A stretch of 64,000 nt of DNA from Opitutales bacterium (GCA_965226885.1 CBDDEL010000017.1:224001-288000), one strand, 5' to 3'; positions 1 to 64,000 are shown, numbered from the stretch's first letter. Notes: a model not told the origin generated them from the letters alone. Made by a program: numbers and translations.

Positions 1-1
1 C

Positions 2-190
2 GTCGTCTCGGCCCTGCGGGTGGGGGGACTGACTCGTGAGGCCATCGCCCAGTATCTCTATCCTCAGGAAGACTACGGGAGCAGAACCTTCCGGCTGGAC
101 GGCCATCCACACCTGCGTCACGTCCGTGTGGCCGCCCCTGACCTCGGTGCCTACAGCGAACTGCTCAAGATTCCAGGAGGGGCTTTATGA
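2..190 (+). CDS. istA: IS21-family transposase IstA, C-terminal end (runs off window start)
   Basis: Frame 2 is open from base 2 (VVSALRVGG...PDLGAYSELLKIPGGAL*). Its stop overlaps the istB start (ATGA, 187-190), as is typical of IS21. Confidence 0.8.
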   Translation, partial: VVSALRVGGLTREAIAQYLYPQEDYGSRTFRLDGHPHLRHVRVAAPDLGAYSELLKIPGGAL

Positions 191-954
191 AGGAAGAAAA
201 AAACCAGCTGCTGTTACACCATCACCTCAAGAAACTGAAGTTGCCCACCATCCTGCGCGAATGGCCGGCGGTGGCCGCGGCTTGTTCCCGGGACCGGCTC
301 GATTACGCCGCCTTTTTGTTGCATCTGGTCGAACGGGAGCTCATTGAACGCGAACAGCGGGCCGCCCAGCGGCGGATCAAAAACGCCCGTTTCCCCGTGC
401 TCAAGACCCTCGAGAGCTTCGCCTTTGAAGCGCAGCCCTCGATCAACGAAGCGCTCATCCGAGAGCTCATGCGCGGGGAGTATGTCGACCAGCGCGAAAA
501 CGTGCTGCTCCTCGGTAACGCCGGTACCGGTAAAACGCACCTGGCCACCGCCCTGGGCTTTGCCGCCTGTGCCCAGGGCCGGCGGATCCGTTTCTTCGGG
601 GTCACCGCCCTGGTTACCCATATGCTCGAGCAACGCGACAACCACGACCTGCAGCGCTTCATGAAGCAACTCGAAAGGCTCGACCTACTCATCCTCGACG
701 AACTCGGTTACGTCCCTTTTTCCAAGACCGGTTCCGAACTGCTCTTCGACGTGGTCAGCCGCGCTTACGAGCGCACCAGTCTCATCGTCACCACCAACCT
801 GCCCTTTGAGAACTGGATCGAAGTGCTCGGTTCCGAACGGCTCACCGGAGCTCTGCTGGACCGACTCACCCATCGGGTGCATATCCTCGAAGCCAACGGG
901 CAAAGCTACCGCTTGCGCGATGCTCGACGCCGTCGCCGTGGCACAAAACAATAA
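187..954 (+). CDS. istB: IS21-family ATP-binding helper protein IstB
   Basis: Walker A GNAGTGKT, Walker B LLILDELGY, TTNLPF..W and ALLDRLTH motifs. Confidence 0.95.
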   Translation: MKEEKNQLLLHHHLKKLKLPTILREWPAVAAACSRDRLDYAAFLLHLVERELIEREQRAAQRRIKNARFPVLKTLESFAFEAQPSINEALIRELMRGEYVDQRENVLLLGNAGTGKTHLATALGFAACAQGRRIRFFGVTALVTHMLEQRDNHDLQRFMKQLERLDLLILDELGYVPFSKTGSELLFDVVSRAYERTSLIVTTNLPFENWIEVLGSERLTGALLDRLTHRVHILEANGQSYRLRDARRRRRGTKQ

Positions 955-1063
955 ACGCCTTGGGCCCGGCTCGTCGGCCTCCGGCCTCCTCACCGACCCC
1001 AAGCCAATCCCCAAAACCAACTCCCAAACCCTAAACCTTGACGTACCTGCAATTACTAACCTA

Positions 1064-2880
1064 GAGGCTGTCCCAAAAATATAAAGATTTTATAGTCAAC
1101 TGGATGACGTTGATAAAAAGAGCCGGAAAGAGCAAGTTTTTGCTCGATCCGGCCAAAAAAGGGTTCTATAATTGAGTTAGCGAAAATCAATATAGCCCTT
1201 TCTATGAAAAATATAGCCATCCAATGCCTCCTGCGTCCAGCTTTAACTGTGGTCGACCGGTGCCTCGATGACGATAACTTCCGCGCCACCATTGATCGAA
1301 TCGATCGGCTGCTGATCGACTCGGAGGTGGAATCGCAGGCCATTGAGCTGGCCTTGGAGGGGTGGCAGCCAATGGGTCTAAAGGCCCGGCGGCAGCGGGC
1401 CAGTTTTGCCATCAAGGCACTGCGCATGGATACGCTGGGCCGTCTGCTCGGAGGGATTTCGTTTCGGCATTTGTCGCGGGCTCTGGGCAGCAGCGATCTG
1501 TTGGCCGACTTTTGCCGTGTCCGGCAGATCGATGGCATCAGGGGCATCTCCAAAAGCACCCTGGAGCGGGCCTCGAAGTTTTTCAGCGAAGAGCAGTTGA
1601 GGGCCTTGCACCGGACCTTGACTGAGGTGGTGGGCGATGCCCTTCTGGCCCGGCAGGTGGGATTGGACAAGCCGATTGACACCACCATTTGCCTGATCGA
1701 CGGCACCTGTTTGGAGGCTAACATTCATTGGCCGACGGACTGGGTATTACTCAAGGATGTAGCCGGCACGTTGCTCAAAGCGATCCGGCTGATCCGCGAG
1801 AAGGCCGGTTTGCGCCATCGCATGCCGATCGAACCGGAGCCCTTGGCTCGGCAGATGAATCGGCTGTGCATACAGATGACCCACAGCCGGCGGCGAAAGG
1901 ACAGCGCGCGGCAGCGCAAGGGTATCTTGAGGCAGATGAAAAAGCTGCTCAAACGGATCGGGGAGCATGCCCGCAGTCACCGGGAATTATTGCAAGCCTG
2001 CTGGGAGCAAGGCGATTACAGCGAAAAACAGGTCCAACAGATCCTCGCCCGGATGGAGCGCATGAGCGAGCAAATCCCGGTGGTCATCAAACAGGCGCAC
2101 GAGCGGATCATTGGCGGCCGCCAGGTGAAAAACGCAGAGAAAGTCTTGAGTGTTTACGAACTCGATGGGCAGGTGATTGTGCGAGGTAAAGCGGGCCAAG
2201 AGGTCGAGTTCGGCAACACCCTGTTTTTGGGAGAAAGCGTTGAAGGGTACCTGCTGGACTGGAAACTCTACGGCAGCCGAACTCCAAGCGAAAATGAACA
2301 AATGCAAGAGAGTTTGCAAAGACAGAACCGCTTCAACCTGGAAGAACCCATAGCGGCCATGTGCGCGGACCGGGGATTTGCCTCCCAGCGGGCCCGCCGG
2401 CAGTTAGCCCAGGAGGGAATCTACGACGCGCTCTGTCCACGCGATCCGAAGCAGTTGAAAAAACGGATGGAGGAACCACTGTTCAGACAATTGCAAAAGC
2501 GCCGGGCCAGCACCGAAGGGCGGATCGGGGTATTGAAGAATCGCTGGCAGGCCGGGCGGTTGCGCAGCAAAGGCTTTGCCAACCGCTCGATCAGCGTAGC
2601 CTGGTCGGTACTCTCGCACAACCTATGGAAAGTAGCCAAGATGCTGGCCCAGCAAGACGAACTAAAAACCAAAGCGGCGGCCTAGAGAGCGGAAAAGCAA
2701 GGACAATACTTTTTCACAGCCTTACTGTCGGCTCATACAAAGAAAACCAGGCAACCGGACCCCAAAACCAGTATCCTAACGTCATAGGAGAGCAAAGTTG
2801 ATACTCTCCCAAATGCAAATACCTCTAAAATGAGCGCCTATCAAAAGCCCTCGCAAAAATCACCCTTTTGGGACAGCCTC
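1064..2880 (+). mobile_element. IS5-like DDE insertion sequence, complete
   Basis: Perfect 15-bp terminal IRs GAGGCTGTCCCAAAA (1064-1078) and TTTTGGGACAGCCTC (2866-2880), flanked by TA on both sides. Confidence 0.9.
1204..2685 (+). CDS. DDE transposase (IS5-like)
   Basis: IDGTCLEANIHWPTD, GKAGQEVEFG, ADRGF and R..TEGRIG motifs; lies between the IRs. Confidence 0.9.
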   Translation: MKNIAIQCLLRPALTVVDRCLDDDNFRATIDRIDRLLIDSEVESQAIELALEGWQPMGLKARRQRASFAIKALRMDTLGRLLGGISFRHLSRALGSSDLLADFCRVRQIDGIRGISKSTLERASKFFSEEQLRALHRTLTEVVGDALLARQVGLDKPIDTTICLIDGTCLEANIHWPTDWVLLKDVAGTLLKAIRLIREKAGLRHRMPIEPEPLARQMNRLCIQMTHSRRRKDSARQRKGILRQMKKLLKRIGEHARSHRELLQACWEQGDYSEKQVQQILARMERMSEQIPVVIKQAHERIIGGRQVKNAEKVLSVYELDGQVIVRGKAGQEVEFGNTLFLGESVEGYLLDWKLYGSRTPSENEQMQESLQRQNRFNLEEPIAAMCADRGFASQRARRQLAQEGIYDALCPRDPKQLKKRMEEPLFRQLQKRRASTEGRIGVLKNRWQAGRLRSKGFANRSISVAWSVLSHNLWKVAKMLAQQDELKTKAAA

Positions 2881-2998
2881 TAACCTAAACCTTATTCCAA
2901 GCGTACCGGTTTTACCACGACCCCCGTACCGGTTTCATCCCGGCGTTTACACATGGAGGAAAGGGAATGTTGCCATTTATGAGCAAATCAAAGAAAAC

Positions 2999-3223
2999 AT
3001 GAGCGACTGGCAGATAGTCAAAAAACGGCTTGAGGCGATCCTAGACGCCCCAGATGCCCCCATCGCAAAATGCGAAGCGGCCAAGAGGCTCGGAATGTCC
3101 CACAGCGCACTACATTTCTACCTGTGGAGAGGGACTTCAATGCCAAACTACAACCTTGGATGTCAGTTTCTGAGGCTGGCCAAATTGCTTGAAAACAAAT
3201 CCCAATACTCGCCTATAAAATAG
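2999..3223 (+). CDS. small putative HTH DNA-binding protein (Cro/Xre-like)
   Basis: 74 aa with an EAAKRLGMSHSALHFYLW helix-turn-helix-like pattern. Confidence 0.45.
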   Translation: MSDWQIVKKRLEAILDAPDAPIAKCEAAKRLGMSHSALHFYLWRGTSMPNYNLGCQFLRLAKLLENKSQYSPIK

Positions 3224-3930
3224 GGATAACCCATTATCACAATATCCCTTTTGATGTGCCGGGAAGGAAGAAACCGACTCCATCCTGAATCACTACTTGA
3301 AGGCCCTTGTAGGCTTCCTTTTTCAATATTTCCGATTGCCCTTACCCCGTTTGCCCGTCTATCCTCACATTTCACTCAAAGGGCCGACAGGCTCAATAAC
3401 CCCCAAAAGGAATTTTTATGGAAGAAGAAGGCTGCTGCGGTTGCTTCGTACTGCTGATCCTGCTTTCCCCGTTTATAGGTAGTGGGTGGTTTATTTATGA
3501 TGGGTATTACATTCGCGATCTTCCGGTTGAGGAGATTGAAGCATATGGCGTACAATCTAGCAAAATCGTTTCCTCTTCAGTTCTAGAATATTATGACCTC
3601 GAATTGCCGAACAAAGGGACAGAATTTGCTATTATGCTCTCCATTGACAATGCCAGTGATTATATTATTCGCCAGATTTACTTCAGTGGTAATTTAACTG
3701 GCCCCTATGATAATACTATTCATGTGAGTAACCATTGTTTTCGTGATAGGTCCAAAGATTTTAGACTCATTCCTGATGCAGTTGGAGAAAATTGGTGTGC
3801 AGTGCCTCTATCAGGCACAGGTTTAACATTTATTGAGTACTCAAGCGAATTGCATATGCGAATTGCATATTGATAGTGATGTGCACTGGAAAAAGTGGAC
3901 ACGAGATTCTCCTAAATGGAGAATCGAAGC

Positions 3931-4227
3931 ATGGGAAGAAGACGCTTTAGTATAGAGTTCAAAAATGAGGCAGTTCAACTGATGATACTCGATGGTCTGA
4001 GCGCCACCGAGGTATCGACCAAACTTGGGGTCAACACCAACCAATTGTATAGGTGGAAGAGGCTCTATCTGGACGATCAGCAGGGCGAAGCCACCTCAAA
4101 GCGACAGAGCAGTCCGAAGGAGATGGCGGCCGAGATAGATCGTCTTCGCAAAGAGCTGCGCCGCTCGGAGCGGATCAACCAGATACTAAAAAAAACGGTG
4201 GGCTACTTTGCCAAGGACGAACAATGA
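3931..4227 (+). CDS. IS3 transposase OrfA
   Basis: RRFSIEFKNEAV HTH and a leucine-zipper-like C-terminus; A-run slippery site near 4187-4195. Confidence 0.9.
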   Translation: MGRRRFSIEFKNEAVQLMILDGLSATEVSTKLGVNTNQLYRWKRLYLDDQQGEATSKRQSSPKEMAAEIDRLRKELRRSERINQILKKTVGYFAKDEQ

Positions 4228-5141
4228 AGTACCAGTTTGTCAAAGACAACGAGGGGCGCTTCAAGATCGAGGAAATATGCTCGGCGATGGGGATTTGTCG
4301 CAGTGGCTATTACTGCTGGAGGCACCGAGCGCCCTCGGCCCGGCGGATCGAGGACGAGGGAATCAAGGGGGCGATCCTGAAGGTACACAAAGAGGCCAAG
4401 GGCCGCTATGGGCATCGGCCAATGCACCGCCATCTGAAGGATGATGAGGGCATCGATTGCGGCCGTGACCGGGCTCTGCGTCTGATGCGTGAAATGGGAA
4501 TCAAAAGCACCCAGAGTAAACGCTTTAAGCCATTAAAAACCAACAGTAACCATCCCTATGGTTACAGCCCCAATGTGCTTAAAAAGCATGGCCAGCCGAC
4601 CCATATCGACGAGGTCTGGGTGGCGGACACGACCTACCTACGGACCCTGGCCGGTTGGATGTACTTGGCCACGGTGATGGACCTGTTCAGCCGACGCCTG
4701 CTGGGCTGGAGCGTTTCCAACCACAACGACGCGAAGCTGGTTGGCAAGGCCCTCAAAGCCGCGGCCATGACCCGCGGCACACTGCGCACCGGGATTATTC
4801 ATCACAGCGATCGGGGCAGCCCCTACGCCAGCGACGACTATCAGAGGCTGGTCTCTGAACTAGGCATGAAGCCGAGCATGAGCGCCCAAGGCAACTGCTA
4901 CGACAACGCGGCCATGGAATCGTTCTACGGCCGCTTCAAGACCAGCACGATTCGAGGCCGCCACTTTGCCGACGAGCGCGAACTGCGATCAACTGTCTTC
5001 GAATACGTGGAAATCTTCTACAACCGATATCGCAAACATTCCTCTCTGAGTTACCAAAGCCCAGTCCAATTCGAGGAAAATATTTGCCCCCCATGGGGGG
5101 CAACGAGAAAACAAAACCCTTTACCAAAACAAGCCGCCTGA
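4224..5141 (+). CDS. IS3 transposase OrfB (integrase core)
   Basis: WVADTTY, HHSDRGSPY and CYDNAAMESF DDE motifs. Confidence 0.95.
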   Translation: MKYQFVKDNEGRFKIEEICSAMGICRSGYYCWRHRAPSARRIEDEGIKGAILKVHKEAKGRYGHRPMHRHLKDDEGIDCGRDRALRLMREMGIKSTQSKRFKPLKTNSNHPYGYSPNVLKKHGQPTHIDEVWVADTTYLRTLAGWMYLATVMDLFSRRLLGWSVSNHNDAKLVGKALKAAAMTRGTLRTGIIHHSDRGSPYASDDYQRLVSELGMKPSMSAQGNCYDNAAMESFYGRFKTSTIRGRHFADERELRSTVFEYVEIFYNRYRKHSSLSYQSPVQFEENICPPWGATRKQNPLPKQAA

Positions 5142-5284
5142 CACACTAATCAATAAACAATGAATATAAGAGAATCCCGTGTCCAACAAATCCAGTACAC
5201 GTCATAGCGGCAATCTGAGTTACAAAGGACACCATGGTCCACGCAAAATCGTAAAAGCCCCCATTGATTGGATTTCATCACTTT

Positions 5285-5313
5285 TTGAGCCTGTCAATGA
5301 ATGAGGCTATAAT
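5285..5313 (+). promoter_or_regulatory. sigma70-type promoter
   Basis: TTGAGC (5285-5290), 17-bp spacer, perfect TATAAT (5308-5313). Confidence 0.55.
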
Positions 5314-5319
5314 TCTTGC

Positions 5320-5483
5320 AGACTCATACCCTCTGGGACAGGGGGCTTATTTCGCAGCTTTCTGTGAATCCCCTTGCCGTGGATTCCGATTGAAGTCAGA
5401 TTGCCAAACGGGGACACCGACTAATGCCAAAGATTGACTGGCTGTCCCTGGGCCGCCTACCAAGCAGGGCGGCCCTTTCTTTT
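5320..5483 (+). ncRNA. candidate structured small RNA, family unknown
   Basis: Bracketed by a promoter and a terminator. Closing stem GGGACAG/CTGTCCC and internal hairpin GAATCC/GGATTC; no convincing ORF. Confidence 0.4.
5450..5483 (+). terminator. intrinsic terminator
   Basis: GGGCCGCC-loop-GGCGGCCC followed by TTTCTTTT. Confidence 0.75.
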
Positions 5484-5876
5484 ATCCCGCTCAAAGGCAG
5501 CAACGCATGATCGACCCGTAGGGCCTGAGACCACTTAGGACAGCCGCTAGCATGGGTGTAAACCGAAATAGGGTATATGGTAGCCTTTTAAGCATAAAAG
5601 GCCCGTAATCGCTTATAAAATACGGATTATACCCCACTTTTCATATACCCTTTTAAGTTGCCGCGGAGAGAGAGGACTTCTACCGATCCTGAGCTTCATA
5701 TATTTATCAAATTAAATTTGACACAAAATGAATGGTGGTTGCCCCCGATGTTTCATTCTGGGCATTCACCCCCTAAACCGCCAAAATTCCCTTGGAACAA
5801 GCCAGCCGCGCCCGGTAGTTCCCCTTTTTAAGGAACGGTATGAGGGTAAGGCGGAAGCTCCATGAACATGGAAGTC

Positions 5877-6878
5877 CTAACGGTAAATGTGTGGCCCAAA
5901 ATCGGCCTCATAATAAGGAGAAACACTACCCCCGGGCGTGGTGACCGAATCGATCCCCATTCGGTCCTCATCCGTAATATCCACCTCCAGCGCCTTGAGA
6001 TTGTCCTCCAGCTGCTCCAGGGTGCGCGGCCCGATGATCGGACTGGTCACACCCGGCTGCGCCATAACCCAAGCCAAGGCATATTGCGACGAAGACACGC
6101 CTTTTGCTTCCGCCATGGACTTAATGGCCGCGGCCGTATCCAAAGCCGCATCGTTACAACGTAGATTTTTACCTTTATTCGGGTTGTCAAAGCGGGAGCC
6201 TCCCGGCGGTGGCCGGCCTTTAGCGTACTTGCCCGTGAGAATCCCTCCAGCAAGAGGGCTCCAGGGAATTATCGCCATGCTATAGGTCCGCGCCATAGGC
6301 AGGAGTTCTCGCTCAATGCGGCGGTCAAGTAAATTATAAGGAGGCTGCTCGCACACAAACCGGTTTAACCCCAGCTCCTTGGCCACCCATAGCGACTCCA
6401 TAACTTGCCACGCCGCATGGGTGCTTGTTCCAATGTAACGCACCTTACCCGCGCGGATCAGGTCGTCCAGCGCACGCAATGTCTCATCTATGGGGATATT
6501 CGACTGAGGGCGGTGAATCTGATAAAGGTCGATCCAGTCCGTCTGCAAACGCTTCAAGCTGGCATCGCATTGCTCGATGATATGCCGGCGCGAGTTCCCC
6601 TGCATGTTGGGATCATCGTCCGCCATCACTCCATGCACCTTGGTGGCCAGGAAAACACGGTTGCGCTGTCCGTTGCGCTTGAGCGCCTCGCCCGTGATTT
6701 CCTCACTCCGGCCCCGGCCGTAAACATTGGCCGTATCCAGAAAATTAAGCCCCGCGTCGAGTGCGCGGTCGATGATACGGTAGGAATCCTCCGGATCGGT
6801 TTTCCTGCCAAACATCATGCACCCGAGGCATAACGGGCATACTTTCACGCCAGTGCGTCCAAAATTTCGGTAATTCAT
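5877..6878 (-). CDS. aldo/keto reductase
   Basis: LCLGCMMFG, DTANVYG, DLYQIH, EQPPYNLL and PWSPLAGG motifs. Probable start is MNYRNFG at 6878. Confidence 0.92.
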   Translation of the reverse strand: MNYRNFGRTGVKVCPLCLGCMMFGRKTDPEDSYRIIDRALDAGLNFLDTANVYGRGRSEEITGEALKRNGQRNRVFLATKVHGVMADDDPNMQGNSRRHIIEQCDASLKRLQTDWIDLYQIHRPQSNIPIDETLRALDDLIRAGKVRYIGTSTHAAWQVMESLWVAKELGLNRFVCEQPPYNLLDRRIERELLPMARTYSMAIIPWSPLAGGILTGKYAKGRPPPGGSRFDNPNKGKNLRCNDAALDTAAAIKSMAEAKGVSSSQYALAWVMAQPGVTSPIIGPRTLEQLEDNLKALEVDITDEDRMGIDSVTTPGGSVSPYYEADFGPHIYR

Positions 6879-7123
6879 AATATAATCGGTATTTCCAATA
6901 TGATGAGTATGAATCGTTAAAATTATTGACCTCTGACCTTTGGAGCTTTCGAGTGATTTTTGCTCCTTTAAATACGTATTGGCAATCGTTTTTTCTTGGT
7001 ATCTGCCAGGTCGATTAGTGTGTCTTCGGCCTTCTTTGGACAAGATCAGGCAACAGAAAGCAGAACTTCAAAAAGCTGATAATCCAGACTACTGGACATA
7101 CTACCCTTGCACCCCCTGAAAAT

Positions 7124-7630
7124 TCAGGAGCCTTTTTGTCTTGCTGCCATTTTAAGGAAGATACCTGGTCCATGAATTTCCCTAAGCATTTTCCGACGAA
7201 GGGCCACAGCCATTTTAAAGGCTTTTTCCTCCCCGTATTTGCGGACGGAGATTGAAGATGTTTTCTGTACTCCGGGGGAAGGGCTCCAAGTCACCGTGTA
7301 ACATTCATTAATGGTACCGTGACGAGTTCGTAAAGCTAAGCGGCTGACTCCCAAAACTCCGGTAGTATTTCGGGTATTACGAGAAATGATCCACCGCCCC
7401 TGAGACTTGGTGCGCTTGGTGGGAATTTGCGCTAGCTTTTCGTGGAGTTCATCCCGATACTGACGGGCTTCTTTCTGCGCCTTTCTTTTGCCCCTGCACT
7501 TCAGGTCGCTGAAAGATTTGGAATAGATTTTACCGTTTTTATACCCATTCACATCCCATCTGTGATTTGAACCCGAATCAACGCGGGTGATTCCTTTATT
7601 TCTTGGGTTTTTTCTTTTTCCTTTAGCCAT
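7124..7630 (-). CDS. tandem AP2-domain DNA-binding protein (paralog 1)
   Basis: Two AP2-like repeats (GITR...W.V...K.FS...GKRKA..EAR.YR and GVLGVS...W...SISVRKYGEEKAFKMAVALR); very basic. Confidence 0.75.
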   Translation of the reverse strand: MAKGKRKNPRNKGITRVDSGSNHRWDVNGYKNGKIYSKSFSDLKCRGKRKAQKEARQYRDELHEKLAQIPTKRTKSQGRWIISRNTRNTTGVLGVSRLALRTRHGTINECYTVTWSPSPGVQKTSSISVRKYGEEKAFKMAVALRRKMLREIHGPGIFLKMAARQKGS

Positions 7631-7637
7631 GACCTAG

Positions 7638-9210
7638 CCCGGAAATTTCATAAAAAAAGTATCGCTGATATGCTTATCTGCTGATATACAGCAGGATAGA
7701 TTAAACATTAAAGCAATATCAGCGATGACAAAAAGTAAACAATTAGAACTACAGTTGACAAGGGTAAAAGGCCGCCGTGTGCGGGTTGATTTTAAGGGCG
7801 GTGAGGTTACTTCGGATGCCGGGCTGCTTTTGATCCGGGAAGTGGATCGGCGGTTGGGCTTGACCGAGCAAGCGGCCCGGCAATTAGTAGACAAACGGCA
7901 GAAGGGCAAAGTGCGCCATGAGATGCTGGCCATGATCCGGCAGCGCGTTTACGGGCTGGTGGCGGGCTATGAGGATTTGAACGACTTTGACACCCTGCGC
8001 CGCGATCCTTTGTTGCAAACGGTAACGGGGCGCACTGAAGCGTTGGCCAGCGCGCCGACTTTGTGTCGTTTTGAAAACGGGCAGGATCGGCGGGCAGCCT
8101 TTGCCCTGAACGAGTTGCTGGTCGAACAGTTCATCGGATCCTTTGCCGAGGAACCCGAAGAGATCATCCTGGACTTTGACGCCACCGACAATCCGGTGCA
8201 CGGGCTCCAGGAGGGACGTTTTTTCCACGGTTATTATGATCATTACTGTTTTTTGCCGCTGTATGTTTTTTGCGGCGATCAGCTTCTGGTGGCCTACCTG
8301 CGGCCCAGCAAGATCGATGCGAGCAAGCATGCCGGGGCCATCCTCAAATTGCTGGTTAAACGGATTCGCCAAAGCTGGCCCCATACGCGGATTATTTGGC
8401 GTGCCGACAGCGGATTCTGCCGGGATCGGATTCTCTCGTGGTGCGAGCGCAACGAGGTTTATTTTATAGTGGGAACGGCCCGCCATGCACGCTTGCAGCA
8501 AGCGGCCCGGCAGTTGCAGGAGCAAGCCAAACAATGGTTTGAGGGTAGCGGCAAAAAGCAACGGCTGTTTCAGCACTTCGAGTATGGGGCAAAATCGTGG
8601 CGGCGCCAACGCCTTATCATCCACAAAGCCGAACACACCGCACAGGGGTCCAACCCGCGCTTCGTGGTGACGAACCTGCCGGGCGATCCCCAAGAGCTTT
8701 ACGACAAAGTATACTGTGGCCGCGGTGAGATGGAGAACCGGATCAAGGAACAGATGCAATTGTTCAGCGAACGCACCAGCGCGCATAAATGGTGGGCCAA
8801 CCAGTGGCGATTGCTCTTGTCGGGGCTGGCCTACACCTTGATGGAAGCCTTGCGCCGGTTCGCATTAAAAGGGACGAAGTGGGCGCGGCTCCAATGCCAC
8901 AGTCTACGGCTAAAATTAATCAAGATCGGAGCGGTCATCGTGCGCAACACCCGAACGATTCACTTTCATCTAAGTGAAAGTTATCCATGGGCCAGTCTTT
9001 TCAACCATGCGGCCCGCCGGTTGGTGCCAACCTAAAGGGCGCATTGGCGCTGCCCCCGGCGCTACCGAACCAATGGGGGAAAGGGGGAAGTGTCTCTACA
9101 CCCTGAAAAACACCTCAAAATCAAGACGATCCGCCCAAAATACAAAGAAATCCATCTCCATCTCCAATAGCAATAACGAGCCAAACTTTACCCTTCATGA
9201 AATATCCGGG
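7638..9210 (+). mobile_element. IS1380-family element, copy 1
   Basis: IRs CCCGGAAATTTCAT / ATGAAATATCCGGG with CTAG TSD (7634-7637 and 9211-9214). Confidence 0.95.
7725..9035 (+). CDS. IS1380-family transposase
   Basis: F.GGEVTSDAGLLL, GYEDLND, LDFDATD, FFHGYY, RADSGF and RGEMENRIKE motifs. Confidence 0.95.
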   Translation: MTKSKQLELQLTRVKGRRVRVDFKGGEVTSDAGLLLIREVDRRLGLTEQAARQLVDKRQKGKVRHEMLAMIRQRVYGLVAGYEDLNDFDTLRRDPLLQTVTGRTEALASAPTLCRFENGQDRRAAFALNELLVEQFIGSFAEEPEEIILDFDATDNPVHGLQEGRFFHGYYDHYCFLPLYVFCGDQLLVAYLRPSKIDASKHAGAILKLLVKRIRQSWPHTRIIWRADSGFCRDRILSWCERNEVYFIVGTARHARLQQAARQLQEQAKQWFEGSGKKQRLFQHFEYGAKSWRRQRLIIHKAEHTAQGSNPRFVVTNLPGDPQELYDKVYCGRGEMENRIKEQMQLFSERTSAHKWWANQWRLLLSGLAYTLMEALRRFALKGTKWARLQCHSLRLKLIKIGAVIVRNTRTIHFHLSESYPWASLFNHAARRLVPT

Positions 9211-9378
9211 CTAGCTGATTTAATGATCAGATGCCTAATTATTTATTGTACCCCTTACAAAATGCTTTGGCAATCGTCAACCCAGCCTTTCAGGCAAAAA
9301 AACATCGGGTCAATGGGCAACTGGCCCTTTATCCTCACCCCTATGGTTGATGCCCAAACGCCTATCTAACGATAGCTT

Positions 9379-9849
9379 TTAAAAATCGTGTATCCAGAGG
9401 TCGCATCCTCTAGGGGTCTTTTCAATGCAGGTGTATCCGGCTCTCTTGAACTCACGGAGCATCCCCGGGCGCATGAGCTTGATATTCTGCGTTTCGATTG
9501 CTATGCCTTCCGGCTTGTCTTTGATCTTCAGACCGCGAAAATGTTCGCGAGTTTTCCTTTCCATAAACCGCGCCATACCTGACACGCGATCGGCCGGCTG
9601 GACAAACATTCTGTAGGTATAGTATTGCTGGCCGGGATTTAGCATGAATGGGTAAACCGTTGACACACCGGCAAGCCGCCCAGCCTTATTTCTGGCAATT
9701 GAGGCAACCTGGGAAACCCGCGCTCTCGCCTCTCGAAGATTCATCAAGCCCTGGATGCCCATCCAAAAGTCAACCAATTCTTGAGCGAGTTCAGAATCGA
9801 CCTGGCCGTAAACGCACAAGATTCGATAGCCACTGTAGGTATATTCCAC
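9379..9849 (-). CDS. hypothetical protein, possibly GNAT-like fold
   Basis: 156-aa ORF with GTG start. The AGVSTVY...YRMFVQP pattern is loosely GNAT-like. Confidence 0.55.
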   Translation of the reverse strand: MEYTYSGYRILCVYGQVDSELAQELVDFWMGIQGLMNLREARARVSQVASIARNKAGRLAGVSTVYPFMLNPGQQYYTYRMFVQPADRVSGMARFMERKTREHFRGLKIKDKPEGIAIETQNIKLMRPGMLREFKRAGYTCIEKTPRGCDLWIHDF

Positions 9850-9987
9850 GCCTCTAACTTTTCCGTTGGCCTGACAATACTTTCAATTCAATAACGGGAA
9901 ATACAGAAGCGAAGGCGGCAATTCAGGCCGGACTGCAAGCAAGTTCGAGTTGCGCCTAATTCGTGCCAAGAATCGAATTTCTCAGGC

Positions 9988-10791
9988 TCAGGCTTGCAGA
10001 AGCTCAGGCTTGTTCATTTTCCAGGCGGCAGCGCCAGCCAGCAGGGTCATCAAGACGATGATGCCCCATTCGTTTAGTGTGGGGATGACCTGATTCGCAG
10101 CACCGCCGGTTGTCGCCCCTGCCAGGATGGGTTCTCCCGGCACTTTTTCCCAGGCCCAGTCGATGATTTCTACCGAACTGCTGTCTGCCGCAACACTGAC
10201 CTGGACCCAGCCGAAGTGTTCGCCCGTGGCATTCGTAAACCGGACGCCGATGTACTTGTTTCCCGCATCGGGGAAATTGCCATCACCATATTTGGTGCCA
10301 AGTATTTTCTGGCTTGCTCTCCAGGTTCCAGGCCCGGCAAGGAAGGTGGTGGTGTCGTTGACAATATTGTAGTTGCCGCTCAAGGCCTTGACATAATTAG
10401 TGCCGCCAGGAGAGGCAATGGCCTCCGCATCAATATTGGCGGTGCCAAATTTCTGTGGTGAGATAAAAGCTTTATCGACGCTGTAAATGTTGCTGTTATA
10501 AAAAATCGTGTAAAAGCTTTGGATTATATCCAAGTCAGTAACGCCATCATCGTCTAAATCGATGTTCTCAGTTCTGTCCGTCACCAAAATATTCCGCAGG
10601 CCGTTGTACTGTATGGTAGCTTCTGCCGCAGGTGCGATGGCCAGGGCAGCGCCACCGGCGGCGGCACTAGCCAAGGCGAGATTTCCGGTCCTGGCCGGGC
10701 CTTTCCCCGCCGCAAGAGCCGATGCCTGGTAGGCATCCAGTTTGTCCTTTAAATCACTGATTTTCTTAACTGCTGGCTTTTTCTTCATCAT
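9988..10791 (-). CDS. IPTL-CTERM sorting-signal surface protein
   Basis: C-terminal IPTLNEWGIIVLMTLLAGAAAWKM; Ala-rich N-terminal signal ending PAAEA. Confidence 0.85.
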   Translation of the reverse strand: MMKKKPAVKKISDLKDKLDAYQASALAAGKGPARTGNLALASAAAGGAALAIAPAAEATIQYNGLRNILVTDRTENIDLDDDGVTDLDIIQSFYTIFYNSNIYSVDKAFISPQKFGTANIDAEAIASPGGTNYVKALSGNYNIVNDTTTFLAGPGTWRASQKILGTKYGDGNFPDAGNKYIGVRFTNATGEHFGWVQVSVAADSSSVEIIDWAWEKVPGEPILAGATTGGAANQVIPTLNEWGIIVLMTLLAGAAAWKMNKPELLQA

Positions 10792-11252
10792 GTAGGAGAT
10801 TTTTGGGGTGAACAGACAGACTTGTACATTCTGGGGTGTCAATTAGACTGAATTATCATATAGTTTAGATGAAATAATAAGTCAACAAAAAATGCCCTTA
10901 CGGGATTTCCTGCATATCAGGTGAAACATCTAGGCAGGTTCTTCCCCCCCTTTCAGAAAAAATTTTGATCGGCATTTGAATAATACGTTTATGCTTCCTG
11001 AAAGTCCCTTTTGTAAAATTTCTGGGATAGACAGATTGACCAATACGTAGATCGCCATCTGAGAAATGTATCGACCCCCCCCCGCCCCCTTCGGCAGTCC
11101 TGACATTTTCCTATCAAAAAACAGCCATTCCTATCAAATTTATGGCCGTTCCTTGCCGTTTAGTTCCTTTCAATGCTCAAACGGTGGATGGCCTGTAAGC
11201 CAGTAAATAAGCGGGATGTCCGATAAATAAAGGGCTGGAAGCCGATTTACGA

Positions 11253-11861
11253 TTAACCCACGTTGACGGTTTGCGAAACCGTGGAACGTTTAATCAATTT
11301 GCGCGCGGCTTCGTTCATGGGATCTATTTCCAGAATCCTGTCGCCCATTTTTTCGGCTTCTGATAAACGGCCCAAGGCGAGACTCGCATTACCCAAAGCG
11401 AGTAGATTGGCTACACTGCGGGGTTGGCTCAGGAGAATTTCTTGCCGGGCGAAAAGCGCCGTTTCGGCAAATCCAAGGGACTGCGCAGTGGAAGCCAGCA
11501 ATTGGTTGGCTCTAATGCTGTCCGGCTGGCGGCATAATATTTTTTCCGCACTATTTAAGACCAAATAAGGATATTTGCTTAATAAATACTTTCCCAAAAG
11601 AAAATCGGCCCACGAAAAAACGAATTTTATTATAACTGCCAATCTATAGGTGCCGGATAAGCAATTTTCTTTCTGCGCCTTGCGTAATATTTTTCGCACC
11701 GCAAGACAGCCCGGTTGACGGCGAATGACATGCCTGCAAATATCGACGGCATACCATGGTTGACCGCTGTCAATCGCCAGGCTGGCCTTTTTAACCTGCA
11801 ATTGAAGGCGAGGCTCCAATCCCAAAAAATCGATTTCCTTTATTGAGGTGTTCACTGCCAC
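11253..11861 (-). CDS. TPR-like helical repeat protein, possibly C-terminally truncated
   Basis: TPR-like helices (ALGNASLALGRLSEAEKMGDRILEIDPMNEAA); follows glmM on the same strand. Confidence 0.6.
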   Translation of the reverse strand: MAVNTSIKEIDFLGLEPRLQLQVKKASLAIDSGQPWYAVDICRHVIRRQPGCLAVRKILRKAQKENCLSGTYRLAVIIKFVFSWADFLLGKYLLSKYPYLVLNSAEKILCRQPDSIRANQLLASTAQSLGFAETALFARQEILLSQPRSVANLLALGNASLALGRLSEAEKMGDRILEIDPMNEAARKLIKRSTVSQTVNVG

Positions 11862-11900
11862 GGTCGGTATTTTATATTATCAAGTTCAACTTAACTAAAT

Positions 11901-13256
11901 CTAACCACAGGGCAAGTGTTCGGCAACGGATTTTTCCAGCCTGGCCATCCAGTTTAGTATCTGTTCCCTGTTTTCGCCTTCGACCAGGAGCCGGAGCAAG
12001 GATTCAGTGCCCGAGTAGCGCATCAATAACCTGCCTGTTCCTACCATTTCTTTTTCCAGTTCCTCTACTATGTCGGTAAACTCAGGAACCCCGTCGAATG
12101 GAATTTTTCGGGCCACTTTGATATTTTTTTTAATTTGCACCTGTAATTGCACACAGCGTCGCAATTGGGATAGTGGGCGGCCTGTCTCTTTCATCACTTC
12201 CAGAACTTTGAGAGCAGCATAAAGCCCGTCAGCGGTCGGGAAATGATCGGGAAAAATAATATGACCGGAGGATTCTCCGCCCAGGGAACATTTCTCTTCC
12301 ATCATTTTATGCACCACGTTGCGGTCTCCCACAGCCACGCGTTCCACCCGGATTCCGGCCCTGTTGAGCGCTTTATTCAAACCAAGGTTGCTCATGATCG
12401 TTACCACTACAACTTCTCCACACAGCTTTCCTTGTTTTAGGGCGTGCAATGCCAATAATGTCAGCGCCTCATCGCCATCAAGCACGGATCCCTCTTCATC
12501 GCACAGGACCAAGCGGTCGCCATCGCCATCAAAGGCAATCCCAAGGCGAGCGCCTTCGTCCAGCACCCGCCGAGCTAGTATTTGGGGATGCTCAGAACCG
12601 CAACCGTCGTTGATATTACCGCCATTCGGCTCATCACCCAAAGTAATGATGTCGGCTCCGAGACGGCCAAAAGCTATCGGCGCGGACTGGCAAGCGGCCC
12701 CATTGGCCATATCGATAACGATTTTCCATCCCTTGAAATCTCCCTTTGAAAACAAGGAACCCACTGATTCGAGATAGCCATCTCTAATGGTGACAGGTTG
12801 CGGTGGTTCGCTCTTATCAAAAGAAACTACACTACACTCGGAGAGGGATTTTGTAATTTCCCTTTCAGCCTCAACATCCAATTTTCTCCCCTCCTTGGAA
12901 AGAAACTTTATGCCGTTATCGGAAGCTGAATTATGAGACGCTGTGATGACGGCACCAAAATCCGCACCATTGTTAAAAACTTCCATAGCCAAGGCAGGAG
13001 TAGGTATAATACCGATATTTTTGACATCGTAAACACCTGATGCATTTAAGCCTGTAATTAATGCTTTAGATAGTTCCTCGCCCGAGGCACGGGTGTCCCT
13101 GCCGATGACCACCTTTGGTTTTTCGATACCCCCTACATCTTTGTCGCATAAGTATATACCAACCACATAACCCAATTTCGTAAAATACTCAGGATTGATG
13201 AATTCGCTGCCGAATTCACCGCGCAATCCGTCCGTTCCAAAGATGTTTTCGCTCAT
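11901..13256 (-). CDS. glmM: phosphoglucosamine mutase
   Basis: FGTDG, TASHN, FDGDGDR, GGESSGH and RYSGTE motifs. Confidence 0.95.
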   Translation of the reverse strand: MSENIFGTDGLRGEFGSEFINPEYFTKLGYVVGIYLCDKDVGGIEKPKVVIGRDTRASGEELSKALITGLNASGVYDVKNIGIIPTPALAMEVFNNGADFGAVITASHNSASDNGIKFLSKEGRKLDVEAEREITKSLSECSVVSFDKSEPPQPVTIRDGYLESVGSLFSKGDFKGWKIVIDMANGAACQSAPIAFGRLGADIITLGDEPNGGNINDGCGSEHPQILARRVLDEGARLGIAFDGDGDRLVLCDEEGSVLDGDEALTLLALHALKQGKLCGEVVVVTIMSNLGLNKALNRAGIRVERVAVGDRNVVHKMMEEKCSLGGESSGHIIFPDHFPTADGLYAALKVLEVMKETGRPLSQLRRCVQLQVQIKKNIKVARKIPFDGVPEFTDIVEELEKEMVGTGRLLMRYSGTESLLRLLVEGENREQILNWMARLEKSVAEHLPCG

Positions 13257-14278
13257 GACGCGTAGAAATCTCGAGCCTTTTGCAGCCAGGCCTTGAGAGT
13301 TCCACCCAGGACGATTTCCCTGGCCAGGGTGAAGCCTTCATTCTTGCCGTAAATCCAGAAGGCCGTCCCGGCATTGTAAAGAATGGTGTCGAGGAGTCCC
13401 TTTTTGCTCTTTCCATCAAGGAGGCGGTAAAGAATTTCGAGGTTTTCTTCGGCCGATCCGCCAGACAGATCGGACTTTTGGCATTGCTCGAAACCGGACA
13501 CTTCGGGCCTCCACATGGCATCCACATCAGCCAACTGCCCCACCCCGGCGACGCGGTTTTCACAAACGCAGGTCAACTCATCCATGCCTCCCCCATCCGG
13601 CATGTGCCCAAAAACGACGAGGCCGCGCTTGACGCCCAGGGAATCGAGGGAACGAGCCACCGGATAAACCCATTTCTGGGAGTAAACGCCCATCATGATA
13701 TAAGCCGGAGCGGCCGGGTTGATGAGTGGTCCCAGGAGATTGAAAATGGTTCGCTCGCCCTTCTCCGCCAATTCCCGCCGGACCGGCATTATTTCCTTAA
13801 AAGCAGGATGATAGGCGGGAGCAAAAAGAAAACCATAATTGAGGGCCTCCATGGATTCCCGTAATTTCCGGGTATCGGCTTCGATATTCAGGCCCAGTGC
13901 GACCAAAAAATCGGCGGCGCCGCTTTTCGAGGTGATGGAGCGATTGCCATGCTTGATTACGGGAATATCGGCGGCCGCCAGGATGAAAGAAACCACCGTG
14001 GAAATATTGAAACTGCCGGAGTGGTCTCCCCCCGTGCCGACAACATCAATGGCCTCCCCGGAATAATCTTGAAGACCGGGATCGCGCGCCAATTCCCTGA
14101 ATACCTTGGCAAATGAAGCCACCTCGGACGCGGATTCGCCTTTTTTGGAAAGTTCGAGCAGGAAATCCTTCTTCAACTTAGCCGGAACTTCGGTGGAAGC
14201 AAGCTGCCGGGCAGCATCTTCGGCCTGCTCATCAGTCAATGAAACGCCTTCGGAGAGGGTGGCAATTAGTGTTTCCAA
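13253..14278 (-). CDS. trpD: anthranilate phosphoribosyltransferase
   Basis: DVVGTGGD, FNIST, KHGNR and RTIFNLLGPLINP motifs. Confidence 0.97.
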   Translation of the reverse strand: METLIATLSEGVSLTDEQAEDAARQLASTEVPAKLKKDFLLELSKKGESASEVASFAKVFRELARDPGLQDYSGEAIDVVGTGGDHSGSFNISTVVSFILAAADIPVIKHGNRSITSKSGAADFLVALGLNIEADTRKLRESMEALNYGFLFAPAYHPAFKEIMPVRRELAEKGERTIFNLLGPLINPAAPAYIMMGVYSQKWVYPVARSLDSLGVKRGLVVFGHMPDGGGMDELTCVCENRVAGVGQLADVDAMWRPEVSGFEQCQKSDLSGGSAEENLEILYRLLDGKSKKGLLDTILYNAGTAFWIYGKNEGFTLAREIVLGGTLKAWLQKARDFYAS

Positions 14279-14454
14279 TTTATTTAGCAGTCAGAGTTGT
14301 CCCATTGTCATCGTGTTTCATTCTCAACAGGCTCTACTCACGGGACACCTCTTGCTCAAGACAAATTCTGCAAAACTGGCCCCCGGAGCCGATAAAAATA
14401 TTCCTGTCCAAAACCGGCAATAGTTGTTTTCCTTACCCCAAAAAATTTCAGACC

Positions 14455-15426
14455 GTGTATTATAGCTTCAGGTGTTCTTGTTATATTGTCTCATTCTTTC
14501 TTTTGCTGGGAACGGCTGCGATTGGCCAGGAAATGACAGAAACCGCCCTGGAAACCGAATCTGGCGACCCCCAAGCGGTTCTATCCTACCGGGAAGCCTT
14601 GGTCTTGGGCCTGGTTGAGGGCCTGACGGAATTTCTGCCCGTCTCATCGACTGGCCATCTAATACTGGCCGGCGACCTCCTGGGGTTGAAGGAGGGGGAG
14701 CCCGAGGGCAGCTCCAACGCGGTCAAAGCAGCCGTTGACGCTTACAGCATCGTCATTCAATTCGGGGCCATAGCCGCAGTCACCCTGGTTTACTGGAGCA
14801 GAATCGTCTCTATCTTTCTTGGTTTGGCCGGCAAAAGCAGGAACGGCCTGCTATTGGGGAGAAACCTTCTGGCGGCTTTTGTGCCCGCGGTGGTCATAGG
14901 ATTGCTGCTCGAAGATATTATCAGTGCCTACCTGTTCCACAACTTCACCGTGGCCGCCGCTTTGATGGCCGGTGGCTTGCTTATTTTTTATATGGACTGG
15001 TGGCAAAAGCGCAAAAGCCGCTCATCGCCCGAAGAGGATGTGCAAATTTATGAACTCACCTTGCGGCAATCCGTTCTGGTGGGGCTTTTTCAATGCGTGG
15101 CCCTGTGGCCGGGAGCAAGTCGCTCCCTTATGGCCATTGTCGGTGGCTGTGTGGTCGGGCTGAAACCCTGGCGGGCGGCCGAATTCAGTTTTTTGCTGGG
15201 CTTGCCGACCTTGACCGGGGCCGCTTTTTACAAAGGACTCAAGGCAGGTCCGGAAATGATGGATGTATTAGGCTTTGGGCCCCTCGTTGTCGGCTGCCTG
15301 GCGGCAACCGTATCGGCCGGCCTGAGCGTAAAATGGATGGTGAGTTATCTGACCCGGCACGGTCTTTCCATTTTCGGTTACTATAGAATCGCATTGGCCC
15401 TATGGATCTTCGTTTATTTAATCTGA
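14455..15426 (+). CDS. uppP: undecaprenyl-diphosphate phosphatase (start uncertain)
   Basis: EGLTEFLPVSSTGH, Q..ALWPGASRS and AAEFSFLL motifs. Confidence 0.9.
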   Translation: MYYSFRCSCYIVSFFLLLGTAAIGQEMTETALETESGDPQAVLSYREALVLGLVEGLTEFLPVSSTGHLILAGDLLGLKEGEPEGSSNAVKAAVDAYSIVIQFGAIAAVTLVYWSRIVSIFLGLAGKSRNGLLLGRNLLAAFVPAVVIGLLLEDIISAYLFHNFTVAAALMAGGLLIFYMDWWQKRKSRSSPEEDVQIYELTLRQSVLVGLFQCVALWPGASRSLMAIVGGCVVGLKPWRAAEFSFLLGLPTLTGAAFYKGLKAGPEMMDVLGFGPLVVGCLAATVSAGLSVKWMVSYLTRHGLSIFGYYRIALALWIFVYLI

Positions 15427-15610
15427 AATCGCCCGGTTTTACAGCCGTATGAACCCTTGCAGGACAATAAAAAGCGATTCATTTAGAGGTGAAAACTTAG
15501 CTTGACGAGGGATACTGCGATCGTAGAATCGGCCTCTTTTCTAAATTCAACCTGGCTCTCGCAGGTCCGACAGAAGCCAACTTCATTATTTTCAATCGCA
15601 GGAAAGATCC

Positions 15611-15790
15611 ATGGCCACACCTAAACGAAAACATTCCAAACAACGAAGCCGCAAGCGTCGCGGGGCCAACCGCTTTCAGGCCCCCCAGCTTTCCAAAGAT
15701 TCGACCGACGGCACACTTTTCCGACCGCATCGGGTCAACCCGGCCAATGGGATGTACCGGGGCCGCCAAATCCTCGACATCGAAGTCTAA
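15611..15790 (+). CDS. rpmF: 50S ribosomal protein L32 (Cys-less form; absent from the ORF track)
   Basis: MATPKRKHSKQRSRKRR...RPHRVNPANGMYRGRQIL, 59 aa, directly upstream of plsX-fabH. Confidence 0.95.
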   Translation: MATPKRKHSKQRSRKRRGANRFQAPQLSKDSTDGTLFRPHRVNPANGMYRGRQILDIEV

Positions 15791-15882
15791 CCCTTCTACC
15801 AACCCCATATATTGCCGGAAAGGGGCGAGGCACTATATCTCCTCTCTTTCTTTTCCCTGATTTTGATGCCCTAAACATTCGG

Positions 15883-16953
15883 GTGGAAATGGCTGCAAAT
15901 AAAGTCCATGAAGGAATTGCCATAGACGCAATGGGTGGAGACCTCGGCACCGCTGAGGTCGTGCGCGCCGTGGTCCTGGCCTTCGAGCAAATAAAAAACC
16001 TTGGACCGATTGTCCTGGTGGGCAAGGAGCGGCTCCTGCAAAGGCTGATTCAGGTGGCCGGTTTGGCGGACGAGCCGAGACTGAGCATTTTTCCCGCGAC
16101 TCAAGTCATCGGGATGGGTGAAAAACCCATTAAAAGCCTCAAGCAGAAAAAGGATTCCTCCCTCGTCAGAGCCATAGAACTGGTCAAGGAAGGCAAATGC
16201 CAAGCAGTCATCAGTTGTGGAAACACGGGCAGCCTGATGGCGGGCAGTACCCTTAAAATAAGGCCCTTGCCGGGGGTGGAAAGACCAGCCCTGGCCGCAA
16301 TCATGCCGGCCAAAAAGGAACTTTTTCTCATGCTCGACGCCGGCGCCAACCCCATGGCCAAGCCCGAGCACCTGGTGCACAATGCCATACTCGGCCACCA
16401 CTACAGCAAAGTTGTGATGGGAAAAACAAAACCACGCATCGGTTTGTTGAGCAATGGCTCTGAGGAAACTAAGGGAAACGAATTGGTGCAAAACACTCAC
16501 AAACTGCTTAAGCAACTGGGCTCCCTGATCAATTACGAGGGTCCCATCGAAGGTTTTGAAGTTTTCAACAACAAGGTGGATGTCATCGTTACCGATGGAT
16601 TTACGGGAAATGTAATGTTAAAGTCCTGTGAATCGCTGGTTCTTTCCATGAGTGATTTTTTGAAGGAGGAAATCGTAAAAAATCCCATTAGACTGACCGG
16701 TGCGCTTTTATCCAAAGGCGCTTTTAAAAACGTGCGGGACCAGTTCAATCCTGATAATTACGGCGGTGCGCCGCTTCTCGGGCTAAATAGCCATGTGCGT
16801 AAATCACATGGATCAAGCAATCGATTCGCCATCATGAACGCCATCCGGGTGACTCAGGAAGTGGTGGCCAATGACTACAATTCCAAAGCCCTGACCGATA
16901 TCAAGAGGGCCAATGAAATAATAAAAGAGGGACGCAAGGAAGGGCAGCGCTAA
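15883..16953 (+). CDS. plsX: phosphate acyltransferase PlsX
   Basis: IAIDAMGGD, GNTG, LDAGAN, DGFTGN and YGGAPLLG motifs. Confidence 0.97.
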   Translation: MEMAANKVHEGIAIDAMGGDLGTAEVVRAVVLAFEQIKNLGPIVLVGKERLLQRLIQVAGLADEPRLSIFPATQVIGMGEKPIKSLKQKKDSSLVRAIELVKEGKCQAVISCGNTGSLMAGSTLKIRPLPGVERPALAAIMPAKKELFLMLDAGANPMAKPEHLVHNAILGHHYSKVVMGKTKPRIGLLSNGSEETKGNELVQNTHKLLKQLGSLINYEGPIEGFEVFNNKVDVIVTDGFTGNVMLKSCESLVLSMSDFLKEEIVKNPIRLTGALLSKGAFKNVRDQFNPDNYGGAPLLGLNSHVRKSHGSSNRFAIMNAIRVTQEVVANDYNSKALTDIKRANEIIKEGRKEGQR

Positions 16954-17061
16954 CTGGCCGCCCACCAAAAGTCTGAATAATAATGGAGCAAAGCGCCTTG
17001 ACACCATGTCGTTTTGTATGCGTTTTTTTTAACCCGCCCCCAAAACAGGCAACGGCAAATA

Positions 17062-18063
17062 ATGATTAACGGCAAAGATTCATCCATTATTTTTGGGGGA
17101 ATCGGTTCCTATGCCCCACAGAAGATTCTCAGCAATCAGGAACTGGCTAAAATCGTCGATACATCCGACGAATGGATCCGCAGCAGAACGGGCATCCGGG
17201 AACGGCGCATCGCCCAAAATGGCGAATCTTGCTCGGACATGGGAGCCCGCGCCGCCCGTGCCGCTATAGCGCAAGCCAATTTAAAACCGGAGGATATCGA
17301 CCTTCTCATCGTGGCCACGATGACCCCGGACATGCTTTTTCCCTCAACCGCCTGTATCATCCAGACGAAGCTGGGGCTAAGGAACATCCCCTGTTTCGAT
17401 GTAGGGGCGGCCTGCTCGGGTTTTCTCTATACTCTGGAAATCGGCTGCCAGATGATGAAATCGGGCGACTACCGAAATGCCCTCATCATCGGGGCGGAAA
17501 AACTCTCCAGCATACTGGATTGGCAGGACCGCTCCACCTGCGTCTTATTCGGCGACGGGGCCGGAGCAGTGGTTTTGACATCCGTGGACAGACCCGGGAT
17601 CGGCATCCTCGGGACGAGTCTGGCAGCCAACGGAGCGGATGGAAAAATCCTCAACATGCCGGGCGGGGGCAGCAATGAGCCAGCCACCACGAAAAGCGTT
17701 CTGGAACGCCGCCACTACCTCAAAATGATGGGCCGCGAGGTTTTCAAAATTGCCGTGCGGGTAATGGAACAAAGCGCCTTGGATCTTCTTGTCCGCCATA
17801 ACATAAAACCCGAGGAGGTGGATTGCATTATCCCTCACCAGGCCAATATGCGAATCATCGAACTGATGTCCTCCCGGATGGGCCTGCCCATGGAAAAATT
17901 TCCCATCAACCTCGATCGTTATGGCAACACCTCGGCCGCATCCATACCCCTGGCCCTGGATGAAGCTTACCAGGAGGGCAGGATAAAAAGTGGAGATTAC
18001 GTGCTCCTGATCGCTTTCGGCGCCGGGTTGACCTGGGCCTCTTCTTTAATCAAATGGCATTGA
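17062..18063 (+). CDS. fabH: beta-ketoacyl-ACP synthase III
   Basis: DTSDEWI..RTGI, AACSGF, PHQAN and GNTSAAS motifs. Confidence 0.97.
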   Translation: MINGKDSSIIFGGIGSYAPQKILSNQELAKIVDTSDEWIRSRTGIRERRIAQNGESCSDMGARAARAAIAQANLKPEDIDLLIVATMTPDMLFPSTACIIQTKLGLRNIPCFDVGAACSGFLYTLEIGCQMMKSGDYRNALIIGAEKLSSILDWQDRSTCVLFGDGAGAVVLTSVDRPGIGILGTSLAANGADGKILNMPGGGSNEPATTKSVLERRHYLKMMGREVFKIAVRVMEQSALDLLVRHNIKPEEVDCIIPHQANMRIIELMSSRMGLPMEKFPINLDRYGNTSAASIPLALDEAYQEGRIKSGDYVLLIAFGAGLTWASSLIKWH

Positions 18064-18074
18064 GTATTCCAAGC

Positions 18075-19364
18075 ATGACGCAACGCTTCATTTTAGCTAT
18101 AATAATCATCTGCTTTGCCTCCGCCATGGCGGTGGAAGGGGCATTGCTGGGAAAAAAGAAAAAAGAGATCCTGGACATCATCCAACAGGATGAGCTGGCC
18201 TTGAAATTGCTCAATAAAGCGGAGGAAGCCGAAGAGGCCGGCAGAAGAAAATCCGCCATCAAGCAATACAAGTTAATATTTAAAAAATACGCTAATTCCT
18301 ACTACAGCCCTGAAGCGCTCTACCGCGGCGCCAAATTACGTGCCCAACAGGGCAAATGGAAAAAAGCATATGAATCCTTTAATACGGTCGTCGTCTATTA
18401 CCCCCATTATGAGAAATTCAATGCCATTTTGCAGGAACAATTCGACATCGCAAACACCATTGCTACAACAAAAACCTCCCGCTTCTTTGGCGTCATACCG
18501 TTTTACAACTATGACGCTTCGATCAAATATTTTGAGGTCCTCATCGCCAATGCCCCCTACAGCGATTTCGCCCCGCTTTCCCTTTTTCAGGTAGCCCTCA
18601 TTCACAAGAAAAGGGGGCGGGAGATAAGGGCCATCGACGCATTTGATCGTCTTGTCAACAACTACCCTAAAAGCATGCTGGCCCCGGACGCCTACCGGGA
18701 ACTGGCCGATACCTTTGCCTCCCTCGTGGCCGGGCCCAAATACGATCAAGGGGCCACCCGCGAAGCCATTGCCAATTACAAGGACTACCTCATTCTCTTT
18801 CCAGACGATAATCTGGTGGAGGCGGGAGAAAAAGGCCTCCAGGAAATGGAGGATACTTTCGCCAAAAGTAAACTGGAAATGGGGGAATTTTATTATAAGA
18901 AACGCAAAAATTACGAGGCCGCCAGGATTTTCTTCAACGAAGCCATCACGGTGGCGCCAAACTCCAATAGCGCCCAGCATGCCCGTGATTACCTGGCTGT
19001 GATGCCGGAACCGGCTACCCCCGTCGAAGGCACGGAGGTAATCGTGGCAGCCGCCCAACCGGCTACCCCCGTCGAAGGCACGGAGGTAATCGTGGCAGCC
19101 GCCCAGGATGATTCCAGCAAGAGAGGATTGATCCGGCGTATGCAATTTTGGAGGAATAGTCAATCCGGCGAGATCCAGACGAACCTGGAGGAAGGTTCCG
19201 TCATCGAAGTCGCATCGGTCGAATCGCAATCCAGTGAATCGACGGAAAATACCGTCGATAGCGAAACCGCTCCGGCAGATGAAGATCCCTCCCGCGGCGT
19301 CTTCAACAGGATGGTATTTTGGAGAAAGGACCAGAAAAGGGAATCTCCCGTTTCGGATGAATAA
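18075..19364 (+). CDS. BamD-like TPR outer-membrane assembly protein with acidic C-terminal extension
   Basis: Signal peptide, TPR repeats, YDQGAT..A and FYYK..NY.AA motifs. Confidence 0.75.
   Translation: MTQRFILAIIIICFASAMAVEGALLGKKKKEILDIIQQDELALKLLNKAEEAEEAGRRKSAIKQYKLIFKKYANSYYSPEALYRGAKLRAQQGKWKKAYESFNTVVVYYPHYEKFNAILQEQFDIANTIATTKTSRFFGVIPFYNYDASIKYFEVLIANAPYSDFAPLSLFQVALIHKKRGREIRAIDAFDRLVNNYPKSMLAPDAYRELADTFASLVAGPKYDQGATREAIANYKDYLILFPDDNLVEAGEKGLQEMEDTFAKSKLEMGEFYYKKRKNYEAARIFFNEAITVAPNSNSAQHARDYLAVMPEPATPVEGTEVIVAAAQPATPVEGTEVIVAAAQDDSSKRGLIRRMQFWRNSQSGEIQTNLEEGSVIEVASVESQSSESTENTVDSETAPADEDPSRGVFNRMVFWRKDQKRESPVSDE
19009..19105 (+). repeat. 48-bp perfect in-frame tandem duplication
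   Basis: Encodes PATPVEGTEVIVAAAQ twice. Confidence 0.95.
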
Positions 19365-19934
19365 TTGAATAATCCCGGTAGAAAACCTGCTCCCGGGGCA
19401 GTCCCGGAGAGACCTCGCATCCCGAAAACTGGAGGGTTGCTCCTATCCATATATTTTTTATTATCAATATTATTAAATGGATGCGCCAGTTACCGGCTCG
19501 GCCCTCCGGCAGACCTTCCTTTTCGCACCTTGCACGTGGATTTGTCGCAAAACCAATCCACCGCTCCCCAGGCCCAGGCTCTCTTGACCCGTAACCTGAT
19601 CGAGGCCTTCCTGCGCGATGGCAGGCTGTCGATCGCAAATATAGACAGGGCGGAGGCCACCTTGCGCGTGACCCTATCCCATTTCAACCGCCGCTTCGCC
19701 GCCACACAGGAGGCCGACACGGCTCTAGGCCGGTCCTTCGCCTTGACCCTGGAAGCCACTGCCACCTTGGTGGACAACGCCAGTGGAAAAACTTATTTCA
19801 GAGATCGAATATTTACTGCCGATGATATTGCCTACGCGGACAGCGGGCTTAACCAGGCGGAATACCAGGCCATACCGCGATTGGCCCAAAACCTTGCCAA
19901 CAAAATTAAGGATAGCGTAGTCAATACCTGGTAA
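19365..19934 (+). CDS. lptE: LptE-family LPS assembly lipoprotein (start uncertain)
   Basis: Lipobox LLNGC followed by ASYRLG; C-terminal LAQNLA.KI.D.V..W; adjacent to the bamD-like gene. Confidence 0.7.
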   Translation: MNNPGRKPAPGAVPERPRIPKTGGLLLSIYFLLSILLNGCASYRLGPPADLPFRTLHVDLSQNQSTAPQAQALLTRNLIEAFLRDGRLSIANIDRAEATLRVTLSHFNRRFAATQEADTALGRSFALTLEATATLVDNASGKTYFRDRIFTADDIAYADSGLNQAEYQAIPRLAQNLANKIKDSVVNTW

Positions 19935-20016
19935 TAATCAGATAAAGACACCAGCCCCCTGACTTCTGTCTCCTTGCCCCACCTTCTTCTTCACCGCCAA
20001 AAACAACGTAAAGAAA

Positions 20017-20673
20017 ATGAGTCCCCATGCGCCCATCCTGGCTCCCTCCATCCTGGCCGGCGATCACGCCAACCTGGCCGCCAGCATAGATATCGTAGCG
20101 CAAACCGGGCTAAGATGGACGCACCTGGATATCATGGATGGACACTTCGTCCCCAACCTGTCGTTCGGCCCGCAAACGGTAGCCGACTTACGTAGAGTAA
20201 GCGATCTCTTTTTCGATGTCCATTTGATGTTGGATGAACCTCAGCGCTATGTGGAGGCCTTCGCCAAGTCCGGGGCCAACCTCATCAGCATCCATGTGGA
20301 AACCACCTGCCCGATTGTGGAAACCCTCGAAAAAATCCGGAAATTGGGCTGCCAAAACGGCATTGTTCTGAATCCCGACACACCGGCTGAATCCATACGG
20401 TTATTCCTGGACAAAGTGGACCTGGTCCTGGTCATGACCGTGCAGCCCAGCTTCGGTGGCCAAAGCTTCCGCCACGATGTTCTCGATAAAATCAGCCTCA
20501 TCAATCGCTGGCGCAGAGACAGCTCCCTTCCATTCAGGCTCGAAGTGGACGGAGGCATCAATGTTCAAACTGCACCCTTGTGCAGGGATAGCGGCTGCGA
20601 TACTTTTGTCGCCGGCACGGCCTTTTTCAAAGCCGCCGACAAGCTTAAATTTGCACGGTCCATCGAAAATTAG
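20017..20673 (+). CDS. rpe: ribulose-phosphate 3-epimerase
   Basis: HLDIMDGHFVPN, DVHLM and EVDGGI motifs. Confidence 0.97.
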   Translation: MSPHAPILAPSILAGDHANLAASIDIVAQTGLRWTHLDIMDGHFVPNLSFGPQTVADLRRVSDLFFDVHLMLDEPQRYVEAFAKSGANLISIHVETTCPIVETLEKIRKLGCQNGIVLNPDTPAESIRLFLDKVDLVLVMTVQPSFGGQSFRHDVLDKISLINRWRRDSSLPFRLEVDGGINVQTAPLCRDSGCDTFVAGTAFFKAADKLKFARSIEN

Positions 20674-21780
20674 GCGGTCGCACCTAATACCCGGATTTTA
20701 AATCTGTAAATCCGCTAATTGCCATTAAAGAGACCGGCCAACCGGTCGAATTATTTGAAGGCTCTCCTGTTGAATCAACCGGACCGGGGGCATTTTCCAG
20801 CCCTCATTATCTCCATGAGGATAGATCAAAAACGCATTCTTACAACCGCCCCCCTTTTCCTGGCCAAGGACATCAAACAGGGAAAAGAGCGCGGCTCCCT
20901 TTTGATCCTCAAAAATATTCCCCACCAGACTTACCTGACGGTTGACAAGGCTCAGTGGCGGGTGCTGCATCATTTTAAAAAACCCACGCCGGTGGCGGAC
21001 GTCATCCCCAGTCTCATCCTAAATCGCCATTGCCCACCCTTGCGCAGCTTATACGAATTGATTCTCAAGGCCGCCAAAGCGCAAATCCTGGTCGAGGAGG
21101 AGACAGTCCCGGGAAACGTCAAGGCAGTCAACTGGAGGTGGCTGGTCGGGGGCGAGTTTTCGCGTATTCTGGGAGCGGGATTCATCCTCTTTGGCCTCAT
21201 TAGTTTGATCGTTACCGGCAACAGCATGGAACTACCGCGCCATTCCTGGGAAATCCTGATCGGTTTCGGGCTCATCAGTTCGTCCTTAAGTCTCGGATAT
21301 GTTCTATCCGCCAGCGTTATGCGGGGCCTCGACTGCGAGGTTTACCGCCCGCATATTCACTGGAAAACACCGGTCCCGCATTTTCGGGTCGATATAGAAG
21401 ATTCTCACATGGGAGGCAAAGAGTGCGAACTGGGGGTGACCCTGATGAGAATGGCCCCGCTTTTCCTCATTTCCGGCCTCTGCAATCTCTATTACCCGGC
21501 CCTGGCTTATGTCATACTGCTCGGTATGTTTTTCATAACGCAGCCTTTTTTTGAAAGCCCCGCCCTAGGCTTTTGGTCCGCTCTTTTCCGGAAGGTTCGC
21601 TTGTCCACTTCCCACGATTTTCTCTTTGTCCAGAACAAGCTCCTGTGGGCGGTCATCAATTCCAAGGTAAAATTCGTGGAAAAAAAATACCTCCTGATTT
21701 ACGCCCTTTATACGATTACCTGGCTCGTACTCATCTTTGGCATCAATTTGCGCATCTTTGACATCAACGGAACCGCTTTG

Positions 21781-22582
21781 GGTAGTGTATAAAAAAAGAA
21801 TGTTATTTTGTATTTTTAGCTGTACAAATAGCGTTAGGCAGTTTATTCTTAGTGCATGGTTACTAAAATTATTAATTGTCGGCACTGTGGAAGTGAAAAT
21901 ATCATTAAATTTGGCAAGACGCCCAACCATAAACAGCGCTACCGCTGCCATGATTGTGGTAAACAAAGCCGCGAAAACCCCACAGTGAAATACACCGAAG
22001 AGCAAAAAGAAATGATCCTTCGAGTCTATCAGGAACGCAGCAGTCTACGCGGTTTACAGCGCGCCTTCGGGGTGAGTCCCAACACCGTTTTGAGTTGGTT
22101 AAAAAAAACGACAATCGCTGCGACCGCTCAAAAGCACGATTCTTGCGGCCCGCCGCCATGATGTCATTGAACTGGACGAACTGTGGTCTTTTGTGGGGCG
22201 CAAGAGCGATGCCCAATGGGTTTGGATCGCTCTTTGCCGACGCACCCGTCAAATCCTCTCCTATGCCATTGGGCCTCGGGATTGGTATCGTTGCCGGGAA
22301 CTTTACGAGCGTCTGCCACGGGCCTACAAAAGATGTGCCACCTACAGCGACTTTTGGAGCACTTATGATGAAGTCTTTCCTCATAACCGATCCGTGGGAA
22401 AAGAAACCGGTGAAACGGCCCATGTGGAACGATGGAACAATACCCTGCGCCAACGACTGGGTCGTTTCACACGCAAAACCCTCTCCTTTTCCAAGCTTAA
22501 GAGTATGCATGAAACCTGTCTGAGACTTTTCATTCATCAATATAATCAAGAATTAGCCACCATTCCTACTTAATACACTACC
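21781..22582 (+). mobile_element. IS1-family element
   Basis: IRs GGTAGTGTAT.../...ATACACTACC, 8-bp TSD CCGCTTTG (21773-21780 and 22583-22590), 802 bp. Confidence 0.95.
21856..22573 (+). CDS. IS1 transposase InsA/InsB (frameshifted at the A-run near 22100)
   Basis: Zn ribbon CRHC...YRCHDC; insB motifs ELDELWSFV, HVERWNNTLRQR and RKTLSFSK. Confidence 0.9.
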
Positions 22583-23663
22583 CCGCTTTGCTGGTTGAAT
22601 TTTATCATGCCGGGAAATTGAAAATCGTCAGCCTGGTCCTCTTGGGTATAGTGGGAGGGCTTGTTTTGATCTCCGGTTTTTTGGGACTGTGGATTTTACT
22701 GAAAAATATCTACCGGCTTTTGCAGAGCATCACCGTTAAAAGCAGGCAGCGATTCAAGAGCGTCGAGGTGGAAGATTTTTCCCGGCAGACCATCATCGAC
22801 GAACTGGCCAAATCCAGTCTATTCGAAGAATGCCAACCCCAAACCCTAGTCAAAATCGCGGACGCCGTCGATGTCATGGAGACGCCAGGGCGTAATTTTA
22901 TCATTAATGAGGGGGACGAAGACGACGATACTTTCTATCATCTGCTGGCAGGCAAGGTGGAAGTCATTAAAGAGCTTCCCTCGGGCCGTTATGATAGAAT
23001 CGCTGTGTTGGAGCGTGGAGATTCATTCGGGGAGATTGCCCTGCTTAAGAATGTCCCGCGCACCCGTTCCGTGCGGGCGTTGAAAAAGTCGATTTTGCTT
23101 TCCCTCACCAGGGAAAATTTCGAGCAATTGGTCCTGCCTTCGCTGGGAGCGGAGAAGATTCAGGAAATTCTCCAAAAAAGAGCCTTTCTTTCCCGCATAC
23201 CGCTGTGCCGCAACTGGCACCCGCAGGCCCTCCAAAAGTTCGCCTCCCTCTCCTCTTTGAACATCTATGATAAAAACGATATCATCGTTAAGACCGGCCA
23301 CAGCAACCAGTTCTTCCACATTGTTTTCGAAGGTATTTTTCATGTCACGAAGAGAGGAAAAACCTTGGCCAAACTAAAATCCGGCGATTTTTTCGGAGAG
23401 ATCAGCCTCCTGCAAAACAGCGTTTCCACCGCCAATGTGGTAGCCTCCGAAGATTGTAAATCGCTCAGCATGCACAAAAAGGAATTTCTGCGCTTTATCG
23501 GCCTGCAATTCGAGAAAATCAGCTCCAAGCGCCTGCAAAGACCCATCTTCCCGCTCGAAGGCCGCTCCTTCGAAACGGTCGATGCCTGTTGACTCTGTCC
23601 CATTTAATTTCGGCGCGCAATTTTTGGGAGCGCAGATATAGGAAAGAAGATTGTTTCTTTTCC

Positions 23664-24476
23664 TCAGGAGCTGATGGCGAATTGCTCGATGGAATCGCAA
23701 AGGCCGCTGGCGGCGTCGATTTGGATGAGGGCGCCGCAGAGGCGGACATCTTCTTCGGCCACGGGAAATTTTCGGGGCATGCCGTCCAAAAACCGGGCCA
23801 CTACGGCCTGCACTTCGCGCCCGATGACGGATTGGTAGGGCCCCGTCATGCCGGCATCGGTCAAATAACCCGTGCCGCGAGAGAGGACCGCGGCATCGGC
23901 GGTGGGTATATGGGTGTGGGTTCCCACCACGGCGCAGGCACGCCCGTCGAGGTACCAGCCCATGGCGGTTTTTTCGGAAGTTGCCTCGGCATGGATTTCC
24001 ACGAAAACGGCATCGGTGTCCGCTTTCAACTGCTCTAATAAACGGTCTGCCGCATCAAAGGGGTTGTCCGTTAACAGGCGCATGAACTGACGCCCCAATA
24101 CGGTGAATAGGCCGAGGCGAAAGCCTTCTTTTTCCACCACCAGAAACTCCCGGCCCGGACAGTTGCTGGAAAGGTTGGCTGGGCGGCAAACTTGCTCCAG
24201 TTGGCCGATTTCGGACTCAAATCCCCGTTGATCCCAGACATGGTCACCAAGGGTAATGGCGTCGATGCCGCACCCCAACAGTTCCTCGGCATTCTTGGCC
24301 GTCAGACCCGATCCCCCGGCGGCGTTTTCGCCATTGGCAACGACAAAGTCCAGAGCCAATTCCTCCCGTATTCGAGGGAGTTCCCGAGAAACGACATCCC
24401 GTCCGGGGCGGCCAACGATATCTCCTATGAAAAGTAGTTTCGGCATGATATCTCCTATGAAAAGTAGTTTCGGCAT
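23664..24476 (-). CDS. ymdB: YmdB-family metallophosphoesterase
   Basis: [30 protein letters not shown] and DAGMTG motifs. The first 10 codons are duplicated. Confidence 0.9.
24417..24476 (-). repeat. 30-bp perfect tandem duplication of the ymdB start
   Basis: GATATCTCCTATGAAAAGTAGTTTCGGCAT x2, encoding [10 protein letters not shown] x2. Confidence 0.95.
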
Positions 24477-24562
24477 AACAGTATCCAACCATCCGTAGGG
24501 CCTGAAAAAAATTCTTCAATAAAAAGTGGACAAAACCGATAAAATTAGCTAAAAAAAACTGA

Positions 24563-24670
24563 ATGATCATAAACCGCTCAATATCGAAAGTTCTCGAAAT
24601 CGCCTCCGGCCGCGCCGTGAGCGTGATTGATGGCGGTGTACTCGGCCTTATTATTGTGGCCGTAGCCTGA
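24563..24670 (+). CDS. putative ilvB leader peptide (35 aa, Ile/Leu/Val-rich)
   Basis: MIINRSISKVLEIASGRAVSVIDGGVLGLIIVAVA*; 16 of 35 residues are I/L/V; ends 124 nt before ilvB and is followed by a hairpin. Confidence 0.7.
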   Translation: MIINRSISKVLEIASGRAVSVIDGGVLGLIIVAVA

Positions 24671-24794
24671 TCCGGGCAGCGTTAATTATTTAAAACACTT
24701 AACCTGCGCTCCCGGATGACCTCAAAGTTTCCGATAGGAATTCTTATGCCCGTCTATATTTTTTACCTCAACACACCATAAAACCCAAATAAAA

Positions 24795-26597
24795 ATGAAA
24801 CCAGCAACCTCTACCGATAAAAACGAAACGGCTAATGTCGTGAACTTCCCGCAAGACGAAACCGGCCCGCCCATGAAGGGAGCCGAAGCGCTCGTCGCGG
24901 CCCTTGAACGGGAAGGAGTTGAAATTGTATTTGCCTACCCCGGCGGCGCTTCCATGGAGTTGCACCAGGCGTTAGTTCGATCTAAAAAAATCCGCACCAT
25001 CCTTCCCCGGATCGAGCAGGGAGGCGGTTTCATGGCCCATGGTTATGCCCGCTCCACCGGCAAAACAGGCGTTTGCATGGCCACCAGCGGTCCCGGCGCC
25101 ACCAACCTCATTACCTGCATCGCGGATGCCTACATGGACAGCATTCCCCTGGTCGCCATCACAGGGCAGGTACACCAATGGAACATCGGCAAAGCGGCTT
25201 TCCAGGAGACGGATTTCTTTGGGATGACCCTGCCGATAGTCAAACACAGTTACCTAGTGCTGAACAAGGACGACATACCGGCGATTGTCAAAGAGGCCTT
25301 TCACCTGGCCAATAGCGGCCGGCCGGGTCCGGTCGTCATCGACATACCCAAAGATGTCCAACAGGCAGTTTTCGAGCCGGTTTTCCCCGGTAGTGTGAAT
25401 ATTGTCGGTTACAAATGTGCCCCCCAAGCCAACGATGATGAACTACTCCCTATTCTCGATTTAATCGAGAAATCGCAGAAACCGGTCCTCTATGCGGGCG
25501 GAGGTATCATCTCCGGCCAGGCACACGAGGAATTGCTGGCTTTTGCCGAATTAACCGGTCTGCCCGTATCGACCACCTTGATGGGAGTGGGTTCTTTCCC
25601 CGAATCGCATTCACAATCCCTGCGGTGGTTCGGCATGCACGGAACGGTGGCGGGAAATTTCGCCGTTTACGAAAGCGACCTCCTAATGGTGGCGGGTGCA
25701 CGGTTTGACGACCGTATTACCGGTCTGGTGAGCAAGTTTGCTCCCCATGCCACCATCGTCCATATCGATATCGACAAGTCCGAGCATCAGAAAAACAAGC
25801 CGGTTAAATACCCCATCCATTCGGATATTAAATATGCCCTCGGCCGGTTGATCGAATTGGCCGAAACGAATCATTTTAATAAACCCGATTTAAGCAAATG
25901 GATGAAGCAGTTGAAAGAATGGCAGAAGGAGTATCCTTTCACCTATCAAAAGAACCAACACATCTTGCCCCAGGAAGCTATCGAAATCCTTTATCAGGAA
26001 ACGGGCGGACAGGCCATTATAACGACAGGCGTGGGCCAGCACCAGATGTGGGCGGCGCAGTTTTACCCCTTTCACAAACCCCGCAGCTATGTCAGCTCGC
26101 TTGGGCTGGGGACGATGGGTTTCGGGCTGCCCGCTGCCATCGGGGCCAAGGTCGCCTGCCCTGACCGGATGGTGGTGGATATCGATGGAGACGGTTCATT
26201 TCTCATGAACATACAGGAACTGGCCACTGCTTTCATCGAGAAGATACCGGTCAAAGTCATGCTCATGAACAACCAGCATCTGGGCATGGTCATGCAATGG
26301 GAAGACCTCATTTATGAAGGGGTGCGTGCCCATACAATCTTGGGAGACATAGATAACATCGGCGCCCCCGATAACCTGGAGGCCATCTATCCAAACTTCG
26401 TTGCCATGGCCGAGAGCTTTGGCTGCAAAGCCCGCCAAATTGTCAAGCGCGAGGACTTGCGCGGGGCCATCAAGGAAATGTTGGAATACGACGGTACTTA
26501 CATATTGGAACTGATCGTCCCTAACGAGGAACACGTTCTGCCCATGATTCAGCAAGGCAAATCGGCCAAGGAAATCCTCATCCACCCTAAGGATTGA
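24795..26597 (+). CDS. ilvB: acetolactate synthase large subunit
   Basis: [27 protein letters not shown] and [11 protein letters not shown] motif. Confidence 0.96.
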
Positions 26598-26631
26598 CGG
26601 GGCAAAACAACGGCGGAAAACTCGACCCGGA

Positions 26632-27054
26632 TCAGTTCTCGTGCCGTTTCTTCAAACCTTTAAAACCCAACGAATAAACGCCCTCGACGGTCTTTACTGC
26701 CTCCTCGTCAGTGGAATCTTCCTTGAAGCCGAATTCGGAATGCCAATGCAACTGGCAACTCAATTCGCTCTCTTCAGTTAGATCCATGGTGGCCACATAA
26801 TCGTCCATCGGCAGCGAGGATTCCAAAATCGAGTAAGTCAACGATCGGGCCTCGCTATCGAACCTCAACAATTTCTCAATGATTTCTGTGCCGTCAGCCA
26901 GGGAAAAGATGCGTACGCAGCCAACGCCCTCGCCCTCCAGACGGCTTACCACTACCGCCTCAAGATAATTGGGCAAGCCGTTAAAGTCGCTGATGGTTGC
27001 CCAAACCTCTTCAGCAGGGGCGTTGATAATGGATTTCATCGAAACATTTGCCAT
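26632..27054 (-). CDS. SRPBCC/polyketide cyclase family protein
   Basis: INAPAEEVWATISDFNGL..GVGCVRIF pattern. Confidence 0.85.
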   Translation of the reverse strand: MANVSMKSIINAPAEEVWATISDFNGLPNYLEAVVVSRLEGEGVGCVRIFSLADGTEIIEKLLRFDSEARSLTYSILESSLPMDDYVATMDLTEESELSCQLHWHSEFGFKEDSTDEEAVKTVEGVYSLGFKGLKKRHEN

Positions 27055-27142
27055 AATAGTTTTCCAGATTGATGGTTAATTTTCAAAATGCGAGATTCTT
27101 CCGGCAAAAAATGCGAATCGCTATGTCGCCACAGGGGCAATT

Positions 27143-27934
27143 TCAGGTAAGCCTGTCCAGACGCAGGCGATGCCGCTCGTCAAACAATCTCCAGGCGATG
27201 ATCCGCAAGGCCAGAAGAATGCCGAATCCGGTCGTGGCTGAAATGGTGAACATGATCAGTATCTGATATTTTACAGCTTCGATTACCGGGCTGCCGGCCA
27301 GGATTTGACCGGTCATCATGCCCGGCAGGCTGACGATTCCCGCCGTAGCCATGGCGTTGATGCTGGGAATCATGCCAGCTCTCATGCCTTCACGCCTCAG
27401 GTCGGCAATAGCCTGGTCGCGATCCTGGCCGAGGAGGAGCCGCTGCTCAATGATGGCGCTGTTTTGGGAAACGGCCAAAGTGAGGGTATTCATGCTCAGG
27501 GCGATTCCGGTCATGGTGTTGCCGGCCAGCATTCCAAACAGCGGTATGGCATATTGAGGCGTATACCAGGGTTCGGCGCCAACTATCACGATCAAGGTAA
27601 GTAGCAACACGGCAACCGAGGACAGGAAAATGGATCCGGCCCCGATGCCATAGCCGCTCCAGCCTTTCAGCCGCCTACTTTGCCGGGCGATGATTTCCCT
27701 GCTTGCGGCCACAATCATAATCGCTCCAAACAGGCAAATCCAGATCGGCTCGGTACTGGCAAAAACAAATTTCAATACCAGGCCGACGAGCAGCAGTTGA
27801 ACGGTGGTTCGCAACCCCGCCACCAGAATCTGGCCGCCCAACCCAAGCCGCAGACGAAAACTGAGACCAGCCAGGGCCAAGACCAGGATCGCGGCAATGG
27901 AAAGATCCAGGGCGCTAAGCGGTATCACATTCAT
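27143..27934 (-). CDS. fetB: FetB/YbbM-family ABC permease
   Basis: RTTVQL, IPLFGMLAGN and GIVSLPGMMTGQILAG..AVKYQI motifs. Confidence 0.88.
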   Translation of the reverse strand: MNVIPLSALDLSIAAILVLALAGLSFRLRLGLGGQILVAGLRTTVQLLLVGLVLKFVFASTEPIWICLFGAIMIVAASREIIARQSRRLKGWSGYGIGAGSIFLSSVAVLLLTLIVIVGAEPWYTPQYAIPLFGMLAGNTMTGIALSMNTLTLAVSQNSAIIEQRLLLGQDRDQAIADLRREGMRAGMIPSINAMATAGIVSLPGMMTGQILAGSPVIEAVKYQILIMFTISATTGFGILLALRIIAWRLFDERHRLRLDRLT

Positions 27935-28548
27935 GAGCCGCCGACCCCCGTTTTTTCCAGCAAAGAACCATTATCAAGATGATAACGGGTATGAGACACC
28001 CTTGCGGCCTGCTCATCATCATGGGTTACCCAAAGTATAGCGCAACCCGTGCCCTCGCTATATTCTGCCACCAGCGATTCCATTTTGGCAACATTTTCGG
28101 AATCGAGGCTCTTGGTCGGCTCATCCAGCAAAAGAACTCCCGGATTGTTGGCCAACAGGCGGATGAGGGCCAACCTTTGTTTTTCACCCGAAGAAAGGCG
28201 GCTAATTTCCCAACCGGCAACATCGGGATCGAAGCCGATTTTGCCAAGACGATTTTCATCGAAATTGGCAATATGCTCCCCCACGGTGGGATGCCACCAA
28301 CGGCTCTCCGCCGGCAGCATACCAACCTGCCGCCTCCACAAAGGAGCCGGCACACTGGAACATTCCGAGTCGTCGAGGCAAATCGAGCCCTCATGGGGAT
28401 CGAGATCGGCCAGCGCCCGCAACAACAGGGTCTTGCCCGAACCCGATGGCCCAGTCAAAGCGAGACAGGCAGAGCCTTCAATGACAAAACTAAACGGGCC
28501 TATATGCTCAGGTCCATAAATTAGATTATTAACTCGAAATCGACTCAT
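27931..28548 (-). CDS. FetA/YbbL-like ABC ATP-binding protein
   Basis: GPSGSGKT, LSSGEKQR and LLLDEPT motifs; overlaps fetB. Confidence 0.85.
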   Translation of the reverse strand: MSRFRVNNLIYGPEHIGPFSFVIEGSACLALTGPSGSGKTLLLRALADLDPHEGSICLDDSECSSVPAPLWRRQVGMLPAESRWWHPTVGEHIANFDENRLGKIGFDPDVAGWEISRLSSGEKQRLALIRLLANNPGVLLLDEPTKSLDSENVAKMESLVAEYSEGTGCAILWVTHDDEQAARVSHTRYHLDNGSLLEKTGVGGS

Positions 28549-28848
28549 CTCAATTGCCCTTGTTCTCGAATCTATACGGGCACTACCCTGCGGCTATGCG
28601 ATTTAATTTCAAGGCGTTAATAAACAAGGGCAATTTCGCGGCCATGCCGGATATGGCAAACGCTTACTGCTCTCCATACCCGCAGAAGCCAATTATAAAA
28701 TTCATGGTTATAGGACTTGGATAATTTTCAAAACAGGTTTATTTGTAAATAAAAATGAAGTAGTACATCTGTGTTTGGCGATATCTTTTTGGATAGGATG
28801 AGCTTCAATCAATGGGCAGAGTTGTAGGTTTCTGTATTTATCCAGTAG

Positions 28849-29484
28849 ATGAAAACTGTAGTTATAGTTGAAGATCAATAGCTGCTTTCCGAACTGCTCG
28901 GAGACCTTTTGCGCGATGAATTATGGCTACAGGTCGTAGCCGAATGCGCCGATGGCGTATCCGGTCTGGAAATGACCCTGGAAAAGAAACCCGATATGGT
29001 CATTCTGGATTTGATGCTCCCGAGGATGGATGGCACCACCGTTTTGCGTCAAATCAAGCACCACCAACCCAATATAAAAGTATTGACCATTTCTGCCAAT
29101 TTTACCCCGGAAATCGTCAAGACTCTGGCGGAAAATGGAGCCAATGGATTTATTTCAAAGGGAGAGAGTTTGGCCAAGTTGAAAGAAGCCGTCACCCATG
29201 TCATTGGGGGAGGGGTTTACTACTGCCCGGAAACGAGCAGGTTACTGAGGGAATCCCTCATTCAGGCTCCCAATGCCAAGTCAAAACCTACTCTCTCAAA
29301 AAGGGAAACCGATGTTTTGCAGTTGGTCGGAGAAGGCTACAGCTCGAAGGAAATTGCCAATCTGTTGGGCATCAGCGTCCGGACTATTGAAGCTCATCGA
29401 ACCAATATCATGCGCAAACTGGGATTAAGGAGCGCCACCGATATGGTTCGCACAGCGGTCAAATTGAAACTGGTCATACCATAG
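28849..29484 (+). pseudogene. NarL/LuxR response regulator with an in-frame amber codon 11
   Basis: MKTVVIVEDQ*LLSELLGDLL...; TAG at 28879-28881 upstream of an otherwise complete REC + LuxR HTH. Confidence 0.85.
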
Positions 29485-29594
29485 TAAGCAGATACTGGCG
29501 GCGAGGGGAACCCGGCCAGGCTCGATTTTTACTTTGTCGCGTTGAATAATTAATAATTTAGGTAAAAATTGAAAATGATCGAATTTGCATAAGT

Positions 29595-29990
29595 ATGAAA
29601 GCAGACGGCATCAAGACACCTCCAAAAATTCTCAATCGGTCCATAACGAGCCAGTTCGTCGAACGACCCTGGCAGGATCAAACTTTATACCATCGGCTGA
29701 TCTTTCTGTTTCAAAAGGAATCCCTATCCCTACTGGAACAGCTGAAAAATTGTGCGCACAATCAGGATATGGACAATATGCACGATCACGCTCATAAATT
29801 AATGGGGAATTGCGCCGTGGTGGGAGCGGAGAGGACTTGGACGCTCGTAGCCTCCGTTTGCCGAAAATCCGGTGCCGGCGAAGTCATCACTCCGAACGCC
29901 ATATCGGAAATTGAAAAAGAATTAACCATTTTCCTGCACGAGGTTGAATTATACCTGGAAGAGATTTTTCCTCCAAAAACAGCAAAATAA
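29595..29990 (+). CDS. Hpt (histidine phosphotransfer) domain protein
   Basis: AHKLMGNCAVVGA resembles the Hpt H-box AHxLKGS...GA; next to the response regulator. Confidence 0.75.
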   Translation: MKADGIKTPPKILNRSITSQFVERPWQDQTLYHRLIFLFQKESLSLLEQLKNCAHNQDMDNMHDHAHKLMGNCAVVGAERTWTLVASVCRKSGAGEVITPNAISEIEKELTIFLHEVELYLEEIFPPKTAK

Positions 29991-30183
29991 TATTTCCGTC
30001 GGATCACCTACCCTTCTTACCGGAGAGGCAAAGTGGCCGAAATTTTGGGCCAGGCATTCAGCATTTACAACCTGCCGTCATATTTCTTAAAACGTTATCT
30101 TTAAATTGTATTAGTACAATTTTGGCTTGGCAGGCATTTTTTTGTCACATTTTACTTTCTTTCAAAGCGCTTATTAATATACC

Positions 30184-31079
30184 GTGATATCCAATATGAT
30201 CCTTTTCAAACAGGCGCAATGCAGTACAATTTTCATTTTTTGTATTGCTTTGCTAACGTTATTGTCTAAAGTTGATGCAGCGCCCGACGAGTCAATAGCG
30301 GAGTACTTGAGAGAAACCAAATTCGATAAGGATATGATTCCGGGAAGCGCCCAGGCCGGAGCCGCCATTCCTTTAAGCAATGGACGGCAAATCGTTCGCA
30401 ATAAAGCGGGATCGTGGTTTGTAGGATACGACGGCAAAAATGGCCCGCAATTGGCGACGGCTGCCAATACCCGATCGGAGGGCAGGCACTTTTCAACCGC
30501 AATTAACCTGGGCGCCCTGCTGGAAATGACGCCCCGGACATCGGAAGGACCCGGACATCGGAAGGATTCAGCATGGGCATCGATGCTGATGACAAACTTC
30601 ACGCAGTATGGGGGACCAGGGATGGCATTTTCAACAGTTGGTGCGATGTTAGCGGCAGAAACGGTTATGCAAAAGTTTCCCAACCCGCGGCCTGGAAAAA
30701 AACTTCCGCCCAACAGTGTTTTGAGCAAATTACCGATGCCCAGGCTCGTTTGGGAGACCTCGCAATCGCCCCAAACAACCAATTGTGGATCGTATACAGC
30801 CAAGAGGGAAATATTGTGGTAACCCGGCCTGTCGATGGAATTGGACCCCGTGGCAAATTCGAAGTGGAGGTGGTCGATGCCGATTCAGGAAAACCCGTTC
30901 CCGGTTTTGAACGCTCAGACTTTCATTCCATTAACTCCGGTTTGGATATTCCGGTAGAGTGGGATGGCGGAACCCGGCTTTCCGATATTAAAAGGGCGAA
31001 TTTTATCTTCAGATTTTATTTGACGGAAAATGAAGTTCGATTTCACGCTTTTCGTTTTACCAAAAAGGGGACTATTTAA
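30184..31079 (+). pseudogene. secreted beta-propeller-like protein, frameshifted by a 17-bp duplication and probably internally deleted
   Basis: CCCGGACATCGGAAGGA x2 at 30533-30566. Removing one copy fuses ORF 30184 in frame with ORF 30573. Confidence 0.75.
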
Positions 31080-31085
31080 TAAGCT

Positions 31086-32594
31086 ATGATGAACGAAGAA
31101 GAACAGTTACAATCACATGACGGACGGGAAATGTCGGATGATGAAATCCGCGTGGACGAAGCCGGTCCGGAGCGAATCACTGAACCGGCTCGAGAGATTC
31201 CGGTATCCTACGATGTCGATGTCATTGTCGCCGGTGGCGGCATTTCTGGCATTTTCGCCGCCATCGCGGCAGGGCGAATGGGTGCTAAAACTTTACTCAT
31301 CGACCGCTTCGGCACAATCGGGGGAAACATGGGGCCCGGGATGTTCGTCGGCGGGAGCCTCGACGGGTATGTTTTTTCCAAGAACGAACCCGACCGCACG
31401 CCCAATCCCGACGGCTCTCCGCGCAAGGAACAATTAATCGTTAAAGATCCAGCCGTGTGCGGAGGATTTACGGGCATCCCGCATGAATTTGTGGAATACT
31501 ACGGCTATCACGGCGGCGGCAGGCCTCCCTACCGGCCGATGCACTATATGCGCGACTCGTTGATCGCATCCCACACCGCCATGGAAATGCTGGAAGAAGC
31601 CGGAGTGGATATTCTGGTTTCGGCTTATGTTTCCGATCCCATCATGGAAGGAAATCGCGTGGCAGGCCTATTTTACGAAGGCAAAGGGGGCCGTCATGCG
31701 GCACGGGCAAAAGTGGTCATCGACGCCACCGGAGAGGCGGATGTGGCCCGGAGGGCCGGAGCCCCAGCAATTTACCCCAAGGAAACCTATAACAAATGGG
31801 ATTCCCACTCTCCTGCCGGTATGGGGATTTGGGCGGTGATCGCGGGCATTGATGCGGAGCGATTCGACGCCTACATCGAGAAAGTAGAAACACCTTATGA
31901 ACTGGAAAAACGCGATGTTCCGGGAATCGGCAAAATGGCGATTATCGGCCATCCGCCCAACTACTATGGGAAAATATTATACCGGGATGAAGGACTGCTG
32001 GGAACCAGAGTGCAGGTAATGCGCCCACACCAGAGGATCGATGCCAGCAACGCCAAGCATATCGCTAAAATGGAAGTCGAGGTCCGCAAATACCTTTTCG
32101 ATTCCGCCCACGCCTTGAAGGCTAACGTGCCGGGTTATGAAAATTCTTACCTCATGATGGTTTCCCCATACCTGGCGGTGCGGGGCGGTCCTTGCATCGA
32201 GGGGGAATACACCCTGACCTGGGAAGATTGCATGGAGGGAAAGCGTTTCGACGACGTAACCTATGTTTATGGCGAGACCAGGGCCTTTCACCGCACCCGC
32301 ATGAAATATGGCGAACCGCGGTGGACGGACGTGCCTTACCGCGTCATGGTGCCGAAAAAAATCGATGGGCTCCTGGCCGTCGGCAGGGCCGCTTCCGGTG
32401 TGCCCGACACGCTTTTACGCAATCGCATGGGCGTCATGCACATGGGTCAAGCCTGCGGAACGGCCGCCGCTCTTTGCGCCAAAAACGACTGCACACCCCG
32501 CGATCTGGACGTTCACTCCTTGCAGGAACGCCTGATCGACGACGGATTCTATCTGGGCAACCGGGCTCGCTTGCGCGAACTAAAAATCAGTTGA
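31086..32594 (+). CDS. FAD-dependent oxidoreductase (FAD_oxidored family)
   Basis: DVIVAGGGISG, IDATGEAD, VPYRVMVP..IDGLL and MGQACGTAA motifs. Confidence 0.9.
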   Translation: MMNEEEQLQSHDGREMSDDEIRVDEAGPERITEPAREIPVSYDVDVIVAGGGISGIFAAIAAGRMGAKTLLIDRFGTIGGNMGPGMFVGGSLDGYVFSKNEPDRTPNPDGSPRKEQLIVKDPAVCGGFTGIPHEFVEYYGYHGGGRPPYRPMHYMRDSLIASHTAMEMLEEAGVDILVSAYVSDPIMEGNRVAGLFYEGKGGRHAARAKVVIDATGEADVARRAGAPAIYPKETYNKWDSHSPAGMGIWAVIAGIDAERFDAYIEKVETPYELEKRDVPGIGKMAIIGHPPNYYGKILYRDEGLLGTRVQVMRPHQRIDASNAKHIAKMEVEVRKYLFDSAHALKANVPGYENSYLMMVSPYLAVRGGPCIEGEYTLTWEDCMEGKRFDDVTYVYGETRAFHRTRMKYGEPRWTDVPYRVMVPKKIDGLLAVGRAASGVPDTLLRNRMGVMHMGQACGTAAALCAKNDCTPRDLDVHSLQERLIDDGFYLGNRARLRELKIS

Positions 32595-32631
32595 ACATGG
32601 CAAAGCAAAACAGGCTGTTTTGATTGCGCGC

Positions 32632-35361
32632 ATGGGAAACAAAAAACAGTCATGGAAAATTGAAGGATTCGAAGCCTTCGCCCGTGGCTCGTTTGGCAAC
32701 AGCGGTCAAAACCTCTATGTTTCACGAGCCGGTATTTTGCAGCGCATTTACCAATATGATTTGACCGGAAACGGCTATGTGGACTTGGTCTTCTGCAATA
32801 GCCAATCGCATTTTGAAAAACCAGATTCGCTTGTCTATTCCGATCTCTTGGGTAACTGCCACTGCCGCGGTATCCGCACCCATGGCTGCCGGGCGGCCAC
32901 CGTGGCCGATTTAAATGGCGACGGCTACGACGATCTCGTTCTAGGCCATATCAAAGACGGATTGGCCACCGACCTCAATGCCTTCATCTATTACGGCTCC
33001 CCCCAAGGATTGACGGAGAATTACCACACCGAAATTCCAGCCCCCGGCTGCACCGCCGTTGCGGCGGGTGATTTTAATGGAGATGGCAGGATCGATTTGG
33101 CATTCATCACGAGGGGAAAACTGAGAATCTTTTACCAGACAGAACTGGGTTTTGAACTGAAAAAATTCACGGATTTTGACATCCAAGGACAGCAACTGGA
33201 TGCCTACGACCTGGATGAGGATGGATTTTTTGAATTGCTCATCCGATCCACCGATGGAACCGTAACGATTTATTGGGGAGGAACGGATGGCTTTCAGGAA
33301 TCTCGGAAAACAGAGATTCCCGCCTCAATAATGAACAGTTTTGTTAATGAAGAGGAATCGGTGGATGACGGCGCGGATGTATCGGATGAAGAGTTCGTGG
33401 CCGATGCGGATCCTCTCCTAAAAGTGATAGGCTTGGCGGGAAAACCGCATGTTTTCTGTCCATTTGCGCAAACCGTTTTATTAATCCCGGTAGATGCTGA
33501 AAGGAGCTTCGGAACACCGTTGGAATTTCGAGTGAGAAAGGCATATTCGGTGGCGGCAGGCGATGTTAACGGCAACGGTTTTACCGATCTCGTCTTCGCC
33601 TCTCGGGACAAATGCGATGGGACGGAATGCTCCTGGATTTATTGGTGTGGCGAAGAGGGTTATTCGGAGTTGAGAAGGGAGCATTTGCCCAGCAGCAGAG
33701 CAGCCGATGTTGCCGTGGCCGATCTCAACGGCAATGGTTTCTCAGATATTTTAATTGTCCAGAATCGCGATGCGGAATCTTTCACCACAGAGTCACTGAT
33801 TTATCCAGGAAACATGAATGGGTTAAGTTTCAAACCGGTTCGCCTCGTCTCTCACGATGCCCGCAGAGGATTCATCGCCCGAACTAGCGATGAGGAACTT
33901 CCCCAGGTAATCTTGACCAGCAATTTCGCCCGCAGCGCATCCGATGACTTAAAAAGCTGCATTTATTTTGGCTCCAAAGAAGGTTACTCGGCTGAAAATA
34001 AAAAGGAGATTCCCAGCTGGGGCGCCTTCAGCATGCTTTATGCCGACCTCAACGACGACGGTTTGGCCGATCTGGTTTTTGCCAACGGCAGTGAATTTTC
34101 AGCCCTTAAAGATCCGGGCTCCTATCTTTATTATAACAGCAATGACGGCATCGGAGACCGTCCAGACCAGGTGCTACCGACATCCGCCGGCACCGTAGCG
34201 GTTTGCGCAGACCTTGATCGTAACGGTTATCTCGACCTCGTGATGTGCGGTTTCCGAAGTCCGGAAGTGTTAATTTTTCCGGGAGGGCTCAACGGCTTCC
34301 AGGTTGATGATAAAATAACCATTCCCCTGGAACATGGGGGCAAGCCCTACGGTTTCCTATTTTCCCTTTTCCTCGTCGATCTGACGGGCGACGGCTGGTT
34401 GGACATGATCGTGGGCGGAGGAGTTGCCGACATGGCTCTCATTTTGTGGGGCAGGCCGGAGGGTTTTTCGGTGGCCAGGAGCCGAGCCCTGGCCACTTAC
34501 ATGCCCCGAACCATCACTGCCGCAGATCTCAGCGGAAATGGTTATCCCGACTTGATAATCGGTGGCAGAAACCCTCAGCTAACGGGTCCTCACGACGCTT
34601 TTCTGTATGTCTATTGGAATGGGCCGGAGGGCCTCCGAGAAGACCGGCGCACAATGCTTCCCGTGAAATCCACGAACGGGCTGGCGGTCGCGGATTTTAA
34701 TAACGATGGCAGTCTCGATATTTTTGCCGGCTCCTACGCCGACGGACGCGAGAGGGACCTGGAAAGCTACATCTACTGGAATCGACCTGGGCACGGGTTC
34801 ACCCTCCTGGATCGTTTGTGCCTGCAAACCCATGCCGTGGGCGGGTGCCTGGCCGCCGATTTCAATGAAAACGGCTGGGTTGACCTGGCGGTGGCGAATC
34901 ACAAGGTTCTGGGCGACCACAAGGGATATTCCGAAATCTGGTGGAACGGCCCGGACGGCTTCAATGTCTCCCGCACAGCTCAGTTGCCAACCTTAGGCGC
35001 TCGAGGCCCTTCGATAAATCATCCCGGCAACATTCTGGACCGGGGGGCGGAGGAATACTATGTTTCCGAACCCTTTTCGTTACCGGCAGACTCTTTCGTC
35101 GAAGGCATTACATGGAAAGCGAAAATTCCACAAAAAACCTGGGTTAAAGCACAGTTGCGAGTGGCAAATGATGCCGGCGAGCTGGAAAGGCTTCCCTGGC
35201 TGGGGCAGAACGGAGCGAATTCCTGGTGGGAAAAAGATGGAAGCGATTCCGGAATAGAATTATCGGGACGCTGCGTTCAGTTTCGGCTCGCCCTGGGAGC
35301 CATTAACTCCTGTTCGTCGCCTCGAATTAGTTCCGTTAGTGTTAATTATCGCGTTAAATAG
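32632..35361 (+). CDS. FG-GAP/VCBS repeat beta-propeller protein
   Basis: More than 10 repeats of AD(L/F)NGDG..DL. Confidence 0.9.
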   Translation: MGNKKQSWKIEGFEAFARGSFGNSGQNLYVSRAGILQRIYQYDLTGNGYVDLVFCNSQSHFEKPDSLVYSDLLGNCHCRGIRTHGCRAATVADLNGDGYDDLVLGHIKDGLATDLNAFIYYGSPQGLTENYHTEIPAPGCTAVAAGDFNGDGRIDLAFITRGKLRIFYQTELGFELKKFTDFDIQGQQLDAYDLDEDGFFELLIRSTDGTVTIYWGGTDGFQESRKTEIPASIMNSFVNEEESVDDGADVSDEEFVADADPLLKVIGLAGKPHVFCPFAQTVLLIPVDAERSFGTPLEFRVRKAYSVAAGDVNGNGFTDLVFASRDKCDGTECSWIYWCGEEGYSELRREHLPSSRAADVAVADLNGNGFSDILIVQNRDAESFTTESLIYPGNMNGLSFKPVRLVSHDARRGFIARTSDEELPQVILTSNFARSASDDLKSCIYFGSKEGYSAENKKEIPSWGAFSMLYADLNDDGLADLVFANGSEFSALKDPGSYLYYNSNDGIGDRPDQVLPTSAGTVAVCADLDRNGYLDLVMCGFRSPEVLIFPGGLNGFQVDDKITIPLEHGGKPYGFLFSLFLVDLTGDGWLDMIVGGGVADMALILWGRPEGFSVARSRALATYMPRTITAADLSGNGYPDLIIGGRNPQLTGPHDAFLYVYWNGPEGLREDRRTMLPVKSTNGLAVADFNNDGSLDIFAGSYADGRERDLESYIYWNRPGHGFTLLDRLCLQTHAVGGCLAADFNENGWVDLAVANHKVLGDHKGYSEIWWNGPDGFNVSRTAQLPTLGARGPSINHPGNILDRGAEEYYVSEPFSLPADSFVEGITWKAKIPQKTWVKAQLRVANDAGELERLPWLGQNGANSWWEKDGSDSGIELSGRCVQFRLALGAINSCSSPRISSVSVNYRVK

Positions 35362-36900
35362 ATGAGTTCAACAATTACCGTAGAAAAGGGAGAACCTCAG
35401 CTCTTCGTTGACGATTTACTCATTGAATCGCAGGAAAATCTTAAAAGAACCCTGCACCAGCCGAAAAAGGATAACGGCGGCAATTTTCCCATCCTGCAAT
35501 TACCGCCTGATTTTTTCGGTGATATTCTCGGGACATTGATGGCTAACGGCACCATCGGTTACGATCCGAAAATCAACAAATACGTTATGTTCGCGCTGGC
35601 CTGGGATGCAAAAGCTGTCGATGGCTGGAAAAGGGTAAAATTATTGCGCTACACTTCAGACGACGGCCTTGGCTGGAACACCAATCCCGATGGTTCCTGC
35701 GAGGTTGTTTACCCCATATCGCAAAAAGAAGTGCAATACGGAAAGTCTCTGCAAGAAACTTTTCACCTAGATCTTTTTTCCTGCCACTATGATTTGACTA
35801 ACGAAAAATACCCCTACCAGGGTTGGATCTTTCTGCGCGGGCGCGAGGAGGAAACGGGAATTTATCACATGCGGTCGACAGATGGAAAAAAATGGAAACG
35901 AGGACGTCTTGTGTTGCAACGATTTACACGTGAATTGAGGCAGGACGGGACATTCCTGATGGGGCCGGGCGATGTCTCCCTTTTTTCAGCAGATGCCAAG
36001 TCAAACCGGTTCTTGGGAAGTTTTAAATTCCAGAATTTTAAAGGAAAAGGCACAGAACATCTGCTACGCTCACGTGCCTATTTGTTTGTCGATCGGCTTG
36101 ATGCACTCATTGATCCCCGGAAATTTAAACGCGTCGATCAGGTGCCGCCACAGAAAAAACATAATGGGGATGAACCAAACGACGAATACTATGCCTCGAC
36201 GGCCTGGCGTTACGGTTCTCATTGGCTGGGCGGCCTGAAAGTATTTCACGTCAATAGCGACTATCCATATTCTTCTTCGGGATGCGCCTTTCTGAAAATG
36301 CATTGTAGCAGAAATGGATTGAACTGGAATAAACTACCCTTTGAAAATGATGATGGGGTTGCCGAAATTTTCTTGGCCAACGGCAAAGAGGGTGACCATA
36401 ACGGCCTCAATGATGGAGGATATCTAACGGAATTTACAAACGCTCCATTAATAATTAATAATGAATTGATTTTTTATTACGGAAACTCCTCCTACGGAAA
36501 AAATCACCCTGACGGTGTGCGAATGACGGGCGGAGGAATATTCCGCGCAAGATTAAAGAGAGATGGTTTTGTCTCGGTCGATAACGGTTCGCTGACGACG
36601 CATCCCTTCAATCTGCCGGGAAATGATCTTTATATAAACCATTGCGGAGAAATCCAAGTGAATGTCCTCAATCAATCGGGAAAACTGATTGCTTCGAGCA
36701 TAATAACCAGCAACGATTCAAGCATGGATACACCTGTTTTGTTTAGTCGAAAATCTCTTAAAAATCTTTTCCAGAAATCGACTCAAACAAAAAATATTTC
36801 AATTAAATTGCAAATTAATATCAAAGAGGGAAATGGGGAAATCACTTCTACTCATTCTATATTAAATAGTTATGCTATTCATTTTTTGTATTTTTTTTAA
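35362..36900 (+). CDS. glycoside-hydrolase-like five-bladed beta-propeller protein (C-terminus frameshifted)
   Basis: QLFVDD.LIE, S.DG..W repeats, ELIFYYG and LKRDGFVS motifs. Confidence 0.7.
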   Translation: MSSTITVEKGEPQLFVDDLLIESQENLKRTLHQPKKDNGGNFPILQLPPDFFGDILGTLMANGTIGYDPKINKYVMFALAWDAKAVDGWKRVKLLRYTSDDGLGWNTNPDGSCEVVYPISQKEVQYGKSLQETFHLDLFSCHYDLTNEKYPYQGWIFLRGREEETGIYHMRSTDGKKWKRGRLVLQRFTRELRQDGTFLMGPGDVSLFSADAKSNRFLGSFKFQNFKGKGTEHLLRSRAYLFVDRLDALIDPRKFKRVDQVPPQKKHNGDEPNDEYYASTAWRYGSHWLGGLKVFHVNSDYPYSSSGCAFLKMHCSRNGLNWNKLPFENDDGVAEIFLANGKEGDHNGLNDGGYLTEFTNAPLIINNELIFYYGNSSYGKNHPDGVRMTGGGIFRARLKRDGFVSVDNGSLTTHPFNLPGNDLYINHCGEIQVNVLNQSGKLIASSIITSNDSSMDTPVLFSRKSLKNLFQKSTQTKNISIKLQINIKEGNGEITSTHSILNSYAIHFLYFF

Positions 36901-37134
36901 TTTCAATCTAGCCCTGAAATTTACTATTTATATAATTTTATCTAAAAATTACTTTCCTCACCAGATGCCTCACCAGATGCGCTTTGCAAGAAGACGGGGG
37001 ACTGGTGATTCTGATGGAACTATCAATGTCCGTGTTTAGAATTGTAACATTTCCGCTGGGAAGATGTTGTTTTCTACTCATCTCGATAAACGGAAATGAT
37101 TTCCAAAAATATTCGATGGCACTTTTGATTTCAT

Positions 37135-38030
37135 ATGAGCAAAGACACGCATAAGAAGAAAGTTTTGATAACTGGCACATCAGGCTTGGTTGGCGGGGCA
37201 GTCTGGAACTGGATGGCCGGTTTTCCCGATAGGTACGATCTTTATGCGCTGGACCGGAGTGAGCACCAGTCGGACCGTACCATAGATGCCTCGCGGCCGG
37301 AAATTCCAGAGGGCCGGTTTTTTCGGACCGATATTTCAGATATTGAAGCGGTCAAACGGGTTATGCGTGGAATGGATGCTGTAGCGCACTTGGCAGCCGA
37401 TCCTAGACCACACGCTCCATGGGAGGTTCTTTTGAAGAGCAATATCATTGGCGTGTATAATATTTTAGAGGCGGGGCGGGAATGCGGCGTCAAGCGCGTT
37501 GTGTTCGCGAGTTCGATCATGGTTTCGTCCGGTTACCGGAAATCGGAGCCGTATTGTTCCTACAAGGAAGGCGTTTATGGTGATGCGTCGGGACCGTTTC
37601 CTTATCTCAGAGCAGATGCTCCCTCGCGGCCGGACACCATCCCGAGGCCCTATGCGAGCACCAAGCTCTGGGGCGAAGCACTTGCCCTGTAAACCGCGTA
37701 GACTGCTGCGTTCCTGATAGACTCGAAGGATCATTTCTTTTTGCTCTTCGGTGTATTTCACCGGTATATGGTTCGGAAGCTTACGGGATGTCGGCGATGT
37801 GTATACGGATCGGGAGTGTAACCGCGGCCAACACACCTATAGGCCGCAACAAAGACGTGTGGTGCAGCTTCCGCGATATCGGACAATTGTTTCAATGCTG
37901 TATCGAAGCTCCTGATACGGTCAAATTCGATGTTTTTTACAGCATATCTAACAGCCGTTACGGCTGGGTGGATATCGAACACGCTCGCAAGACCGTGGGT
38001 TATCAACCTCAAGATACAGTTGAAATTTGA
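37135..38030 (+). pseudogene. NAD-dependent epimerase/dehydratase interrupted by a 75-bp IS1 fragment
   Basis: ITGTSGLVG, HLAA and YASTK motifs in the 5' part; CIRIG and ARKTVGYQPQD in the 3' part; insert at 37687-37761. Confidence 0.85.
37687..37761 (-). mobile_element. internal IS1 fragment without ends
   Basis: Exact reverse complement of 21985-22059. Confidence 0.9.
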
Positions 38031-38138
38031 AAACAGGTTGGACGAAATCCAGATGACTAAATGATTGAAGCCTACTTCGGTTCACTCGAAAAGCCGGGCC
38101 AATCAGAACCTTCTGTTTTCCCTCGCAAGTCTGAAGTT

Positions 38139-38636
38139 TCAGGAACCTTTTTGCCTCGCGGCAATTTTACGGAAAATACCTGGTCCATGAATTTGACGAA
38201 GCATTTTCCGCCGGAGGGCCACGGCGAGTTTTAATGCTTTTTCCTCCCCATATTTGCGAATCGAGATGGAAGTTGCCTTCTGAACTCCAGGAGCAGGCCT
38301 CCAACTGACCGAATAAACTTCGTGTATTGTCCCGTTAGGAGATTGTTTCGCTATGCGACTGACTCCCAACACACCGGTAGTATTGCGCACATCGCGGTAT
38401 ACGATCCTTCGGCCCCGAGGCTTGGTGGGAATTTGGGCCAGCTTTTCGTAAAGCTTATCGCGATAATCTCGCGCTGCCGCTTGCGCCTTTCTTTTTCCCC
38501 CGCACTTTAGGTCGCTGAAAAGTTTTGAGTAGGTTTTCCCATTTTTGTAACCTCTCACAAACCATCCGTGGGTTGAACCCGAATCAATGCGGCTGATTCC
38601 CTTGTTTTGGGGATTTTTCCTTTTTCTTTTTGCCAT
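38139..38636 (-). CDS. tandem AP2-domain DNA-binding protein (paralog 2)
   Basis: Close paralog of 7124-7630 with the same two AP2-like repeats. Confidence 0.75.
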   Translation of the reverse strand: MAKRKRKNPQNKGISRIDSGSTHGWFVRGYKNGKTYSKLFSDLKCGGKRKAQAAARDYRDKLYEKLAQIPTKPRGRRIVYRDVRNTTGVLGVSRIAKQSPNGTIHEVYSVSWRPAPGVQKATSISIRKYGEEKALKLAVALRRKMLRQIHGPGIFRKIAARQKGS

Positions 38637-38731
38637 AACCTAGCTGATATAATAATTTAATTACTTGATATAATACTTATATTGCTCCTTCCAATAAGCT
38701 TTGGCAATCGTTTCTTCTGAATATCTGCTAG

Positions 38732-40298
38732 CCCGGATATTTCATGAAGGGTAAAGTTTGGCTCGTTATTGCTATTGGAGATGGATTTCTTTGTATTTTG
38801 AGCAGATCGTCTTGATTTTTAGGTGTTTTTCAGGGTGTAGAGACACTGCCCCCTTTCCCCCATTGGTTCGGTAGTGCCGGGGGCAGCACCAATGCACCCT
38901 TTAGGTTGGCACCAATCGGCGGGCCGCATGGTTGAAAAGACTGGCCCAAGGATAACTCTCACTTAGGTGAAAGTGAATCGTTCGGGTGTTGCGCACGATG
39001 ACCGCTCCGATCTTGATTAATTTGAGCCGCAGGGTGTGGCATTGGGCCCGCGCCCACTTCGTCCCTTTTAAGGCTAACCGGCGCATGGCTTCCATCAAGG
39101 TGTAGGCCAGCGCCGACAAGAGCAATCGGCACTGATTGGCCCACCATTGATGGGCGCTGGTGCGCTCGCTGAACAATTGCATCTGTTCCTTGATTCGGTT
39201 CTCCATTTCACCGCGGCCACAGTATACCTTGTCGTAAAGCTCCTGGGGATCGCCCGGCAGGTTCGTCACCACGAAGCGCGGGTTGGACCCCTGTGCGGTG
39301 TGTTCGGCTTTATGGATGACCAACCGCAGCCATCGCCACGAATCGGCAGCATAGACGAAGTCCTGGAATAACCGTTGTTTTTTACCCCTTAGTTCGAACC
39401 ATTCTTTGGCCTGCTTTTGCAACTGCTGGGCGTCTTGCTGCAAGCGTGCATTGCGAGCCATCCCCACGATGTAACTAACTTCGTTGCGGTCGCACCAAGA
39501 GAGTATCCGGTCTCGACAAAATCCACTGTCGGCGCGCCAAATAATCCGCGTACGGGGCCAGCTTTGGCGAATCCGTTTAACCAGCAATTTGAGGATGGCC
39601 CCGGCATGCTTGCTGGCATCGATCTTGCTCGGCCGCAGGTAGGCCACCAGCAGCTGATCACCGCAAAAAACATATAGCGGCAGAAAACAGTAATGATCAT
39701 AATAACCGTGGAAAAAACGTCCCTCCTGGAGCCCGTGCACCGGATTGTCGGTGCCGTCAAAGTCCAGGATGATCTCTTCGGGTTCCTCGGCAAAGGAGCC
39801 CATGAACTGTTCGACCAACAGCTCGTTTACCGCAAAGGCCGCCCGCCGATCCTGCCCGTTTTCAAAACGACACAAAGTCGGCGCGCTGGCCAACGTTTCA
39901 ATGCGCCCCGTTACCGTTTGCAACAATGGATCGTGGCGCAGGGTATCAAAGTCGTTCAAATCCTCATAGCCCGCCACCAGCCCGTAAACGCGCTGCCGCA
40001 GCATCCCCAAGACCTCATGGCGTACTTTGCCCTTCTGCCGTTTGTCCACTAACTGTCGGGCCGCTCGTTCGGTCAAGCCCAACTGCCGATCCACTTCCCG
40101 GATCAAAAGCAGTCCGGCATCCGAAGTAACCTCTCCGCCCTTGAAATCAACCCCCACACGGCGGCCTTTTACCCTTGTCAACTGTAGCTTTAATTGTTTA
40201 CCTTTTGTCATCGCTGATATTGCTTTAATTATTGATCTATCCTGCTGTATATCAGCAGTTAAGCATATCAACGATACTTTTTTTACGAAATATCCGGG
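38732..40298 (-). mobile_element. IS1380-family element, copy 2
   Basis: IRs CCCGGATATTTC/GAAATATCCGGG with CTAG TSD (38728-38731 and 40299-40302). Confidence 0.95.
38901..40211 (-). CDS. IS1380-family transposase
   Basis: Full-length homolog of 7725-9035. Confidence 0.93.
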   Translation of the reverse strand: MTKGKQLKLQLTRVKGRRVGVDFKGGEVTSDAGLLLIREVDRQLGLTERAARQLVDKRQKGKVRHEVLGMLRQRVYGLVAGYEDLNDFDTLRHDPLLQTVTGRIETLASAPTLCRFENGQDRRAAFAVNELLVEQFMGSFAEEPEEIILDFDGTDNPVHGLQEGRFFHGYYDHYCFLPLYVFCGDQLLVAYLRPSKIDASKHAGAILKLLVKRIRQSWPRTRIIWRADSGFCRDRILSWCDRNEVSYIVGMARNARLQQDAQQLQKQAKEWFELRGKKQRLFQDFVYAADSWRWLRLVIHKAEHTAQGSNPRFVVTNLPGDPQELYDKVYCGRGEMENRIKEQMQLFSERTSAHQWWANQCRLLLSALAYTLMEAMRRLALKGTKWARAQCHTLRLKLIKIGAVIVRNTRTIHFHLSESYPWASLFNHAARRLVPT

Positions 40299-40558
40299 CT
40301 AGCGGCGCTGTACCACAGGGAAAGAACTTACTCCTCAATTGTAGAGTAGAGTAGACGAAATTTAAAAAAAAGACCGATTAAACCCTGCGAGAAGTCGGCT
40401 ACTTGCTGGTTTAATCTTCAATCGATAGAGATTACCCCGCGATGTCCAGAGTAAAAAAATCGCCTTCCGGCCCGCTATTTTAAACGGATTTCAAGGTTTT
40501 TAAGGAATAATCTCTGTTAGAACATTATTCTGCGAAGGGACACCAGGTTTTAAAAATC

Positions 40559-40635
<77 letters not shown>

Positions 40636-40977
40636 GAAATTAATAGCTTATTATCAACGATTTACAAATTTTTCCCTTAAAAAGGCGTCAGTTTTGTTAA
40701 TCTGAACGAACCGTAAATTCTGTTGAATTAAGCTAATTTGCGTCGAATCTGCTCCAGGTCAATTGTATTGTTTTAATCTACCACCTTTTTGAAGGAATGG
40801 CGAAAAAACCCAGGATAGCCTTGATCAACTTCAAAAATTTCCAGACTATCATGCCCCCATCCAATTTCAGTTTCGTTTGCTCCTGCTGAAGAGAACGGGG
40901 TAACTGTTGACAGTCAAATAAAACGGCGGTTATTTGGGAAGAGAAAATAATGCGGCAGAGGAGAACTTCACAAAAAA

Positions 40978-42096
40978 ATGATCATAATTAATATTAAGAC
41001 CACATTGTTGGTAAACGCTTGTTTCATTCTATTAACCTCAAGCATTTATGCGAAGGGACAGGAGATGTGGCACAAGGGTAATACTCATGCCCATACCACA
41101 CTTAGCGGGCACGCTGATTCGAGTCCTGAGGCAGTTGCTAAATGGTACCACGACCACGGATACAATTTTCTTATTCTGAGCGAACATAATATCTTTATCG
41201 ATCCATCTACGGTGAAACCGCCAAAAAACGCGCGGGAAGACTTTATCCTCATACCGGGTGAAGAAATTACCGGGCATCTGCGTGTCCATAGCACAGCGAT
41301 TAATATACCCAAACTTATCGATTGGACATTCCAGAGCGAGAGCGTGGCCGCTGTTATCCAAAACCATTTGGATAATACCAAGGCGTTGGGTGGGGAGCAT
41401 ATTCTCAATCATCCAACCTACCGCTATGCTGTCACTGCCGAAGATATGAAACAAGTCAAGGGTTTGCACTTGTTCGAGCTGCACAATGGGCACCCCAATA
41501 CCTATCGACACACCCATGAAGTGGATGAAGGGTATGTAACCACCGAAGACATGTGGGATGATATGCTGACTTCCGGCCTTGTCGTCTATGGGGTTTCCTC
41601 GGACGACACTCATACGCTAAAGGAATGGGAAACCGAGGCGAGCAATCCCGGTCGAGGCTGGATAATGGTTCGATCCAGGAGTTTGACGCCAGAGAGTATC
41701 ACAAAAGATATACGAGCCGGAAATTTCTATGCCACCAGCGGTGTCATTCTCAGTCGAGTCGATGCATCGGAAGATACCTATTCTGTCGAGGTGGATCGCA
41801 GTGCCACTATGGAGGAATTAAATTCTCCCTATAACCTGGGGCGAAAGCTTCCCGATGCCACGGGTGGATTCTTGATCGAGTTCATCGGTCCCACCGGATA
41901 TGTCGTCAAACACATTCATGGGACAAAAGGAACCTTTCGTATTCGACCGGAAAATGCCTACATCCGTTGCCGGGTTACCTACACACGACGTGCAACCCAT
42001 GGGTTTGAACAGTTTTTTGCCTGGACACAGCCTGCTTTTACGGACGACCGGTTGGCCAGAACGCAGGCCGAGGACCACGATTATTTTGGCGAGTAA
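40978..42096 (+). CDS. secreted PHP-domain (CehA/McbA-like) metallohydrolase
   Basis: Signal peptide, KGNTHAHT, LSEHN, GEE, NHP and SDDTH metal-ligand motifs. Confidence 0.85.
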   Translation: MIIINIKTTLLVNACFILLTSSIYAKGQEMWHKGNTHAHTTLSGHADSSPEAVAKWYHDHGYNFLILSEHNIFIDPSTVKPPKNAREDFILIPGEEITGHLRVHSTAINIPKLIDWTFQSESVAAVIQNHLDNTKALGGEHILNHPTYRYAVTAEDMKQVKGLHLFELHNGHPNTYRHTHEVDEGYVTTEDMWDDMLTSGLVVYGVSSDDTHTLKEWETEASNPGRGWIMVRSRSLTPESITKDIRAGNFYATSGVILSRVDASEDTYSVEVDRSATMEELNSPYNLGRKLPDATGGFLIEFIGPTGYVVKHIHGTKGTFRIRPENAYIRCRVTYTRRATHGFEQFFAWTQPAFTDDRLARTQAEDHDYFGE

Positions 42097-42125
42097 TTAA
42101 TAAATTACAAAAGTCAAAATATTGG

Positions 42126-42189
42126 TTGACAGGGGCAGGAATTGGATAATATATTCTAAAAAGTTACTTAATATGGATAATATATCCAT
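42126..42189 (+). promoter_or_regulatory. sigma70 promoter with overlapping repeated operator-like palindromes
   Basis: TTGACA (42126) N18 TATATT (42150). ATGGATA-ata-TATCCAT at 42173-42189, with a degenerate copy TGGATAATATATTCTA at 42143. Confidence 0.6.
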
Positions 42190-42221
42190 TCTGCATTCGA
42201 GAAATATTTCTTAACAAAGCG

Positions 42222-43124
42222 ATGAACAGGATTCCCGCCCCGGACACTCTGATGCCCCTACCTGAAACGGCATTGGAGGATAAGGCAATACCGCTGCAAG
42301 AATATTCCTTTCCGCTTCGTTTCAGCATCTTGCGCAACTCCCTCACCGAGGCTGAAAGAAAAGTGGGTGATTACTTCCTTAAAAACCCGAAGGCCGCCTA
42401 CCTATCCATAACAGAGGTAGCGCAGGACAGTTCCTTGGGCTATGGTAGCATCATCCGGTTTTGCCGCAAAATCGGGTGCACGGGGTTCCAGGATTTCAAG
42501 GTCCTGTTAGCTCAGGAATTGACTGCTTTCCAGCAAGCATCGAAAGGGAAAGATTCGGATTTGATCTTCGATTACGGGGAAAAAATTAAAACTGATTTAT
42601 TGAACACGATTCAGTTGCTGGACCGGAATGTCCTGCAAAAGATTGCCCGCTTGCTCAGCCAAACCCGATTCGTTCTCATTTCGGGAGTAGCCGGATCCGC
42701 TGCTTTGGGCCACGGCTTAAACTATCGCCTGAGCCGGGTGGGAATCTGTTCAACGGTGGATTGTGAAGGCTACACCATGGCGATCCGGGCAGCCGCCCTG
42801 GAACCGTGGGACATCTTCTTTGCTATTAGTTTTTCCGGTGCGACAAAAGATTTGCTCAGTTCTGTTGAAATCGCGAAAGAACGGGGCGCAAAAATCATTG
42901 CATTAACTAATTTTATCCAGTCGCCGCTGGTAGATTTAGCTGATTACAGCCTCTTTGGGGCCACCGACCGCGATCCCTTTTCCTGCGAGGTATTCTCCAA
43001 TGTGACGAGAGATTTTGTGCTCGATCTTCTTTTTGTTCAAATATGTGAAACCCATCCTCAAGCCCATGAAACAATACAGCGAACTTTCGAAGCGATTTCC
43101 GGGCGGCGCGGCGCATTTGAATAA
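42222..43124 (+). CDS. RpiR/MurR-family transcriptional regulator (HTH + SIS)
   Basis: LTEAERKVGDY, SIIRFCRKIGCTGFQDFK and ISFSGAT motifs. Confidence 0.93.
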   Translation: MNRIPAPDTLMPLPETALEDKAIPLQEYSFPLRFSILRNSLTEAERKVGDYFLKNPKAAYLSITEVAQDSSLGYGSIIRFCRKIGCTGFQDFKVLLAQELTAFQQASKGKDSDLIFDYGEKIKTDLLNTIQLLDRNVLQKIARLLSQTRFVLISGVAGSAALGHGLNYRLSRVGICSTVDCEGYTMAIRAAALEPWDIFFAISFSGATKDLLSSVEIAKERGAKIIALTNFIQSPLVDLADYSLFGATDRDPFSCEVFSNVTRDFVLDLLFVQICETHPQAHETIQRTFEAISGRRGAFE

Positions 43125-43138
43125 TTGTTTACAAAAAC

Positions 43139-44401
43139 ATGGCGAAAAGTATATCCAATCACCCAAAACCCGGTTTCCGGGCGGCCCAATGGAGAGTTCT
43201 CCTGGCCACCATGTTTTGTTACCTCTTCTATTATACGGGCCGCCAGACTTTGGGGTTCGCCATCCCGGGCATCGAGGCCGAACTCGGATTGAGTAAAAAA
43301 GAGATCGGCTGGATGATAACGGGGCTATTGTGGGCTTATGCCATGGGGCAGGCAGTCAACGGTAATCTGGGAGACAAATTTGGGGGCCGCCGGATGATGA
43401 GTCTCGGTGCCGTGCTCTCCTGTGGTTTTAATTGGATGGTCAGCTTTGGAACAAGTTTTACCGGTCTGTTAATGCCCTGGGTCGCCAATGGTTTTTCCCA
43501 ATCCATGGGATGGGCGCCGGGCAGCAGGGTTTTATCAAACTGGTGGGGCCACCATGAACGAGGGAAAGCCTTCGGGTTTTATGTTTTTGCCGCCGGCATG
43601 TCCTCGGTCCTGGCTTTTGTATCCTCCCTCATTATCCTTGATGTTTTATCCCTCAACTGGAGATGGATTTTTCGCCTTCCCGTTCTCCTCCTTCTGGTGG
43701 GGGGGCTGGCTTACTATTTAATCGTCCGCGACCGCCCGGAAGATCTTGGGTTCCAGTTGGATGAGGACGATGCAAACCATGGGCAAGGCGAGGAGAAAGT
43801 GGCCGTCGGCGAGACTTCCCTCCAACGCTACATGGCCGTGTTGAGCAATTGGCGATTTATGATAGCCAGCATTGGAATCGGGTTTCAGAGCTCCGCCCGG
43901 TATGGATTGATCTATTGGGTGCCGGTACATTTTTTAGGGGCCGATTGGAAAAATTCCGACGCCAAGTGGATCAGTATAGCCTTGCCCGTGGGAATGGCCC
44001 TCGGTGCCCTTACCGGGGGATGGGTATCCGATCGGGTATTTAATTCTGTGCGCTGGAAACTCTACTCTACATTCCTGATCCTGGCCGCGGTAGCTTCCTT
44101 TGCCATGTTCTTCATTCCACGTGACCATTGGGCAGGTATCCTGTTCCTGTTTTTCTGTGGGTTTTTTGCCTACGGATCGCAAGCCGGATTCTGGCCCCTG
44201 GCACCGGATTTACTGGGCTCAAAACGGGCCGGAACAGGCGTGGGAGTAATGAATTTTTTTGCCTACCTATTTGCCGGCCTGGTCAACCCCCTGATCGGGT
44301 GGGTGATCATCTCGAATAATGAAAATACCGCCCTCGTTTTTCCCATAGTGGGCGTAGCTTGTGTGGCCGGCGCAATAACCGGATTATTTGTCAGACGTTA
44401 A
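43139..44401 (+). CDS. MFS transporter, organophosphate:Pi antiporter (GlpT/UhpC)-like
   Basis: CYLFYYTGR, QSMGW, WW...ERG, RDRPEDLG and GWVSDR motifs. Confidence 0.85.
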   Translation: MAKSISNHPKPGFRAAQWRVLLATMFCYLFYYTGRQTLGFAIPGIEAELGLSKKEIGWMITGLLWAYAMGQAVNGNLGDKFGGRRMMSLGAVLSCGFNWMVSFGTSFTGLLMPWVANGFSQSMGWAPGSRVLSNWWGHHERGKAFGFYVFAAGMSSVLAFVSSLIILDVLSLNWRWIFRLPVLLLLVGGLAYYLIVRDRPEDLGFQLDEDDANHGQGEEKVAVGETSLQRYMAVLSNWRFMIASIGIGFQSSARYGLIYWVPVHFLGADWKNSDAKWISIALPVGMALGALTGGWVSDRVFNSVRWKLYSTFLILAAVASFAMFFIPRDHWAGILFLFFCGFFAYGSQAGFWPLAPDLLGSKRAGTGVGVMNFFAYLFAGLVNPLIGWVIISNNENTALVFPIVGVACVAGAITGLFVRR

Positions 44402-44433
44402 GAGAATTGGAGAAGGGAGAGAGTGCAAATGCT

Positions 44434-45360
44434 ATGAACGAAATAAAACAGAATAATAAAAAGAAAAATCGGGAGCCGATTCTAAAACGGAAGACCGCGA
44501 TTTCCTACAAAACGGAGGAAAAAACGGTCTTGCGCGGTTATAATTTAAGCGACCTGGCGGAAGAAGGTTATTCCTTTTGCGACGCCATGTATGTTTTATT
44601 CCAAGGCAGGATTCCAACCGAACCGGAGGAAAAAATGCTCAAATACGAGATGGGTGAATTCATGGAACACTCCATGTCGCCCTCGGCGGCTTCGGCCATA
44701 GCCGTTACCGCTGGCCGGCCCAACCTGCCTGCTGCCGTAGCTGCCGCCGTTATGACATTCGGCAGCGCCCACGGTCCCGGGGCGGCCCATGGATACATGA
44801 TGAACATCTACCTGGAGCGTGCCCGCAAAGAGGGAAAGTCCCTTGATGAAATGGCCAAAATTCTGGTCGATGAATACATGGATAACAATGTGCCCGTAAT
44901 GGGCATGGGCCAGCCGCAGCATCGCGACGGAGATCCTCGGGCCGAACCCACCCACCTCAAACAGGAAGAATTGGAGATCGACGGCCTCTACCTCGAATTT
45001 CAGCGGGCGATTGAAAAACACTTTCACGCCAGGAGAAAAAAAGAAAATCGCTCCTATGTGCCGGTCAACTGTGTGGGAGCGGGCAATACGGCCCTCTGCG
45101 ACATCGGGTTTGCCCCCAACGCGGCTTGGTGCATCGGCAGCGTGGTGCGTGGCTATAGTTGCGCCGCCCACGCCGTTTACACCTTGAAAAAAGGCCGGGC
45201 CTGGGCGGCCTCCAGAAATGAGCCCATGGTGCAGATGCTGGACCTTTCCATGATTAATTATATTGGCCCGGCAGATCGTCCGGTACCGACTCAGGAAGAA
45301 CGGCAAGAATATGCCAAAAAACAAAAAGAAGACGGAGAGTATAAAAAATGGGTAATTTAA
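44434..45360 (+). CDS. citrate synthase/citryl-CoA lyase-fold protein A with atypical active site
   Basis: TAIS..LRGY.L.DL, EHS..PS, HGPG, GMGQPQH..DPR, NCVG and R..AAH align to the CS/CCL scaffold. Confidence 0.8.
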   Translation: MNEIKQNNKKKNREPILKRKTAISYKTEEKTVLRGYNLSDLAEEGYSFCDAMYVLFQGRIPTEPEEKMLKYEMGEFMEHSMSPSAASAIAVTAGRPNLPAAVAAAVMTFGSAHGPGAAHGYMMNIYLERARKEGKSLDEMAKILVDEYMDNNVPVMGMGQPQHRDGDPRAEPTHLKQEELEIDGLYLEFQRAIEKHFHARRKKENRSYVPVNCVGAGNTALCDIGFAPNAAWCIGSVVRGYSCAAHAVYTLKKGRAWAASRNEPMVQMLDLSMINYIGPADRPVPTQEERQEYAKKQKEDGEYKKWVI

Positions 45361-46382
45361 ATGAGAAAAAAATCGGCAATCTCTCGGACCCGAAATTGCC
45401 CTATCCTTACATTGGCCGGGAATACGGCACGATTCCGCTGGACGCCTCCCGCCGACCCTTTCAATGGGTATCGGAAGTAGCCTATAAAAACATTCATCGC
45501 ATCGTTACAAGAGGATATGACACGACCGAACTGGTCGAGGAAGGCTATGGCGTAGTGGACATCCTCTTTGTCGATTTCCAGGCCAGGATTCCCACTCTTG
45601 AGGAAGAAAAAATGTTAAACTACATTATGATTCTTTCCCTCGAAGATGGTCTTTCCATGCCCGCCATCATGTCACGTCTGGTGGCCAAATCGAAAACCTT
45701 CCTGACTCAGGCTTGCGGCAGTGCCATCCTCGCTTTCGGTCATGCCTATGGGGCTTATTCGGCTTTCGGCGACATGCTCGGCGAATACCTGGCAAGGGCT
45801 CGAAAAGAGGATTTGTCCCTATCGCAGATGGCAGAAATTCTTGTGCGGGAACGACTGCCGGGTGAAATACTTGGAGTCTCCGACCTGATGCTGGAAGATC
45901 CCGCTGCCCAACGATTGCTGGCCAGAGCGGAAAAACTGGGAGTGGCCGGAGAGTCTATCGCCTTTCTCGGTGAAATCGCCAAATCCGCCCGGGAACAAGG
46001 AGAATCGCCCGTCGATGTGGACCTACTCGGGGCCATAGGTGCCACCATGATGGACCTTGGTTTTACTCCCGAAGCCACCTGGACGATTATCGCGGTGACA
46101 CGATCTTTTGGAGCTGGGGCTCATTTCATCGAGGAAATCGAGCGTGAGGACTTTAACCGTTTAGGTGAAACACTCACTCCCAAGGAGTTTTACGATGGTC
46201 CCGAGGACCGTCCCGTGCCGCCGCTGGCAGATCGCCACAAAACGGCCCAACCTGCCCAGACTCACACACTGGAGGACTGGAGGGAATCATTTGAGAAAAG
46301 AAAACAGCTTCCCGGAAGTGGATTCTCCATTGTGGAAGAAATTGAAGATCCGACCAAAAAAGGAGTTAAAGAGAAACGATGA
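45348..46382 (+). CDS. citrate synthase/citryl-CoA lyase-fold protein B, degenerate motifs
   Basis: W.SEV..IVTRGY..EL, RIPT.EEEKML, LGFTPE and RSFGAGAHFIEE scaffold; overlaps gene A. Confidence 0.75.
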   Translation: MGNLNEKKIGNLSDPKLPYPYIGREYGTIPLDASRRPFQWVSEVAYKNIHRIVTRGYDTTELVEEGYGVVDILFVDFQARIPTLEEEKMLNYIMILSLEDGLSMPAIMSRLVAKSKTFLTQACGSAILAFGHAYGAYSAFGDMLGEYLARARKEDLSLSQMAEILVRERLPGEILGVSDLMLEDPAAQRLLARAEKLGVAGESIAFLGEIAKSAREQGESPVDVDLLGAIGATMMDLGFTPEATWTIIAVTRSFGAGAHFIEEIEREDFNRLGETLTPKEFYDGPEDRPVPPLADRHKTAQPAQTHTLEDWRESFEKRKQLPGSGFSIVEEIEDPTKKGVKEKR

Positions 46383-47770
46383 GAGGCAATATTGATGAAA
46401 TGTATGCCAGAGCCCGCCAAGCTTTTCGGGAGGTCGAATACTGGCCTCAGGAAAAAGTCGATGAAATGGTGGCGGCGGCCGGTTGGGAATGGCAAAAGGA
46501 AGAAAACCGAAAAACATTGGCCAAACTCGCGGTGGAGGAATCCCGCGGTATCGGTATTTACGAGGACAAAGTAGCCAAGATTCGCACTAAAGTGTGCGGG
46601 ACCCTGCGAGACCAGCTGGGCGCAAAAACTTGCGGTTTGGTTAATGAGGATAAAACCAAAGGCCTGAAAACTTTCGCCAAACCTATGGGCGTGGTCGCCG
46701 TTGTCGTCCCTTGCACCAACCCGGAATCGACCGTTTGCTGTCTCGGCCTGAGCCTCTTGAAAACACGCAATGCCATGATCGTTTCCCCGCATCCCCGGAC
46801 GCCGCAAAGTACCTGGCAAACAGTGGAATACGGGAGAGCAGCGCTACGTAAAGTGGGCGCTCCAGAGGATCTGTTGCAATGCATTGAGCTACCCAGCCAC
46901 GAAATGACCCATGAATTGATGGCGCGATGCGATTTTGCGGTGGCCACGGGGGGAGCGGCTCTGGTCAGGGTCGTTTACGAGGCTGGCAGACCTTGCCACA
47001 CTGTTGGGGCCGGGAACGTCGTTTCGATTATTGATAAAACGGTCGATCTCAAAGATACGGCAGCCAAAATCGTTAAATCCAAAGCAGCCAATAATTCAGC
47101 CTCCTGTTCCTCTGAAAACGCCGTTGCCATTGAAGAGGTCGTTTACGATGAAATGATGGAGGCACTGCAAAAAGAAGGCTGTTATCTATGCACAGACGAA
47201 GAACGTGAAAGGCTGAGAAAGTATTACTGGCCCGACGGCCAAAATCTTAACCGGGAGGTGGTGGCCAAGCCGGCTTCCGTTATTGCCGAAAAAGTGGGTA
47301 TCGAAATCCCCCACGGCACACGGGTTATCATGGTCATAGGCATTAAACCAGGCCCCGAAGACCGTTTCTCCGGCGAAAAGATTTCCCCCCTTTTAACGGT
47401 ATGGAAATGGCAGGATTTTAAAGAAATAATAGAGCGGGTAAAAGAAATCCTCCGGTTTTCCGGAGAGGGACATTCCGTTTCGCTGCACAGCAAACTGGAA
47501 GAGCGTCAAGACGAACTGGCTACGCAAGTCAATGTCGGCCGGGTCATTTGCAACATGGGTCACACGGCCGGCAACAGCGGTGGATGGGCCAGCGGAATTG
47601 CCACCACAGATAGTCTTGGATGCGGTTCCTGGGCCGGTAACATGACCTCCGACAATATCGACTGGAGGCATTTCCTCAACTACACTTGGGTATCAATCCC
47701 CATTCCCGAACGCATCCCGACAGATGAGGAGTTGTTCGGCCAATATCTGAAAAAATGGGAATCCGATTAG
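46379..47770 (+). CDS. CoA-acylating aldehyde dehydrogenase, SauS-like
   Basis: PCTNP, SPHP, ATGG, VGAGN, SCSSEN (catalytic Cys) and LGCGSWAGN..SDN motifs. Confidence 0.85.
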   Translation: MRGNIDEMYARARQAFREVEYWPQEKVDEMVAAAGWEWQKEENRKTLAKLAVEESRGIGIYEDKVAKIRTKVCGTLRDQLGAKTCGLVNEDKTKGLKTFAKPMGVVAVVVPCTNPESTVCCLGLSLLKTRNAMIVSPHPRTPQSTWQTVEYGRAALRKVGAPEDLLQCIELPSHEMTHELMARCDFAVATGGAALVRVVYEAGRPCHTVGAGNVVSIIDKTVDLKDTAAKIVKSKAANNSASCSSENAVAIEEVVYDEMMEALQKEGCYLCTDEERERLRKYYWPDGQNLNREVVAKPASVIAEKVGIEIPHGTRVIMVIGIKPGPEDRFSGEKISPLLTVWKWQDFKEIIERVKEILRFSGEGHSVSLHSKLEERQDELATQVNVGRVICNMGHTAGNSGGWASGIATTDSLGCGSWAGNMTSDNIDWRHFLNYTWVSIPIPERIPTDEELFGQYLKKWESD

Positions 47771-47776
47771 AAGCGG

Positions 47777-50047
47777 TTAATCGTAAAAGATAACGGTGGA
47801 ATCGGAATAGCGAAAGAAAGCTCGTCTTTCGGCCGGTTTGTCAAAAAAGAACATCCAACCCTGATCGTCAAAAAAGTAGAGAATTGGATATAATGAGCGA
47901 TTGGTGTAAATCCAGATTCCAATGACCGGATCGTATAAAAAAATATTTTCGCGGTCGGATAGCGGCGAGATGTAAGTGAACTTATGTTGCGGGTGATAAA
48001 TCCAGGGTTGGAAGCTGGTGTTGTAATCGCCGAACCAGGGGGACTGGAACCAATCCTCCAGCTCTAAAATGGGATTGCAGGCGCCTCCCAGCGGGATGAT
48101 ATCTTCGCGAAGGACCGCCTCACCTCCAATGATCGTCACTTTGTCGAATCCAAGAATTTCGTTGCCCGCGCCAGAGGTTGCTTTCAGGACGATTCGCAGT
48201 TGCAGCGTATTTCCGGTAGCGTTGACCAGGAATGACAATTTGCTAAACATATTGCCAATAGGGGTTTCCTCAGGAGAAATCAAGGGGCCATTTTCGACGC
48301 TGGATTGAAGACGCCCGATCTCCTCAAAGGGTCCATTGTCGATGCTCGCCTGGATTGCCATTTTGTCTCCGTTTGACATCGAGTTGTCGAAGCCGCCGGG
48401 ATCGGAAGCGGCCACCAGGAGGGTTACCTCAATGCCGGTAAGACCCGTGATCGGGAGCGGGTCAAAAACCACTGCGCCCATGCCTGAAAAGCCAAGCAAA
48501 GCATCTCCATCATCAAATCCGGTATAGCCCCCCTGTCCGTCGATATTTTCGGCCGAAAAATACCAGTCCCCGTCAGGGCTGGCAAAATTGCCATCCGCCG
48601 AAGAGCGATGAAAATAGGCATTGAAGCGCGTGATTGCCGCACCCATAATGTTGTAGCGAGTTCCATCGCCATCAGTCTCGAAAGATTCTTCGAGAAGCAC
48701 AACCGGCAACCCTGAAACACTGATTTGCCGGGAACTAGACGTGGTAGGCGCAAATACCTCATTACCCGTTTGTTCGGCCAGCAGATTAGTCGAACCCGTG
48801 CCGACAATCGTCAGCGTTGAGCCCGATACGGTGGCCACATCGGGATTTGAACTACTGTAGGTAATGGGCAATCCGGTTAGATTTCCCCTCATTTTGAGAT
48901 CCGCAATAAAGGCATGGTGGTCGGAAATATAGGATGTCGCCTGCTGCTCGGGATATCGATTCGCACCCGCCGCAATGCTGGGATGCGGTGATGGCATGGT
49001 CGTCGATGGGTCATCCTGGGCATGATATACCTCCACTCCGGTGGCGATAAACTCACTGTTTTCATGGACGACCCAGTCGATCCTTTTAGAGGACTCCCCG
49101 AAGACGTTTTGGCGGGTATGCAGTGAATCTGGTCCAGGCCCGAAACCGAGCCTGGGAACCACCCCGGAACTGACTGCCGAATCCATCAACCCGATATCCC
49201 AGAGCGGTTGGAGTTGCAGGGTGCCATCCGGCATCTTGTGCTGCGGTTCAACATTGAGATCGCCAATCAGGATAACCGGATTGTTGGCAGCGGCGAGGGC
49301 CGGAGCGGCATTGAGTTCACTGTATTGAATAGACCCATCGGCTGGTTCAGGAAGATCGACATCGAAATGGGCGGTAAAAACATCTATGGTTCGAGAACTG
49401 TTGGTCAAAGTCGTTTTAATCATCGACTTGATATCGCTGCCAAGACTTGTGGAATGGATGGAGGGATCGCCCACCAGAGTCCACGGAGAGCGGTAAAAGG
49501 TGGCCACCCCCCACCAGTCTCCCCCGGAGGAACCCGTTAAACCAATATTATGGGTCCAGAATTGATAGTCCCAGACATCCTCGCTCTCAAGATTGTTGAG
49601 TGTGGTTTTTATGATTTCCGACTGCTCTGAATCCCTTCTGCCAACGCGCCCGTCATTGACGGTTTTTTGCCCGCCGATCACCTCCTGAAGACCAAATATA
49701 TCCAGGTTTTGTTGAAAAATACGTTCCGCGATTTCAGGTATAATAAGCGGCCATAATTCCGGCTCAGTGTATTGGGTGGAAATGCCTCCCGAAGTGGTGG
49801 CGGCATACCCGCCGATACCGGTATGGATGTTGAAACTCATGACCCTGATGGCGTCCCCTTCGAAATCAAAACTTTCTGCTTCGAGTTCAATATCCTCGTC
49901 ATCGATGCAAAACCGCAAGGGCGGCTCAAAAATCACGGTTTGGGGTTTTTGTGAAAGGGCCAATGGGGCGGTAATTATTAAGAAAAGAAACGCCACACCA
50001 TAGGTATAAGCATTAGCATTTATACATTTATTTAAGAATAGAGTCAT
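47777..50047 (-). CDS. secreted endonuclease/exonuclease/phosphatase (EEP) domain protein with Ig-like and aromatic C-terminal domains
   Basis: VMSFNI, GLQEV, GDLN, RIDWV and SDH motifs; C-terminal WFQSPWFG..PWIYH. Confidence 0.85.
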   Translation of the reverse strand: MTLFLNKCINANAYTYGVAFLFLIITAPLALSQKPQTVIFEPPLRFCIDDEDIELEAESFDFEGDAIRVMSFNIHTGIGGYAATTSGGISTQYTEPELWPLIIPEIAERIFQQNLDIFGLQEVIGGQKTVNDGRVGRRDSEQSEIIKTTLNNLESEDVWDYQFWTHNIGLTGSSGGDWWGVATFYRSPWTLVGDPSIHSTSLGSDIKSMIKTTLTNSSRTIDVFTAHFDVDLPEPADGSIQYSELNAAPALAAANNPVILIGDLNVEPQHKMPDGTLQLQPLWDIGLMDSAVSSGVVPRLGFGPGPDSLHTRQNVFGESSKRIDWVVHENSEFIATGVEVYHAQDDPSTTMPSPHPSIAAGANRYPEQQATSYISDHHAFIADLKMRGNLTGLPITYSSSNPDVATVSGSTLTIVGTGSTNLLAEQTGNEVFAPTTSSSRQISVSGLPVVLLEESFETDGDGTRYNIMGAAITRFNAYFHRSSADGNFASPDGDWYFSAENIDGQGGYTGFDDGDALLGFSGMGAVVFDPLPITGLTGIEVTLLVAASDPGGFDNSMSNGDKMAIQASIDNGPFEEIGRLQSSVENGPLISPEETPIGNMFSKLSFLVNATGNTLQLRIVLKATSGAGNEILGFDKVTIIGGEAVLREDIIPLGGACNPILELEDWFQSPWFGDYNTSFQPWIYHPQHKFTYISPLSDRENIFLYDPVIGIWIYTNRSLYPILYFFDDQGWMFFFDKPAERRAFFRYSDSTVIFYD

Positions 50048-50345
50048 GACAAATTGAATCAGTTTGATCAAGGAAGGTATTTTCGGATGACAGAGTACCA
50101 TACCTTATACCCCATCCCATTTAAGTGCAAACCCTCCGCAGTAAGATCCTTACGTAGCGAACCACTATCATCTTTAAAATGTGGAACCAAATCGACCCAG
50201 TTAACACCTGAAGTATCAGCAAGAGCCGCCAGTTCTGTATTTAATTGATCAATGGTGCCATTATTTCGAGAACCCCAGGTTGAAATGGACGGGGAAAACT
50301 GGACAGTGGAATAAGGTGGTCTTGAACCACTAAATCCGCTAACCT

Positions 50346-50651
50346 ATGAATGTTATTAAATCACGAAAGAGAAGACAATACAGTGCTGAGTTTAAAGCCC
50401 GAGTGGCCCTGGAAGCCATCAGGGGCGCTCATACCATCAACGAGATCGCCGGTCGTTTTGAGGTGCATCCCAACCAGGTGACCCAATGGAAGAAGCAGCT
50501 TTTGCAGGGAGCAACGGAGCTGTTTTCGCGCCAGCGGCAGACTCTCAGCAAGGACAACGAGACGGAAAAAGATCACCTTTACCAGGAGATTGGAAAGCTG
50601 AAAGTAGAATGCGATTGGCTAAAAAAAAAGTCTGAACAATTCGGTTGGTGA
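50346..50651 (+). CDS. IS3 transposase OrfA
   Basis: RRQYSAEFKARVALEA and WLKKKS slippery A-run. Confidence 0.9.
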   Translation: MNVIKSRKRRQYSAEFKARVALEAIRGAHTINEIAGRFEVHPNQVTQWKKQLLQGATELFSRQRQTLSKDNETEKDHLYQEIGKLKVECDWLKKKSEQFGW

Positions 50652-50661
50652 GAGGCGCAAG

Positions 50662-51525
50662 ATGGTGCAACCACTTCAAGGAAAAATCAGTATCGGCAGG
50701 CAATGTCAGTTGCTGGGGCTGGCCCGCGGCAGCTATTACTATCGGGCCCGTGCCCAGTGCGAGCAGAACGTTCTCTACATGCATCGCATGGATGAGCTCT
50801 ACACCCAATATCCGTTTTTTGGTTCTCGCCGGATGACCCAGTGGCTGCGTCGAGAGGGCCATGCAGTGGGACGAGGCCGCATCCAGCGGCTCATGCGCCA
50901 AATGGGCCTGGAGGCTATTTATCCGCGTCGAAACTTGAGCCAGGGGCACCGGCAGCACCGCATTTTCCCTTATCTGCTGCGGGGTTTGGCGGTCGAGCGG
51001 CCCGACCAGGTATGGTGCAGCGACATCACTTACCTGCGGCTGAGCCGAGGATTCCTTTTCTTGACCGTGGTGTTGGACTGGTTCAGCCGCTACGTGTTGA
51101 GCTGGCAGCTTTCCAACACCCTGGAGAGCCGCTTCTGTGTGCTCGCCCTGGAGGAAGCTCTGAGGCGGGCCCAACCTCAAATCTTCAACACCGATCAAGG
51201 CAGCCAGTTTACCGGCAGCGAGTTCACCTCGGTGCTGGGGCAAGCCGGGGTGCGCATCAGCATGGACGGGCGTGGCCGCTACCTGGACAACATATTTGTT
51301 GAACGCTTTTGGAGAACCCTCAAGTATGAAGACATTTACCTGCGCGAATACGCCACGGCAAAGGAAGCCAGCGAAGGGATAGCCCGCTACCTGGACTTCT
51401 ACAACCACCTGCGCCCCCACCAAGCCCTGGGCTACCGGACCCCGGCCGAAGTCCATGCAATCGGAGCAAAACCAACCTCCCCGCCAATACAGCTTGCGGG
51501 CACCTGCGTGCCCGTCTTTGGCTAA
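50662..51525 (+). CDS. IS3 transposase OrfB
   Basis: WCSDITY, NTDQGSQFT and DNIFVERFWRTLKYE motifs. Confidence 0.93.
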   Translation: MVQPLQGKISIGRQCQLLGLARGSYYYRARAQCEQNVLYMHRMDELYTQYPFFGSRRMTQWLRREGHAVGRGRIQRLMRQMGLEAIYPRRNLSQGHRQHRIFPYLLRGLAVERPDQVWCSDITYLRLSRGFLFLTVVLDWFSRYVLSWQLSNTLESRFCVLALEEALRRAQPQIFNTDQGSQFTGSEFTSVLGQAGVRISMDGRGRYLDNIFVERFWRTLKYEDIYLREYATAKEASEGIARYLDFYNHLRPHQALGYRTPAEVHAIGAKPTSPPIQLAGTCVPVFG

Positions 51526-52103
51526 GGACAAAATATATTTTTAAAAAATAATATGAACACGATTTCCACCTTAATCCCACGTCAAAATTGTCCAAACAAC
51601 CCCGTCCACTTCAGGTATCATCCCAAACCGGTAGCACGCTCTGTAGGTAAACCTTCGTCTGAGGACTCTTTTTCTTAATAAATTCGAGGATTTCCCCTAT
51701 TTTATCCCGGACTTCAGTGACGGATTTTTCCCGGTCGAGGTCGTTGGTACCAATCATTAGAAAAACTATTGCCAGTTTGCCCTCGGTAACCTCTTCGATT
51801 CGTTTCATCACGCCCCAGGCAGTATCGCTGGAGATTCCACGGTTGGTTACCTGCTCCAATCCGGTCAATTCGCGCCATTCACAGCCATCGGTGATACTGT
51901 CCCCGAGAAAACATATTTCGCCTTCTGGATTGGGCAAACTTCGGAATAAAGAAACCCTGTGTTTCCAGTAACCCGAAAATTCTGTGATATTTTTCTGCCC
52001 AAATCCCGAATGGGAAATGAGAATCAGCAGTGTTATGGCCAACAGGTTGTACTTTAGTTTCATCATGGTTTAAAAAATTAATGGCGCATACCATAATTAC
52101 CTA

Positions 52104-52414
52104 GAGGCTGTCCCAAAAATATAAAGATTTTATAGTCAACTGGATGGGATGACGTTGATAAAAAGAGCCGGAAAGAGCAAGTTTTTGCTCGATCCGGCCA
52201 AAAAAGGGTTCTATAATTGAGTTAGCGAAAATCAATATAGCCCTTTCTATGAAAAATATAGCCATCCAATGCCTCCTGCGTCCAGCTTTAACTGTGGTCG
52301 ACCGGTGCCTCGATTACGATAACTTCCACGCCACCATTGATCGAATCGATCGGCTGCTGATCGACTCGGAGGTGGAATCGCAGGCCTTGGAGGGGTGGCC
52401 GCCAATGGGTCTAA
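52104..52414 (+). mobile_element. IS5-like element left-end remnant, truncated at IS1380
   Basis: Near-identical to 1064-1381 except a 5-bp duplication, a 12-bp deletion and substitutions; the rest is missing. Confidence 0.9.
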
Positions 52415-53977
52415 CCCGGATATTTCATGAAGGGTAAAGTTTGGCTCGTTATTGCTATTGGAGATGGATTTCTTTGTATTTTGAGCAGATCGTCTTGATT
52501 TTTAGGTGTTTTTCAGGGTGTAGAGACACTGCCCCCTTTCCCCCATTGGTTCGGTAGTGCCGGGGGCAGCACCAATGCACCCTTTAGGTTGGCACCAATC
52601 GGCGGGCCGCATGGTTGAAAAGACTGGCCCAAGGATAACCACTTAGGTGAAAGTGAATCGTTCGGGTGTTGCGCACGATGACCGCTCCAATCTTGATTAA
52701 TTTGAGCCGCAGGGTGTGGCATTGGGCCCGCGCCCACTTCGTCCCTTTTAAGGCTAACCGGCGCATGGCTTCCATCAAGGTGTAGGCCAGCGCCGACAAG
52801 AGCAATCGCCACTGATTGGCCCACCATTGATGGGCGCTGGTGCGCTCGCTGAACAATTGCATCTGTTCCTTGATTCGGTTCTCCATTTCACCGCGGCCAC
52901 AGTATACCTTGTCGTAAAGCTCCTGGGGATCGCCCGGCAGGTTCGTCACCACGAAGCGCGGGTTGGACCCCTGTGCGGTGTGTTCGGCTTTATGGATGAC
53001 CAACCGCAGCCATCGCCACGAATCGGCAGCATAGACGAAGTCCTGGAATAACCGTTGTTTTTTACCCCTTAGTTCGAACCATTCTTTGGCCTGCTTTTGC
53101 AACTGCTGGGCGTCTTGCTGCAAGCGTGCATTGCGAGCCATCCCCACGATGTAACTAACTTCGTTGCGGTCGCACCAAGAGAGTATCCGGTCTCGACAAA
53201 ATCCACTGTCGGCGCGCCAAATAATCCGCGTACGGGGCCAGCTTTAGCGAATCCGTTTAACCAGCAATTTGAGGATGGCCCCGGCATGCTTGCTGGCATC
53301 GATCTTGCTCGGCCGCAGGTAGGCCACCAGCAGCTGATCACCGCAAAAAACATATAGCGGCAGAAAACAGTAATGATCATAATAACCGTGGAAAAAACGT
53401 CCCTCCTGGAGCCCGTGCACCGGATTGTCGGTGGCGTCAAAGTCCAGGATGATCTCTTCGGGTTCCTCGGCAAAGGAGCCCATGAACTGTTCGACCAACA
53501 GCTCGTTTACCGCAAAGGCCGCCCGCCGATCCTGCCCGTTTTCAAAACGACACAAAGTCGGCGCGCTGGCCAACGTTTCAATGCGCCCGTTACCGTTTGC
53601 AACAATGGATCGTGGCGCAGGGTATCAAAGTCGTTCAAATCCTCATAGCCCGCCACCAGCCCGTAAACGCGCTGCCGCAGCATCCCCAATACCTCATGGC
53701 GTACTTTGCCCTTCTGCCGTTTGTCCACTAACTGTCGGGCCGCTCGTTCGGTCAAGCCCAACTGCCGATCCACTTCCCGGATCAAAAGCAGTCCGGCATC
53801 CGAAGTAACCTCTCCGCCCTTGAAATCAACCCGCACACGGCGGCCTTTTACCCTTGTCAACTGTAGCTTTAATTGTTTACCTTTTGTCATCGCTGATATT
53901 GCTTTAATTATTGATCTATCCTGCTGTATATCAGCAGTTAAGCATATCAACGATACTTTTTTTACGAAATATCCGGG
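52415..53977 (-). mobile_element. IS1380-family element, copy 3 (transposase pseudogene)
   Basis: Near-identical to copy 2. It has a -1 frameshift near 53586, a TAA nonsense at 53244-53246 and a 3-bp deletion near 52640. Flanks CTAA/TTAG do not match. Confidence 0.93.
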
Positions 53978-54068
53978 TTAGGGGCATGGCCCCGTTTATC
54001 CCGGCTCCGACAATGAGCATATCGAAACTTTTTTTCTCCAACTGACTGAAGCGGTCTTCTCCTGGCAT
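53978..54068 (-). pseudogene. glpD: N-terminal stub of an FAD-dependent glycerol-3-phosphate dehydrogenase-like gene
   Basis: MPGEDRFSQLEKKSFDMLIVGAGINGA, then cut at the IS1380 end; lies directly downstream of glpQ. Confidence 0.65.
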
Positions 54069-54086
54069 ATCGAGAAGTAAAAATTG

Positions 54087-54902
54087 TCAATGGATTTGAG
54101 CTGCCAACCATTGTGGGCGATTAGTGGTGATACCATCCACGCCCGCTTGTTTTAACCTGCGGGCCACGGCGGGATCGTCAACCGTCCAGACATAAACCTC
54201 GAGCCCGTTGCGGTGGACCTCGGCGATGGAATCTTCATTGACGATGGCATCGATGGCTTTTACGTTGATGCCGTCTGCCCCCACCTTTTTCGCCCGTTCT
54301 ATCAGCTCTTCGATTGAAGGCTCCCAGGCATCGGTTTCTTTATTTTTCTTAAAGGAGGATAAGCCGTAGATTTTGTAATGGGGAAAGGCTTTTGTGGCGG
54401 CAGCCACTGTATCCCAGTTGAAACTGATAATGACAATTTGCTCAGGGTCCAGACCGGACCTGGCAATTGCCTTTTTCAGCTCTGGAATTATGTCGGGACC
54501 TATTTTTATTTCGACTACTATTTTTCGCCCTTCGGGAACGGTAGACAAAACTTGATTCAGGAGCGGAATTTTTTCACCTTTCCATTTTTCGCCTTTATGC
54601 TGGCCGGCATCAAGTTGCAGCAGCTCCTCGACTGTTTGATCTATCACATCCCGGTCGCGTCCATAAAGTTTGAGGGTATTAAAATCATGGAGGACGACCA
54701 ATTGCCCATCTTTCGAGAAGTGGATATCGATTTCTACCGCCGGGGCCTCTTTTTCCCAAGCCAGGTTCACGGAGGCCAGGGTATTTTCAGGCGCGTCATA
54801 GGATGCGCCGCGGTGGGCAATTATAAGGCATTCTTTTCCATTAACGATTACCATCGCAAGGATTGCTGAAATCAAAGTTAGTGTAATATTTCTGAACGGC
54901 AT
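54087..54902 (-). CDS. glpQ: glycerophosphodiester phosphodiesterase (secreted)
   Basis: IAHRGAS..APENT, EIDI, VLHD and VWTVD..GVDGITTN motifs. Confidence 0.9.
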   Translation of the reverse strand: MPFRNITLTLISAILAMVIVNGKECLIIAHRGASYDAPENTLASVNLAWEKEAPAVEIDIHFSKDGQLVVLHDFNTLKLYGRDRDVIDQTVEELLQLDAGQHKGEKWKGEKIPLLNQVLSTVPEGRKIVVEIKIGPDIIPELKKAIARSGLDPEQIVIISFNWDTVAAATKAFPHYKIYGLSSFKKNKETDAWEPSIEELIERAKKVGADGINVKAIDAIVNEDSIAEVHRNGLEVYVWTVDDPAVARRLKQAGVDGITTNRPQWLAAQIH

Positions 54903-55200
54903 GATCTTATGGTCTTAATGATCTTGGTGATGGTATTGGATAGCACAACGCACTCATTATCAACGACAAAAATAATTGGCATCTTTCAGAATTCAAATCC
55001 TTCCTTATTTATCGTAAATAGCTCCTAAACATCCCTCAAAAGCAATTACTAAGGAAATCCAGGCGTTATTAAAGGTCAACTGCTTTGCCTGAGCCGCATG
55101 AAAAAATTGCGGCGATTTTATTCGTCACTAAAAATACCTGGCATTGGGAATGAAATAATACCTTTTATCGATGGTTGCTTGTCTGAAATACGAGATTTAC

Positions 55201-55953
55201 CTACTGCAATCCGACGAAGACAAACAACCAGGCTCCGCCAACTCCACCCAGAATGGGGCCGAGAATTGGAACCCAACTGTATTTCCAGTCGGAACTTCCC
55301 TTTCCGGGTATAGGCAAAATAGCGTGGGCGATTCGTGGGCCGAAGTCCCTGGCCGGATTTATAGCGTAACCAGTGGGCCCTCCCAAGGAGATTCCTATTG
55401 CCAAGACAAGAAGCCCGACCAGTAGGGGTTGCAGCCCAGAGCTGAAAACTGCCGAGAGATCGAGATCACCGGGTTTGGCCAATTCCTGCGCATTGGCGGC
55501 TATGGCCAGAACCCCGAATACCAGCATAGCGGTTCCAATAATCTCGGTAATTAAATTGTTTGGGTAGTTGCGGATGGCGGGCCCGGTACAAAATACGCTT
55601 AATTTTGCATCCGCCCCCTCTGTTTCTTTCCAATGGGGGAAGTAGGCCAGCCATACCAGGATGGCTCCGGTCAAGGCCCCTGCTACCTGCGATGCAACAT
55701 ACCCGGCAACCTGACACCAGGGAAAGGCCCCGATTGAAGCCAACCCAATTGTGACTGCCGGATTGATGTGCGCGCCGCTGATCCGACCCACCGAATAAAC
55801 CGCAATGGCTACCGCTAGTCCCCACCCGACAGTGATGACTATCCAGCCGGAGCCTTCGCCCTTGGATTTTTTCAGAAGAACAGTGGCAACAGCGCCATCT
55901 CCCAAAAGAATTAGAATCAACGTTCCGGTAAACTCGGCTAAATAAGGTGACAT
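55201..55953 (-). CDS. glpF: aquaglyceroporin / glycerol uptake facilitator
   Basis: SGAHINPAVT and GYAINPARD motifs; AGGAG RBS before MSPYLAEF. Confidence 0.93.
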   Translation of the reverse strand: MSPYLAEFTGTLILILLGDGAVATVLLKKSKGEGSGWIVITVGWGLAVAIAVYSVGRISGAHINPAVTIGLASIGAFPWCQVAGYVASQVAGALTGAILVWLAYFPHWKETEGADAKLSVFCTGPAIRNYPNNLITEIIGTAMLVFGVLAIAANAQELAKPGDLDLSAVFSSGLQPLLVGLLVLAIGISLGGPTGYAINPARDFGPRIAHAILPIPGKGSSDWKYSWVPILGPILGGVGGAWLFVFVGLQ

Positions 55954-56051
55954 GAGATTAATTCTTCTCCTTGCAAAGGAAACATGATAAGGTTTTTTAT
56001 TCCAGATCATTGCGGCTCTCAATCAGTCGGAGCCGCTTTTATTTTTAAAAG

Positions 56052-56117
56052 ACCAGAGCCAGAAAACATCTACCAGAGCCAGAAAACATTTATGTCAATG
56101 AAATTATGTCAATGAAA
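56052..56117. repeat. two adjacent short direct duplications in a divergent intergenic region
   Basis: ACCAGAGCCAGAAAACAT x2 (2-bp spacer), then TTATGTCAATGAAA x2. Confidence 0.9.
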
Positions 56118-57020
56118 TCATATTGGGCCAATCGCATTGGCTTTTATGCCTTGGAGGGGGGATTTCAGATTTCGGCAATGGCCCGGGTGATTGGGTATTG
56201 GTTCGCCTTTTCCACTCTTGGCAGTTTAACAATTCTTGCCCAAGACAGGGAAAATGGCTTGGTCGATGAGACGGCCATTCCCCACCGTGGCGTCACCGCT
56301 CATCGGGGAAACTCCGGTTCCTATCCTGAAAACACGCTCCCGGCTTTTGACTCTGCCCTGGCTTTAGGCGTCGATTGGATGGAATGCGATATTTTCAAAA
56401 CAAAGGACGGGAAAATTGTTGTCATTCACGATGCCGGGACCGGACGCATGGGTGACAGGAACCTTTTGGTCGCCGATTCAACTTACGAAGAACTTCTGCG
56501 GGTGGATGTCGCTACGGAATTTCGTCAAAAGCATGGCAAGACCCTGGCTGAGTGTCCCAAAGGAAAAATTCCTCTGCTTGAAGATGTGATCCGCCTGACG
56601 ATGACTCAGCGCCTTACACGACTATCCATTCAGCCGAAAAGGGATATCGTTGATGAAGCCATCGCATTGATTCGAGAGATGAAAGCTGAATCCTGGATCG
56701 GTTTCAACGAGGGCTCCATTTCACGTGTTCGACGGGTCAAGGAACTGGCCCCTGAATTACCGGGTTTTTATGACACCGATGGCAAAGACACCGATCTTCA
56801 TGTTTCCCGGGCTCTCGAATATGGATTTGAAAGCATCGTCATGAACCACCGGAATGTGACCGCAGAAGACGTTGAAAAAATTCATGCCGCCAAACTCGAA
56901 GCCGGTGCCTGGACCGTAAATGATCGCGAGGAAATGCGGCGATTGTTGATGGCAGGCGTAGATCGCATCTATACCGACCTGGCAGAGATTCTTATGGCAT
57001 TACAAGAGGAGGGAAAGTGA
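56106..57020 (+). CDS. glycerophosphodiester phosphodiesterase (start may be 56178)
   Basis: TAHRGNS..PENT, ECDI and AWTVN..GVDRIYTD motifs. Confidence 0.9.
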   Translation: MSMKSYWANRIGFYALEGGFQISAMARVIGYWFAFSTLGSLTILAQDRENGLVDETAIPHRGVTAHRGNSGSYPENTLPAFDSALALGVDWMECDIFKTKDGKIVVIHDAGTGRMGDRNLLVADSTYEELLRVDVATEFRQKHGKTLAECPKGKIPLLEDVIRLTMTQRLTRLSIQPKRDIVDEAIALIREMKAESWIGFNEGSISRVRRVKELAPELPGFYDTDGKDTDLHVSRALEYGFESIVMNHRNVTAEDVEKIHAAKLEAGAWTVNDREEMRRLLMAGVDRIYTDLAEILMALQEEGK

Positions 57021-59362
57021 GCGCTCAACCCCCAAATATTGGAGGCGGAGGAGTGACGGAGAGCCCGGTCTTAACCGATCGAACCCGGAAACTTTTGCAA
57101 CCTCTCCTTCATCTCGTTCTCGATGTGGATGGAACTCTCGCCCTCGACGACAACCTCTTTCCATCCACAATCCGTTTCCTGGTGATGTGCACTGGAAAAA
57201 GTGGACACGAGATTCTCCTAAATGGAGAATCGAAGCATGGGAAGAAGACGCTTTAGTATAGAGTTCAAAAATGAGGCAGTTCAACTGATGATACTCGATG
57301 GTCTGAGCGCCACCGAGGTATCGACCAAACTTGGGGTCAACACCAACCAATTGTATAGGTGGAAGAGGCTCTATCTGGACGATCAGCAGGGCGAAGCCAC
57401 CTCAAAGCGACAGAGCAGTCCGAAGGAGATGGCGGCCGAGATAGATCGTCTTCGCAAAGAGCTGCGCCGCTCGGAGCGGATCAACCAGATACTAAAAAAA
57501 ACGGTGGGCTACTTTGCCAAGGACGAACAATGAAGTACCAGTTTGTCAAAGACAACGAGGGGCGCTTCAAGATCGAGGAAATATGCTCGGCGATGGGGAT
57601 TTGTCGCAGTGGCTATTACTGCTGGAGGCACCGAGCGCCCTCGGCCCGGCGGATCGAGGACGAGGGAATCAAGGGGGCGATCCTGAAGGTACACAAAGAG
57701 GCCAAGGGCCCGCTATGGGCATCGGCCAATGCACCGCCATCTGAAGGATGATGAGGGCATCGATTGCGGCCGTGACCGGGCTCTGCGTCTGATGCGTGAA
57801 ATGGGAATCAAAAGCACCCAGAGTAAACGCTTTAAGCCATTAAAAACCAACAGTAACCATCCCTATGGTTACAGCCCCAATGTGCTTAAAAAGCATGGCC
57901 AGCCGACCCATATCGACGAGGTCTGGGTGGCGGACACGACCTACCTACGGACCCTGGCCGGTTGGATGTACTTGGCCACGGTGATGGACCTGTTCAGCCG
58001 ACGCCTGCTGGGCTGGAGCGTTTCCAACCACAACGACGCGAAGCTGGTTGGCAAGGCCCTCAAAGCCGCGGCCATGACCCGCGGCACACTGCGCACCGGG
58101 ATTATTCATCACAGCGATCGGGGCAGCCCCTACGCCAGCGACGACTATCAGAGGCTGGTCTCTGAACTAGGCATGAAGCCGAGCATGAGCGCCCAAGGCA
58201 ACTGCTACGACAACGCGGCCATGGAATCGTTCTACGGCCGCTTCAAGACCAGCACGATTCGAGGCCGCCACTTTGCCGACGAGCGCGAACTGCGATCAAC
58301 TGTCTTCGAATACGTGGAAATCTTCTACAACCGATATCGCAAACATTCCTCTCTGAGTTACCAAAGCCCAGTCCAATTCGAGGAAAATATTTGCCCCCCA
58401 TGGGGGGCAACGAGAAAACAAAACCCTTTACCAAAACAAGCCGCCTGACACACTAATCAATAAACAATGAATATAAGAGAATCCCGTGTCCAACAAATCC
58501 AGTACACGTCATATAAGAGAATCCCGTGTCCAACAAATCCAGTGCACATCACTAATCAATAAACAATGAATATAAGAGAATCCCGTGTCCAACAAATCCA
58601 GTACACGTCACTGGAGACACTCCACGGCCTTGGGATGTCCTTTACCATCATCACCAACAACTCCTCGAAGAGCAGGCGGGAACATTGCCAACGGCTGTGT
58701 CGAATGGGGCTGGAATTAAACGAAGAGAAGATACTGGTATCCACTCAGGCCACCCTGCTCTACCTTAAAGAAGCGCAACCCCAAATTAAGCGTCTTTTCG
58801 TGCTGGGAACACCCGGCTTGCAAGAGGAATTTAGCGAAGCCGGGTATGCTCTTTGCGACCATCGGGCGGATGACGAACCCGACGCCGTCATTGTCGGTTT
58901 CGACACCTCGCTTACCTATGAGAGGCTTTGTCGCGCCGCTTATTGGATTAAAAAGGGCAAGAAATATTTTGCCACTCATCCGGATTACGTTTGCCCTACC
59001 GATCAGCCGACGGTGCTGGTCGATTGCGGGTCAATCATCAGTTGCCTGAAAGCAGCTACAGGGCGGGAGCCCGACGCCATCCTGGGCAAGCCGAGCCCTC
59101 AGATGCTGGAAGTGATCCGGCAAAAGCATGGATTGGAAAAATCCCAAATTGCCATGGTGGGGGACCGTCTTTATACGGACATGGCAATGGCTTATGCAGG
59201 TGGGATAACCTCTATTCTGGTCCTTTGCGGTGAAACTACCCGCGGGCAGGCAGAATCGATTCAGCATCGCCCGATATCGTGGTAACCGATCCCGGCGATT
59301 TGGGCAGTTTGCTCGTCCTGGCAAAACGCGCTGAAAAAATTAGTGACGAAAAATCTTGTTAG
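57017..59362 (+). pseudogene. HAD-IIA (NagD-like) phosphatase interrupted by IS3, with a further 3' frameshift
   Basis: LDVDGTL before the IS; ITNNS, GKP and VGDRLYTD after it; CTGG TSD; 1-nt frameshift near 59270 (PDIVV frame). Confidence 0.9.
57183..58610 (+). mobile_element. IS3-family element A, copy 2, with frameshifted OrfB and triplicated right end
   Basis: Matches copy 1 plus an extra C near 57710. Right end repeated at 58512-58551 and 58552-58610. CTGG TSD surrounds the whole. Confidence 0.93.
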
Positions 59363-59522
59363 TAAAATATGGGCCACTCTGCGGTAACTCTGGACAGGGG
59401 TATTATAATACCTCAAACATGGCAGGCTTTACTTTAGGCGAGCGCCAATGGTATTATAAAATATTGCTGACGACTATTTTTAAAATCGATATTCGGATAA
59501 TTTTCAGAAATTCAAAGACGCT

Positions 59523-60842
59523 ATGCTGAAATTTATTTCAAAATTTTACAGACCGGCCCCTGAAGTAGAACGTCTTCCTTCCGATGAGATTCCGCGTACT
59601 TATGGGCGGTTACGATGGCAAATTATGGAATCCACCTTTATCGGATATGCCGTATTCTACCTGGTTCGCAATAATTTGGCGCCGGTATCACTGGAAATAG
59701 GCGAGGCGGTTGGCTACACCAAGAGTCAAATTGGGGATTTTCTGGCCGTTACGGCGATTGCCTACGGGGTGGCCAAATTTATCATGGGTTCGGTTTCAGA
59801 CCGGAGCAACCCACGCCTTTTTATGCCCACCGGCCTGATTCTTACCGCCCTGGTCAATTTTGCTTTTGGCAGTGTTCAGAACTACCATCTGCACCTCGCT
59901 CTATGGGCTATGAATGGGTTGTTTCAGGGAATGGGCTGGCCTCCCTGCGGACGGTCCATCGGCCATTGGTATAGCGAGAATGAGCGAGGCATGAAATTTG
60001 CCATCTGGAATGTCGCGACCAATGTCGGCGGCGGACTGGCTGGAGTGATTGCCGCTTACAGCGCTGGTTGGCTCGGTTGGCAGTTTGCTTTTTTTGTGCC
60101 GGGTATTCTTGCCCTGATATGCGCGCTTTACCTGCTGCTGCGGTTGCGGGACACACCGCAATCGGTAGGTTTGCCGCCTATCGAGGAATACCGAAACGAC
60201 TATCCCGCAAACCATTCAACGGATCATGAGGCTGAGCTGACCACGCGGGATTTATTCGTCAATTACATCTTCAAGAACAAATACCTGTGGATCGTCGCCC
60301 TGGCCAATTTTTTTGTTTATATCACCCGCTACAGTATGCTGGATTGGGGGCCTACCTACCTGCGGGAAGTCAAGGGAGCCAATTTGGAAGACGGGGGGTG
60401 GAGCATTTTGGTCCTTGAATGGGGGGGCATCCCGAGCACCCTATTGATGGGCTGGTTGTCAGACCGATTGGGAGGCCGCCGGGGACTCGTCAGCCTGATG
60501 TGCATGATCCCTATATTCTTTGCTTTTCTGGGAATAAAAATGAACCCTCCGGGCATGCTATGGCTGGATATGACGTTGCTGGGGGTGATCGGTTTTTTTG
60601 TCTATCCTCCGGTCATGCTGCTGGCGGTTTCAGGACTTGATTTAACCTCCAAGAAAGCGGTTGGCACGGCGGCCGGGTTCATCGGGCTATGGGGCTACAT
60701 CGGCCGCACGGTGCAGGGAAAAGTGCTTGGGACGGTTGCGGAGGATTATGGCTGGGACGCCTCTTTGAACCTCATTCTGATGGCCGCTATAGGAGCGATA
60801 ATTTTATTGTGTTTTACCGTCAATATCAAACCCCGAGGATAG
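59523..60842 (+). CDS. glpT: glycerol-3-phosphate transporter GlpT-like MFS
   Basis: GYAVFYLVRNN, SDRSNPR, QGMGWPPC, RDTPQSVGLPPIEEY and DWGPTYL motifs. Confidence 0.88.
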   Translation: MLKFISKFYRPAPEVERLPSDEIPRTYGRLRWQIMESTFIGYAVFYLVRNNLAPVSLEIGEAVGYTKSQIGDFLAVTAIAYGVAKFIMGSVSDRSNPRLFMPTGLILTALVNFAFGSVQNYHLHLALWAMNGLFQGMGWPPCGRSIGHWYSENERGMKFAIWNVATNVGGGLAGVIAAYSAGWLGWQFAFFVPGILALICALYLLLRLRDTPQSVGLPPIEEYRNDYPANHSTDHEAELTTRDLFVNYIFKNKYLWIVALANFFVYITRYSMLDWGPTYLREVKGANLEDGGWSILVLEWGGIPSTLLMGWLSDRLGGRRGLVSLMCMIPIFFAFLGIKMNPPGMLWLDMTLLGVIGFFVYPPVMLLAVSGLDLTSKKAVGTAAGFIGLWGYIGRTVQGKVLGTVAEDYGWDASLNLILMAAIGAIILLCFTVNIKPRG

Positions 60843-60874
60843 ATTCCGGGATTATTTAGAAAATCAAATGGCTG

Positions 60875-61627
60875 ATGAGTATGAACCAGCCGGGAGTAAA
60901 TATCCTTTCCTTTTGTAGGAGTATAGCGCTTTGCCTCCTCCTTTTCCAGGCATTGCAGAGGAATTTACAGGCTCAAACCGGCGTCGATGAGTTAAAGGAT
61001 CGTCCCCTTCGAATAAGGAACAAGGTAAAACCTGATTTCCCGGCCGCGCTACGCAACAGCCACTATTACCAAGGCTTTGCAAAAGTTGTTTTTATGGTCG
61101 ATACATCTGGCCGAAGTTATGATTTCATCTTGATCGAGGCCACGCACCCTCTTTTCGGTGTAGAAGCCATTAGCGCTTTGCAGCGGTGGCAGGTGGAACC
61201 GGCCATAATCGATAGTCGGATTAATCCATCCCGCCATACTGTCGAAGTGAAATTCAGGAATGTAGGTTTGGCCATAGAGAAAAGGCTTGGTGGAGGGATC
61301 CCGACCAGGGAAAAACCGGATTCGTCAGTTGGCACATACTACCACACATTTGATTTGAATGAATTGGACCGAATTCCGAAATATCTCGCGAAGGATTCTC
61401 CGGTTTTACCCACCGGAATTGAGCCCGCCGAAATGAGAGGCTTGGTCAAAATTGAGTTTTTCATCGATGAAAAAGGCAAGGTTCGGGCTCCCGGGGTTCT
61501 TATGAGCACAAATGACCGGCTTGATGATGCCGCCATCACGGCGGTAGTGAACTGGCAATTTGAACCGCCCCTAAAGGATGGCAAACCGGTTGTGGCCAGA
61601 GCAGTGCAAAGTTTCCTCTTCGAGTAG
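60875..61627 (+). CDS. TonB-family protein with two TonB C-terminal domains
   Basis: P.FP..G..KVVFMVD..G...W..EPA and G.VKIEFFIDEKGKV...WQFEPPLKDGKPV. Confidence 0.85.
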   Translation: MSMNQPGVNILSFCRSIALCLLLFQALQRNLQAQTGVDELKDRPLRIRNKVKPDFPAALRNSHYYQGFAKVVFMVDTSGRSYDFILIEATHPLFGVEAISALQRWQVEPAIIDSRINPSRHTVEVKFRNVGLAIEKRLGGGIPTREKPDSSVGTYYHTFDLNELDRIPKYLAKDSPVLPTGIEPAEMRGLVKIEFFIDEKGKVRAPGVLMSTNDRLDDAAITAVVNWQFEPPLKDGKPVVARAVQSFLFE

Positions 61628-61751
61628 TTGGCTTTAATCCAAGTCATTGCCACCAGAAACCTTATGACCAGCCGGGTAAATGCACTAATGACGTGTACTG
61701 GATTTGTTGGACACGGGATTCTCTTATATTCATTGTTTATTGATTAGTGTG

Positions 61752-62669
61752 TCAGGCGGCTTGTTTTGGTAAAGGGTTTTGTTTTCTCGTTGCCCCCCAT
61801 GGGGGGCAAATATTTTCCTCGAATTGGACTGGGCTTTGGTAACTCAGAGAGGAATGTTTGCGATATCGGTTGTAGAAGATTTCCACGTATTCGAAGACAG
61901 TTGATCGCAGTTCGCGCTCGTCGGCAAAGTGGCGGCCTCGAATCGTGCTGGTCTTGAAGCGGCCGTAGAACGATTCCATGGCCGCGTTGTCGTAGCAGTT
62001 GCCTTGGGCGCTCATGCTCGGCTTCATGCCTAGTTCAGAGACCAGCCTCTGATAGTCGTCGCTGGCGTAGGGGCTGCCCCGATCGCTGTGATGAATAATC
62101 CCGGTGCGCAGTGTGCCGCGGGTCATGGCCGCGGCTTTGAGGGCCTTGCCAACCAGCTTCGCGTCGTTGTGGTTGGAAACGCTCCAGCCCAGCAGGCGTC
62201 GGCTGAACAGGTCCATCACCGTGGCCAAGTACATCCAACCGGCCAGGGTCCGTAGGTAGGTCGTGTCCGCCACCCAGACCTCGTCGATATGGGTCGGCTG
62301 GCCATGCTTTTTAAGCACATTGGGGCTGTAACCATAGGGATGGTTACTGTTGGTTTTTAATGGCTTAAAGCGTTTACTCTGGGTGCTTTTGATTCCCATT
62401 TCACGCATCAGACGCAGAGCCCGGTCACGGCCGCAATCGATGCCCTCATCATCCTTCAGATGGCGGTGCATTGGCCGATGCCCATAGCGGCCCTTGGCCT
62501 CTTTGTGTACCTTCAGGATCGCCCCCTTGATTCCCTCGTCCTCGATCCGCCGGGCCGAGGGCGCTCGGTGCCTCCAGCAGTAATAGCCACTGCGACAAAT
62601 CCCCATCGCCGAGCATATTTCCTCGATCTTGAAGCGCCCCTCGTTGTCTTTGACAAACTGGTACTTCAT
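61752..62669 (-). CDS. IS3 transposase OrfB
   Basis: Same protein as 4224-5141. Confidence 0.93.
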   Translation of the reverse strand: MKYQFVKDNEGRFKIEEICSAMGICRSGYYCWRHRAPSARRIEDEGIKGAILKVHKEAKGRYGHRPMHRHLKDDEGIDCGRDRALRLMREMGIKSTQSKRFKPLKTNSNHPYGYSPNVLKKHGQPTHIDEVWVADTTYLRTLAGWMYLATVMDLFSRRLLGWSVSNHNDAKLVGKALKAAAMTRGTLRTGIIHHSDRGSPYASDDYQRLVSELGMKPSMSAQGNCYDNAAMESFYGRFKTSTIRGRHFADERELRSTVFEYVEIFYNRYRKHSSLSYQSPVQFEENICPPWGATRKQNPLPKQAA

Positions 62670-62962
62670 TGTTCGTCCTTGGCAAAGTAGCCCACCGTTT
62701 TTTTTAGTATCTGGTTGATCCGCTCCGAGCGGCGCAGCTCTTTGCGAAGACGATCTATCTCGGCCGCCATCTCCTTCGGACTGCTCTGTCGCTTTGAGGT
62801 GGCTTCGCCCTGCTGATCGTCCAGATAGAGCCTCTTCCACCTATACAATTGGTTGGTGTTGACCCCAAGTTTGGTCGATACCTCGGTGGCGCTCAGACCA
62901 TCGAGTATCATCAGTTGAACTGCCTCATTTTTGAACTCTATACTAAAGCGTCTTCTTCCCAT
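62666..62962 (-). CDS. IS3 transposase OrfA
   Basis: Same protein as 3931-4227. Confidence 0.9.
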   Translation of the reverse strand: MGRRRFSIEFKNEAVQLMILDGLSATEVSTKLGVNTNQLYRWKRLYLDDQQGEATSKRQSSPKEMAAEIDRLRKELRRSERINQILKKTVGYFAKDEQ

Positions 62963-63166
62963 GCTTCGATTCTCCATTTAGGAGAATCTCGTGTCCACTT
63001 TTTCCAGTGCACATCACTAAGCCGATTGACAGTCCGCAATAAAGGTAGGAGGTATTTACAAGAATCTAATTTTTTATGAAAAACAAAGGAACTTGAAAAT
63101 ATTCAATCTCAAGGCGATCCAGCATAGAGATTCGATAGTTCCTTGACACACTGGAGAAAAACCTTG

Positions 63167-64000
63167 ATGGCGAAAAAAACAGGAAATGCAATTTTTTTTA
63201 TGGGCGTGGGGAAACCGCTCGAAGACCGGGAATATCCGCTTCCGGACGAACTGGAACCGGGCGCCATCCTGGTAAAAACGAACATTGCCACGGTTTGCGG
63301 CTCCGATATGCACAGCTGGCAAGGGCGGCGGCCCTTCCCCACCCCTTCAGTCCTGGGGCATGAAGGGGTGGGGACGGTCATGCAGATGGGAAACGGCGAG
63401 GAAAGAGACTCTGCCGGGAGTCCTCTTAAAGAAGGCGATCGCATTACCTGGACGATTATGGCGGTCTGCGGGGAATGTGTTTTCTGCCGAGAATACGGGC
63501 TGCCGCAAAAATGCCTGCATCTCTTCAAATACGGGCATTCCGTCAGTGATGTTCCGCCCTATTTCCTGGGAACCTTCGGTCAATACGTCTACCTGAAACC
63601 GGGAACCGGAGTCTTTAAACTACCCAATGATTTACCGGATGAAACGGCTTCGCCCCTGATGTGCGCGGCGGCCACAGTGGCTGGCGGCCTCGATAGGATC
63701 GGCCTGAATCCGGGGGACAGTGTGGTGATTCAGGGTGCTGGCATGTTGGGTTTGTATGCGGCTGCCTTTGCCACCGCCCTGGGAGCGCGGCAGGTTATCA
63801 TGATCGATATCATGGACAAACGACTGGAGGAGACCAAGCGCTTTGGGGCGAATCATATTCTCAATGCAGAAAAGATGCCGCAGGAAGAACTGATTGAAGC
63901 CGTTAAGGAACTGACGGGTGGATTGGGCGCGGATTTAGCGATAGAGGTCACCGGGTTTGCCCCGGTGGTGGAAACAGGGGTCAAAATGTTGCGCATCGGC
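63167..64000 (+). CDS. zinc-dependent alcohol dehydrogenase (MDR), runs off window end
   Basis: Manual translation: MAKKTGNAIFF...VCGSDMH...LGHEG...CGECVFC..GLPQKC...QGAGMLG. Not in the ORF track. Confidence 0.9.
   Translation, partial: MAKKTGNAIFFMGVGKPLEDREYPLPDELEPGAILVKTNIATVCGSDMHSWQGRRPFPTPSVLGHEGVGTVMQMGNGEERDSAGSPLKEGDRITWTIMAVCGECVFCREYGLPQKCLHLFKYGHSVSDVPPYFLGTFGQYVYLKPGTGVFKLPNDLPDETASPLMCAAATVAGGLDRIGLNPGDSVVIQGAGMLGLYAAAFATALGARQVIMIDIMDKRLEETKRFGANHILNAEKMPQEELIEAVKELTGGLGADLAIEVTGFAPVVETGVKMLRIG

Follow-up and report, generated by a model that had tools for sequence, protein, structure and literature searches.

A conserved gene cassette encoding a divergent citryl-CoA-lyase-like protein pair and an acylating aldehyde dehydrogenase: a proposed CoA-dependent route of phosphonate catabolism

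The operon considered in the present work (42126..47770) lies within a 64,000-nucleotide stretch of DNA from an Opitutales bacterium, the whole of which is referred to here as the window. It comprises five genes, all on the + strand and free of internal stops, for an RpiR-type regulator, an MFS carrier, two related proteins designated A and B, and an aldehyde dehydrogenase (ALDH). A first-pass annotation of the window had described an intact operon of these five genes, and each of them was recovered where it had been placed. The relevant features are as follows.

40978..42096, + strand: CehA/McbA-like (PHP-type) metallohydrolase (NF038032, 79.7 bits; cut-off 80)
42126..42155, + strand: candidate sigma-70-like promoter preceding the RpiR gene (TTGACA-18-TATATT, consensus match 11/12)
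42222..43124, + strand: RpiR/MurR-family regulator (HTH_6 and SIS domains)
43139..44401, + strand: MFS carrier of the organophosphate:Pi-antiporter (OPA) type (MFS_1)
44434..45360, + strand: protein A, an Asp-less protein with the citryl-CoA-lyase fold (ATG start)
45348..46382, + strand: protein B, a degenerate paralogue of A (13-nt overlap with A)
46379..47770, + strand: CoA-acylating ALDH (4-nt overlap with B)
63143..64000, + strand: Zn alcohol dehydrogenase of the HpnZ/PbfG type (TIGR03366), 5' part only; the gene ends at 64282, past the window

The 5' boundary given for the operon (42126) coincides with the start of the sigma-70-like site, and an upstream TTG start for protein A, at 44359, is likewise open. 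The description of the window as full of pseudogenes holds only in part: IS elements are abundant in it and a few genes are truncated, yet the majority of its housekeeping genes are complete.

Proteins A and B both belong to the citrate synthase superfamily, with scores of 66.5 and 34.2 bits against the Pfam model Citrate_synt (PF00285, cut-off 27), and their closest solved relative is the citryl-CoA lyase of Hydrogenobacter thermophilus (Ccl, 6hxp; HMMER E-values of 2.6e-21 for A and 9e-12 for B). They fall outside the NCBIfam citryl-CoA-lyase subfamily NF004869, the best PRK06224 model, whose cut-off of 212 bits neither reaches (A 121.9, B 94.2). When A is compared with 6hxp in the HMMER and further alignments, IDHG is replaced by MEHS, SAHGGA by SAHGPGAAHG, GYGHR by GMGQP and NVDG by NCVG. 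At the positions of the catalytic triad, which we take to be His274, His320 and Asp375 in pig citrate synthase numbering, A retains the first histidine and has Gln and Val at the second and third. Protein B (LEDG, HAYG, DPAA and DLLG, with no equivalent of His320) has lost all four catalytic motifs and all three triad residues. The alignments thus bear out the earlier account of the motif changes, in which A appeared to have exchanged the catalytic Asp and second His and B had lost nearly all of the motifs, and the canonical His/His/Asp triad is intact in neither protein.

What A retains is the fold, together with residues aligned with the binding positions of citrate synthase (the His of EHS, the His of AHG, DPR and RG), which presumably have thioester- or carboxylate-binding roles in that enzyme. 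Its AF2 model (pLDDT 87.5) has 6hxp as the top Foldseek match (TMt 0.82, E 5.5e-12), while B modelled alone gives a poor structure (pLDDT 67.6). In fold, size and top sequence and structure match, the proteins resemble citryl-CoA lyase and the CCL module of ATP-citrate lyase. Sequences of protein A from many phyla share 77-94% identity, and 109 of its 308 residues are invariant in a set of 77 sequences, again from many phyla.

The ALDH carries the motifs VPCTNPES and ASCSSEN, and its SCSSEN is invariant in 63 orthologues. Its best NCBIfam model is that of SauS (NF047625), against which it scores 488.3 bits, below the equivalog cut-off of 600 and thus outside that family; lower scores are obtained with the AdhE N-terminal (372.7 bits) and EutE-type (305.3 bits) models. 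It matches Pfam Aldedh with 76.7 bits and belongs to the CoA-acylating group of ALDHs (AdhE N-terminal/EutE/SucD), and its nearest solved structure is the acetylating succinate-semialdehyde dehydrogenase 8cei (E 5.3e-86, residues 4-454). By SauS model and SucD structure it is therefore closest to enzymes that make CoA esters from anionic aldehydes. With SauS and SucD it shares the ALDH subfamily that has the SCSSEN cysteine motif, is CoA-acylating and acts on short anionic aldehydes.

The counts that follow are based on 80 related loci found with A as the query. B is present in 77 of these, and the three loci that lack it end no more than 360 nt after A; the association of A with B is more than chance. 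An ALDH gene is found in 67 loci, and among the 13 without it 11 have no more than 2645 nt after A, while two have room. The 13-nt overlap between the end of A and the start of B is kept in 52 of 62 loci, and the pairwise identities of A, B and the ALDH co-vary (Mantel r 0.77-0.82, p 0.001, 54 loci). A, B and the ALDH, with PhnW located between B and the ALDH in 27 of the 38 loci in which it occurs, thus form a fixed cassette across the 80 loci.

This cassette is embedded in a phosphonate neighbourhood. At least one phosphonate marker gene is found in 57 of the 80 loci, and 48 encode a phosphonoacetaldehyde-forming enzyme. An HpnZ-type alcohol dehydrogenase (ADH) occurs in 14 loci, phn_DUF6 EamA in 11, PhnS2, PhnU2 and PhnD in eight each, PhnA in seven, and PbfA (at least 50% identity) in six; 2-aminoethylphosphonate (AEP) ABC importers are also among the neighbours. 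Representatives of these neighbour families exceed the curated cut-offs for PhnW-AepZ (411.7 bits against 360.8), PhnW (480.8 against 400.8), PbfA (710.9 against 525), PhnA (479.1 against 407.55), PhnS2 (451 against 392.75), PhnT2 (501.5 against 457.7) and PhnU2 (713.3 against 593.25), and an ADH_zinc_N domain was found on the representative of the cassette-linked ADH. The first-pass annotation had proposed that an A/B heteromer acts on an anionic acyl-CoA supplied by the ALDH, for example phosphonoacetyl-CoA or sulfoacetyl-CoA, with acetyl-CoA as a product. It had left the choice between a phosphonate and a sulfonate substrate to gene-neighbourhood analysis, and the conservation of the trio and its co-occurrence with phosphonate genes support the former.

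Two sister variants bear on the nature of the intermediate. In eight of nine loci of a single-subunit variant (the P0137 group), one A-like gene with the signature that it has in common with A (MEHS / AHGPGAAHG / GQPQH / DPR / NxVG) is followed directly by an orthologous ALDH, 62-65% identical to that of the cassette, with no B; a PbfA-like gene (68% identical) is found in loci L093 and L094 of this group, the latter of which also has AEP ABC genes. In a third variant (P0155, 23 loci), an Asp-less CCL-like gene is immediately preceded by genes for the subunits of a CoA-transferase (B in 19 loci, A in 17), a classical non-acylating ALDH is present in 11 loci, and PbfA, PhnS2 and PhnW are neighbours in five, five and two loci. 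Since an acylating ALDH and an ALDH combined with a CoA-transferase are two ways to the same thioester, the variants point to the same intermediate. The phylogenetic tree separates the Asp-less proteins, as a single clade (SH-aLRT 99), from the canonical CCL-like proteins of 260 aa. Within this clade A pairs with B as its sister (91), B having the longer stem branch, and the single-subunit form branches outside the pair (97).

The known enzymes that act on phosphonoacetaldehyde were searched for in cassette-bearing genomes. PhnX above the curated cut-off was found in none of five such genomes (chromosome-titled records) and not in the window's own genome, where the best match has 113.7 bits (cut-off 220). 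PhnY (TIGR03250) above the cut-off was found in none of five genomes, the window's own and four others (best match 283 bits, cut-off 635.65). For PhnW the best PhnW-AepZ match in the window's genome, at 157 bits, is below the cut-off of 360.8, and of the gene itself only a 3' remnant is present, so that neither member of the PhnW-PhnX phosphonatase pathway exceeds its cut-off there.

A different feed is suggested by the ADH located 15 kb downstream of the operon (L085:7143-8282), with IS elements between the two. It scores 312.8 bits against TIGR03366 (cut-off 328.1) and shares 43% identity with the ADH linked to the cassette. The PbfG family is reported to oxidise 2-hydroxyethylphosphonate (HEP) to phosphonoacetaldehyde (Piazza et al., Protein Sci 2026, PMC13576164), and the PbfG/PhpC route is described as involving a pf00107 Zn ADH in phnW-less clusters of Planctomycetota and Verrucomicrobiota (PMC13576164). 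The present loci have the same kind of ADH, likened to PbfG by family only, in combination with A, B and the ALDH, whereas in the described clusters it is paired with phnX or with phnY-phnA (PMC13576164); the terms CoA, citrate and acylating do not occur in the main text of that paper. The window's ADH is accordingly regarded as a candidate HEP dehydrogenase, and the window's variant of the cassette probably receives HEP, or an anionic phosphonate like it, as its feed. The PbfA gene on another contig of the same genome might provide a second one, from (R)-1-hydroxy-2-aminoethylphosphonate.

The carrier encoded in the operon matches MFS_1 with 168.7 bits (Pfam), and its best-scoring NCBIfam models are those of OPA carriers, PgtP/OPA subfamily TIGR00881 first (176.1 bits, cut-off 407.75) and GlpT at 114.3 bits (cut-off 632.55); with all of these scores below the cut-offs, it is OPA-like, yet outside the named OPA subfamilies (TIGR00881, GlpT, UhpT). 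Homologues occur in nine of the 80 loci, five of which also have the HpnZ-type ADH. The characterisation of AepP, from Pseudomonas putida BIRD-1, as an OPA-family AEP permease (PMC8316502) agrees with the earlier premise that carriers of this family exchange organophosphates for Pi. AepP is described as a GlpT-related MFS carrier in phosphonate catabolic clusters, some of them in Verrucomicrobia (PMC8316502). The present carrier, likened to AepP by family only, is a candidate phosphonate importer; since the window's variant is without PhnW, its substrate may be other than AEP. The regulator exceeds the Pfam cut-offs for HTH_6 (62.2 bits) and SIS (48.2 bits), which places it in the RpiR/MurR family; homologues flank the cassette in nine loci, none with PhnW, and its effector is likely a phosph(on)ate-bearing compound.

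Taken together, this evidence makes it probable that the operon encodes a CoA-dependent pathway of phosphonate catabolism that leads from phosphonoacetaldehyde to phosphonoacetyl-CoA and, through cleavage of the latter by A/B, to acetyl-CoA and phosphate. An anionic phosphonate would enter through the carrier, possibly in exchange for phosphate, and would give rise to phosphonoacetaldehyde, most likely from HEP by the downstream ADH. The ALDH, for which a role as a CoA-acylating phosphonoacetaldehyde dehydrogenase is proposed, would use NAD(P)+ and CoA to oxidise this aldehyde to phosphonoacetyl-CoA, and the A/B pair, which we infer to be a heteromer, would bind the thioester as citryl-CoA lyase binds citryl-CoA. 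The acetyl-CoA enolate would be stabilised as the leaving group while water takes the phosphoryl group. In this scheme A is proposed as the catalytic subunit of a phosphonoacetyl-CoA C-P hydrolase, B is probably a non-catalytic, degenerate structural partner, and the RpiR protein would control the operon in response to its effector.

In citryl-CoA lyase, as in the proposed reaction, a group on C2 of an acetyl-CoA unit formally leaves and the enolate is stabilised, although here the gene is replaced by a two-gene pair, and the context is one of phosphonate genes rather than citryl-CoA synthetase. To our knowledge, the known hydrolytic C-P cleavages all use a carbonyl beta to phosphorus. The PhnW-PhnX and PhnW-PhnY-PhnA pathways, which cut the C-P bond by the same logic, likewise share with the cassette the entry enzymes PhnW and PbfA, the importers and phosphonoacetaldehyde as the hub intermediate; unlike them, the proposed pathway would oxidise the aldehyde to a CoA thioester rather than to a free acid, and would retain the carbon as acetyl-CoA. 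Compared with the enolate of a carboxylate, that of a thioester is by far the better leaving group. No CoA-dependent C-P cleavage by a citryl-CoA-lyase-like pair was found in the literature searched.

Several other assignments must be weighed against this one. A gene for a HAD hydrolase follows the ALDH gene in 50 of 67 loci, and 39 of 44 HAD sequences have D-x-G, an unusual form, as motif I, which means that the Asp+2 general acid is missing, as it also is from the D-x-A motif of phosphonatase. If this protein were a divergent phosphonatase, producing acetaldehyde and phosphate from phosphonoacetaldehyde, the ALDH could be an acetylating acetaldehyde dehydrogenase, with the same net products, and A/B would act otherwise on acetyl-CoA. 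This is unlikely, because at an E-value of 1e-5 or better the HAD proteins give no match to the model of phosphonatase, the gene is missing from 12 loci with at least 1000 nt after the ALDH and from the window's own genome (tblastn, E 1e-5), the ALDH scores higher with SauS than with the acetaldehyde dehydrogenase models, and the most conserved protein, A, would be left without a role and the CoA-transferase variant without an explanation.

It also appears improbable that A/B condense or rearrange phosphonoacetyl-CoA, for example by a Claisen-type addition or by a shift of the phosphoryl group from C to O with subsequent hydrolysis by the HAD enzyme, or that the cassette runs biosynthetically. 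The fold does catalyse Claisen chemistry, an enol-phosphate or acyl-phosphate would be a fitting substrate for a HAD enzyme that lacks the general acid, and the PhnW-AepZ model also covers biosynthetic transaminases; but the residues aligned with the condensation base and acid are missing from A/B, no enzyme for a second substrate recurs, the neighbours are catabolic (importers with binding proteins, PbfA, PhnA, phosphate carriers), and PEP mutase is not among the annotated neighbour families.

There is a somewhat slimmer chance that A/B are a thioesterase which performs the second half-reaction of citrate synthase, an enzyme that hydrolyses citryl-CoA, and releases phosphonoacetate for cleavage by PhnA. 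A true PhnA (TIGR02335, 489.3 bits, cut-off 407.55) is encoded 23 kb downstream of the operon, and PhnA adjoins the cassette in the seven loci counted above; there is no PhnA nearby in the other 73, one non-acylating dehydrogenase would replace three genes, and the CoA-transferase of the third variant would build the thioester futilely. A sulfonate operon, in which a SauS-like enzyme makes sulfoacetyl-CoA from sulfoacetaldehyde and A/B cut the C-S bond, is scarcely credible, because although SauS is the ALDH's top NCBIfam model its cut-off is not reached, and because the SauS pathway neighbourhood, which we take to consist of sulfoacetate/sulfoacetaldehyde genes (SauT, Xsc), has no counterpart among the 24 recurrent neighbour families annotated, none of which belongs to a sulfonate pathway, while many phosphonate equivalogs exceed their cut-offs.

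With C-P hydrolysis of phosphonoacetyl-CoA as the preferred assignment, two neighbouring genes deserve mention. PhnA seems not obviously needed if A/B release phosphate. The metallohydrolase gene upstream of the operon encodes a hydrophobic N-terminus that by eye resembles a signal peptide, homologues adjoin the cassette in four of the 80 loci, and the protein is a possible accessory enzyme that would free the phosphonate.

The operon consists of five genes, all of which lie on the + strand and run head to tail according to the ORF calls in the window:

42126-42155: sigma-70-like site with 11 of 12 consensus matches, coinciding with the start of the feature delimited in the first-pass annotation
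42222-43124, + strand: RpiR regulator with HTH_6 and SIS domains
43139-44401, + strand: MFS carrier; organophosphate antiporters of the PgtP/GlpT/UhpC kind score best among the NCBIfam models, none reaching its cut-off
44434-45360, + strand: A, first member of the citrate-synthase-fold pair, with an ATG start (a TTG at 44359 is likewise open)
45348-46382, + strand: B, second member of the pair, overlapping A by 13 nt
46379-47770, + strand: ALDH, a CoA-acylating aldehyde dehydrogenase, overlapping B by 4 nt

The families that the first-pass annotation had assigned to these genes agree with the outcome of the Pfam and NCBIfam domain searches. In Pfam, the match of both proteins of the pair is to the C-terminal half of Citrate_synt; against the NCBIfam citryl-CoA-lyase (CCL) subfamilies A scores 121.9 and B 94.2 bits, short of the cut-off of 212. 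The best NCBIfam model for the ALDH is SauS (488.3 bits versus a cut-off of 600), and the closest solved structure is 8cei, a CoA-acylating succinate-semialdehyde dehydrogenase.

The genomic neighbourhood was evaluated across the 80 loci kept around A, in which ORFs were called and clustered, and cluster representatives were annotated and then mapped back by tblastn. B follows A in 77 of these loci, the three misses being sequences that end at most 360 nt beyond A; the ALDH is found in 67, and 11 of the 13 misses have at most 2645 nt beyond A, the two ALDH-less loci with room for the gene being L025 and L042. In 52 of 62 loci the start of B shares 13 nt with the end of A, and the pairwise identities of A, B and ALDH co-vary (r 0.77-0.82 over 54 loci); the three genes therefore travel together.

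Genes found near the cassette (A, B and ALDH, in some loci with PhnW before ALDH), with the number of loci out of 80 and the score of the representative relative to its cut-off
PhnW, two types: 38 loci, 27 of them with the gene between B and ALDH; 411.7 above 360.8, and 480.8 above 400.8
PbfA (at least 50% identity): 6 loci; 710.9 above 525
HpnZ-type Zn alcohol dehydrogenase (ADH): 14 loci; 310.3, slightly below 328.1
PhnA: 7 loci; 479.1 above 407.55
PhnS2 and PhnU2 of the 2-aminoethylphosphonate ABC system: 8 loci each; PhnS2, PhnT2 and PhnU2 all above cut-off
PhnD-type binding protein: 8 loci; not above cut-off
phn_DUF6 membrane protein: 11 loci; not above cut-off
LysR regulator: 11 loci; not above cut-off
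PHO4 phosphate carrier: 4 loci
PhoU_div: 5 loci

At least one phosphonate marker is present in 57 of the 80 loci, and a gene for a phosphonoacetaldehyde-forming enzyme in 48; the feeder enzymes near the cassette all converge on phosphonoacetaldehyde. The operon had originally been proposed to process an anionic acyl-CoA, for example phosphonoacetyl- or sulfoacetyl-CoA, by means of an A/B heteromer, and it is the phosphonate version of this proposal that is supported by the neighbours of the cassette, together with the sister variants described below. Cassettes of the Desulfobacterota type also carry a DUF4886 protein in seven loci (L039, L049, L053, L060, L061, L070 and L071) and a Janus/Ocnus-family protein in nine (L041, L053, L059, L061, L067, L068, L071, L073 and L074).

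Profile searches for the established phosphonoacetaldehyde-consuming enzymes detected PhnX above cut-off in none of five cassette genomes with loci on records titled as chromosomes, nor in the window's own genome, and PhnY above cut-off in none of five genomes, namely the window's own and four others. A HAD hydrolase gene is located 3' of ALDH in 50 of 67 loci (L047:5515-6246 and 49 further loci, outside the window), and this cassette HAD might be the actual C-P hydrolase or might have a phosphorylated intermediate as its substrate. Among solved structures it is closest to uncharacterised HAD hydrolases and to N-acylneuraminate-9-phosphatase, and its motif I reads D-x-G in 39 of 44 sequences (for example FDFGQT), where Gly replaces the Asp+2 general acid, so that the protein is without the usual general acid of such enzymes. 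Against a role as the C-P hydrolase, the gene is missing at 12 loci with enough space for it, and tblastn at E 1e-5 finds none in the window's genome. The PhnA genes found beside seven cassettes would have no evident part in the route favoured here, in which cleavage is assigned to A.

The alignment of A to 6hxp, a solved CCL (HMMER, E 2.6e-21), pairs IDHG with MEHS, SAHGGA with SAHGPGAAHG, GYGHR with GMGQP and NVDG with NCVG, which bears out the motif changes first read from the sequence: the first two histidines are kept, and the third histidine and the aspartate are gone. B, aligned to the same structure (E 9e-12), has LEDG, HAYG, no third-site histidine, DPAA and DLLG, and so retains none of the catalytic histidines or the aspartate, as had also been claimed. 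The roles assigned to these positions in A and B are presumed from citrate synthase. An AlphaFold2 model of A (pLDDT 87.5) matches, in order, 6hxp (TMt 0.82), the CCL modules of ATP-citrate lyases and citrate synthases, and B modelled alone reaches a pLDDT of only 67.6. Ordinary citrate synthase or citryl-CoA lyase activity was ruled out because the catalytic triad is incomplete. A sulfonate pathway and operation of the cassette in a biosynthetic direction were set aside as unlikely rivals.

Two sister variants were detected outside the cassette. A search with the group of single A-like proteins (P0137) produced nine loci, in eight of which (L088-L094 and L096) one A-like gene is directly followed by an orthologous ALDH gene and B is absent; the single protein is 41-46% identical to A and its ALDH 62-65% identical to the cassette ALDH. 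The titles of the single-form loci name Syntrophaceae, Deltaproteobacteria and 'Candidatus Fervidifonticultor', and a PbfA-like gene (68% identical) is also present in L093 and L094, with ABC importer genes in L094 as well. The signature common to A and the single form comprises MEH[SA]MSPS, AHGPGxxHG, GQPQH, DPR and NxVG/NxIG. The second variant is P0155, a CCL-like protein from which the aspartate is likewise absent, and its search produced 23 loci, from MAGs whose titles name Armatimonadota, Bacillota, Rokuibacteriota, Actinomycetes and Spirochaetota. Directly upstream of the P0155 gene are CoA-transferase subunits (B in 19 and A in 17 of the 23 loci), 11 loci have a classical non-acylating ALDH downstream, and the phosphonate neighbours are PbfA (5 loci), PhnS2 (5) and PhnW (2). 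The acylating dehydrogenase of one arrangement and the dehydrogenase with CoA-transferase of the other would be two independent routes to phosphonoacetyl-CoA, and in both arrangements the neighbouring gene encodes an Asp-less CCL protein of one type. In a midpoint-rooted tree of 67 rows, the Asp-less proteins form one clade (SH-aLRT 99) that excludes the canonical CCL-like proteins of 260 residues; A and B group as sisters (91) with the single form outside both (97), an order which depends on midpoint rooting only, and the stem branch is longer in B (0.76 versus 0.40).

On balance, we are somewhat inclined to regard the Asp-less CCL clade, comprising the A/B pairs, the single A-like proteins and the CoA-transferase-linked proteins, as a new C-P-cleaving class, a candidate phosphonoacetyl-CoA hydrolase which would act at the thioester level and keep the carbon as acetyl-CoA, so that phosphonates would serve as a source of carbon and energy; the window's variant would work together with a phosphonate:phosphate antiporter and receive 2-hydroxyethylphosphonate (HEP), not 2-aminoethylphosphonate, as its feed. 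In this proposal the ALDH would convert phosphonoacetaldehyde to phosphonoacetyl-CoA, which A would bind in the manner of citryl-CoA in citryl-CoA lyase. The thioester carbonyl would be polarised by the kept His of AHG, and the phosphonate would be held by three residues whose citrate synthase counterparts bind the carboxylates of oxaloacetate, namely the His kept in EHS and the arginines of DPR and RGY. The phosphoryl group would then pass to water as the acetyl-CoA enolate leaves, yielding acetyl-CoA and phosphate. The loss of the acid/base histidine would fit this scheme because its role at the citryl hydroxyl is no longer needed, and that of the aspartate because such a residue beside a dianionic phosphonate would hinder. 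B would be a scaffold remaining from a duplicated homodimer, a role which the existence of the single-gene variant supports.

The supply of substrate to the window's variant is the weakest part of this reading. PhnW accompanies none of the nine RpiR cassettes, none of the nine cupin-HTH cassettes and 9 of the 11 LysR cassettes, and the OPA-like carrier (9 loci) and the HpnZ-type ADH (14 loci) co-occur in five. A profile search found no PhnW above cut-off in the window's genome, only a remnant at G000:C17:457726-458175, which matches residues 219-369 of canonical PhnW at 37% identity. An HpnZ-type ADH gene lies 15 kb downstream of the operon, from window position 63143 past the window end, a true PhnA gene lies 23 kb downstream, and PbfA (700.3 bits, cut-off 525) is encoded on another contig of the genome, C14. 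PMC13576164 (2026) shows that PbfG pf00107 Zn dehydrogenases oxidise HEP to phosphonoacetaldehyde, with genes in phnW-less clusters that contain phnX or phnY-phnA and with Planctomycetota and Verrucomicrobiota among the hosts; a term search of the main text of that paper finds no mention of CoA, citrate or acylating. An OPA-family carrier for 2-aminoethylphosphonate, AepP, has also been described (PMC8316502). Given the PhnW-less variant, the nearby ADH and these two precedents, feeding of the operon by HEP or a similar anionic phosphonate is a plausible but tentative suggestion, to which we would give rather less than an even chance.

Conservation of A is unusually high, with 77-94% identity across phyla (204 relatives found, 80 loci kept); the MAG titles include Opitutales, Planctomycetota, Chloroflexota, Desulfobacterales, Paracoccaceae, Gammaproteobacteria, Spirochaetota and further taxa, and 77 sequences show no variation at 109 of the 308 residues. 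In a set of 1.84 billion cluster representatives, P0121 (64%) is the sole full-length match above 50% identity, and the full-length relatives that come next are 35-43% identical. A is present in 5 of 41 genomes of the window's order, the window's own included: it occurs in three of four other congeneric genomes, in one of three in a second genus of the same family, and in none of 32 in other families of the order. Because identity is high across phyla and presence among kin is patchy, the distribution points to horizontal spread. A related-locus search with the protein P0126 alone found no relative.

To our knowledge, the enzyme types that break C-P bonds are few, namely C-P lyase, phosphonatase, phosphonoacetate hydrolase, phosphonopyruvate hydrolase and the oxidative PhnZ type. 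Hydrolytic, carbonyl-assisted C-P cleavage after phosphonoacetaldehyde is known in kind; the cofactor logic and the enzyme family proposed here would be new. If the proposal is true, a thioester-dependent hydrolase of the citrate synthase fold joins the known types, phosphonates become carbon and energy sources beyond phosphorus for anaerobes and polysaccharide degraders of many phyla, and phosphonate turnover is tied directly to acetyl-CoA and hence to carbon and energy metabolism. It would also account for the last step of the pathway in the many sediment anaerobes, Planctomycetota and Verrucomicrobiota whose genomes encode PhnW, PbfA or a PbfG-type ADH but neither PhnX nor PhnY. In the literature searched, a CoA-dependent phosphonate route was nowhere described, nor was there anything linking aminoethylphosphonate with citryl-CoA lyase, anything relevant linking phosphonate catabolism with citrate synthase, or any such route linking phosphonoacetaldehyde with a thioester or with citrate synthase and CoA; phosphonoacetyl-CoA appeared there only in the Flavophos preprint, as a predicted biosynthetic BKACE product, not observed. 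Term searches found no 'thioester', 'citrate' or 'acylating' in the text of a 2023 review (PMC10574752) and no 'CoA' or 'citrate' in that of PMC12366243.

The window's genome contains further phosphorus genes. A module consisting of an HpnZ/PbfG-type ADH, a class II ketose-bisphosphate aldolase, a beta-PGM-type HAD, an OPA-type MFS carrier and a 'PhnX-like' HAD (TIGR03351, 168.7 bits versus a cut-off of 218.9) occurs twice. The C17 copy of the PhnX-like gene seems to be split, its parts (model positions 1-119 and 109-202) flanking an overlapping unannotated ORF pair at L085:11966-12952 which recurs beside an IS3-type ORF at window 50346-50651. The C14 row of PhnF-like, PhnM-like and PbfA genes is followed by several ISNCY/IS5 transposases. 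Window 54087-60842 holds a glycerophosphodiester and glycerol-3-phosphate gene set, and this set, the operon and the PhoD-like and PhnA genes make up an island for phosphorus acquisition that spans about 30 kb.

window 63143-64000 and beyond (L085:7143-13300 = G000:C17:287143-293300): module, copy 1
L087:809-9542 (G000:C14:497809-506542): module, copy 2, additionally with a CehA-like hydrolase
L086:1270-4531 (G000:C14:479270-482531): PhnF-like GntR (201 bits, cut-off 156.8), PhnM-like amidohydrolase and PbfA in a row
54087-54902, - strand: GDPD
55201-56022, - strand: MIP channel
56106-57020: GDPD
57729-58448: IS3-type transposase fragment, interrupting the set
58566-59285: HAD-IIA
59523-60842: GlpT-like carrier (471 bits versus a cut-off of 632.55)
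47777-50101, - strand: protein of 774 residues, in which an endonuclease/exonuclease/phosphatase domain (45.6 bits) is joined to a long C-terminal stretch that matches no family

The description of the window as full of pseudogenes is borne out only in part: several IS elements are present, one transposase copy is broken and a few genes are truncated, but most housekeeping genes are whole. IS elements (IS21 IstB, IS3 family, DDE_Tnp_1_4) lie at 187-954, 4053-5141, 7725-9035, 38901-40271, 50346-51525, 52584-53950 (a DDE_Tnp_1_4 copy which is split) and 61752-62840, and the truncated genes beside them include an epimerase (37135-37692) and a GDSL lipase (51611-52066). The gene for the 774-residue protein converges on the operon and is retained in the two closest relatives, L001 and L002.
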